DNA of 32,000 nt from an uncultured Chloroflexia bacterium (GTDB lineage: Bacteria > Chloroflexota > Ktedonobacteria > Ktedonobacterales > JADMIN01), in NCBI GenBank assembly GCA_963718915.1, contig CAVRAI010000014.1, positions 30,001-62,000 on the forward strand, written 5' to 3'. Under the pieces are notes generated by a model. The model made no database searches and was not told the origin of the DNA. It saw only the letters and a list, made by a program, of their open reading frames with translations. Shown piece after piece: positions 1 through 32,000 of the stretch. Made by a program: the position numbers and the translations under genes. How positions within the stretch are numbered: the stretch's first letter is position 1; every line of letters starts with the position of its first letter.

Positions 1-1119
1 TGATTCCACCGCATCTGGCGAAAGAATGGTAATGACCGCATCACTCTCATCAATTGCGCTTTGTATGTTCCGTATCCACCTATCTCCTCCTTTCAACTTG
101 CTTTTGTCAATCCAAGGTACTAATCCACGCGTGCTAAGAGACTGCTCAAGACGATGCGCAAATACCGCGTCCTTATGAGAGTGGCTGATGAAGACCTTCT
201 TCGATGCTGAATCTACCTCAGCGACGACGTCACGCACTGACATGCCGCCTTTGCTTGGTTGTTTCCAGCCTTGCCTCCATTGAATTATACCCTGGAATAC
301 TGAGCCGACAATTATGAACAGCAGACTAATCAGAGCAAGAAGTAATATTGAAGGGACGCTCACCAACAGAACCGCTATCCCTTCCGCCCCGATGACAAAA
401 CCTTTCCATCCTAAAAAGACACCAATAAACACGAGTGATGATATGCTAAAGAGTGCACTTGCTGTGACAACTGCGGGTTGCATGCTAAAGAACTGTTGAA
501 ATAATCCGCCCAAAGTGAGAAAAATCACAGCAACGACATCGCTGAGAAACATGAAAATCGCAAGGTAGAGTCTGATACGACGTTCTAGAGGTGAAAGATC
601 GGGTTCAATTCGAACTACATCAGGGAGTCCAGGCACATGTTCTTCAATTAGCATGCCTGATAGAGTCGCGATCGTGACAAAGAAGACACCAGTAATAACC
701 GGGAGATACGGATAGAGAACTCTAAGCCATGATGGTGGTGCTCCGCCACCAAAGAGAATCGGCGCCCGTGTTGAGACTAAGATGTAATTGGAGCCAACAC
801 TTACTAATAGCAGAAACAGATATATAAAGCGTCTGACCCACGCGCTGGTGATTTCGCTTACTGTTGGTCTTTGTACTGTCTTCCTAATCTCATCAAAGTC
901 TGGTAGGCTTCCAGTCTCTTTTTGCCTTTGCGCTTCAGCAATGACCTTTAGATAAATTCTCCTTGCTTGTCTTTCTTCCTCGCCATCACGAGACCAAAAA
1001 CTGTTTATAGCGTGCTGGAGGCGAGTTGCGCCACGAATGACAATATAGCCTGTGGACACAAAAAAGTTCGCACGTGGAGAAACGTTTTCTACCATTCTTT
1101 GATTAGAACCCCCACGCAT
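1..1119 (-). CDS. Multi-pass membrane protein with C-terminal TIR domain (C-terminus cut by window edge)
   Basis: Not in the ORF track because no stop lies inside the window. Hand translation of the minus strand from ATG 1119 (in-frame TGA at 1132-1134) is open for 373 codons to position 1. About 95 aa soluble N-terminus, ~5 hydrophobic helices (e.g. FIYLFLLLVSVG, VITGVFFVTIATLSGML, LAIFMFLSDVVAVIFLTLGGL, VSVPSILLLALISLLFIIVGSV). Ends with KKVFISHSHKDAVFAHRLEQSLSTRGLVPWIDKSKLKGGDRWIRNIQSAIDESDAVITILSPDAVES, a typical bacterial TIR core (FISHS..D, G..vW.D, G..W, ai..sd.vi.vlSp). About 45% GC versus ~65% next door. Confidence 0.7.
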   Translation of the reverse strand, partial: MRGGSNQRMVENVSPRANFFVSTGYIVIRGATRLQHAINSFWSRDGEEERQARRIYLKVIAEAQRQKETGSLPDFDEIRKTVQRPTVSEITSAWVRRFIYLFLLLVSVGSNYILVSTRAPILFGGGAPPSWLRVLYPYLPVITGVFFVTIATLSGMLIEEHVPGLPDVVRIEPDLSPLERRIRLYLAIFMFLSDVVAVIFLTLGGLFQQFFSMQPAVVTASALFSISSLVFIGVFLGWKGFVIGAEGIAVLLVSVPSILLLALISLLFIIVGSVFQGIIQWRQGWKQPSKGGMSVRDVVAEVDSASKKVFISHSHKDAVFAHRLEQSLSTRGLVPWIDKSKLKGGDRWIRNIQSAIDESDAVITILSPDAVES

Positions 1120-1146
1120 GCTAAGCAATCGTCAAGCGATCGTCAG

Positions 1147-1270
1147 CAGTATAGCACAGGCTTGCAGCCATCTCTCTTTGCATTCAAATTGGGCGGCCTC
1201 TATCTCCTCCGCCTAAGACACCGACTATGTCCTCGGCAGCGGCTATGTGGCGGTGGCCGAGGGCGAGCGA
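1147..1270. repeat. Intergenic repeat family R1, copy 1 (CAGTATAGCACA ... GACTAYGTCC-CGGC-GCGGCTAYGTGG-GGTGGCCGAGGG)
   Basis: Aligns by eye with 4809-4905. The 3' core also occurs at 6757-6788. Confidence 0.6.
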
Positions 1271-1310
1271 GCCGCAGCAATAGACTCGCTCTTGTGCTTG
1301 TCTTCTCCGT

Positions 1311-2273
1311 TTATCCTGCGCGCTCCGCCAGTGCGGTAACTTCCTCCTGCTCCTCAGGCGCAGGCGCGGGCGCAACCGCCTCTTTCGCTGCCCTCGCGGC
1401 CCGGCGTAGCAGCAGGGTCGGCGGCACACGATAGACCTCGCGCGCCAGGCGCAGGCGCTCCAGCGTCCAGATGAGGTAGCCGGAGAGGTCGAACTGCCAC
1501 CAGCGCAGGCCATGGAACGCCGAACGCGGGAAGGCGTGGTGATTGTTGTGCCAGCCCTCGCCGAACGCCAGCAGGCCGACGATCCACTCGTTGCGGCTGC
1601 GGTCCGTCGTCTCGAATGCGCGCTTGCCGAAGGTGTGGCAGACGGAGTTCACGCTCCAGGTGACGTGATGCGTCAGGAACATGCGCACCAGCCCACCCCA
1701 GAGCAGCCCGCTCAACGCCAGCGGCCACCCGCCAAGGAGCCAGCCGACGGCGAACGGGATCGCCAGCGACAGGACCGCCCAGAGCAGGAACGTCTTGCTG
1801 ACGAAGGTCACAATGCGGTCGCTCACCAGATGGCGGGTGTACACCATAGGGTCGGCGTCGCCATCGCGGAAGATCCAGCCGAGGTGCGCGTGGAAGAAGC
1901 CCTCGACGGGGCTGTGCGGGTCGCCCTCACGGTCGGCGCGCGCGTGGTGTTTGGTGTGTGTCGCGGCCCAATCGAGGGCTGGACCCTCAAAGGCCATCGA
2001 ACCGAGGATGAGCAGCAGCAGCTTGACGACTGGCTGCGCGCGGAAGCTGCGGTGGGTCAACATCCGGTGGTAGCCAACGGTGACGCCGAACGCGACGAGC
2101 GCGTACATCACCGCGAGCAAGATCAGGTCCTGCAGGTGGACAGCGCGCTGCCAGAGGAGTCCAATCGCGAGAACCGTGGCCAGTAAAGGGACGAGCACGA
2201 CGAGGAGGACAGTAATCTTGTAAATACCCCGGTAGACAGGATGCAACGGCGCGTACGCCGGATTGGATGCCAC
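1311..2273 (-). CDS. Membrane fatty-acid (acyl-CoA/acyl-lipid delta-9 type) desaturase
   Basis: Three histidine boxes: HRMLTHRSF, HTKHHARAD, WHNNHHAFP. N-terminal TM helices present. Track ORF begins at TTG 2294. GTG 2273 is preferred because TAGGAG lies 5 nt upstream. Confidence 0.9.
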   Translation of the reverse strand: MASNPAYAPLHPVYRGIYKITVLLVVLVPLLATVLAIGLLWQRAVHLQDLILLAVMYALVAFGVTVGYHRMLTHRSFRAQPVVKLLLLILGSMAFEGPALDWAATHTKHHARADREGDPHSPVEGFFHAHLGWIFRDGDADPMVYTRHLVSDRIVTFVSKTFLLWAVLSLAIPFAVGWLLGGWPLALSGLLWGGLVRMFLTHHVTWSVNSVCHTFGKRAFETTDRSRNEWIVGLLAFGEGWHNNHHAFPRSAFHGLRWWQFDLSGYLIWTLERLRLAREVYRVPPTLLLRRAARAAKEAVAPAPAPEEQEEVTALAERAG

Positions 2274-2342
2274 GCGATCTCCTAGTGTTGGCAATATTGG
2301 CGTCTCACGAATCTTGTGGGATAGTGATGAGAGCGCATTTCC

Positions 2343-2364
2343 TTCGTCATTGTTTCGTCATTGT
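2343..2364. promoter_or_regulatory. Tandem 11-nt direct repeat TTCGTCATTGT x2 (plus degenerate third unit) upstream of the desaturase gene
   Basis: Exact tandem copies at 2343-2353 and 2354-2364, 70-90 nt upstream of the desaturase start on the minus strand. Confidence 0.3.
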
Positions 2365-2451
2365 ATTCGTATGTCACGGCGCTACGCCCGTAAGCAAGCC
2401 TGAAGAGCGGGCCCCCAGCTCTCTGGCGGCTGATAAGCGCAACGATGCGGG

Positions 2452-2715
2452 TCAAAAGCCTAATGTTCGAGCTTGCGTCACGATACAGGCTTCATCATGC
2501 TTGCCACCGTACCCATACTCTCCTCCGCGCTTGAGCGTGCAGTGCGGGCAAGACTCGATCATCGTAGCCATATCCCGGCACATGCGCGCCTCGGCTACCC
2601 TTTGCAGTATCGGGCGCATGGCTGCGATCTCGGCTTCTAACGTCTGTATGCGCGCGCGCGCCGTTTCGATGCTGTCGATGGTTTCAATGGTTTCAACGTG
2701 TGGTGTGTCCTGCAT
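2452..2715 (-). CDS. Hypothetical protein (87 aa; coiled-coil N-half, CPHC motif)
   Basis: Track ORF 2452-2775. The internal ATG at 2715 has ACGGAGA 6 nt upstream. No recognisable family. Confidence 0.5.
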   Translation of the reverse strand: MQDTPHVETIETIDSIETARARIQTLEAEIAAMRPILQRVAEARMCRDMATMIESCPHCTLKRGGEYGYGGKHDEACIVTQARTLGF

Positions 2716-2790
2716 GGAATTCTCCGTATTCTCCTGCTGCCAATGTCCGAAGATGTAGCTCTGGCGGATTGCCAAAGATCGTTACGATGG

Positions 2791-3228
2791 TCACGCGAAC
2801 GCGGGGGTGGTAAGCGCAATATACTTATCGGCTAGCTGCCGGACAATATCCTCCCGCGTGGTGTCGGCTAGAGCGCGAGTGCCCTGGGCATTCTGAAAGC
2901 TCTCGGGTGTATGTCCCCCGCCAGCCCGTATTTCGGCGGAGAGCCCGCTTCCACCCGCCCAGAGGGTGTAATCGAATTCTTCTCTACCCGCGTATTCAGA
3001 GACAATGCGCATGTTTGAGTCGCCCAGGCGCAACCGTATATGACGCCCATGTTCCTTCAAGACACCCCCGAACTCCTCAAACGCTGGTACGACCACTGTG
3101 GCCATGAATTCCTCCACAGCGGTTGTCCCGTCGGATGTCTGCGCGCGCTCTTGTTCGTGATCTTGTCGCGGTTCCTGTTGCTCGCGAAGCAGGAAGAATG
3201 CGTCAAGTTCCGCTTTCCAGTCTTTCAC
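2791..3228 (-). CDS. Hypothetical protein (145 aa)
   Basis: GTG start preceded by TGGAGG with 6-nt spacing. Balanced amino-acid composition. No recognisable family. Confidence 0.6.
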   Translation of the reverse strand: MKDWKAELDAFFLLREQQEPRQDHEQERAQTSDGTTAVEEFMATVVVPAFEEFGGVLKEHGRHIRLRLGDSNMRIVSEYAGREEFDYTLWAGGSGLSAEIRAGGGHTPESFQNAQGTRALADTTREDIVRQLADKYIALTTPAFA

Positions 3229-3381
3229 CTATCGCCTCCAATTGCTGTCGATGTGTTGAATAGTATGTGCACGCTGATGTGTTTGGTCAGGATGGCCTTC
3301 CTTTTGCCGGGTGTGGTTGCACAGCGCATTCGCATGACGTCCTTACGGCCCATCACTGCCCATCGCATGTATCGGGACAGG

Positions 3382-3648
3382 CTACTTGAGAGTAGGCGAA
3401 GGCATCAGCCGTGGAACTGGCTTTGTGCTGCAACGTTGGCACAGCAGGTAGGTCTCGGTGCGTATCGGCAGCCGAACCGTCGCACTCATCCCGGGAGGAC
3501 GCCTTTCCTCACGCCGCGTGACCGAGACATGGCGAATATGGGCAGCGCAGCAAGGATGACCGCAGTGCATACAATGCACGGTTGCCATCTGCCCGCAATT
3601 CTTGACATGGCAACACCCGTCATCTGGTCGATCCGGTCGCGTTACCAT
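3382..3648 (-). CDS. Cys/His-rich putative zinc-binding protein (88 aa)
   Basis: GGGAGG lies 5 nt before the ATG. Cys/His pattern CCHVKNC...HCMHCGHPCCAAH...CQRC. Confidence 0.55.
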   Translation of the reverse strand: MVTRPDRPDDGCCHVKNCGQMATVHCMHCGHPCCAAHIRHVSVTRREERRPPGMSATVRLPIRTETYLLCQRCSTKPVPRLMPSPTLK

Positions 3649-3832
3649 CGTCGCCTCCCATTCACCTTTGGCGAAATCATGTTGGTGGAATCATGAGTTT
3701 CCGCGCGACTGACATGTGCAAAGGTTCGGCTACGCATCGGCCTGCGTGGTATGTTCCAGGCCGACCTGTGATGGGGAAATCAAAAGGATTCTGATGTGCT
3801 GCTCCGCCAACGATCGCTCCCAGGCTCCGACG

Positions 3833-4060
3833 CTAGGAAACATACAATATCGCATGCCACGGAAAATAGTAGGTGTCCCTGGAGTCCTCTACGAGGATTC
3901 CAAACGTGTCATACCCGAGTAGCTGCCATCGCTGAGAGGCTGGCGAGCCGACCCCTTCAACGAATTGAAGCGTTATCAGGTGTGGAGCGCTTTCCTTTTG
4001 CCTGACCCTGGCCTGGCCCTTCAGGAATTGCTCAAACACTGTCATCTCACTGGGCGCCAT
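3833..4060 (-). CDS. Small Sm/Hfq-like protein (75 aa)
   Basis: GAGGG lies 6 nt before the ATG. LLGYDTFGILVEDSRDTYYFPWHAILYVS resembles Hfq Sm1/Sm2 (G.I..FD.F.ILL......VYKHAIS.V). Confidence 0.45.
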   Translation of the reverse strand: MAPSEMTVFEQFLKGQARVRQKESAPHLITLQFVEGVGSPASQRWQLLGYDTFGILVEDSRDTYYFPWHAILYVS

Positions 4061-4131
4061 TTCGACCCTCGCTTTTCTACGCTGTCGGTACCGTCGTGCA
4101 GCGACACGGGTACCGACTCATGGTAGAGAAA

Positions 4132-4159
4132 CTGGCCAGGGTATGTACGCCCTGGCCAG
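4132..4159 (-). terminator. Intrinsic terminator-like hairpin downstream of the RRM gene
   Basis: CTGGCCAGGG / CCCTGGCCAG 10-bp stem with 8-nt loop. Followed on the minus strand by TTTCTCT. Confidence 0.5.
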
Positions 4160-4193
4160 AGTCATGCGACTGAGGCTCGTTTTAGCGTGCCAG

Positions 4194-4556
4194 TTACGAG
4201 TCGCGCGAGCGGCTATGCCCGTAGCGATCCTGCCGTCCGTCGAAATCGTTTGAGCTACCGCCGTAGGAATCGCGACGCCCACCGCGCCCGCCTCCCGAGG
4301 AACGCTCGGGACGTGGCTGCGCCTCGCTCACGCGAAGCGTCCGGTTGTCGATGGTTGTCCCATTGAGGGACGCGATGGCGTTCCGTGCGGCGGCGTCTTC
4401 GGTCATCTCGACGAAGCCAAAGCCCTTGCTCTGGCCGCTCTCGCGGTCCATGACGACCGTTGCCTCGCTGACCTCGCCGTAGGCGCTAAAAATCTGAGCA
4501 AGCTGCTCATTACCAATCGTGTAGGGCAGGTTGCCCACGTAAATTCGGATAGCCAT
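4194..4556 (-). CDS. RRM-type glycine/arginine-rich RNA-binding protein
   Basis: RNP2 IYVGNL, RNP1 KGFGFVEM, C-terminal SSGGGRGGRRDSYGG tail. GAGGAGGAGG SD upstream. Confidence 0.92.
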   Translation of the reverse strand: MAIRIYVGNLPYTIGNEQLAQIFSAYGEVSEATVVMDRESGQSKGFGFVEMTEDAAARNAIASLNGTTIDNRTLRVSEAQPRPERSSGGGRGGRRDSYGGSSNDFDGRQDRYGHSRSRDS

Positions 4557-4808
4557 CTGGCCTCCTCCTCAAGTATATCGATGCTCATCTCCGCAAAGGT
4601 CTGCGGATTCATCTGTGCCGACCCACTGCAGGCATCGGCGCCGAACTCCACAACAAGTCAATCCGTGCGGCGTTCGCAGACTCAGTGGAGTTCTATACTG
4701 AGGAGGGAGAAATCTCGATCAGATAGAGACCATCAAGACGAAATGCATCAGCGCTGCATGTGAGGTATTCCAGGAGAAGCGTGATGCGGTCGCGATCAAC
4801 TACGCCCC

Positions 4809-4905
4809 CAGTATAGCACATCTGCTCTGGGTGGGCGCTTTCTCCGCTGCCTGAGCGCCGACTACGTCCCCGGCTGCGGCTACGTGGAGGTGGCCGAGGG
4901 AGCGC
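4809..4905. repeat. Intergenic repeat family R1, copy 2
   Basis: CAGTATAGCACA ... GACTACGTCCCCGGCTGCGGCTACGTGGAGGTGGCCGAGGG aligns with 1147-1270. Confidence 0.6.
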
Positions 4906-5093
4906 GCGCGGGGTGATCTTAACAAAATAAGATGGCGCACACCTCCGCGGATAGCTTTGTTTTCCCGCATGCATAAGATAAACCGCTGTCCAGCGCCATT
5001 TTTGCCGCACCTATATAATGCCAATTAGATGCCATGAAGGCTAAATCGAAGCCAAGAGAAACCCCTCAGATGTGTTCCTGCTATGCTTTTGCT

Positions 5094-5238
5094 TTTTCTT
5101 CCGAACACCCTACGTCGTGGTAAGCGAGGCAGACCGTAGCATACATGCAATCAATGCTACGGCGAATTCCCCGCCTCCTTGGCCCATGCGCTGGCAGGCT
5201 CCGGCCTGCTTACCCCATCGCAATGCCCGTGTCCGTCG
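5094..5238. repeat. Composite REP-like hairpin repeat (compact copy)
   Basis: Reverse-complement match to the outer parts of 17472-17880: TTCCGAACACCCTACGTCGTGG, CCGTAGCATACATGC, AATGCTACGGCGAATTYCCCGCCTCC, GGCCTGCTTACCC. CGCAATGCCCGTGTCCG is shared with 19357-19373. Hairpin CCGTAGCAT/ATGCTACGG at 5134-5162. Confidence 0.7.
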
Positions 5239-5381
5239 TAAATTGTAAAAGCACATAAGGAACCGCTCGTTGCGCATAGGGGATAGGGTCGGCTTGGTCC
5301 GTCACTATTCGCCAACGCCCAGCTTCTCAGGGTTTCTTTGATGCTCGCTTTCATGGAACCTAAAGGGGTTCACCTGTTTGA

Positions 5382-5410
5382 TTGACGCCAGGTTATAGCT
5401 ATGGTATATT
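5382..5410 (+). promoter_or_regulatory. Sigma70-like promoter TTGACG-17-TATATT
   Basis: -35 at 5382-5387, -10 at 5405-5410, exact 17-nt spacer. About 250 nt upstream of the ATG at 5667. Confidence 0.45.
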
Positions 5411-5666
5411 TTAACAATCTTCCCGCAAAGCAATGTATTCACAGTCAGTAGTAGTTATTGTCACTTCATGGTGTGTGCATGTGGACCTGGAGACAGAATG
5501 TATTGGCTGCGGAGTGCCACACCATTACAGCGTATCACAGCGTGTGATGCCTTCCGTATACTGTAGGCTGTCATTCTTGCTAGCCCATCACTCACGGGTG
5601 GGCAGTAGTGGGGGATGTACTGCGCGCTCTGTGGGCGCAGTCCCTCTTCAGTGGAGGAAACACGAC

Positions 5667-5996
5667 ATGGCGACAAAGGCCATCGCCGTTCAGGCGGCGA
5701 CTCCGCAAGACTTGGAAACCATGACCATGCAGTACATCTCGCAGGGCTATGTCATCGCAAATAAGAGTCCGGCGCAGGTATCGCTTGTCAAGCGCAAGAA
5801 GATCAATATGACCTGGCTGATCATTGATCTCGCCTTCATCCTTGTGTTTGGCTTCGGTTTGCTGATGCTCCTCATCACGTTCATATTCTATGCGATGGAT
5901 AATGACAAGATGGTCACGATTACGGTAGTAGGCTGGGGCGCCTCTCAAACTACAGGACAACTGGAGCCGCAGTCGGGTAGCTACACGCCTTATTAG
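5667..5996 (+). CDS. Small single-pass membrane protein (109 aa)
   Basis: The track ORF starts at 5433, but ATG 5667 has GGAGGA 8 nt upstream. TM helix WLIIDLAFILVFGFGLLMLLITFIFY. Confidence 0.6.
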   Translation: MATKAIAVQAATPQDLETMTMQYISQGYVIANKSPAQVSLVKRKKINMTWLIIDLAFILVFGFGLLMLLITFIFYAMDNDKMVTITVVGWGASQTTGQLEPQSGSYTPY

Positions 5997-6076
5997 CAGC
6001 TAGTGAAATGTAGTTGAAAACCTGGACAGGGCGCGGCGCGCGTTGGGAAGGTAAAGCAATCCCATAGCGTTGTGCG

Positions 6077-6565
6077 ATGGGTGATCGCGAGATCAGAGGT
6101 GTCGAGATGACGACGTTTCCGCCAGACTATCCTTCACCATCCGGGACCGGGTCATATCGGCCAGATCGACCTGATCCGCAACAACCTCCCAGCTATACAG
6201 TGCCGTCGCCGCCTGGATACTCGCCGCCAGGCTTCTCCTCCCCACAGCCAGCGAGTTATCCGCCTCCTGGCTACGCTCCGACGGGACATGTTCCCGGTTA
6301 CGTGCCCGTTGGAATAGCTCCAATTCAGGCAAATTCCGGTTGGGCGACTGCCAGCTTTGTGTTTGGCATACTGGGCTTATGTACGGGAATAGGGGCGATA
6401 TTTGCTATTATCTTCGGGCATATCGCGCTGAACACGATCAACAACGCTGCGGGACAGCTGAAAGGAAAAGGTCTGGCAATGGCTGGACTCGTGATGGGCT
6501 ATCTCGTGGTCGCTGCGTTTATCGTGGCGCTGATTGGGTCAGCAATCACAAGCATGAACAGGTAG
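6077..6565 (+). CDS. Proline-rich N-terminus / DUF4190-like membrane protein
   Basis: PPxY-rich N-half, then GILGLCTGIGAIFAIIFGHIALNTI ... KGKGLAMAGLVMGYL, typical of DUF4190. Alternative start at ATG 6107. Confidence 0.7.
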   Translation: MGDREIRGVEMTTFPPDYPSPSGTGSYRPDRPDPQQPPSYTVPSPPGYSPPGFSSPQPASYPPPGYAPTGHVPGYVPVGIAPIQANSGWATASFVFGILGLCTGIGAIFAIIFGHIALNTINNAAGQLKGKGLAMAGLVMGYLVVAAFIVALIGSAITSMNR

Positions 6566-6584
6566 GTGGGGCAGAGAACTAGGG

Positions 6585-6618
6585 CCTGTGCGGTATTGAA
6601 ACCTGTGCGGTATTGAAA
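6585..6618. repeat. 17-nt perfect tandem duplication CCTGTGCGGTATTGAAA x2
   Basis: Units at 6585-6601 and 6602-6618, just after the stop of the preceding gene. Confidence 0.9.
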
Positions 6619-6756
6619 AGGGAGCGTACTTCGCCGGGTAAGCACGACGACCTGGCGGGAATGCTACTTGCTGGCGGCATGCAGTGCCAGGCGGGCGACG
6701 GCGCCGCGCCCGAAGCGCTCTCAGAACGCGAGCGGATCGTCATCGAAATGATAAGC

Positions 6757-6788
6757 GGCGCCTACGTCGTGGTGGCCGAGGGCGAATA
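6757..6788. repeat. R1-family core fragment (GCCTACGTCGTGGTGGCCGAGGGCGA)
   Basis: Shares CTACGT-N-GTGGCCGAGGG with copies at 1241-1265 and 4878-4900. Confidence 0.5.
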
Positions 6789-6842
6789 GGGACGTCATGA
6801 AAATGACGTGCGCATGAGACAACGGGGTTCATAGCCGCACGC

Positions 6843-7172
6843 TCACACGTCGAGCAGGCCCGTGTCCGGATCGATAACAGGCCAGTCAGTCGAGTACATT
6901 GGGCGTGTTCTGGCTCGCGGCTGCGTAATTGTGTCCATCAATTCCAGGTAGGTCTTCACATTGGCTTCTTCGTCTTCCGCCAGAGCCGCTTCTATTGCGG
7001 TTCGCATGGTTCGAAGACGCCGCTCAAGCCTGCGCGCGTCCCGGGCAACCTTACGCACCTCTTTGACATGTGGAAGACGGTAGCGTAACTCATCGAGCGA
7101 TGAGCATGTTCGGCGGGCGCTCTTTGACGCTGTCGAGACCAATCGTCGCGACTTTTTCTTGCGCTTGTTCAT
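6843..7172 (-). CDS. Hypothetical protein (109 aa, very basic N-terminus)
   Basis: ATG-initiated ORF in the track. MNKRKKKSRR N-terminus and helical middle. No family recognised and the SD is weak. Confidence 0.45.
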   Translation of the reverse strand: MNKRKKKSRRLVSTASKSARRTCSSLDELRYRLPHVKEVRKVARDARRLERRLRTMRTAIEAALAEDEEANVKTYLELMDTITQPRARTRPMYSTDWPVIDPDTGLLDV

Positions 7173-7375
7173 GTGTCTGGAAACCCCTTCTCGCGTGCAT
7201 TCTCGATAGCGTACATCCGCGCCTGGCTTGCTCGTAGGCGCCTACGAGTTCGGATCTCACGCGCGTCCCAGCTCCATTACGATGCCGTTGAGCGCATGCT
7301 ATTCGTAGCGCTCCAGGGTACCGTGCGTGATTACCTGATACCAATTTCGTTTGGATTGTTGTCCTTCGGGGGCAG

Positions 7376-7438
7376 GCCGTAGCGTAAACGCCACGGCGAA
7401 TTTCTCCGCCCATTCGCCGTGGCCTTCAGGCTACGGCG
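7376..7438. repeat. REP-like double hairpin (GCCGTAGCG-TAAA-CGCCACGGC and CGCCGTGGCC-TTCA-GGCTACGGCG)
   Basis: Two GC stems of 9-10 bp built on GCCGTRG, directly downstream of the minus-strand gene ending at 7492. Confidence 0.7.
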
Positions 7439-7491
7439 CGCTCGCCAACGACAACAACTTAGCCGGATTTGGTATGAGAGCCTGAGAGCCT

Positions 7492-7830
7492 TTAGCCATT
7501 TTTCCAGCGATCATAGCGATGCTTCAGATTGCGCTGATACGCGATGGCCGTGAGAAACTTCGCGACCGCGAGCGCGATGGCGCCCACCAGCATGACCAGG
7601 CAGAGCGCGCCAATCGTGACCAGCAGCCCATCACGGGTCACGACCGCTGCGATGCGCGCTGTCGGATCGGTAATGGCGCGCTCGTCAAACATGGCCCGGC
7701 GTAAGACCGCGCCGCAGGCGACGATCACCGTGAGGCAAACGCCGATGATAACCCCGAAGATACCAGCGATGGTGGGCTTCCAGGCGCCCTGCACGAGATT
7801 CTTCAGGAATTCGACAATCCTCGCAAGCAC
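7492..7830 (-). CDS. Small membrane protein (112 aa, 2 TM)
   Basis: GTG start. Hydrophobic helices IAGIFGVIIGVCLTVIVACGAVL and LLVTIGALCLVMLVGAIALAVA. Confidence 0.6.
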   Translation of the reverse strand: MLARIVEFLKNLVQGAWKPTIAGIFGVIIGVCLTVIVACGAVLRRAMFDERAITDPTARIAAVVTRDGLLVTIGALCLVMLVGAIALAVAKFLTAIAYQRNLKHRYDRWKNG

Positions 7831-7887
7831 GATTCACCGCCTTTCAACTCAGATCACTGTGACATCCGCTCGCCAGGTAAAGCGCCC

Positions 7888-7922
7888 AAAAAAAACCGCT
7901 GACGAAAACCATTCGTCAGCGG
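7888..7922 (-). terminator. Rho-independent terminator (minus strand)
   Basis: Perfect 11-bp stem CCGCTGACGAA/TTCGTCAGCGG with 5-nt loop at 7896-7922. Followed on the minus strand by T8 (7888-7895). Confidence 0.75.
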
Positions 7923-8145
7923 GATTGGGGAAAAGAGGGGCCTTCGATCCCCATCGTGTAGTGTGGGAGCTAGCGGATAGCCGCAACTGGCTGGTGTGAG
8001 ACCACGGCCACGCATAGACTCCCTCCTTTCCGCGCGTTCTTCTCGCAGGTCGTCGGTGAGATTAGTGGCTGGTGATGATCCTGTATGGTCAATACGGGTC
8101 GCTCAAGTTGTCTATAACGCTGGCCGCGCGTCTGCGGGAAGGCGC

Positions 8146-8445
8146 TCATAGGACGCCTCCCAGACTGCCTCCCACGTTCCCAGAGCGTGATGAAATCAGG
8201 AGCTCCGGAACTTGGGCGTCATACTGGGCGTAGAGGTCGACGCACTCCTGGTTGTTCTCAAGCACATCGCGAAGCGTCAAAATGTGCTGCGATGCGTCGT
8301 CCTTGTCCGGAGACTCCGAGCGTAGGACGACAACGTAGCTGCTGTCTAGAAAGAAGTTCGACGCAATGGCGAGATGGATGTGGTAGCCCGTCTGCCCCGC
8401 GCCTTCAAGGGCCTTTTCTACAAGCCAGAGATTCTCGATGCACAT
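8146..8445 (-). CDS. Hypothetical protein (99 aa)
   Basis: ATG with TAGGAG about 9 nt upstream. No family recognised. Confidence 0.55.
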   Translation of the reverse strand: MCIENLWLVEKALEGAGQTGYHIHLAIASNFFLDSSYVVVLRSESPDKDDASQHILTLRDVLENNQECVDLYAQYDAQVPELLISSRSGNVGGSLGGVL

Positions 8446-8610
8446 GTCAGTGGCTCCTATCAGCTCTCCATACCGATTCAGCCTGGATCAGCCCATGCAT
8501 AGGCCGCGATCTACTCCGAAATTAAAAGAAGCCGCTTCTTCGCTACAATCCGCATGACCTGTTGGAGCGTGCGGCGCGCCATCGCCTATAAGGCGCTGAT
8601 GGTACAGAAA

Positions 8611-8646
8611 TGCCTCGTCCCGTCCGCTTTCGCGGGGGACGAGGCA
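8611..8646 (-). terminator. Strong hairpin / terminator-attenuator-like element
   Basis: TGCCTCGTCCC ... GGGACGAGGCA 11-bp outer stem plus inner CCGC-TTTC-GCGG. Followed on the minus strand by TTTCTGT. Lies only ~50-80 nt downstream of the AAGGAG/ATG at 8693-8706. Confidence 0.45.
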
Positions 8647-8748
8647 CACACGTTGAACCTTTGCGCGTTGATGAACCGTCTTAGACATGGCATGGCATTA
8701 CTCCTTAACTACCTCACTGGATAGTCGTTAAAGGGAGTGGTTTTCTGT

Positions 8749-8778
8749 ATTGTACATTCTCGGTGATATGCTCGTCAA
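8749..8778 (-). promoter_or_regulatory. Sigma70-like promoter TTGACG-18-TACAAT (minus strand)
   Basis: Plus-strand CGTCAA at 8773-8778 and ATTGTA at 8749-8754. Divergent from the Xre-like gene. Confidence 0.45.
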
Positions 8779-8817
8779 TACCCAATGTGGTGTTCGGTTT
8801 TGTGACAAGTCTTGAGA

Positions 8818-8823
8818 TATAAT
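8818..8823 (+). promoter_or_regulatory. Consensus -10 box TATAAT upstream of the Xre-like gene (poor -35)
   Basis: TATAAT lies 86 nt upstream of ATG 8909. No good TTGACA-like hexamer at 16-18 nt spacing. Confidence 0.3.
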
Positions 8824-8846
8824 ACTATGTTCAAGACATTCACGCA

Positions 8847-8877
8847 AGCACGTACTTGTATGTGCTGCTATACTTGT
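8847..8877. promoter_or_regulatory. Candidate operator: imperfect dyad GCACGTA-CTTG-TATGTGC plus direct repeat TACTTGT x2
   Basis: Dyad at 8848-8865 (6 of 7 arm positions pair). TACTTGT at 8853-8859 and 8871-8877. Sits between the -10 box and the SD of the Xre-like gene. Confidence 0.3.
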
Positions 8878-8908
8878 CCCGTCAATTCTTGAAGTAGGAG
8901 AGGGCTTT

Positions 8909-9838
8909 ATGGGGCATCCGGTCAGTCCAGGTTCGGCTCACACAGCTGACGGCGCCGATGATGCTATGGTTTCATCAGTAGGCTCTCAGCTGCGGCTTGC
9001 TCGTCAACGGGCGCACATTTCGCTGCGATCTATGGCGGAGCGAACAGGCTATAGCAAAAGCCACTTGAGCAACGTAGAAACCGGCACTTTCCCAGTTACT
9101 GAGCAACTGTTGCAGCGCTATCAACGCGCGTTGGCCAACAACCAGAAAGATCAAGAAGATCAAGAAGAAATAGAAGGGAAAGAGGCGGCAATAATGAACA
9201 GCGCACAAAACCCGGAATGGGATGTTGTCATATCAGGCACGACCTCTGCTCTGGCGAAGAAAGACCGCTGGCGGCTCGAAACCGAGATTGACGAGCCGGT
9301 GGCTCGTGTCTGTAAGAGCATGGACTTACGTTGTTTTGTCCCACAACGATTCACCAATCGCCAAACCGAACTGCCGCCAGACCTGCCGGGAGAATACAAT
9401 ATCATTGCTCATTCTGGCGTACTCATTGCCTATGTTGGCGTCAATGATAGCCGCACAGGTCTTCAGTTAGGGTGGGCGCATGTCGCTCAGATTCCGATCA
9501 TTCTCCTCTATGAGTTGGGGAACAGTGAAATCGCGGATGAGTATCGGCAACAACAGCTTGCTATTCATGACACTATTTGCTTTCGCAATCAGGATGACCT
9601 CGTGAGCCAGTTATTCCAGACGTTATTCTGGCTCTTTAGTGAGCGGAACCTGGAGAAGGTGTCAAAGCAGAATACGTGGTCTTCTGAACTCACCGGCAAG
9701 AAGCAGCGCCAATTGAATGATCTGCGGCTGCGGGGGAAAAAGCTGACCGCAGCGCATCAGCCGATATCAGAGAAACAGTGGCTCAGTGAGAATCCTTTCT
9801 TCGCGCTCGAACATGAAGAACTTCAGCGCCAATCCTGA
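8909..9838 (+). CDS. Xre-family HTH regulator fused to a nucleoside-2-deoxyribosyltransferase/TIR-like alpha/beta domain
   Basis: GGAGAGGG SD. HTH LRLARQRAHISLRSMAERTGYSKSHLSNVETG (aa ~24-60), then acidic linker QKDQEDQEEIEGKE. aa ~103-245: DVVISG ... RCFVPQ ... NIIAHSGVLIAYVGVNDSRTGLQLGWAHVAQIPIILLYE, matching the NDT layout (D.GT..E.G.A ... P-hydrophobic strand) with Gln in place of the catalytic Glu. Confidence 0.75.
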   Translation: MGHPVSPGSAHTADGADDAMVSSVGSQLRLARQRAHISLRSMAERTGYSKSHLSNVETGTFPVTEQLLQRYQRALANNQKDQEDQEEIEGKEAAIMNSAQNPEWDVVISGTTSALAKKDRWRLETEIDEPVARVCKSMDLRCFVPQRFTNRQTELPPDLPGEYNIIAHSGVLIAYVGVNDSRTGLQLGWAHVAQIPIILLYELGNSEIADEYRQQQLAIHDTICFRNQDDLVSQLFQTLFWLFSERNLEKVSKQNTWSSELTGKKQRQLNDLRLRGKKLTAAHQPISEKQWLSENPFFALEHEELQRQS

Positions 9839-10017
9839 TGAATCCTGATACTGACGACCGACGCGACCTTGGAAACGAAAGGCCGCATAGCGCCGAGAAC
9901 GGTAACACCGCTTGTGAGAGACTTTCAGACGCCAGGGTGAGCTAGTACTTACGGCTCTCGCGCCTTGCCTGCATAGTGTGGCATAATTCAATAGATAGGT
10001 GACCTTGCTTGGGAACG

Positions 10018-10041
10018 ACCCATAGCTGATTTTCTATGGGT
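10018..10041 (+). promoter_or_regulatory. Hairpin ACCCATAG-N8-CTATGGGT between the two genes of the pair
   Basis: Perfect 8-bp stem, 18 nt upstream of ATG 10060. No T-tract follows. Confidence 0.3.
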
Positions 10042-10059
10042 TCCAGTGAGGAGGGCCGT

Positions 10060-11229
10060 ATGATCGCGCGCACGACACCACCTGATTGGCCTCGCAAGTG
10101 GGACGATGGGAACCCTCATAGAGGCGATGGCTCTGTCTATCTCCTTGCTATAGGTTCCGCGAGGGACGACATTATCGCCGTGGTGAGTCGTGCCTGCGGC
10201 GCATTGGGCGTTCCACTCGTCGTTGGTGAACATCGCGACATCGCCGGGATGCAATGTGCTAGCGCTCTCATTATCTACATGGATGTGAATGATGGACATT
10301 CCATAGCTGCTGCCGCGAGAGCGCAATTTGCGGGCCCACCGATGATCTTTCTCTATGAGAAGGACATACCGGACGTACCATACACTGATTTCCGGGCTGC
10401 GCTCGCACGTGATTTGGCTGACAATGCTGCCCTAGGCTCCATCGCGTTTGACGATCCCCTGGCCATTGCAGATGCCGTGTGCAGTGCGCTTGCTGACCTC
10501 TTTCGGGGTATACAGGTGCGTAACGCGCTTGTTGACCTCTATAAGCGTCTGCAACAGGCCAATATCCCGCGCGCGCAAGACTGGGCATGGGGCGTATGTG
10601 CTGGCGTGCGAAAGGTCCTCGATGATGAGGTCCTTCCTAATATTCCAGTGCTACCGTCAATCACGTTATCCAGCGATTGGATGCGGAGCCAATATGCGCT
10701 CGCCATGGGGACTCATCGCACGCTCGTAGACGGAGTAGACGCCAAGGTGGTGATTGCGTATGCGGACGCCAATGAAATCGTCAGCCATGCTGGCTACAGT
10801 ACTCTTCCAATCCCGGTTGAGAAGATCGTCAAAGCGTATGGCATAACCATCGAAAGGGTACATCTCGATGATCTCTCCGGTCGGATTAGAATGGAAGGAC
10901 CTACAGCCTACATCGAAGTGAATAAGGACGAACGCGCAACGCGCCAGAACTTTACCATCGCGCATGAGTTTGGTCACTTTATCATGCAGCATGGCCAGAA
11001 TTGCTTCCGCTCGAATTCAAGGGCATGGGTGTTGCGGGCAGATGAAGAAGCAGCGGACGCATTTGCGGCCGAGATGCTCATGCCAGAGACTCTCATCCGG
11101 GCGGAGTTCGACGAGCAGCAAACGCTCGGGCGCTCGATAAACGCGACGGTACATATCATGGCAGCGAAGTGCGGGGTAGGCGAACAAGCCATGAGGCGTC
11201 GGCTGCTATTCCTCTCTCTGATTTCTTAG
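10060..11229 (+). CDS. NDT/TIR-like alpha/beta domain fused to ImmA/IrrE-family (COG2856) Zn-metallopeptidase
   Basis: The track ORF starts at 10036, but ATG 10060 has GAGGAGGG 5 nt upstream. N-terminus SVYLLAIGS ... GVPLVVGE ... CASALIIYMDVNDGHSIAAAARAQFAGPPMIFLYE is paralogous to the preceding gene's domain. C-terminus: FTIAHEFGHFIMQH (HExxH) and EEAADAFAAEMLMPE, typical of ImmA/IrrE. Confidence 0.8.
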   Translation: MIARTTPPDWPRKWDDGNPHRGDGSVYLLAIGSARDDIIAVVSRACGALGVPLVVGEHRDIAGMQCASALIIYMDVNDGHSIAAAARAQFAGPPMIFLYEKDIPDVPYTDFRAALARDLADNAALGSIAFDDPLAIADAVCSALADLFRGIQVRNALVDLYKRLQQANIPRAQDWAWGVCAGVRKVLDDEVLPNIPVLPSITLSSDWMRSQYALAMGTHRTLVDGVDAKVVIAYADANEIVSHAGYSTLPIPVEKIVKAYGITIERVHLDDLSGRIRMEGPTAYIEVNKDERATRQNFTIAHEFGHFIMQHGQNCFRSNSRAWVLRADEEAADAFAAEMLMPETLIRAEFDEQQTLGRSINATVHIMAAKCGVGEQAMRRRLLFLSLIS

Positions 11230-11274
11230 CCCGCATACGCAACGACGCCTAAGCGCTCAGGTTGAGCAAGGCTT

Positions 11275-11308
11275 CTCTTCCTCGATGTGGGGAGGGGTCG
11301 AGGAAGAG
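11275..11308. terminator. Hairpin between convergent genes (CTCTTCCTCGA / TCGAGGAAGAG)
   Basis: 11-bp stem with 12-nt loop. No clear U-tract on either strand. Confidence 0.4.
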
Positions 11309-11325
11309 GTTCCGCCAGCCAGCCG

Positions 11326-11865
11326 CTATATCCTGCAGGTCGCCAGGCCGCGCTTCTCTAGGTAGCGCTGGTGATACTCCTCGGCGCGGTAGAACGTCCG
11401 CGCTGGCTCGATCAGCGTCACGATGGGGCGGCGATACTTGCCGCTGGCCTGTAGCCGCTCTTTGGCGGCGCGCGCCTCCGCCTCCTGCTCTGGCGTGTGG
11501 AAGAAGATGACCGAGCGATACTGGTCGCCAACGTCCGGCCCCTGGCGATTGAGCTGGGTCGGGTCGTGCTCGTCCCAGAAGACGTTGAGCAGCGTCTCGT
11601 ACGAGACCTCCGCCGGATCATACGTCACCTCGACCACCTCGGCGTGCCCGGTCGTATGCGAGCAGACGTCGCGATAGGTTGGATCGGCGAGCGTGCCGCC
11701 CTCATATCCCACCACCGCATCCACCACGCCGGGCGTATTCCTGAACGTCACCTCGACGCCCCAGAAGCATCCCGCGCCGAACGTCGCCTTCTGTAGCGCG
11801 CGCGCCTCACTCTCCGGTGCGGTTGTCTCCGTCGTGTTTGTCTCCACCGTATTCTCGTCGCTCAT
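11326..11865 (-). CDS. msrA: Peptide-methionine (S)-S-oxide reductase MsrA
   Basis: GAGCFWGVE active-site motif, [24 protein letters not shown]. Start moved to ATG 11865 (AGAGGAG 8 nt upstream). The track ORF extends to 11946. Confidence 0.92.
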
Positions 11866-12057
11866 GCTTATCGCTCCTCTTGAAGTTTGCGCTTGCCTCA
11901 GACGATAGCGTGTATTGCCTACAAGTGTATTATGCCACTGTTTCACGTGGCGCTACCTGCCAACCGCGTGTGGATGGCGAGCGTTCGTGGTACAGTCAAC
12001 TCAGATGTCACCCCAGATGTCAGCAGAAGCCCACCACACGAGCGTTGGAGATGTTGC

Positions 12058-12543
12058 ATGGAACCGATCACCTACACGCCCATTGGCATTGTGCATTCGC
12101 CCTTCACCACACTGGAGGGCATGCCGCTTCAGACTATCGCTGCCGAAGGCGCCAGAGGCTCAGTCGAGATCGAGCCGGAGTTCCAGGAGGGACTCAAAGA
12201 CCTGGAGGCCTTTTCGCATATCATCCTGCTGACCCATCTCCACCGTATGTCTGGTTTTTCGCTGGTGGTGACGCCGTATCTGGATGACCAGACGCATGGG
12301 ATTTTCGCGACCCGCTCGCCACGGCGGCCCAATTCGCTCGGACTCTCGGTGGTGCGGCTCGTCGCGGTCGAGGGCTGTACGCTGCTGATCGAGGATGTGG
12401 ATGTGCTGGATGGCACGCCGCTGCTCGATCTCAAGCCGTATGTGCCCGCCTTCGATGCGCGCGTGACCGAGCGTATCGGCTGGTTCGCCGACCGCCTCGA
12501 CCGCCTCCACACCACTCGCTCCGACCGGCGCTTTACGCGGTAG
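12058..12543 (+). CDS. trmO: tRNA (t6A37-N6)-methyltransferase TrmO/TsaA family (UPF0066)
   Basis: IGIVHSPF, FSHIILLTHLH, IFATRSPRRPN.LGLSVVRL, GTPLLDLKPYVP. ATG 12058 with GGAG 7 nt upstream. Confidence 0.85.
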   Translation: MEPITYTPIGIVHSPFTTLEGMPLQTIAAEGARGSVEIEPEFQEGLKDLEAFSHIILLTHLHRMSGFSLVVTPYLDDQTHGIFATRSPRRPNSLGLSVVRLVAVEGCTLLIEDVDVLDGTPLLDLKPYVPAFDARVTERIGWFADRLDRLHTTRSDRRFTR

Positions 12544-12622
12544 CTGATAGCCTGTGGTATGGTGAGGCTGCGCGCCTGACCTGAGACGCGCATTGATGGA
12601 GCGCTGCGAGGAGGACAAGACG

Positions 12623-12829
12623 ATGGAATTGAGCGCGCGGAACCAGCTCTCTGGAACCGTTATGTCGGTGAAACTTGGCGGCGTCATGGCTGAGGTCACG
12701 GTGCAGATCGCTGGCGGACAGGAACTCGTCTCGGTGATTACGCGCGGCTCGGCGGAGCGGCTCAATCTCCAGGCCGGGGATCAGATCACCGTCATCATCA
12801 AGTCAACCGAGGTGATGCTCGGCAAGTAG
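12623..12829 (+). CDS. mop: Molybdopterin/molybdate-binding Mop (TOBE-domain) protein
   Basis: 68 aa: SARNQLSGTV..VKLGGVMAEV ... ITRGSAERLNLQAGDQITVIIKSTEVMLGK. GAGGAGG SD. Confidence 0.85.
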   Translation: MELSARNQLSGTVMSVKLGGVMAEVTVQIAGGQELVSVITRGSAERLNLQAGDQITVIIKSTEVMLGK

Positions 12830-12897
12830 CGGCCTGGGACTCGCGGCCCTCCAATCCCAGGCCCGTAGCCGGGCGTGACTCGGATCGGCGGCGACGC

Positions 12898-13794
12898 TCA
12901 GAGCCGCTTCTCGAACCAGTGGTGGGCGTATGGCTCGGCGTTGAAGGCCTCCACCTCCTGATATCCCGACTGGCGATAGAGCGCGATGGCCTCGGCGAGC
13001 GTTCCGTTCGTCTCAAGCCGCAGGACGGTGACTCCGGCCTCGCGGGCGTGGCGCTCCAACTCGCGGAGGAGGCGGCGACCCACCCCAAGACCGCGAACCT
13101 CTGGGGCGACCCACATCCGTTTGAGTTCTGCCGGGGCGTCCGCGTGGAACTTCAACGCGCCACACCCCACCGGCTTCTGGCGCAGACTGGCGACGAGAAA
13201 CAGGCCAGCCGGGGGCGCCATCTCGTGCGCCTGCGCTGAGATGCTGCGGGTGGGATCGAAGCCCGCCTCGAAACGCCGGTTCAGCTCGGCGAAGTACTGT
13301 TCCAGGCACCATCTGGCTTCCGCGCTCGCGGGATCGGCGACGGCGATACGTACCGTCGAGGCCAGCAGCAGGTGCTCAACCTCGGCCATGGCCGCCGCCA
13401 GCCGGGCCTGTTGGTTCACGCTCAGCGGCTCCAGGAGCGCGCGGGCGAATCCTTCGGCGCGGTGATCGAGTTCGGCCCGCTCGGCCCGCCCAGCCGCCGT
13501 GAGTTGCGCGCGGCGCACGCGCCGGTCATCCAGGTCCGGCTCAACCACCACCAGACCGTGTCGCTCCAACGTGCGCAGCAGGCGGCTGACATACGCGGAA
13601 TCGAGCGCCAGCCGGGCGCGCAATGCGCGAACCTCGACCCCAGCCTCTTCTTCGCCATCACTCCCAATCTCCCAGAGCAGCCGCGCCTCGCCAAGGGAAA
13701 GATCGCGGCCCAGGAAATGGTCGTTCAACGCGCCGACGCGCTCGGTCACAGCCCGATTGAAGCTGCGAACCTGCTCCACCAGTGTGCTATCCAT
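12898..13794 (-). CDS. Bifunctional MarR-family HTH regulator / GNAT N-acetyltransferase
   Basis: MarR wHTH (LSLGEARLLWEI ... DSAYVSRLLRTLERHGLV ... DRRVRRAQLT). C-terminal GNAT motif A (MWVAPEVRGLGVGRRLLRELERHAREAG). ATG 13794 has GGAGG 7 nt upstream. Confidence 0.88.
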   Translation of the reverse strand: MDSTLVEQVRSFNRAVTERVGALNDHFLGRDLSLGEARLLWEIGSDGEEEAGVEVRALRARLALDSAYVSRLLRTLERHGLVVVEPDLDDRRVRRAQLTAAGRAERAELDHRAEGFARALLEPLSVNQQARLAAAMAEVEHLLLASTVRIAVADPASAEARWCLEQYFAELNRRFEAGFDPTRSISAQAHEMAPPAGLFLVASLRQKPVGCGALKFHADAPAELKRMWVAPEVRGLGVGRRLLRELERHAREAGVTVLRLETNGTLAEAIALYRQSGYQEVEAFNAEPYAHHWFEKRL

Positions 13795-13823
13795 CAGGAG
13801 ACCTCCTCTCCGCCTCACCCTTT

Positions 13824-13847
13824 ATTATCTGACTATAGTCAGATAAT
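13824..13847. promoter_or_regulatory. Perfect 24-bp palindrome ATTATCTGACTA|TAGTCAGATAAT (probable MarR operator)
   Basis: Located 30 nt upstream of the MarR-GNAT start codon. Confidence 0.6.
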
Positions 13848-13907
13848 TTGCGCGAATGCAATGGTGAACCTCTCGCGCAGGGTGGAGCGCGGCCTGAGCG
13901 GCCTGAG

Positions 13908-14120
13908 TTGACCAGCAGTGAGCGCCGCTGTGGTATACCTTGAGTGTCAGTCAGAGATGATGCAGTCGCGTTAACCGTTTTCCAATCTCCGTGTGACACT
14001 TTAGTTGTAAACCATGTGTTACTTTATGCGTGACAACTCTCCCAGATACATCCGGGAGCTTCTAGGCCGAAGCCAGAGACTGTTGCCCCAGTCTCAAAAT
14101 ATTCAAGCTCGCGTTATAGT
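13908..14120 (-). ncRNA. Predicted omega (reRNA) guide-RNA region of TnpB (position inferred, not demonstrated)
   Basis: In characterised TnpB elements the omega RNA overlaps the tnpB 3' end and the right end. This stretch has several local stems (CTCCC-N10-GGGAG, GTTGT-N26-ACAAC, GGTATACC). Confidence 0.3.
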
Positions 14121-15192
14121 CGCGGTCGAGGACAATGCCGCAACACGGGCAGGTATAGATGCGGTTGGCGAGGTCGGAGAGGGAGAGTGTTTGCCGGTGT
14201 CCACACGACGAGCAATCCTGAGACGTATACGCAGGGTTCACAGCGACATACTGCCGACCGGCCCATGCTGCCTTGTAGGCGATGAGGGCTGTGAACTGGC
14301 TCCACGCCGCGTCCTGGATGCTTTTCGCGAGACAATGGTTATGCGTCATCCGGTTGACCGACAAATCTTCGACCGCGATCAGGTCAAAGGCGTTGACAAT
14401 ACGGCGGCTGTGCTGGTGCGCGAAATCGCCCCGTCGCCAGCGGATACGTTCATGCACCCGCGCCACGATCTTGCGCCGCTTCGCGCGTTCTGGCGTTCCC
14501 TGCTCTTCCTTGCTGACACGCCGTTGCGCCTTCGCCAGTGCCTGTTCTTCGGCCCGGAAGAAACGTGGGTTGGCGATATCTTGGCCTGTCGAGAGCGTGG
14601 CAAACGTCGTGAGTCCCACGTCTATGCCCACCTGCTGACTGGTTTCGGGCAAGTGCGAGGGCTCCGCGCATTCACACGCGAAGCAGACGTACCACTTGCC
14701 GGTGCTGCTCCGGCTGATAGTGGCTGTTTTGGGCGTCCCTTCCAGCGGACGGTGCAGGATGATCTTCACCAGCCCGACCCCATACAGCCGCAGACGACGG
14801 GCCTCCGCATCCAGCTTGCAGCCGACCGGCACCTGCGGATAGGTGATACTATCGTAGCGTCCCTGCCCACGAAAGCGTGGGTAGCCCGGTTTCTTCCCTC
14901 CCTCGCCCGTGCGCATACGACGGAAGAACGCTTGAAAGGCCAGATCAAGGCGCACGGCAACATTCTGCAACACCTGCGATTGCACCGCTGCCAGCGCCGG
15001 ACGAGCCGCTTTGAGCAGCGGCAACGTCGCTTGCTGGTCGTAGAGCCGCAGCGACTCCTGGCGCTGCTCCCAGGCATCCCGCCGGGCGGCCAGCAACTCG
15101 TTGTAGAGCCAGCGACACTCCTCAAGCTGCGTTTCGAGAAGGCGCTGCTGCTGTTTGTTCGGGTACAGACGGTACTCGAATGTCTTACGTAT
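14062..15192 (-). CDS. tnpB: TnpB (IS605 OrfB) RNA-guided RuvC endonuclease; no canonical start codon
   Basis: RuvC-I VGIDVGLTTFATLS, RuvC-II LIAVEDLSV, Zn-finger CSSCGH...YTCPCCG, RuvC-III LDRDYNASLNI. The frame is open up to 15225 and encodes the typical N-terminus KTFEYRLYPNKQQQRLLETQLEECRWLYNELL upstream of the track's TTG 15096. The only candidate initiators there are ATA/ATC (15190-15195) or CTG. Confidence 0.88.
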   Translation of the reverse strand: MRKTFEYRLYPNKQQQRLLETQLEECRWLYNELLAARRDAWEQRQESLRLYDQQATLPLLKAARPALAAVQSQVLQNVAVRLDLAFQAFFRRMRTGEGGKKPGYPRFRGQGRYDSITYPQVPVGCKLDAEARRLRLYGVGLVKIILHRPLEGTPKTATISRSSTGKWYVCFACECAEPSHLPETSQQVGIDVGLTTFATLSTGQDIANPRFFRAEEQALAKAQRRVSKEEQGTPERAKRRKIVARVHERIRWRRGDFAHQHSRRIVNAFDLIAVEDLSVNRMTHNHCLAKSIQDAAWSQFTALIAYKAAWAGRQYVAVNPAYTSQDCSSCGHRQTLSLSDLANRIYTCPCCGIVLDRDYNASLNILRLGQQSLASA

Positions 15193-15362
15193 GATTGCAT
15201 TATCATACTTAAAGCATGCATGTTGTCAAGGCGAACAGCCTGTTCATCCCGTGGATAACGCCAAGGGGCTTTCTGGCCAGTTTGCTGTAAACTATGATGT
15301 AGTCCAGCAGGCGCATGCGCGTAGCTCGTCCCCGTAGCGCGACATCCAGCAGGATCATCGTG

Positions 15363-16484
15363 ATGAGCGCCTTTCAACTGACCAATCACGCACAGACCAT
15401 CATCTTCGGCCCTGGCTCCGTTGCCCGGCTTGGCGACGCGGTGGCCGAGGCTGGATGGCGGCGCGTCATGCTCTGCGCCACCCCCAGCTTCCGCGCACGC
15501 GGACACCTCGCGCCAATTGAGGCCGCGCTGGGCGAGCGGCTGGCGATCACGTTCGAGGATGTGCAGCCGCACGTTCCCGCGCTTCAGGTTGCCGATGCCG
15601 CCGCGCTGGCCGACCAGTATCAGGTGGACGTCGTGCTTGGCCTCGGCGGCGGAAGCTCCATCGGCACCGCTAAGGCTGTCAGCGCCACGCTGGCGCCGCA
15701 ACCAGCCGCCCCGCGCGTCGCGGTGATCGCCATCCCTACCACCTACGCCGGTTCGGAGATGACCCCCGTCTTCGGCGTCACCGAGCGGGCGGACGGCGGC
15801 ACGCGCAAAGTCACCCGTAGCGACGCTAGCGTCACGCCCCGGCTCGTCATCTATGATCCGCTGCTGACGCTCGATCTGCCTCCACACATGACGGCAGGCA
15901 CGGGCATCAACGCCATCGCCCATTGCGTCGAGGCGCTCTACTCCACTGCGCGCAATCCGCTCGCCTCGGCGGCGGCATCCGGCGGGCTGCGGGCGATCTC
16001 CCACGCGCTGCTCCGCTGCTATACCCACGGCGACGATGTGGAGGCGCGCGACGAGATGCTCGGCGGCGCGTTCCTGGCGGGCACGGCGCTGGCCCACGTG
16101 GCGATGGGGCTACATCACGGCATCTGCCACATCATCGGCGGCGCAACCGGGGTCGCTCATGGTGACGCCAACAGTGTCATGCTCCCGCATGTGATGCGCT
16201 TCCACGCGCAGGCAATCGCCCCTCAACTTGCCGAGGCGGCGGTCGCAATGGGCAGCGCTGCGGCGGGGCAGAGAGACGAGGCGCTGGCATCGGCTGCTGC
16301 CCGGCAGGTCGCCAACTGGGTGGCCGCGATGGGGCTGCCCTCGCGCCTGCGTGAGTTGGGTATCCAGGAGCGGCAACTCCCCGAACTGGCGCGGTTGGCC
16401 TTCGCCAGTCGCACCGTCCAAAACGACCCACGCCCCATCGGCGATGTCGCCGAGATCGAAACGTTGTTGCGTGAAGCGTGGTGA
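15363..16484 (+). CDS. Iron-containing alcohol dehydrogenase family, maleylacetate reductase-like
   Basis: GLGGGSSIGTAKAV, INAIAHCVEALYS, GLHHGICHIIGG, GVAHGDANSVMLPHVMRF. Length and N-terminus (FGPGSVARL) fit maleylacetate reductases. Confidence 0.75.
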   Translation: MSAFQLTNHAQTIIFGPGSVARLGDAVAEAGWRRVMLCATPSFRARGHLAPIEAALGERLAITFEDVQPHVPALQVADAAALADQYQVDVVLGLGGGSSIGTAKAVSATLAPQPAAPRVAVIAIPTTYAGSEMTPVFGVTERADGGTRKVTRSDASVTPRLVIYDPLLTLDLPPHMTAGTGINAIAHCVEALYSTARNPLASAAASGGLRAISHALLRCYTHGDDVEARDEMLGGAFLAGTALAHVAMGLHHGICHIIGGATGVAHGDANSVMLPHVMRFHAQAIAPQLAEAAVAMGSAAAGQRDEALASAAARQVANWVAAMGLPSRLRELGIQERQLPELARLAFASRTVQNDPRPIGDVAEIETLLREAW

Positions 16485-16639
16485 TGTGCGTCGTGGCGCA
16501 TGCTGCTGTGCGCCGAACTCGTAGCGCGTCGGACTATTCCGTCCTTCTGGCTCCGAAGACAGATCGTAGCGCGGCGCCTGTCGGCATCCCCATCGCGAGG
16601 GCGCGGCAGACAGGTAGCGGGTAAGAGGAGAGGCTATCA

Positions 16640-17461
16640 GTGGCAATCAATCCGATGGACTACAGCGCCAAAGATACCGTTCTCGACGTAGTGCGTACCG
16701 AGCGGGGCAAGTTCTACTCGATCATCGATGTCCCGCGGAACTGGGAGTCGCCCACACGCAGCGGTCACTGGGAGGTGCGCGACCTCGTCGGCCATATGAT
16801 CGACGTCACCGAAGGCTACCTCACCCGCTGGGATTTGGCGCAGCGTGGCGAGCCTGCCGAGGCGCTGGGCCTGCTGGTGATGGCGCAGGAGCTTGACCGG
16901 GTCGCGCTGACCTTCCGCGATCTTCCCCGCGACCAGGCGATCTCGCGGCTGAAGGCGGACTCCGACCGGCTGATGACTATCTTCGATGGCCTCACCGCCG
17001 ACCAGTGGGGCGGCTTCAACGTCACCCATGTCTTCATGGGACCGCTGCCCACCTTCTTCTATCCCGCCTTCCAGATTATGGACTATGGCGTGCATAGCTG
17101 GGATATGCGCTGGGGGCTGGGCGACAAAAATGGCGAGCTGGATCAGCGGACCGCCGGAGTGCTTGTCCCCTACATGTTCATTCTGATGATGTCAACGGTG
17201 GATCAGGAGTCGGCGAAGGATGTGGACATCGACTATGGCATCGTCGTCGATGGCGACTGGGGCGGCAAGTGGCGCGTACACGTCAAGGACGGGCAGTTCA
17301 CCTATGAGCCCGCGGATGACGTCTCGAATCTGCCAGCCACCATTCGCTATGAAGATGAGTCTGAGTTCGTGCTGACGACCTTCGGGCGCATCGAGGGCGG
17401 CGTCGCAACCGGCGACCCACAGGTGATCGCCAAGGCGCGCACGCTCTTCTTCCGAATTTGA
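16640..17461 (+). CDS. DinB-like / mycothiol-dependent maleylpyruvate isomerase N-terminal-domain family protein
   Basis: HWEVRDLVGHMIDVTEGY metal-binding-type motif. GTG start with GAGGAG upstream. Confidence 0.6.
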   Translation: MAINPMDYSAKDTVLDVVRTERGKFYSIIDVPRNWESPTRSGHWEVRDLVGHMIDVTEGYLTRWDLAQRGEPAEALGLLVMAQELDRVALTFRDLPRDQAISRLKADSDRLMTIFDGLTADQWGGFNVTHVFMGPLPTFFYPAFQIMDYGVHSWDMRWGLGDKNGELDQRTAGVLVPYMFILMMSTVDQESAKDVDIDYGIVVDGDWGGKWRVHVKDGQFTYEPADDVSNLPATIRYEDESEFVLTTFGRIEGGVATGDPQVIAKARTLFFRI

Positions 17462-17471
17462 GATGGCGGTG

Positions 17472-17890
17472 GGTAAGCAGGCCGTAGCGTGAACGCTCCG
17501 GCGCATGGGCCTGGGAGGCGGGAAATTCGCCGTAGCATTATGCAGTTTTAGAAAGTACGAGGGACATGCGCGGAGGGGCGCGGGCGGTTCAAACCGCGCC
17601 TGAAGGGCCTACGGCCACCAAGTCCGCCGTCGCGGACTCCCAGACCGTGTCCCAACGCGCTCCCCGTTGGCGCAGGGTTCTGGGCACCCCGCGCAGGCGG
17701 GTTGCGTGGCGGAGCGTGCGCAGCAGGTGCAGCAGGCGCAGCAGGCGAGGCCCTTCAGGCGCGACTTCAGTCGCCAGCCTCCTGGCGTGCCCCTCCTATT
17801 TTGTAAAACCGCATGTATGCTACGGCCTGCCTTGCCCACCACGACGTAGGGTGTTCGGAAGAACAAGTGAAAGTACACTATGCCACGACG
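17472..17890. repeat. Composite REP-like hairpin array (expanded copy with nested insertion)
   Basis: Chain of 4-10 bp GC stems with 3-4 nt loops: GCCGTAGCG-TGAA-CGCTCCGGC, GCGGT-TCAA-ACCGC, GGCC-TAC-GGCC, GTCCGC-CGTC-GCGGAC, CCCGC-GCAG-GCGGG, GCGAC-TTCA-GTCGC. Also (GCAGCAGGY)x3. Outer parts are the reverse complement of 5094-5215. Confidence 0.75.
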
Positions 17891-18028
17891 GGCATTCGCT
17901 CACAGTAAACGCCGCCATACCAGTGCGACATGTAGAACACGACTCTAGCTTCCCTCCCTTTGAGGGGAAGGGATGGGGAGAGGGTTGTGGCATAACACAC
18001 CCAGATTCCATACCAGGAGACGATTCAC

Positions 18029-18577
18029 ATGGCTAAAATACAGGTGCAGGGCGTCCATCACCTCACCTTCGTTGGCTCCAACCGCGATGCGATCATCGAT
18101 TTCTATCAGGGCGTACTCGGCATGCGGCTGGTGCTTGACCAGCCCAATCTGGACGTGCCCAACGAGGAACACCTGTATTTCGATGCTGGCGATGGTCGCC
18201 TGCTGACCTACTTCGTCCGTCCGACGCGCGAGAACGACACCACGCCCAATCCCGAAGACATCGGCAATCTGCATCATATGGCGCTCACCGTCTCGCATGC
18301 GGTCTATACGCAGGTGGTCGAAAAGCTTAACGAGCTTGGCATCGAGAACACTGGCCCGATTGACCGTGGCTTCATGGATTCGATCTACTTCCGCGATCCC
18401 AATGGCCAACGGTTGGAGCTTGCCTGCTACAAGTTCGTCCCGCCAGTGGGCTGCACCATCGCCGATGTGCTGTTGCATGCCCATCGCATCCGGGTCGCGG
18501 CGGGCGATTACAATGTGAATGATAGCCACCTGGCCCAGGCCATCGAAGAACTCTCGCAGTGCCAGGAGTCCCTCTAA
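18029..18577 (+). CDS. VOC-family (glyoxalase/ring-cleaving dioxygenase-like) protein
   Basis: VHHLTFVGSNRDAIIDFYQGVLGMRLV, HHMALTV, SIYFRDPNGQRLELA. Confidence 0.8.
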   Translation: MAKIQVQGVHHLTFVGSNRDAIIDFYQGVLGMRLVLDQPNLDVPNEEHLYFDAGDGRLLTYFVRPTRENDTTPNPEDIGNLHHMALTVSHAVYTQVVEKLNELGIENTGPIDRGFMDSIYFRDPNGQRLELACYKFVPPVGCTIADVLLHAHRIRVAAGDYNVNDSHLAQAIEELSQCQESL

Positions 18578-18611
18578 CGCCTGCCCATCCGCTGCGCGAG
18601 GAGTCTGAGCC

Positions 18612-19211
18612 ATGCGCGATCTGCATCTGTGGGCCTTCGAGCGCGGCACGCTCTGGGTGCGTGAATGCGGCGGGAAAGACGTTGCGCTGGTCGTCCTTGG
18701 GCGAGAAGCGATGCTGAGAGAGGCACAGTCTGGTGACACCGAGGCGCTCGCCTGTGCGATGGGGCTTGCCGAGACGACCGAGGTGCGGCGACGCTTCGAC
18801 GCTGGGCGGCGCTGCTTCGTCGCGCTGGTGGACGGCTCCATCGCTACGTACGGCTGGGTGTCGCATGGCGTCGAGAGCATCGGCGAGCTGGAGCGCTCGT
18901 TTCGCATGGCGCCGGATGAAGCGTACATCTGGGACTGCGCGACGCTGCCACCCTATCGCGGTCAGCATCTCTATTGCGCCCTGCTCGATCACATTGTTAC
19001 GACGCTATGCCGCGATGGCACGCGCCGCATCTGGATCGGCGCGTCGCTCGATAACACTCCCTCGATTCGCGGATTCGCCGCCGCTGGCTTCCAGCCGGTG
19101 CTCACGCTGACCTACCTCCGGCTGCTGGGCATCCGTCGCGTCTGGATGGCGGGCGATTCGGCGGCCTCGCCAGCGCTGGTCACACGCGCGCGGGAATGCC
19201 TGGCGGTGTAA
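18612..19211 (+). CDS. GNAT-family N-acetyltransferase
   Basis: ATLPPYRGQHLYCALLDHIVTTLCRDGTRRIWIGASLDNTPSIRGFAAAGFQPV (motif A/B region). Confidence 0.7.
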   Translation: MRDLHLWAFERGTLWVRECGGKDVALVVLGREAMLREAQSGDTEALACAMGLAETTEVRRRFDAGRRCFVALVDGSIATYGWVSHGVESIGELERSFRMAPDEAYIWDCATLPPYRGQHLYCALLDHIVTTLCRDGTRRIWIGASLDNTPSIRGFAAAGFQPVLTLTYLRLLGIRRVWMAGDSAASPALVTRARECLAV

Positions 19212-19305
19212 ATAGTGGGCCACCTTCGCGGCATGATGTCGTTTTAGAATGACCTCCGAACAGCGTGCTGGGGTGGGCGTGCCGGACCATGAATGCCCCG
19301 GCGAG

Positions 19306-19686
19306 TGGGGGCGGAAATTCGCCGTAGCGTTAACGCTACGGCCTGCTCACCTCACCGCAATGCCCGTGTCCGCCACACATGCTACAACTGCATCAGGCCC
19401 TGGCGAATTGCCCCGCCCTCCCGTTGCATACCCTCGCATGCGCCCATTCGCCGTAGCGTGAACGCTACGGCCAGCCTCGCCCGCTACACCGCGCGGTGTT
19501 CGGAATAAAAAGTGAAAACCACATCATGCCGCAGCTCATCACGTCCGCACGACGATCTCTGGACGGCTCGCCCTACCATCTGCATGTGGGCGATCCGAGC
19601 GCAGCGTTTTGCGCTCTGCAGCCCGCGTAGGCGGGCTTTGTCGCCGAACGGAGCGAGGCGCTTAGGCGCGGCTTCAACCGCCAGCC
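19306..19686. repeat. REP-like hairpin array
   Basis: GCCGTAGCG-TTAA-CGCTACGGC (19321-19342), GCCGTAGCG-TGAA-CGCTACGGC (19450-19471), CCCGC-GTAG-GCGGG, GCGGC-TTCAA-CCGC. Shares modules with 5094-5238, 17472-17890 and 29006-29172. Confidence 0.75.
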
Positions 19687-19700
19687 ATAGGAGGACCACC

Positions 19701-20276
19701 GTGACCGATCAACATCAGCCATTAGAGAACGAGTATGTGGATGAGGTGAATGCGTTTCGCCAGGAGAAAGATCGCTTCTTCGCCACCGCGCAGCAGTCGC
19801 CAATTCCTCGCGAGGAGCGTGGCGACAATTTCGGCGGGCTGAACTACTACCCGCCCGATCCGGCGTATCTGGTTGCCGTCGAGGTCACGCCATTCGAGCA
19901 TCCCGATGTGATAGAGATGGCCACCTCTACAGGCGACATCCGCCCGCAGACGCGCTACGCCGAGCTACGTTTCCGCATCGGCGACGAGGAACTGCGCCTC
20001 GTCGGGTTCACCGATCCCGATGTCAGCCACACACACGAGCTTTTCGTGCCTTTCCGCGACGCCACCTCCGGCCACGAGACGTATGGCGCCGGGCGCTATC
20101 TGGAGATCGAACTGGAGCATCACGCCGACAACTCGCACACTGCCACCATCGACTTCAACCTGGCGTATAACCCCTACTGCGCCTACAGTCCCTACTATAA
20201 CTGCCCGATCCCGCCCGCCGAGAATACGCTACCCGTCGCCATCACAGCGGGTGAGCGCAACTACAGTGGGCATTGA
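19701..20276 (+). CDS. DUF1684 domain protein
   Basis: FRQEKDRFF, GLNYYPPDPAY, FVPFRDATSG.ETYGAGRYLE, DFNLAYNPYCAY. GTG 19701 has TAGGAGGA upstream. The track ORF starting at 19512 runs through repeats. Confidence 0.8.
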   Translation: MTDQHQPLENEYVDEVNAFRQEKDRFFATAQQSPIPREERGDNFGGLNYYPPDPAYLVAVEVTPFEHPDVIEMATSTGDIRPQTRYAELRFRIGDEELRLVGFTDPDVSHTHELFVPFRDATSGHETYGAGRYLEIELEHHADNSHTATIDFNLAYNPYCAYSPYYNCPIPPAENTLPVAITAGERNYSGH

Positions 20277-20286
20277 GAGGCGCGCA

Positions 20287-21282
20287 ATGACCGATCAAGC
20301 ATCGCCCGAAGAGAGCGCGGAGATCAGTTGGCCGCTAGACGCGACGACCATCGATGGAACACTGGTCAGACCATCCGGCGCCGGCCCATTCCCCGCCGTG
20401 GCAATGGTGGCGGGCAGCGGCCCGACGGATCGTGACTGGAATTCGCCGCTTCTTCCTGGACCCAACGGCAGCGCCCGTCTGCTTGCGCAGGCGCTGGCGC
20501 AGGCTGGAATCGCGTCAGTGCGCTACGACAAGCGCGCCTCGGGTCCGCGCGCCCGCGAGAACATGCAAGTCTTGTTCGGCACGATGAGCATGCAGAGCCA
20601 CCTGGACGAGCTAGCCAGCGCCGTTCGCACTCTGGCAGGTCAGTCATACGTCCGTGACGACCAGATCTTTGCGCTCGCCAACAGCGAGGGAACCCTCCAC
20701 GCGCTGAACTACCAGATACAGAACCCCGCGATTCCCTTCGCGGGCCTCGTGCTGATCGCTCCGCCGGGGCGGCCCGTCGGCGTGGTGGCGCGCTCCCAGC
20801 TGGCGGCGCAGGCCGCTGGCATCCCGAATGGAGATGCGCTGCTTGCGCTCTACGATGAAGCCATCGCGCGGTTCCTGGCGGGAGAGCCTATGACTCCCGA
20901 CCCAGCGCTGCCGCAGGGCGTCCAGATGCTGCTACAGAGTCTGGAGACTCCGGTCAACCTGCCCTTTGCCCGCGAACTCTGGACTGCCGACGCGGCTCCC
21001 CTGCTCGCCCAGGTGGATGTCCCGGTACTCGTCGTCATCGGGAAGAAAGACCTCCAGGTGGACTGGCGGGACGATGGCGAGCCGCTCCAGCGCGCCGCCG
21101 CGGGCCACGCGAACGTGACGTTTCTCTTCCCTGAGAACGCGAATCATGTGCTCAAGTATGAGTCGCTGCCTCGGTCGGAGTTGGCGCAGCCCGAGGCGTT
21201 GCCGCGCTATAACGCGCCTGATACCCACCTGGACCCAGAGGCGCTGGCCAGCATTCTGGCGTGGCTGGCTGCCCACAGCTGA
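20287..21282 (+). CDS. Alpha/beta-fold serine hydrolase
   Basis: GPFPAVAMVAGSGPTDRD, nucleophile elbow ALANSEGT, C-terminal NANHVLK. ATG 20287 with GAGAGG upstream. The track ORF 20020 overlaps the previous gene. Confidence 0.75.
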   Translation: MTDQASPEESAEISWPLDATTIDGTLVRPSGAGPFPAVAMVAGSGPTDRDWNSPLLPGPNGSARLLAQALAQAGIASVRYDKRASGPRARENMQVLFGTMSMQSHLDELASAVRTLAGQSYVRDDQIFALANSEGTLHALNYQIQNPAIPFAGLVLIAPPGRPVGVVARSQLAAQAAGIPNGDALLALYDEAIARFLAGEPMTPDPALPQGVQMLLQSLETPVNLPFARELWTADAAPLLAQVDVPVLVVIGKKDLQVDWRDDGEPLQRAAAGHANVTFLFPENANHVLKYESLPRSELAQPEALPRYNAPDTHLDPEALASILAWLAAHS

Positions 21283-21301
21283 CGACACTTCGTCTGTTTG
21301 C

Positions 21302-22861
21302 TCATGACCCGCTCGCCAGCGGCAGCGCGACGGTGAACGTCGTCCCGGCGCCAGTTACGCTCTCGACCTCGATGTCGCCGCCGTGCGCCTGGACGATCCA
21401 CTGCGCCAGCGCAAGACCCAGCCCGGTGCCATGCTGCGTCTCGTGGAGCGGGCGGGCCGCCGAGACGACGCGGTAGAACGGCTCGAAGATGTGCGGCAGA
21501 TGCTCCGGCGCGATGCCCACGCCCGTATCGCCGACGCTGATATAGGCATGGCGGCGGTGATCGCCCAGCAGATGGGCGCGCTTCTCCAGCCGCATCGCCA
21601 CGCGGATACTTCCGCCTGTCGGCGTATAGCGCATCGCGTTCTCCAGCAGCCCGAAGAACAGCTGGCGCAACATATCGGCGTCACCCTGCACCAGAACCAC
21701 CGACGGCTCGCCCTCTCGCGGTTGCGTCGCGGCTGACGATTCGAGACTCAGCCCCTCATGCTCGGCGAGCGGACGTATCCGCGCGGTCACATCATTCAGC
21801 AGCGTCCGCAGATCGACATCGCTCCAGGGGTGCGCGTGCGCGTCCGAGGTGTCGCGCGCGAGCATCAGCATTCCCTGCACCATGCGCGCCATGTAGTCCA
21901 CCTCGGCGGTGGCTGCCTGAGTCTCGCGCAGCGCCTCTTCCAATGGCCCACTGACCTGCGCCGCGGTATCCCCGGTGGCCTGTGACGGTCCATGGAGCGC
22001 GGCCAGCCCGTCGCCAATCAGCCCACTCGCCAGTTCCGCCTCAGAGCGGATCACCGCCAGCGGTGTCTTGAGTTCGTGCGAGGCCGCCGTGGCGAACTGG
22101 CGCTGGCGAATGAATGCCAGCCGAGCCGGGCGCAGCGCGCGCTCGGTCAGGAATACCGTCGAGAGGAACGTCAGCAAGAGCGCGACGCCGTAAATGATGG
22201 CTAATGTGCGTAGCAGCTCATCTTCCTGGTGCTGCTGTCGTTCGAGCGAGGTGCCCGCGACGACGGCGCCGACAAGCTGGCCGTCCCGGACTACTTTGGT
22301 GACATAGAGCTGGTAGGTGTGCCCATTGGCGTTGACGGTGGGCGTTGCCTCACTCTGCTGGCCGCGCAGCACTGGTTGAGCCGCCGCCGCAATGGGAACG
22401 CCTAGTTGCTCGATCTGATCGGGGTCGGAGATAGCATGCCCCTGCGCGTCCAGCACCACGATGAACGTGTCGGAACTGCTGGGAGAGTAGGGCACCAGCG
22501 GCCCGTCGCCGTCGCCTTCGGGCGGCGGACCATCGTTGTCGCGCACCACCGACGAGCCGGTCGTGGCGTAGTTTTGCAGCAGTTCGACCGTCTGCTCCTG
22601 TGCCGCGCGCTGGTTGAAGATGAAGATGGCGATGGTCAGCACTGCCAGGACGATGGCGACGACCGCGACGCTGGTGAATATCAGCCGTCGGCGCGCGGCG
22701 GCAAATGGCGCCCCCGGCGGATCAGCGGGGCCGTTCACCCAGCGCCTCAGGCGTGCCACGCGCGTTGATCCTCGTGTGTTGGTCGGCGGTCTTCCCGGCG
22801 CTTTTCTCGCCGGAGGAGTCGTCTGCGTCGATTGTGTCGTCTGCGTCGTCTGCGTGCTCAT
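21302..22861 (-). CDS. Sensor histidine kinase (2 TM, HisKA + HATPase_c)
   Basis: H-box ASHELKTPLAVIRSE, N-box LLENAMRYTP, G1 VGDTGVGI, G2 GTGLGLALAQ. ATGA overlap with the response-regulator stop. Confidence 0.92.
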   Translation of the reverse strand: MSTQTTQTTQSTQTTPPARKAPGRPPTNTRGSTRVARLRRWVNGPADPPGAPFAAARRRLIFTSVAVVAIVLAVLTIAIFIFNQRAAQEQTVELLQNYATTGSSVVRDNDGPPPEGDGDGPLVPYSPSSSDTFIVVLDAQGHAISDPDQIEQLGVPIAAAAQPVLRGQQSEATPTVNANGHTYQLYVTKVVRDGQLVGAVVAGTSLERQQHQEDELLRTLAIIYGVALLLTFLSTVFLTERALRPARLAFIRQRQFATAASHELKTPLAVIRSEAELASGLIGDGLAALHGPSQATGDTAAQVSGPLEEALRETQAATAEVDYMARMVQGMLMLARDTSDAHAHPWSDVDLRTLLNDVTARIRPLAEHEGLSLESSAATQPREGEPSVVLVQGDADMLRQLFFGLLENAMRYTPTGGSIRVAMRLEKRAHLLGDHRRHAYISVGDTGVGIAPEHLPHIFEPFYRVVSAARPLHETQHGTGLGLALAQWIVQAHGGDIEVESVTGAGTTFTVALPLASGS

Positions 22862-23607
22862 GGCCAGCCGTTCGTCTGCGGCGGTGGCAGACCCGCGGCG
22901 CGCTCGCCATCGGGCAGGCGCAGCGAGTAGCCAACACCCCGGATTGTCTGTATCGTGGGCATCATCGGCGCGCCCCCGGGAACTTCCAGTTTGTCGCGGA
23001 GATGATGAATGTAAGTGTCCAGCACATTGCTGGCGGCCTCGGTGCCGTCCGGCCAGACGTGCAGCATCAACTGCTCGCGCGTCAGCACCCGGTTGGCGTT
23101 GCGCGCCAGATAGAGCAGCAGCGTAAACTCGCGCGGGGTCAGCGTGATCTGCTCCCCACCACGATAGACAACGTGCTGCAATTCATCGATGACCAGATCG
23201 CCCGCGCGTATCTGAGTGGCGTTGGCGACGGGATCGAAGGCGCGCGGACGCCGCCCCAGCGCGCGCAGGCGCGCCAGCAAGACATCCACCGGAAACGGCT
23301 TGGTCAGGTAATCATCGGCTCCGGCGTCCAGCCCGGCAACCACATCGGCGTTCTGGCCAAGCGCTGTCAGCATCAGAATTGGAATGTCATAGCTTTCGTG
23401 TCGCAGCTTCCGGGTCAGTTCGATGCCGCTCATACCGGGCAGCAGCACGTCCAGCACCAGGATATCGAACTCGTCTGGCGCCGCCGCAAGGCGCTCATAG
23501 ACCGCTTCGGCGCTGGTAAACACCTCGACGCGATGGCCGCCGCGTTCGAGATGGCGCTGATACGTGCGCGCGAGGCTCAACTCGTCTTCGGTGAGCAGCA
23601 CCTTCAT
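22858..23607 (-). CDS. OmpR/PhoB-family response regulator
   Basis: REC (ILVLDVLLPGMSG, LTKPF) plus winged helix (LTPREFTLLLYLARNANRVLTREQL, IQTIRGVGYSL). Confidence 0.92.
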   Translation of the reverse strand: MKVLLTEDELSLARTYQRHLERGGHRVEVFTSAEAVYERLAAAPDEFDILVLDVLLPGMSGIELTRKLRHESYDIPILMLTALGQNADVVAGLDAGADDYLTKPFPVDVLLARLRALGRRPRAFDPVANATQIRAGDLVIDELQHVVYRGGEQITLTPREFTLLLYLARNANRVLTREQLMLHVWPDGTEAASNVLDTYIHHLRDKLEVPGGAPMMPTIQTIRGVGYSLRLPDGERAAGLPPPQTNGWP

Positions 23608-23679
23608 TCCGGGTTCTCCTGATGGTAAGCGGGCGACTGGCTTTCATACGTCACCCCGTATCAGTCTATCACTGAGTAG

Positions 23680-23699
23680 CCTGTCTGCGCCTGTCTGCT
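23680..23699. promoter_or_regulatory. Tandem direct repeat CCTGTCTGCG/CCTGTCTGCT (10-bp phasing), candidate response-regulator box
   Basis: Lies ~75-90 nt upstream of the RR-HK operon start (23607, minus strand). Confidence 0.3.
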
Positions 23700-23769
23700 G
23701 GATGCCAGTGGGATGATGATCACAGACTGTATCACCACCCCAGGGGAGCTAGCTTATTCGTAAGGGTGG

Positions 23770-23979
23770 TTATGAGGCAATCGGTCGCTGTTGCTCACCA
23801 GTCTCACGCGCAAGGTTGGCCTCCATCCGACGTTGCGCCGCTTTCTCGGCGGCCAGCAGCGCCTTGGCGGCGACAAGATTGGCGCGTGGGACGATAACAA
23901 TGCTGCCATCGGCGAGTATGACGCGATCCTCGGTGGCCAAGCGATCCTCACGGCGCGTGCGATGCACCAGCGTAAGCAT
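23770..23979 (-). CDS. Hypothetical small protein (69 aa)
   Basis: Internal ATG 23979 of track ORF 23770-24111 has AAGAGGA 9 nt upstream. No family recognised. Confidence 0.4.
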   Translation of the reverse strand: MLTLVHRTRREDRLATEDRVILADGSIVIVPRANLVAAKALLAAEKAAQRRMEANLARETGEQQRPIAS

Positions 23980-24185
23980 GAGTGTATATCCTCTTGTTGT
24001 GAAAATGGTGTGTCGCTGGCGAAGGCCCAGCGGGTTGTGTGTGCCATCGCTAACATGAGATAGCATAGAGGGGGCATCTGAACACTTCATGAACATAACC
24101 TTGAAGTTCATTCATGAGGGAAATCTCATGCGCTGTGAGCGACGAGAAGAAGCTGAACGAGGAAAAGAGCTAGAGGAATCGAGAA

Positions 24186-24767
24186 ATGATGGATGAGAAG
24201 CGGCTGGTGAAGCTGAGCAAGTATCTCTCACGCCACCTGCGTCACCAGCCGGAGGCGCTTGGGCTGACGCTCGAACCGGGTGGTTGGGTCGCCGTTGATG
24301 TGTTGCTGGCGGCGATGGCGCATCACGGCGTGGCCATCTCGCGGGCGGAGCTTGAGGAGATCGTCGCCCGCAACAACAAACAGCGCTTCGCCTTCGACGC
24401 GACGGCAGAGCGCATTCGCGCCAGCCAGGGACATAGCGTGCCAATTGATCTCCAGCTTGCGCCGATAGCTCCGCCCGCTACGCTCTTTCACGGCACAGGG
24501 AGAGCCGCCATTGACGCGATTCTGCGAGAGGGTCTGCGCAAGATGCGACGCCAGCATGTGCACCTCAGCGACGATTTCGCCACGGCGGTCAAGGTCGGCA
24601 GCCGACATGGCGCGCCCGCCGTGCTGCTGGTGAATGCCGCCACGATGGCGCGCGATGGCTACCTGTTCTACCGCAGCGAGAACGGCGTCTGGCTCACCGA
24701 GAGCGTTCCGCCGCGCTATCTGCACCTCCTCGCGCCCGACGAATGGCCGGATGCCGCCGCTTCGTGA
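24186..24767 (+). CDS. kptA: RNA 2'-phosphotransferase (Tpt1/KptA family)
   Basis: LSKYLSRHLRHQPEALGL..EPGGWV, KQRFAFD, IRASQGHSV, LFHGT, HVHLS. Confidence 0.9.
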   Translation: MMDEKRLVKLSKYLSRHLRHQPEALGLTLEPGGWVAVDVLLAAMAHHGVAISRAELEEIVARNNKQRFAFDATAERIRASQGHSVPIDLQLAPIAPPATLFHGTGRAAIDAILREGLRKMRRQHVHLSDDFATAVKVGSRHGAPAVLLVNAATMARDGYLFYRSENGVWLTESVPPRYLHLLAPDEWPDAAAS

Positions 24768-24988
24768 CCCTGGTACAGCGATTTACGCAGGCGCCAGCGT
24801 ATCCTGCTCCATCGCTTCGGGTACCTGTGGATCAGGTTCATTCGCGGAGAAAGATACCCATATGCGCTACCGATGTATGCCCCGTGGCAGTCAATGTGGC
24901 GCAGGTGTCCGCTCGAACGTTTCTCACTACGAGAGGTGTGTTATGTCTTGGGTAGGGCCAATGAAGTGACCAGAGCGAGGGGGCGTAT

Positions 24989-25330
24989 ATGCCCGCATTC
25001 TTTCGAGCCAATGGCAAAAAACAATTCATTCAGGCACACTACACGATGAACGCCGCGCCGCGCACCGACGAGGAAGTGCGCGAGCTGCTGCGGCTGCTGC
25101 CGCGCTACCGCGTCATGCTTCATAATGATGATGTCCATGCGATGGATGAGGTGGTTCTCGCGCTCGTGCGCACCGTGCCGACGCTCTCCATTGAGGCCGC
25201 CACCGCGATCATGTTCGAGGCGCACAACAACGGCTGCGCGGATGTGATTATCTGCCCGCGCGAGCCAGCGGAATACTACCGCGAGCGGCTGGAGCAATTC
25301 ACCCTCACCTGCACCATCGAGCCAGTATAG
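24989..25330 (+). CDS. clpS: ATP-dependent Clp protease adaptor ClpS
   Basis: YRVMLHNDDVHAMDEVVLALVRTVP ... AIMFEAHNNGCADV. GAGGGGG SD. Confidence 0.9.
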   Translation: MPAFFRANGKKQFIQAHYTMNAAPRTDEEVRELLRLLPRYRVMLHNDDVHAMDEVVLALVRTVPTLSIEAATAIMFEAHNNGCADVIICPREPAEYYRERLEQFTLTCTIEPV

Positions 25331-25747
25331 CTATTCGCTGTCTGGACTTTGCCGGGCAATTTCTGCTGCGGCTCGCTGTTCGGCTCGTCGTAATTTGAAG
25401 GCTCTGTATGATCCATATATGTCCATGACAATTAGGGTCATGGTAGCAACTACGACGATGCCGCCCCATACATAGGCTACCGGCAGTGCCCAGGCAGGCA
25501 CGTTCGGATTGTTCGGCATATCCGAGAAATTCCGTGCGCCAATGAGTAAACCAACAACCACTGGATAACCCATGAGCGCGAAAAAAGCCTCGCCAATGAA
25601 CAATCCCAGTACAAAACGACGCCGTTCAGCTTTAGGCGATAGTGGAAATGAGGATGGTGGGTGTTTGCGATATATTGCCACCATCAAGATTGGGAAGCCA
25701 ACCATCACAACGAGAATAATGATGGTCCAGATGGCTAAATCACCCAT
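25331..25747 (-). CDS. Small membrane protein (138 aa, ~4 TM)
   Basis: Hydrophobic helices. AT-richer than its neighbours. Starts 18 nt after the stop of the upstream 620-aa gene. Confidence 0.6.
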   Translation of the reverse strand: MGDLAIWTIIILVVMVGFPILMVAIYRKHPPSSFPLSPKAERRRFVLGLFIGEAFFALMGYPVVVGLLIGARNFSDMPNNPNVPAWALPVAYVWGGIVVVATMTLIVMDIYGSYRAFKLRRAEQRAAAEIARQSPDSE

Positions 25748-25765
25748 CGTCGCGCATACCCTCGG

Positions 25766-27628
25766 CTATCGCGTCGAGCCGGTCGGCGCGGCCCCGCGAC
25801 GAATACGCAGCGCCTCGGCGCGCGCCACTGCCTCGCCACCGCGCTGGCTGTTGCTGCCAACCTCGTTCTCCAGGATGCGCCGGACCATCGCGATGCTGGC
25901 GGCATAGGTTGAGTCCATGCCGTAGTACGAGAGGCTACCCGCACCGAGATTCTTGCCGCGCGTATAGGGCGTATCCGAGGCGTAGTGGATGATGCCCAGC
26001 TCGAACGGCAGCTTGGCGAAGTTGATATTGTCGTTCGTCGGGTAGCGGGTCATATAGAGGCTCTCGTAGACCGCGTCGAGGTACGGGCCAGCCTCCATCT
26101 CCACCACGCTGTAGTTGGCGCGATAGTAGAAGTCCAGGTAGGCGCGATTCTGCAGGAAGGTGCCTTTGCTGGAGACCGCCTTCTGGTTATCGAGCACCGC
26201 CCCAAAGACGAGATTCTGGCTGACATCGGCGGCGCTGAAACAGTTATCCAGCCAGTAGGTGTTCTGGCTGTGCTCGTCCAGCACGACATTCGAGATCATC
26301 ACGTCGCCGATGCTGCCGTTGAGCGTCGCCGCCTTGCCCAGAATATAGATACCCTTGACCTGCACCAGATTTTCCAACACCTCGCGCAGCACCCGATACG
26401 CCGCCATGCCCAGCGGATAGTCGATGTTGATGATGACGCCGCGGCTATCCATCATCCGTTCAGTGCCAGGGAGGCGCACGCGCGGATCGAGGTCCTCGCC
26501 GCGCACCTTCGCCAGATCAATCACCTGTACGTCAATTTCCAGCCCGTGCTTCGCGCCCAGATACCAGATGCCGCGCTCCTGCTCCTCCACCGGCTTGCTG
26601 CGGGCGAATCCCTGACCCGCGGTGGTGCGCTGGTACTCGCGCGCCACGTAGTAGAGGTAGTTCTGCCAGTTACCCGGCGAGCGGTTCTCCTTCAGCTTCT
26701 TGAACTCATCCGCCAGGAAAGTATCGGCGCCCGTCACAGCGAACCGCGAGAGTTCATCCTCGCGGCGGCGCACGACTCCCGAGAGCAGGTTGGCGACACT
26801 GTGGGTGTTGCTGGAGATGAAGTAGACGGGACGCCGCCCCATCCGCACGTCATCCATCAGCTTGGCAATCGGCGACCACCAGCGGCGTGTCGCGCGGACG
26901 AAGCCGACGTGCGAGCCGCCGAGCATGCGCAGGGTGAAGTTCTTGCGCTCTTTGCCGATGGCAAGCAAATTGGTCCAGACGTTGTCGCCCCACATGACTT
27001 CGAGCCGCCGCCAGTCATCGACGCTGACTTTCAGCCGCTCGCGCACGACCTTGCTGATCTCGGCGTAGACGGGCGAGGCGCGGTCAACACGGCTTTCGAG
27101 CAGTTGCATGGTGGTGGCGTCGGCGTTGAGCAGCCAGTGGAACTTGTTCCACTCGATCTGGAGTGCGACGAGCGTCGGCACGATGTCATCGGTGTCGCTG
27201 ACGCTGGCGATATAGACGGCCAGGGTATTCTTGCCGTCGAAGAACCACTGGCGGCGGCGGGCGGAGGCGCTGACGGCCTGCCACTGCGCGACCTGGAAAT
27301 TATGCTGGGCGAAGACCTCGTCCGACTGGCCGAGCAGCACGCGCGAACATTGCAGAATCGCCGTGGGCAGACGCAGCACGGTGTAGATGAACGCGGACAT
27401 ATCGGGATCGCTGGAGCGCGCCTGTGGATGCAGCACGGAGTCGATGTTGTAGTGCGCCTGGACGAGCGCCTTGAGGCCGACCTCGCCGGAGCTACGCAGC
27501 AGTGTCTGGTAGGTGCGGATGTACATCTCGACTTCGCGCTTGCCAGCCTCGTGCAGTTCATCGGCTGACTCATCACTCGCGCCAATGCCACGCTCAGCGC
27601 GTCGTGCCGCGCCGTTTGCATCTACCAC
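25766..27628 (-). CDS. Large uncharacterised protein with C-terminal PNP/UDP-phosphorylase (AMP-nucleosidase-like) domain
   Basis: 620 aa, GTG start with GGAGAAGGGG upstream. C-terminal VIINIDYPLGMAAYRVL ... GIYILGKAATLNGSIGDVMISNVVLDEHS ... VVEMEAGPY matches the phosphorylase-superfamily strand/Gly-rich/EME layout. The ~380-aa N-terminal region is not recognised. Confidence 0.6.
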   Translation of the reverse strand: MVDANGAARRAERGIGASDESADELHEAGKREVEMYIRTYQTLLRSSGEVGLKALVQAHYNIDSVLHPQARSSDPDMSAFIYTVLRLPTAILQCSRVLLGQSDEVFAQHNFQVAQWQAVSASARRRQWFFDGKNTLAVYIASVSDTDDIVPTLVALQIEWNKFHWLLNADATTMQLLESRVDRASPVYAEISKVVRERLKVSVDDWRRLEVMWGDNVWTNLLAIGKERKNFTLRMLGGSHVGFVRATRRWWSPIAKLMDDVRMGRRPVYFISSNTHSVANLLSGVVRRREDELSRFAVTGADTFLADEFKKLKENRSPGNWQNYLYYVAREYQRTTAGQGFARSKPVEEQERGIWYLGAKHGLEIDVQVIDLAKVRGEDLDPRVRLPGTERMMDSRGVIINIDYPLGMAAYRVLREVLENLVQVKGIYILGKAATLNGSIGDVMISNVVLDEHSQNTYWLDNCFSAADVSQNLVFGAVLDNQKAVSSKGTFLQNRAYLDFYYRANYSVVEMEAGPYLDAVYESLYMTRYPTNDNINFAKLPFELGIIHYASDTPYTRGKNLGAGSLSYYGMDSTYAASIAMVRRILENEVGSNSQRGGEAVARAEALRIRRGAAPTGSTR

Positions 27629-27890
27629 GTTGGTATCCCCTTCTCCAGCCTGCGTCCGCCCATGCCGTGCCGCATAGTGGCGTCATTATATATGATATGG
27701 GGCAAGACTGGCCAGCAAAGCGGCCTATTGTGCAGAGAAGCACAGTCGCGCATTTGCGGTGTAGCATAGACAGCACATTGATTGGCGACACAAGTGGCGA
27801 ACGTACCGTGCTGTAGCATGAATGCCACGGCTAATCCCAGTCGAGCAGCGCGCATGCCGATGGCAGGCAGATCTGACGCCATCAGGATTA

Positions 27891-27913
27891 GCCGTAGGTC
27901 TTCAGCCTACGGC
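27891..27913. repeat. REP-like hairpin GCCGTAGG-TCTTCAG-CCTACGGC (probable terminator for the LysR gene)
   Basis: 8-bp stem, 40 nt downstream of the LysR stop (27954, minus strand). Confidence 0.6.
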
Positions 27914-27953
27914 GCGGTTGCCCTGGTGCACTGGCGCCCGCGAATAGTAGCGC

Positions 27954-28859
27954 TCATCCCCCGTTGCCCAGCACCTCCGGCACGCGCACGCCGCGCACCA
28001 TCTCGGCGAAGGCCGTTGCAGCGGGAGAGAGCGTCCGCCCGCTCCACTGCACCAGCGCCACATCATAGGGCGGCAATGTGGCGTCGCGCACGCGGATGCT
28101 GACCAACTCGCCGCGCTCCAGCTCGTCCCAGACGGCGATAGATGGCAGCACCGTCACGCCCAGCCCGCGGCGCAGCAGTTGGGTCATCACCTCGCCCGCG
28201 TTGGCTTCGATGGCAATCGACGTCGCGCCATCCGGCGGCAAGACGTGGCGCAGCCCCAGCCGCGTTGGCCCCGCCTGCGTCGAGAGGATGGTGTGGTGGG
28301 CCAGGTCGGCGCGGGAACATTCGCCGAGGCGCGCCAGCGGGTGATCGTGGCTGGCGACCAGCAGCAGCGGATCGCTATAGCTCCAGAGCACCTCGGCGCG
28401 TGGCTCGAGTTGCGCCTGGGAGCAGATGGCAAGCTGAATCACGCCATCCAGCAGGCTCTCCATCAGCGCGGGACTGGTAGCCGTGCGGACGCGAATCGGC
28501 ACGTCGGGATGCTGGCGGTGGAATAACTCGACCAGTCGGGGGACGAGATACTGGCTGGCGCTCAGATTCGCGCCCAGCGTGAGCCGTCCCAGCCCGCCGA
28601 GCGCGAGCCGCTGCGCCTCGGCGACGCCCTCCGTCCGTAGCGCCAGCATCCGTTCAGCGTACGGCAGCAGCGCCCGTCCCGTCTCGCTCAGCTCCAGCGT
28701 ATGGCCGTGGCGCAGAAACAACTGCGACCCCAGTTCGCCTTCGAGCGCGCTGATGCGTCCGCTCAGCGTCGGCTGCGCCAGCCCCAGCACCACGGCGGCC
28801 CGCGAGAAGCTGTGCGTGCGGGCTATGTAGACGAACGTCTCCAACTGATCGAGGGTCAT
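27954..28859 (-). CDS. LysR-family transcriptional regulator
   Basis: MTLDQLETFVYIARTHSFSRAAVVLGLAQPTLSGRISALE plus a substrate-binding domain. Start moved to ATG 28859. Confidence 0.9.
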   Translation of the reverse strand: MTLDQLETFVYIARTHSFSRAAVVLGLAQPTLSGRISALEGELGSQLFLRHGHTLELSETGRALLPYAERMLALRTEGVAEAQRLALGGLGRLTLGANLSASQYLVPRLVELFHRQHPDVPIRVRTATSPALMESLLDGVIQLAICSQAQLEPRAEVLWSYSDPLLLVASHDHPLARLGECSRADLAHHTILSTQAGPTRLGLRHVLPPDGATSIAIEANAGEVMTQLLRRGLGVTVLPSIAVWDELERGELVSIRVRDATLPPYDVALVQWSGRTLSPAATAFAEMVRGVRVPEVLGNGG

Positions 28860-28876
28860 CTTCCGCCTTCCAGCCA

Positions 28877-28897
28877 AGTATCGAGAAATCCGATACT
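28877..28897. promoter_or_regulatory. Perfect dyad AGTATCG-N7-CGATACT (candidate LysR box)
   Basis: 18 nt upstream of the LysR start, in the divergent intergenic region. Confidence 0.4.
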
Positions 28898-29005
28898 GAC
28901 TATCGCTTGCAGTGGCTGGCATTATAGCCCATTCTCAGGTACGCTCAAAGCACAGCGGCTGGCGGTTAATGTGTTTTTAGCAATTACCGGGGATACTGCG
29001 CGGCG

Positions 29006-29172
29006 GTGCGCGGGCGGTTAAAACCGCGCCTGAAGGGCCTGCGGCCACGAAACCCGCCGTCGCGGGTTTCAACAACCTGCCCTAGCGAGAGTACAGTAAG
29101 GGTACCGTCTGGACAGCCCGCGGAGGCGGGCTTTGCGGCCACAGGCCCATAGGCGCGGCTTCAGCCGCCTGC
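29006..29172. repeat. REP-like hairpin array
   Basis: 29006-29071 parallels 17576-17640, and 29110-29172 parallels 19614-19686, with compensatory stem differences. Confidence 0.75.
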
Positions 29173-29203
29173 CGCCAAGACATGCCAAGATACGGAGCAA
29201 CAC

Positions 29204-30376
29204 ATGAGCGAGACATTGATTCTTGCGCTGGACCATATGCAACTGGCGATGCCGCGTGGCGCGGAAGAGCAAGCGCGTGCATTCTACGGTGGCGCGCTGG
29301 GGCTGGAGGAGCTGCCGAAGCCACCGGCGCTGGCCGCGCGTGGCGGCGTCTGGTTCCGCTGCGGCGAGCAGCAGATAAACCTGGGCGTCGAAGAAGACTT
29401 TCATCCTCAGCGCAAGGGACATCCCGGCCTGCTCGTGCGCGATCTGGCAGCGGTCCGCGCGCGACTGGAGGCGGCGGGCGCGCCCATCATCCCTGATGAT
29501 TTGCTGCCCGGCTACGAGCGCTTCTATACCGCCGACCCCTTCGGCAACCGCATCGAGTGCCTGCGCCCACTGGCGGATACTCCCGATACGGAGAGCGCGG
29601 AGAGCGAGGCGATCAAGGCGCGGGTGCGCGAGATGTTCGGCGAGTCGGCGGGGGCGTATGTCGCCAGCCCTGGCCATGCCGGTGGCGCTGACCTCAATCG
29701 TCTCGTAGAGCTGGCTGCACCATCCCTCAGCGACCGCGCGCTCGACATCTCGACCGGTGGCGGGCATACCGCGCTGGCGCTCGCCCCGCATGTCGCCCAC
29801 ATGACGGCCAGCGACCTGACCCCGCGCATGCTGGCCGCCGCACGCGACTTCCTGACGGCCAGCGGCGTCACCAACGCCAGCTATGTCATCGCCGACGCAG
29901 AGCACCTGCCCTTCCTCGACGCCAGCTTCGATCTGGTGACGGTACGCATCGCGCCGCATCACTACGCCAGCGTTACGGCGGCGGCGCATGAGATGGCGCG
30001 GGTGCTACGTCCCGGCGGGCGGCTGGTGCTGATCGACAACATCGCGCCCGAAGACGCGGCGCTGGACGAGTTGGGCAACCGCTGGGAAAAGTGGCGCGAC
30101 CCCAGCCACGTGCGCAATTACACCGCGAGCGAGTGGCGGACGTTTCTAGCGGATGCGGGCCTCGAAATCACCGACGAGGAGACACAGCGCAAGACATACG
30201 ACTTCGTCTCCTGGACCGCACGCATGCGGATGCCAACGGATGAGCGCGCGAAGCTGGAGGCCGACATTCTGGGCGCTTCACCGGAGGCACGCGAATACTT
30301 CGCGGTGACGGAGGCGGACGGCCACCTCGTCAGTTGGAGCGCGGACTTCCTGATTGCCCGCGCCGTCAAGCAATGA
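29204..30376 (+). CDS. VOC/glyoxalase-like domain fused to class I SAM-dependent methyltransferase
   Basis: N-terminus: LDHMQLAMPRG..ARAFYGGALGL, FYTADPFGNRIE. C-terminus: ALDISTGGGHTALALA (motif I), ADAEHLPFLDASFDLVT, VLRPGGRLVLID. Confidence 0.85.
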   Translation: MSETLILALDHMQLAMPRGAEEQARAFYGGALGLEELPKPPALAARGGVWFRCGEQQINLGVEEDFHPQRKGHPGLLVRDLAAVRARLEAAGAPIIPDDLLPGYERFYTADPFGNRIECLRPLADTPDTESAESEAIKARVREMFGESAGAYVASPGHAGGADLNRLVELAAPSLSDRALDISTGGGHTALALAPHVAHMTASDLTPRMLAAARDFLTASGVTNASYVIADAEHLPFLDASFDLVTVRIAPHHYASVTAAAHEMARVLRPGGRLVLIDNIAPEDAALDELGNRWEKWRDPSHVRNYTASEWRTFLADAGLEITDEETQRKTYDFVSWTARMRMPTDERAKLEADILGASPEAREYFAVTEADGHLVSWSADFLIARAVKQ

Positions 30377-30396
30377 TGTGTAGTACACAAAGCTGA

Positions 30397-30948
30397 TTAT
30401 GAACGGACAGGCCCAGTAGTAAGAGGAAACGTCGAGATGGTTCCCATCACATCGAGGCGCACCATATCGCCTTCCACCTGGTAATCCCAGGGTGGCTCGA
30501 CGAAGGTTGTCCAGAGCTTGTTGGCCTGGGTATCCCACGCGGCCAGTTCCAGTTCGGCGGACATCACTATTGTCTCGCCATGGCGCTGCCAGTCGTGGAA
30601 GCCAGTATCGGCGCCATCTTCCCATAACCGTAGAGGCTGTTTCAGGTCATAGGCCAGGAGGCGATCTCCGGCCCCAACGAAGAGAATGTGTGTCTCTGGC
30701 ACAAGCAGAATACCGGGGTGAGAGCCTGCCCAATGGTTTGGCCAATAACGCTGGATGACGCGAAGAAACGGCCAGTCAAGTCCTTTTTGTACCGCGAGAT
30801 AGAAGACGTCCCAGTCGGTGTGTTCGAGGCCAAACTCCTCTGAGAGCGCCGCGGGCGGACCGTAATACTCAGGAATACTTTCCGTCATCCTCACGACATA
30901 GTCGGATAGCGTCACCTGGATCACTATGTCGCCTACTTTCTTACTCAT
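30397..30948 (-). CDS. Hypothetical protein (183 aa)
   Basis: ATG 30948 overlaps the upstream stop (ATGA), implying translational coupling to the GNAT gene. No family recognised. Confidence 0.55.
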   Translation of the reverse strand: MSKKVGDIVIQVTLSDYVVRMTESIPEYYGPPAALSEEFGLEHTDWDVFYLAVQKGLDWPFLRVIQRYWPNHWAGSHPGILLVPETHILFVGAGDRLLAYDLKQPLRLWEDGADTGFHDWQRHGETIVMSAELELAAWDTQANKLWTTFVEPPWDYQVEGDMVRLDVMGTISTFPLTTGPVRS

Positions 30949-31808
30949 CCCAGCGGCAGCAGCATCTCCCACTGGGTGTGGGGTGTCGGGCAGCCCAGCG
31001 ACAGGAGCGCGTCACCGAGCGGGTCGCCCGGCGCTACATTGATCGCCCGGAGCGGCGCGCCCGGCGTCGGGGCCATCAGCGCGCGAATTAGCGCCAGCGC
31101 ATCATCGCGGCGCGCTTCGGGGGTGGCGGCACGGGAGCCGAAATCCATGATGCTGAAGCCGAGACCAGATGGCATGTGAATCAGCGTGGCCCGGATGCCG
31201 TTCCCATCCATCAGAGCGGAGGCGTGGAGCGATGGCGCCATGTGCGCCAGTGAGGGACGATCCCGCTGCCATGGCGGCGGCGGCTGATGGAGCGCGGTGA
31301 AGTCGGCCAGCGCCTGCTCGACGGTGACATCCTCTACCGAATACAGCTCTTCGGCCAGAATCGCCCCTTCGGCCAGTGGTCCGGTGAAGACCGCCAGCGA
31401 CCGCACCTCCTCGAAGCCAAGGCGGGTGTAGAGCCGCCGCGCGGGGATATTCTGCGCCAGCGCCTCTAGCTCGACGGCGGCCAACCCAAGCGTCCGCGCC
31501 TCGTTCAGCGCCGCCTCCATCAGCGGAGCCGCCTGACCGCGCCCGCGCCACTGCGGCGCAAGCCCCATCCCAGCGATCCAGCCGCGCGACCCGCGTATCG
31601 CCAGCATGACCACGCCGCTGAGCTGTCCCTGTTCATCCACCGCGACGAATGAATGATCCAGCGCGACATCGTTCACCTCGATGAGCATGCGCAATGAGTC
31701 AACGGTGTGGGTCATCGGCACAAAATAGCCTTCAAACGAGCGATTGAAGGCCTCGACGACACGCTCTGGCGCGAGCGTCTCTGCTCGCAGATAGGTCAGG
31801 GTCTCCAC
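30945..31808 (-). CDS. GNAT-family N-acetyltransferase with C-terminal extension
   Basis: GWIAGMGLAPQWRGRGQAAPLMEAALNEARTLG ... ARRLYTRLGFEE. GTG start. Confidence 0.8.
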   Translation of the reverse strand: METLTYLRAETLAPERVVEAFNRSFEGYFVPMTHTVDSLRMLIEVNDVALDHSFVAVDEQGQLSGVVMLAIRGSRGWIAGMGLAPQWRGRGQAAPLMEAALNEARTLGLAAVELEALAQNIPARRLYTRLGFEEVRSLAVFTGPLAEGAILAEELYSVEDVTVEQALADFTALHQPPPPWQRDRPSLAHMAPSLHASALMDGNGIRATLIHMPSGLGFSIMDFGSRAATPEARRDDALALIRALMAPTPGAPLRAINVAPGDPLGDALLSLGCPTPHTQWEMLLPLG

Positions 31809-31830
31809 AGTGGTCCTTTTTCGCGGATAA

Positions 31831-32000
31831 TTAGCCGATGATATCCAGTAAGTGCAGCGGCAGGCTCACACGCTCGCCGGTATCCAGCTCGACGGTGGCG
31901 CAGCGGGTGCGCAGTCCGGCGGCGTCCACCGCCATATGCGCGGGGACATGGCGAATCATCCCCCGCATCCCACGGCGCGCGCCAGCGGCCACGCGCACGA
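31831..32000 (-). CDS. C-terminal fragment of an unidentified protein (5' end outside window)
   Basis: Hand translation of the minus strand is open from the window edge to TAA (plus-strand TTA at 31831-31833): ...RGMIRHVPAHMAVDAAGLRTRCATVELDTGERVSLPLHLLDIIG*. Confidence 0.5.
   Translation of the reverse strand, partial: VRVAAGARRGMRGMIRHVPAHMAVDAAGLRTRCATVELDTGERVSLPLHLLDIIG

Follow-up and report, generated by a model that had tools for sequence, protein, structure and literature searches.

We found that the gene at the left edge of the window, by which we mean the whole 32,000-nt stretch of an uncultured Chloroflexia contig analyzed here, encodes a 434-residue protein, P0001, in which a predicted polytopic membrane module precedes a TIR domain. 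We regard it as quite possible, and tentatively favor, that P0001 is an intact, horizontally acquired protein whose membrane module holds a competent TIR at the cytoplasmic face, where it would serve as a clustering-activated NADase effector. It probably acts as an effector in conflict or abortive infection; that it serves in phage defense is plausible but unproven.

The minus strand is open for 373 stop-free codons from the ATG at position 1119 to the window edge, as an earlier note made from the letters alone had stated, and translation and shuffling bear this out. Given the base composition, the chance of a 373-codon open frame is ~1e-9, and 0 of 20,000 shuffles remained open, while the remaining five frames over positions 1–1119 contain 9–28 stops each. 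ATG 1119 is the earliest start possible, since a stop closes the frame 5 codons before it. With the 373-aa translation as query, the full product, P0001, was recovered from sequence databases; together with the open frame, this assigns residues 1–373 to 1..1119 (−), and the final 61 codons and the stop codon to sequence left of window position 1. The 434 codons are uninterrupted. The gene was absent from the ORF track because ORFs running past the window end go unlisted. These results confirm that the left-edge gene is real and not a spurious frame.

The C-terminus of P0001 is, by profile and motif, a genuine TIR domain. A profile search upheld the earlier identification of this domain: Pfam TIR_2 (PF13676) matched residues 309–422 with an E-value of 2.4e-24 (86.6 bits; cut-off 28) and was covered over positions 1–119 of its 122, and the in-window part alone matched positions 1–65 (E 1.8e-15). 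Pfam detected no domain in P0001 besides the TIR, and the protein ends 12 residues past it. The first half of the TIR (residues 308–373; 1..198 (−)), placed by TIR_2 and by alignments with AbTir, TLR1 and Cat1, carries the beta-A motif KVFISHSHKD, the BB-loop region KLKGGDRW and the beta-C motif AVITILS. The catalytic Glu had been expected outside the window, and the motif W375-x-x-x-E379 (W375-V-D-M-E379) is indeed encoded just past window position 1 and is present in the full protein. W375 and E379 fall in an ungapped alignment with AbTir W204 and E208 (W-T-N-Y-E) and with W-C-H-Y-E of TLR1, and the beta-A FISHSxxD aligns without gaps with FISHASED of AbTir. Alignment with AbTir and TLR1 found both the catalytic Glu and the BB-loop features retained in full-length P0001. 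NAD+ hydrolysis needs the TIR W-x-x-x-E residues (AbTir W204 and E208; PMC10641520), and the TIR of P0001 is apparently catalytically intact. AlphaFold modeled the TIR part unreliably (pLDDT <50).

P0001 is essentially unique in public data. A word-indexed search with the 373-aa query returned only P0001 itself, as one sequence on one contig, and the same type of search with a membrane-core profile returned only P0020. No close relative was found when the TIR domain alone was searched against 5.8 billion sequences by word index, and scans with the membrane core gave none in metagenome contigs and none in viral contigs. Searches for the DNA left of position 1 came back empty: 185,579 species genomes scanned with peptide patterns of P0001 yielded no relative, a look-up of its exact product yielded no record, and an exact 40-mer scan of metagenome contigs gave 0 matches. 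Exhaustive phmmer searching showed that the membrane module belongs to an unannotated and very rare family with 21 representatives among 1.84 billion proteins. The 20 relatives at E <1e-3 (P0002–P0021) range from 9.8e-59 to 1.5e-4, the closest to the P0001 membrane core being P0002 (E 9.8e-59, 46% identity). None of these other members carries a TIR. Where P0001 has its TIR, the long relatives have a C-terminal domain of ~400 aa that models as a tubulin/FtsZ-like fold (Foldseek probability 1.00, E 2e-4), with a TM-score to FtsZ of up to 0.59 and a phage tubulin as the top viral match. Two distinct relatives, at three loci (L084, L085 and L086), lie in a common cluster of unannotated genes, comprising two ~300-aa paralogous genes and genes of ~420–460 aa and 490–510 aa. 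Neither the relatives nor their neighbors matched anything in Pfam, PHROGs or NCBIfam, and tblastn of the neighbor proteins against the window matched only the membrane core, the cluster being absent. A link through a DUF4062-STAND protein beside the relative at L083 was considered and rejected, as DUF4062 gave no TIR match and no BLASTP similarity to the TIR of P0001.

P0001 has in common with this unnamed family (P0002–P0021; L083–L087) the membrane core, the helical linker preceding it and the charge pattern. Unlike the long members, it has a TIR at its C-terminus, is without the conserved neighbors in the window and, in the alignment, lacks TM0, the family's first (N-terminal) transmembrane helix. 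Because it has a TIR and is without TM0, the tubulin/FtsZ-like domain or the relatives' cluster, P0001 is, judged from its sequence, a singleton chimera of membrane module and TIR without a defined system.

The N-terminal region of P0001 (residues 1–95; 835..1119 (−)) is K/R-rich and helical, and is predicted to be cytoplasmic. It contains 15 K/R, and AlphaFold models helices at residues 15–42 and 47–66 (pLDDT >90). In the family alignment, the part from about residue 25 onward is homologous to the linker that follows TM0 (motif W-S-R-D-G-E-E-E-R-Q). The polytopic membrane module follows (residues 96–281; 277..834 (−)), delimited by hydropathy, phmmer, alignments and AlphaFold, with the conserved motifs AW-RR, APILFGGG and ITGV-FV-IA-LSGMLIEE. 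Kyte-Doolittle analysis gave five hydrophobic segments (residues ~98–116, 138–158, 184–206, 216–238 and 247–280), and AlphaFold, run with the family alignment, gave four long helices with pLDDT >90 in the membrane core; the polytopic membrane protein proposed earlier is thereby supported. The final hydrophobic stretch was modeled as a single 69-residue helix (216–284), at odds with a simple topology. A positively charged juxtamembrane linker (WRQGWKQPSKGG...; residues 282–307; 199..276 (−)), defined by alignment and charge count, marks the junction of the chimera, where family homology stops and the TIR starts. Every family member keeps a K/R cluster directly behind its last hydrophobic segment. 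Across the family, the stretch before TM1 and loop 2 (mean 3.9) are rich in K+R residues, unlike loops 1 and 3, which contain few. From the models and this charge pattern we infer an even number of membrane crossings, which would place the C-terminus, and with it the TIR, in the cytoplasm. No PDB entry matched the module, either by fold in Foldseek (best E 0.23) or by sequence when the family profile was used as query.

The composition of the gene sets it apart from its surroundings. The membrane-TIR gene has a GC content of 0.461 and a GC3 of 0.418, against 0.66 and 0.835 for the desaturase gene, in agreement with the contrast of ~45% and ~65% described before; the high-GC, core-like genes of the window have GC3 values of 0.73–0.84 compared with its 0.42. 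All three parts of the gene are low in GC3 (0.39, 0.40 and 0.49), and it is foreign as a single unit. A fine GC profile rises at about 1110–1200, that is, the switch occurs at the start codon. Composition and near-uniqueness in public data agree and fit horizontal acquisition of the gene, as had been proposed. Neither an integrase nor a transposase was found near it on the visible side, and the window contains no tRNA gene, a possible marker of an integration site. Between this gene and the desaturase gene lies a GC-rich, host-type intergenic spacer (1120..1310, assigned to neither strand), recognized by the GC profile and by a copy of the dispersed repeat D2 at 1221–1272, where a repeat had been noticed previously; further copies occur at 4858–4909 (85% identity) and 6740–6791 (62%). 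Within the spacer, an extended −10-like element, TGCTATACT, was seen by eye only at 1156–1148 (−), 28 nt upstream of the ATG. A consensus scan of positions 900–1500 found neither a two-hexamer promoter nor a terminator, and no Shine-Dalgarno sequence was found upstream of ATG 1119. The upstream neighbor encodes a fatty-acid desaturase, whose best relative, from Tengunoibacter (68% identity), has different neighbors and no TIR gene. Beyond it lie unannotated ORFs, and no defense gene adjoins the membrane-TIR gene on the visible (right) side.

Tested for its domains and against curated NCBIfam cut-offs, P0001 falls outside the Thoeris, CBASS, Pycsar, SPARTA and retron-TIR systems. Its top PADLOC matches were TIR-SAVED (SAVED_TIR, 1.7e-15) and SPARTA Aga_TIR (8e-15), and the matches to defense profiles run through the generic TIR core only. 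SAVED_TIR was matched at positions 14–87 of 404 and PycTIR at 146–215 of 288, failing CBASS and Pycsar; the SPARTA Aga_TIR-PNTD profile was matched only at 4–132 of 430; and the NCBIfam retron type XII RT-TIR profile fell far below its cut-off of 600 bits (33.3 bits, over the TIR part only). Cyclase, Argonaute and CRISPR neighbors were not in view, and no cyclase was found among the window ORFs scanned. The earlier proposal of a defense or abortive-infection component thus stands in part: the protein does join a membrane module to an intact TIR in a foreign gene, but for the defense role itself there is the generic TIR core only, the retron-TIR and Thoeris ThcB4 cut-offs are missed, and the genes to the right, the desaturase and unannotated ORFs, do not form a defense operon.

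TIR-SAVED (Cap12-type), SPARTA TIR-APAZ, PycTIR and Cat1 are NAD+-depleting effectors activated through assembly. P0001 resembles them in the activity proposed for it, assembly-activated NAD+ depletion, and Cat1, a CARF-TIR protein of type III CRISPR, is its best full-length PDB match (8.6e-06). It has no SAVED, APAZ, CARF, STING or cNMP-binding domain, the membrane module taking the place of the sensor. The best sequence matches among solved structures were AbTir from Acinetobacter baumannii, PdTIR and BtpA/TcpB (7uwg and 8g83, ~1e-5; 3h16). The motifs FISH(A/S)xxD, BB-loop G-D and alpha-C W-x-x-x-E are common to P0001 and these AbTir-type NADases, whereas the latter are soluble proteins whose N-terminal region is a coiled coil or of another kind, some being secreted virulence factors, and P0001, of low identity to them, has a polytopic membrane module of ~280 aa. 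The TIRs of TLR1, TLR2, TLR6 and TLR10 were also detectable from the P0001 sequence (E 3.5e-05 to 4e-03). In Toll-like and IL-1 receptors, as is predicted for P0001, the membrane span comes first and a cytoplasmic TIR forms the C-terminus; they are, however, single-pass proteins with a large ectodomain and a non-catalytic scaffold TIR, and P0001 combines several membrane helices with a complete set of NADase motifs and lacks an ectodomain. This resemblance is one of analogy, not membership.

Under the effector reading, the N-terminal helical region and the polytopic module would tether the TIR to the cytoplasmic membrane face. The TIR would be inactive as a monomer, like AbTir and the TIR-SAVED and SPARTA TIRs, and would cleave NAD+ on association with other TIR domains. 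P0001 has no dedicated nucleotide-sensor domain, and the clustering would be carried out by the membrane module, whose long relatives bear a self-assembling tubulin/FtsZ-fold domain. A membrane-level cue, e.g. phage attack, would then probably lead to NAD+ depletion and so to growth arrest or abortive infection.

A different division of labor is conceivable, in which P0001, on sensing infection, makes a signal, as ThsB does in Thoeris, and a cADPR-type or ADPR-conjugate product activates a separate effector encoded left of position 1. AbTir, the closest solved relative, reportedly produces a cADPR isomer. P0001 has the TIR fold of ThsB, and Pfam ThsB_TIR scored above its cut-off (32.6 against 21.2 bits); several PADLOC ThsB profiles matched at 1e-5 to 2e-8. 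All the ThsB matches, Pfam ThsB_TIR included, were weaker than those to TIR_2 and the generic or effector-type TIR profiles. The best NCBIfam match was ThcB4 of type III Thoeris (1.1e-10), but its 40.9 bits are far from the curated cut-off of 220. The genes downstream of the membrane-TIR gene lie outside the window, where an effector could be encoded; on the visible side there is no ThsA-type effector and no other partner, the partner genes of the family's relatives being absent too. The available part of a preprint survey of Thoeris describes many new types that pair a TIR with diverse effectors, and it assigns transmembrane helices to the effector rather than to the TIR protein (10.64898/2025.12.03.692087). 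On balance we consider a signal-producing role unlikely.

The loss of TM0 and the tubulin/FtsZ-like domain of the family reopen two further readings, one of a relic and one outside defense. As TM0 is missing and the foreign DNA ends at the start codon, the gene may be a 5′-truncated fragment, recently acquired, with a long frame kept by chance and a product that is unexpressed or useless. The frame closed 5 codons before the ATG, the host-type D2 repeat immediately upstream, the lack of a consensus promoter, terminator or Shine-Dalgarno in the scans, and a singleton protein without its family's conserved neighbors in the window all point this way. Set against them are 434 uninterrupted codons, compared with 9–28 stops per 1.1 kb in other frames, the intactness of all recognizable TIR motifs, the confident AlphaFold fold of the membrane core, and the extended −10-like element; moreover, the loss of TM0 leaves the predicted orientation unchanged because the post-TM0 linker is cytoplasmic. 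A non-functional relic is therefore doubtful in our view, about as much so as a signal producer. The other reading is that the TIR replaces the tubulin/FtsZ-like domain as a non-enzymatic, self-associating module, with P0001 organizing or remodeling membrane and having no part in immunity. The tubulin/FtsZ fold occupies the equivalent position in the long relatives, whose conserved cluster (two relatives, three loci) looks structural rather than defensive, and animal-receptor TIRs, with TLR1 among the best matches here, are mainly homotypic interaction modules. Divergent FtsZ-like families have also been tied to membrane remodeling (PMC2875224). Yet P0001 has W-x-x-x-E and FISHS exactly as in active bacterial NADases, the cluster partners are absent from the window, and a foreign singleton gene is not a conserved housekeeping component, which makes a scaffold improbable, the least so favored of the readings given here.

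A broader version of the effector reading, which we hold to be a long shot though less improbable than the scaffold, is that the module is a reusable membrane sensing or nucleation platform for different self-assembling cytoplasmic domains, a tubulin/FtsZ-like polymerizer in the long relatives and a TIR NADase in P0001, and that P0001 is a new single-chain defense system. Clustering of the module by a membrane-level cue, such as phage adsorption or injection or else envelope stress, would nucleate an active TIR assembly at the membrane, with NAD+ loss. If so, the gene cluster of the tubulin-like relatives would be a conflict or membrane-triggered assembly system.

TIR domains are a common enzymatic core of immune signaling and NAD+ depletion in bacteria, plants and animals. 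The TIRs of the bacterial systems compared here are activated by a soluble nucleotide- or partner-binding module. A TIR on a polytopic membrane module would, if the effector reading is true, represent a different input logic, from membrane state to NAD+ cleavage, and would be a bacterial counterpart of the order seen in Toll-like receptors, membrane first and TIR after. Were the gene a silent relic, it would only be a clean illustration of shuffled domains and of horizontal transfer to a high-GC, probably Ktedonobacteria-like genome. A side result may matter more: the unannotated family that joins a membrane core to a domain modeled as a tubulin/FtsZ fold, and whose genes lie in a conserved cluster with other unannotated genes, may offer a starting point for work on the bacterial cytoskeleton and membrane.

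The minus strand at the window's left edge carries 373 sense codons from an ATG at 1119 to the edge (translation of 1–1119), as the earlier note had read. The five other frames hold 9–28 stops each, base composition gives a chance of ~1e-9 for an open frame of this length, and shuffling the sequence 20,000 times never left the frame open. The frame is closed by a stop five codons ahead of the ATG; it is missing from the ORF track because ORFs running off the window go unlisted. Its low GC relative to the neighbouring desaturase (1311–2294, minus; Pfam FA_desaturase E = 4.8e-21) was borne out, at 0.461 versus 0.66, with GC3 of 0.418 versus 0.835; the window's other high-GC genes have GC3 of 0.73–0.84. 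The compositional switch falls at ~1110–1200, essentially the start codon of the TM-TIR gene. The repeat reported between the two genes is real, and is one of three copies of the dispersed family D2 in the window (1221–1272, 4858–4909 and 6740–6791).

Among 5.8 billion protein clusters searched, the sole hit was the full protein itself, P0001: 434 aa, one sequence, on one 243,032-bp contig. Residues 309–422 match essentially the whole Pfam TIR_2 profile (E = 2.4e-24, 86.6 bits, cut-off 28), and the window-encoded part alone matches at E = 1.8e-15. Hydropathy places five hydrophobic segments upstream (~98–116, 138–158, 184–206, 216–238 and a long one at 247–280), in agreement with the proposed polytopic protein of ~5 TM helices followed by a TIR. 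Searched against solved structures, the first half of the TIR scores best with AbTir, the NADase of Acinetobacter baumannii (7uwg, 8g83), bacterial TIR 7uxr, TLR1 and PdTIR; for the whole of P0001 the best is Cat1, a type III CRISPR CARF-TIR. A word-indexed search showed no close relatives of the P0001 TIR. The alignment with AbTir is gap-free across the catalytic motif (FISHSHKD vs FISHASED, SEWVDME vs KDWTNYE), and W375 and E379 are therefore the equivalents of AbTir W204 and E208, the helix C W-x-x-x-E motif needed for NAD+ hydrolysis (PMC10641520). The earlier note had allowed that the catalytic Glu might be lacking or that a stop might lie just past the window; E379 is present, and the frame runs on for 61 residues, the only part of P0001 outside the window.

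Judged by its sequence, P0001 fits no defined TIR system. PADLOC profiles reach it through the TIR core only: the best match, TIR-SAVED (1.7e-15), covers only profile positions 14–87 of 404, and SPARTA TIR-APAZ (8e-15) only positions 4–132 of 430. The NCBIfam retron-TIR score of 33.3 bits is below the cut-off of 600, and a Pfam scan found no second domain besides the TIR.

An exhaustive HMMER search of 1.84 billion representative proteins with P0001 residues 1–305 returned 21 proteins, including the query, at E ≤1e-3. The nearest relatives are P0002 (E = 9.8e-59), P0003 and P0004, at 46–47% identity. The 20 relatives lack a TIR and any credible Pfam domain; all 10 looked up are unnamed or 'hypothetical protein', mostly metagenomic. 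In the family alignment, homology spans P0001 from ~residue 25 to ~281; most relatives have an extra N-terminal helix, TM0, that P0001 lacks. Given this alignment, AlphaFold modelled residues 20–280 very confidently (pLDDT >90), with helices at 87–123, 136–161, 177–211 and 216–284; the TIR part is unreliable because alignment depth is too low. A Foldseek search of the PDB with the module gave nothing related (best E 0.23).

In this family K+R residues cluster ahead of TM1, in loop 2 (on average 3.9) and, in every member, right after the last hydrophobic segment, and are sparse in loops 1 and 3. Under the positive-inside rule, by which charge distribution indicates membrane orientation, this pattern points to an even number of crossings and would place the C-terminal domain, here the TIR, in the cytoplasm. 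At odds with such a plain topology, the last two hydrophobic segments are modelled as one continuous 69-residue helix (216–284; window 268–474, minus; pLDDT >90), far longer than a bilayer span, in a region where relatives conserve W-P-G and G-G at the expected break positions. The helix may represent a hairpin, a domain-swapped oligomer or a modelling artefact.

Where P0001 has a linker and the TIR, long relatives (~700–1033 aa) have a conserved ~400-aa C-terminal region with the motifs VGFGSxGS ... LWLAG ... LATT ... AALLGAG ... ALAAGSIGV ... GDYYFHFT. The P0002 model (mean pLDDT 76) matched tubulins, E. coli and Klebsiella FtsZ and BtubB in the PDB by Foldseek (probability 1.00, E from 2e-4; TM-score normalised to FtsZ up to 0.59), and its top match in a viral structure library was a phage tubulin (E = 3.1e-4). 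On these matches, the module's usual partner models as a divergent tubulin/FtsZ-fold domain; by eye, the GGGTGSG signature is not recognisable in the relatives' sequences. FtsZ-like proteins with an N-terminal membrane fusion are on record only as rare cases (PMC2875224). Genes of this family (proteins P0002–P0018) lie at L084:2811–5912, L085:1773–4052, L086:3212–5491 and L083:1405–3537. The first three loci share a gene cluster (33–69% identity between loci), with two divergently oriented, paralogous ~300-aa genes upstream and genes of ~417–461 aa and 493–510 aa downstream; these neighbours have no Pfam, PHROGs or NCBIfam match, and none was found in the window. In L083 the gene sits between a WD40-repeat protein (2–1171) and a 1441-aa DUF4062-STAND(NACHT)-HEAT protein (3653–7978), and a group II intron reverse transcriptase lies in the vicinity (13459–13537). 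DUF4062 was considered as kin of the P0001 TIR and rejected, zero similarity being seen.

The genome that received the gene is probably that of a Chloroflexota member akin to the Ktedonobacteria. The window has no integrase, transposase or tRNA; apart from the desaturase, which is 68% identical to its Tengunoibacter tsumagoiensis counterpart without synteny, it holds regulatory and metabolic genes. The high-GC desaturase separates the TM-TIR gene from an intermediate-GC stretch at 2267–11300 (gene GC 0.52–0.60, save an RRM gene at 0.63) that may be a variable genome region. The stretch includes an RRM_1 RNA-binding protein (4194–4556, minus), a DUF4190 membrane protein (6077–6565) and many ORFs without a Pfam or PADLOC match (2267–2758, 3040–3696, 5433–5996, 7544–7999). 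An XRE-type HTH protein (309 aa, 8909–9838, +) and a Peptidase_M78/IrrE protein (397 aa, 10036–11229, +; PADLOC capP E = 1.9e-27, RmrA profiles weaker) form a CapH/CapP-like regulator pair. Such pairs control defence operons; no recognisable defence genes lie beside this one (8909–11229). Short intergenic repeats that are GC-rich and partly palindromic fall into several families, direct and inverted, with units built on, for example, GCCGTAGCG...CGCTACGGC; they occur at 5086–5260, 7335–7478, 17472–17540, 17811–17873 and 19272–19475, and further ones at 17567–17780, 19619–19686 and 28997–29173; with D2, they look like REP- or MITE-like host-genome elements. Adjoining a LysR regulator is a 620-aa DUF6909 protein (25766–27628, minus; full-length match, E = 9.5e-233), of a well-conserved family of unknown function.

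We tentatively favour P0001 as a cytoplasm-facing, membrane-anchored TIR NADase turned on by clustering, in which the module would anchor the TIR at the cytoplasmic face and clustering would switch on NADase activity. We do so because the catalytic motifs are intact, the nearest defence profiles are those of effector TIRs that deplete NAD+ on activation by assembly, P0001 has no soluble sensor domain, and the module elsewhere bears a self-assembling tubulin/FtsZ-fold domain. The same intact motifs weigh against a non-enzymatic scaffold role, which seems quite improbable. It is unlikely that the TIR is a Thoeris-like signal producer with its partner outside view; P0001 scores 40.9 bits against NCBIfam Thoeris ThcB4, below the cut-off of 220.

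The gene's history bears on a further reading. GC3 is low in all three parts of the gene (0.39, 0.40, 0.49), and the chimera therefore came in as one unit and was not built in this genome; the genes of the relatives match their respective contigs in GC. The foreign DNA stops at the start codon, beside a repeat of host type, and P0001 lacks TM0, making 5' truncation at acquisition a real possibility. That the gene is now a silent, 5'-truncated relic we consider unlikely. Of the earlier interpretation as a foreign defence component, both the TIR and an origin by horizontal transfer are upheld, and a defence role is plausible only.

What is new about P0001 is a canonical TIR_2 domain on a previously undescribed, very rare membrane module, an architecture with a single occurrence in the 1.84 billion representative proteins scanned. 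Among the by-products, an unannotated TM plus tubulin/FtsZ-like family with a conserved gene cluster stands out most.

Follow-up and report, generated by a model that had tools for sequence, protein, structure and literature searches.

A candidate repressor–peptidase switch in a Ktedonobacterales bacterium with matched NDT-like, predicted pseudo-enzyme domains on both partners

The gene pair and the protease–repressor systems that it resembles

Protease–repressor pairs are a widespread route by which defence, mobile-element and stress operons are switched on. Pairs of an Xre-type repressor and an ImmA/IrrE peptidase, such as ImmR/ImmA of ICEBs1 and DdrO/IrrE of Deinococcus, are proteolytic derepression switches, and among pairs of the ImmR/ImmA, DdrO/IrrE and CapH/CapP types, to our knowledge, only a few have a protease whose activator has been identified. 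The CapH/CapP pair regulates CBASS as well as other defence operons; CapP consists of a peptidase, an HTH-like linker and, at its C terminus, a GAF domain and carries an ssDNA-responsive cysteine switch loop after its HExxH motif, and both CapH and DdrO need their C-terminal oligomerisation domain (Lau et al., bioRxiv 10.1101/2022.04.27.489752). The ssDNA is bound by CapP through an inter-domain groove and the GAF region.

Here we describe a related gene pair, A and B, in a 32-kb stretch of DNA (the window) from a soil bacterium of the order Ktedonobacterales. The genes, their non-module domains and the spacer between them are as follows.

8909..9838, plus strand: gene A, 309 aa, an Xre-type repressor joined to a predicted NDT-like pseudo-enzyme module (ORF list)
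8981..9133, plus strand: HTH_31/HTH_3 DNA-binding domain, A residues 25-75 (Pfam 1e-8 and 5e-6; AF2 helices 24-57)
9134..9217, plus strand: long helix and acidic linker (QKDQEDQEEIEGKE), A residues 76-103 (AF2 helix 65-97)
9839..10059, plus strand: A-B spacer, 221 nt, with conserved blocks (five-locus alignment, motif search)
9977-9987, plus strand: spacer block TGTGGCATAAT
10001-10014, plus strand: spacer block GACCTTGCTTGGGA
10042-10054, plus strand: spacer block TCCAGTGAGGAGG, containing the B ribosome-binding site
10060..11229, plus strand: gene B, 389 aa, NDT-like module and CapP/ImmA/IrrE-type metallopeptidase (ORF list)
10840..11205, plus strand: Peptidase_M78 domain, B residues 269-390 (Pfam 3e-18)
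10963-10977, plus strand: HEFGH zinc motif (H302, E303, H306)
11002-11004, plus strand: invariant Cys, candidate cysteine switch, in HGQxCFRS nine residues past the second His
11044-11046, plus strand: third zinc ligand Glu (E329), an invariant column

An initial annotation, made from the sequence, had called both genes at these coordinates and read them as an Xre plus ImmA/IrrE-type pair, and both calls held: the ORF list returned the two frames, Pfam matched HTH_31 and HTH_3 in A and Peptidase_M78 in B, and PADLOC matched capP. The B frame has possible starts at 10036 and 10060, and we favour 10060 because of the homologue alignment and a GGAGG box upstream. The protein collection holds exact copies of both proteins (A, P0001; B, P0006). 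Orthologues of A in three other loci (L001, L002 and L004) are 55-63% identical, and those of B are 42-47% identical. The HEFGH motif lies exactly where it had been placed; H302, E303, H306 and E329 are all invariant in the B alignment, identifying an M78 peptidase encoded next to A. Also present in all B orthologues is the Cys after HExxH, which falls in the region of the CapP cysteine switch loop; the B model has pLDDT <50 around it.

The best PADLOC match to the B peptidase was capP (1.9e-27), covering only model positions 9-151 of 242, and B terminates 7 residues beyond the M78 match. Because the model is matched over only this part and B ends with the peptidase domain, B lacks the GAF part. 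We considered whether B is CapP proper and rejected this, as the peptidase, HTH-like linker and C-terminal GAF do not occur together in it.

In common with CapH/CapP, the pair joins an Xre HTH repressor that bears a C-terminal domain to an M78 HExxH peptidase, and a variable operon diverges from it. It differs in that CapH is about 100 aa long with a small helical oligomerisation domain whereas A has a ~200-aa NDT-like module, in that B has an N-terminal NDT-like module instead of a GAF, and in the distance between the A and B genes. ImmR/ImmA and DdrO/IrrE follow the same logic, an HTH_XRE repressor being cut in those systems by a COG2856/M78 peptidase; in contrast to our locus, none of their partners has an NDT-like domain and no domain is common to repressor and protease, and the window holds no mobile-element or radiation-response regulon. 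We consider it about an even call that A and B form a switch that acts by proteolytic derepression, like CapH/CapP and of the ImmR/ImmA and DdrO/IrrE kind, and our best reading of the sequences is that NDT pseudo-enzyme domains would take the place of the GAF sensor. A description of this architecture was not found in the literature searched, in line with the initial annotation, which had not recognised it as a described one.

The linker of A (residues 76-103) is a candidate cleavage region; AF2 confidence is low at 85-101, and the linker is variable in the orthologue alignment. The spacer may contain a promoter or leader of B. The two genes are not tightly coupled, and this conserved gap was counted against the switch reading.

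The module shared by both partners

Both proteins contain an alpha/beta module, whose parts are listed here.

9218..9679, plus strand: NDT-superfamily alpha/beta core, A residues 104-257, five strands alternating with helices (AF2 pLDDT about 70-83)
9446..9478, plus strand: active-site-like motif D180-S-R-T-G-L-Q186-L-G-W-A190, aligned to BlsM/MilB 'GTHVEIGWA'
9680..9835, plus strand: helical tail, A residues 258-309, conserved across the family, with W291 inside it and W257 at the end of the core helix
10129..10704, plus strand: paralogue of the A module, B residues 24-215, core to about residue 167 followed by a helical tail

Pairwise similarity between A and B is weak (BLASTP E 0.007), and the paralogy proposed by the initial annotation was established by profile comparison. 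Aligning the two families with hhalign gave E 2e-6, and E 2.7e-7 (score 51.4) when restricted to the modules. As controls, the best of 30 column shuffles scored 21.4 (E 0.022) and a reversed alignment scored 12.5. Of the B proteins searched with an A-type module HMM, 5/5 were matched in their N-terminal module (E 5e-12 to 6.5e-4 per sequence). The gapless match over 31 residues reported earlier was confirmed; it holds 13 identities, not 12. The shared unit also takes in the helical tail of ~50 residues with its two conserved Trp, the B tail residues W175 and W207 aligning to the A tail both by hhalign and by the HMM. An AF2 model of the B module (pLDDT 60-73) has the same order of secondary structure as that of A, within a poor model of whole B (pLDDT 48).

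We place the module in the nucleoside 2-deoxyribosyltransferase (NDT) superfamily, its closest branch being that of the CMP/hmCMP N-glycosidases and DNPH1. The A model has a flavodoxin-like fold closest to NDT-family structures: a Foldseek search of the PDB returned BcmB (3.3e-4, TM 0.71), MilB, DNPH1 and NDT, with TIR domains ranking lower. A profile of the 32-member family matched BlsM at 1.1e-10 in the PDB, and also 7m5h, BcmB, MilB and DNPH1, and PF05014 was matched by 19/32 members. The profile assignment is transitive, the window proteins alone having no Pfam match in the module and a profile of their close clade reaching BlsM/MilB only marginally (E 0.2-0.9). Only through the family of A can the B module be linked to NDT. 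Searched directly, by sequence or by fold, B gave nonspecific results, Foldseek returning generic flavodoxin-fold matches (DNPH1 at TM 0.6-0.67) on a low-confidence model. The superfamily relatives TIR and SLOG are central in immune signalling, and the earlier description of the module as NDT/TIR/SLOG-like holds for its NDT part but not for the other two: TIR structures ranked lower than NDT-family ones (E about 6e-3, TM about 0.5), and by profile TIR_2 was weakly matched in 1/32 relatives (0.054) and SLOG/LOG in 0/32.

The best sequence and structure matches (MilB, BcmB, BlsM and DNPH1/Rcl; PF05014) share with the module the fold and the motif xxT-x-x-[E]-[IL]-G-W-A ... P-I-[VI]-L-L-x-E. Neither A nor B has the catalytic Glu nucleophile of D-x-G-T-x-x-E, as had been noted: Gln186 of A (codon 9464-9466) aligns with the Glu of BlsM/MilB 'THVEIGWA', and B has Ala at this position. 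The module further differs from these enzymes in the loss of the Tyr after strand 1, seen in A, in its extra family-specific tail and in its fusion to an HTH or a peptidase. Among the relatives, HTH-fused proteins mostly have Q, D or H at the Glu position, and standalone ones mostly keep Glu. Despite the modest overall identity of the A orthologues, D180 and T183-A190, including Q186, are invariant in 5/5 of them; positions 181-182 vary (NH in P0003). This motif and the subsequent loop 204-219 form the best-conserved stretch of A, whose active-site-like pocket is nearly invariant, with Gln standing where the nucleophile Glu would be. The pocket residues of B are poorly conserved, and its module is more degenerate than that of A. 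Both modules are homologues within the superfamily and, judged by sequence, not active members of it.

Divergent operon, control region and related loci

Opposite A lies a minus-strand operon, separated from it by a control region of 463 nt (8446-8908).

8847-8866, unstranded: dyad AGCACGTAC-TT-GTATGTGCT, candidate operator
8807-8839, unstranded: dyad AAGTCTTGA-15-TCAAGACAT around a TATAAT box, candidate operator
8749..8778, minus strand: promoter-like site TTGACG-18-TACAAT (consensus scan, 10/12 positions)
8606..8738, minus strand: structured 5' leader of the divergent operon, hairpin and terminator
8737-8701, minus strand: leader hairpin, loop CAGUGA, beginning 11 nt past the -10 box
8645-8612, minus strand: leader terminator hairpin, with a U run to 8606
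8146..8445, minus strand: X1, 99 aa, first operon gene (42-54% identity in L001 and L004)
7970..8149, minus strand: X2, 59 aa, overlapping the X1 stop by 4 nt
7492..7830, minus strand: X3, 112 aa, a small, basic-tailed membrane protein with a pair of hydrophobic helices
6843..7172, minus strand: X4, 109 aa, basic and by eye helical-looking, the final conserved cassette gene (39-45% identity in L001 and L004)

Our scan recovered the minus-strand promoter of the initial annotation at 8778-8749. As for the operator candidate also named there, both dyads exist, but neither goes beyond chance; taken by themselves they lack significance (shuffle fractions 0.07-0.14). In other loci, different dyads were read by eye, and no conservation of operator sequence between loci was found.

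In the leader, the hairpin shows compensatory changes in 3/5 pairs and the terminator is kept in four loci. The Rfam PyrR site (RF00515) matched the window leader with 41.2 bits (E 0.0025), below the gathering score of 54, and matched the L001 leader at the same place with 29.4 bits; the leaders of L004 and L002, two of four orthologous leaders, gave no match. Like PyrR attenuators, the leader has a 5' hairpin whose lower stem is CCUU...AAGG, whose bulge is UUUAA and whose hexaloop is CNGNGA, and an intrinsic terminator comes after it; the leader differs from them in its sub-threshold score and in downstream genes that are not pyrimidine genes. A 66-aa minus-strand ORF (8488-8688) overlaps the structured leader and is not conserved.

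No recognisable function was found for the cargo X1-X4 in Pfam, PHROG or PADLOC: X1 had no match in any of the three, X4 had no family match, and X3 (57-65% identity in L001, L002 and L004) had only a faint PHROG holin match (E 0.048). For X2, conservation in the loci L001, L002 and L004 is weak (E 5e-11 to 2e-4). X3 is a candidate effector.

The family is very rare, with 32 clusters among 1.84 billion representatives. The initial annotation had suggested a survey for the two-gene architecture in other genomes, and we found it there: wherever the flank was long enough, at seven distinct loci, an M78 peptidase follows the HTH-module protein (co-occurrence was scored in the window and in L001, L002, L004, L010, L013, L016 and L018). 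The second module stands as a gene of its own, immediately upstream of the peptidase, in L013 and L016. A divergent operon lies opposite the pair in every locus, with differing gene content, and this recurrence fits control of the adjacent minus-strand genes. In the distant relative L016 the cargo comprises a thymidylate-synthase family gene, a UDG and a deoxynucleoside kinase. We also observed a weak ArdC-N-like gene in L016, Bro-N and HTH genes downstream in L001, and tmRNA 3' ends adjoining the relatives in L010 and L018.

Possible mechanism and alternatives

We propose that A, kept oligomeric by its NDT-like domain, would bind the control region via its Xre HTH and would repress X1-X4 and probably its own gene. 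B would be a CapP-like zinc peptidase held inactive, perhaps by the invariant Cys, with its N-terminal paralogue docking onto A as an NDT-type pseudo-dimer. On a signal, B would cut A, DNA binding would be lost and the operon, including the small two-TM protein, would be expressed, with a transcription attenuator in the leader as a possible second layer of control. The sequences show the domain identities, the paralogy of the modules, the missing catalytic residue, the synteny and the conserved leader hairpin with its terminator; from these we infer cleavage of A by B, for which the co-occurrence in seven loci speaks, pairing via the modules, the ligand, the operator and an effector role for X3. 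Further points counted against this reading are the degeneracy of the B module, the poor model of B, dyads that lack significance and operators not shared between loci, the sub-threshold PyrR match, absent from two of four leaders, and a cargo with no recognised function.

Because the NDT-like domains stand at the position of the GAF sensor and the pocket of A is kept, we propose a nucleotide or nucleoside as the signal, with a ligand of the pyrimidine 5'-monophosphate type as the likeliest. Two sequence-level hints, the L016 cargo and the sub-threshold PyrR-like leader of the window, would fit a pyrimidine theme. Together these features suggest a nucleotide-responsive switch.

Tentatively, and short of probable, the modules could instead be ligand-free scaffolds that dimerise A and recruit B within a protease–repressor switch, with some other source supplying the signal, such as ssDNA or DNA damage (as in CapP), or else metal or redox via the Cys. 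In its favour are the loss of the catalytic Glu from both proteins and of the strand-1 Tyr from A, the poor conservation of the B pocket, the resemblance of the invariant Cys near HExxH to the ssDNA-responsive switch of CapP, and the requirement of CapH and DdrO for an oligomerisation domain; NDT-family enzymes are themselves obligate dimers or hexamers. However, conservation in A peaks at the active-site-like motif and loop 204-219, which is unusual for a mere interface, and B is without the inter-domain groove and GAF region with which CapP binds ssDNA.

The specific form of a nucleotide-gated switch, in which the two domains pair about a pyrimidine nucleotide as do the two halves of an NDT/DNPH1 dimer and ligand occupancy decides repressor cleavage, is unlikely in our estimation; its ligand could be CMP, UMP or a modified hm-pyrimidine nucleotide from phage infection.

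Rather improbable is a mobile-element immunity repressor and anti-repressor in the ImmR/ImmA sense, governing island excision or transfer and not a cellular response. The tmRNA 3' ends beside the L010 and L018 relatives are a classic island insertion site, and the ArdC-N-like gene, the Bro-N and HTH genes and the cassette GC below that of the right flank agree with it. Against it, the 32-kb window contains no integrase, relaxase, phage or tRNA genes (the absence of integrase and phage genes having been noted earlier), the flanks are housekeeping genes (msrA, trmO), a search of IMG/VR found no relatives, and the conserved unit is merely about 4.4 kb of small genes. The island of ~50% GC described by the initial annotation proved to be a modest dip (A 0.52 and cassette 0.55, against 0.63 in the right flank).

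We regard as very improbable a toxin-antitoxin-like or abortive module with the Xre-COG2856 pair as the toxin-antitoxin couple, since the matches that point to it (NCBIfam 'spr1629 family repressor/antitoxin', weak at 2e-9 and far under cut-off, and PADLOC RmrA) are confined to the peptidase core, a separate operon always lies opposite the pair, and neither A nor B has a toxin-like domain. There is equally little chance that the A module is an active nucleotide N-glycosidase or transferase with a merely autoregulatory HTH: it is of the NDT superfamily, nearest CMP/hmCMP glycosidases, and some relatives keep the Glu, yet Gln186 replaces the nucleophile in 5/5 orthologues, E-to-Q variants from this family are deposited as ligand-bound mutants (8pqq, among the Foldseek matches), and the strand-1 Tyr is also lost.

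The preferred reading, a proteolytic switch with predicted pseudo-enzyme modules, would put a matched, catalytically dead nucleotide-enzyme domain on protease and substrate in place of the usual GAF sensor. The small family makes this easy to test, with two proteins, one intergenic region and few candidate ligands. If the domains bind nucleotide or pair mutually, they would represent a new input logic for the protease–repressor class and, within the NDT superfamily, a case of an enzyme converted into a sensor. If the nucleotide-gated reading is true, then together with a PyrR-type attenuator the locus would amount to surveillance of the pyrimidine nucleotide pool, with a membrane-active effector as its output in some loci and nucleotide-metabolism genes in others.

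Genes A and B and their shared module

The pair consists of two plus-strand genes. Gene A encodes an Xre-type repressor carrying an alpha/beta module, and gene B encodes a paralogous module followed by an M78 peptidase of the ImmA/IrrE/CapP type.

Genes of the pair
8909–9838, plus strand: gene A, 309 aa
10060–11229, plus strand: gene B, 389 aa

For B, a longer ORF starting at 10036 was dropped, as the orthologues and a GGAGG box favor the start at 10060. The sole Pfam domain in A was the Xre-type HTH (HTH_31, residues 25–75, 1e-8), and the sole one in B was Peptidase_M78 (residues 269–390 in long-form numbering, 3e-18), whose HEFGH motif lies at 10963–10977, exactly where the initial annotation had placed it.

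Pairwise similarity between A and B was weak (BLASTP E 0.007). Comparison of profiles built from the orthologue alignments gave an E of 2e-6 over ~150 columns, and a comparison limited to the modules gave an E of 2.7e-7 with a score of 51.4. As controls for the latter, the best of 30 column shuffles scored 21.4 and a reversed alignment 12.5; the shuffles ruled out chance as the source of the likeness. The 31-residue ungapped match from which the relationship had been proposed is real, with 13 identities and not 12. The ~140 aa then assigned to the module fall short of the shared unit, to which a helical tail also belongs; two tryptophans are conserved in this tail (W257 and W291 in A; W175 and W207 in B). 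A wider A-type family HMM was run against five B-type proteins and matched every one of them in its N-terminal part, with per-sequence E-values from 5e-12 to 6.5e-4. The same HMM matched (1.3e-22) a standalone 211-aa protein of a more distant relative (L013), whose gene is flanked by those of the HTH-module protein and the peptidase; as an intermediate, this split form connects the two fused ones. In the sister clade to which this locus belongs (L013 2921–4588; L014 114–1516), where the second NDT-like module is a gene of its own, the M78 peptidase has an additional C-terminal domain of ~160 aa that the capP model does not match.

Assignment of the module to the nucleoside 2-deoxyribosyltransferase superfamily

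An exhaustive HMMER search of 1.84 billion proteins, with the A module as query, yielded only 32 cluster representatives. PF05014 (nucleoside 2-deoxyribosyltransferase, NDT) matched 19 of the 32 family members (A and 31 relatives), at best with 3.4e-8, and the family profile matched the solved structures of BlsM (1.1e-10), an NDT (7m5h), BcmB, MilB, and DNPH1/Rcl. The isolated modules of A and of three B proteins had no Pfam match, even at E 10. In the AF2 model of A, the module (pLDDT ~70–83) has a core of five strands alternating with helices, and Foldseek searches with this model returned BcmB, MilB, DNPH1, and NDTs as best matches (TM to target ~0.7), with TIR domains ranking lower. The initial annotation had likened the module both to NDTs and to TIR/SLOG folds; profile and Foldseek searches bear out the former, and a TIR or SLOG identity was dropped because the NDT family ranks higher.

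The motif D180-SRTGL-Q186-LGWA of A aligns to GTHVEIGWA of BlsM/MilB, with Gln standing at the nucleophile Glu. The replacement of the catalytic Glu that had been proposed was confirmed, as Gln in A and Ala in B. Across the relatives this position is mostly Glu in standalone proteins and mostly Gln, Asp, or His in HTH-fused ones; one family protein (P0016) apparently has two tandem modules, the first keeping Glu and the second having Gln. Because of the profile and fold matches and the replaced nucleophile, we take the module, from sequence and predicted fold, to be an NDT-superfamily member that is catalytically dead and lies on the nucleoside-5′-monophosphate N-glycosidase side; for B this assignment is transitive only. 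The B model, folded from three sequences, was poor (pLDDT 48 overall, 60–73 in the module), fold searches with it matched only generic flavodoxin folds, and the B-module profile gave only chance matches against PDB sequences. In BFVD we found phage NDT and HTH proteins only separately, and the whole architecture was unmatched.

The cassette, its relatives, and its control region

The cassette of A, a spacer of ~210–220 nt, B, and a divergent minus-strand operon is also present in three further independent assemblies (L001, L002, and L004).

Divergent operon in the window
8146–8445, minus strand: X1, 99 aa, without known family
7970–8149, minus strand: X2, 59 aa, overlapping the X1 stop
7492–7830, minus strand: X3, 112 aa, two hydrophobic helices and a basic tail
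6843–7172, minus strand: X4, 109 aa, basic, helical-looking by eye

X1–X4 are 36–65% identical across the loci, and none could be assigned to a family. In PADLOC and PHROGs only the HTH and the peptidase were matched, with the modules and X1–X4 unmatched. A proline-rich protein whose C-terminal part is a DUF4190 membrane domain (6077–6565, plus strand) is encoded between the left flank and the cassette and does not belong to the conserved cassette of the other loci. Farther left lies a protein of 120 aa that has an RNA recognition motif of eukaryotic type (4194–4556, minus strand; RRM_1, 1.8e-23).

In more distant systems (25–39% identity to A) the regulators are kept and the cargo is swapped: L010 and L018 carry other small proteins, L013 carries a YbjN-like gene, and L016 carries a thymidylate-synthase-family protein, a second M78 protein, a UDG-superfamily protein, and a deoxynucleoside kinase. 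Such constancy of regulators with changing cargo resembles CapH/CapP, for which it has been described (bioRxiv 10.1101/2022.04.27.489752). The relative at L016 1192–9522 keeps the catalytic Glu, has an ArdC-N-like gene close by, and resembles a mobile element carrying pyrimidine deoxynucleotide cargo. A small HExxH protein (183–212 aa; LHEYAHH, WHEYGHQ; without a Pfam family) lies between the HTH-module and peptidase genes in L016 (7216–7854), L018 (3233–3784), and L019 (1307–1933) and is absent from the window.

As initially reported, the window contains neither integrase nor phage genes; tRNA genes were not found there either. The GC content is 0.55 in the cassette versus 0.63 on its right. 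Related cassettes directly adjoin the 3′ end of a tmRNA gene, a classic genomic-island insertion site, in L010 (9277–9442, also with a tRNA) and L018 (1–29). Downstream of the L001 cassette (6516–7744) are a protein with a Bro-N domain and a small HTH protein, two kinds of protein typical of prophages. The distribution of the family is drawn from protein collections only, and pattern scans of GTDB species genomes, JGI metagenomes, and IMG/VR found no relatives. One B orthologue comes from a Ktedonobacterales MAG, and neighboring housekeeping proteins of the window fall into 90% clusters with Ktedonobacterales MAG proteins.

X1 and A are separated by 463 nt. The promoter-like site TTGACG-18-TACAAT noted initially on the minus strand is present at 8778–8749, and within ~11 nt downstream of it a structured leader starts.

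Leader elements
8737–8701, minus strand: leader hairpin, loop CAGUGA
8645–8612, minus strand: leader terminator, strong, with a U run

The leader (8606–8738, minus strand) matched the whole Rfam PyrR binding site model (RF00515) at 41.2 bits, below its gathering score of 54 (E 0.0025 in 4.9 kb searched); at the gathering threshold the window had no Rfam match. The PyrR-site match recurs in L001 at the corresponding position, with 29.4 bits, and the leaders of L004 and L002 gave no PyrR-site score. Compensatory substitutions occur in three of the five stem pairs across three loci, a count that covers the hairpin and leaves out the terminator, which the automatic alignment misregistered; the loop C-N-G-N-G-A is kept. 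In each of the four leaders, a terminator hairpin with U's after it is predicted. We conclude that the operon carries a conserved attenuator, whose PyrR identity is possible from the model match. A 66-aa ORF (8488–8688, minus strand), which a public assembly annotates as a gene, is probably no gene, because it lacks conservation in the three orthologous loci and overlaps with the terminator of the leader. It could also be a leader peptide, as three loci retain an AUG directly past the leader hairpin.

The operator dyad suggested at 8847–8866 is present, as is a second dyad around the TATAAT box (8807–8839), but both are within chance. The A–B spacer (9839–10059, 221 nt) contains the conserved blocks TGTGGCATAAT and GACCTTGCTTGGGA, and B may have its own promoter or a regulated leader. 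The sequence TCCAGTGAGG occurs in the leader hairpin (minus strand), again in the spacer just ahead of the B start (plus strand), and at L004 2943–2952.

A proposed repressor–peptidase switch in a new form

Among PADLOC models, the peptidase of B is nearest CapP (1.9e-27). B retains HExxH and the downstream Glu, and nine residues past the second His it has an invariant Cys (HGQxCFRS); in the matching region CapP has a zinc-binding cysteine switch loop (bioRxiv 10.1101/2022.04.27.489752). Because B covers only positions 9–151 of the 242 in the capP model and stops directly after the peptidase domain, it is CapP-like in its catalytic core, and the N-terminal NDT-like module takes the place of the sensor part.

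By analogy with ImmR/ImmA, DdrO/IrrE, and CapH/CapP, A would repress the divergent operon until a signal led B to cleave A. The module of A could be a ligand-binding pseudo-enzyme, since it sits where other systems have oligomerization or sensor domains, its pocket motif is invariant, and in the NDT family Glu-to-Gln typically kills catalysis and spares binding; the Foldseek matches of A include an E88Q NDT with nucleoside bound (8pqq). That the protease carries the same domain suggests that B would dock onto A through an NDT-type dimer interface. We give this full model, with repression, cleavage, ligand binding, and docking, about an even chance. The same repressor/protease switch with purely structural modules we consider rather less likely. 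For the ligand-binding model, a pyrimidine theme is suggestive only; it draws on the L016 cargo, the PyrR-like leader, and the activity of the nearest structural relatives on CMP, hmCMP, and hmdUMP.

In the literature searched, we found no paper joining ImmA, IrrE, or COG2856 to deoxyribosyltransferase domains, in agreement with the initial annotation, which did not recognize the architecture as a described one. Models covering it are also absent from Pfam, NCBIfam, and PADLOC. The A/B pair would be a known kind of switch in a new form and not a new kind; it is very rare and directly testable.
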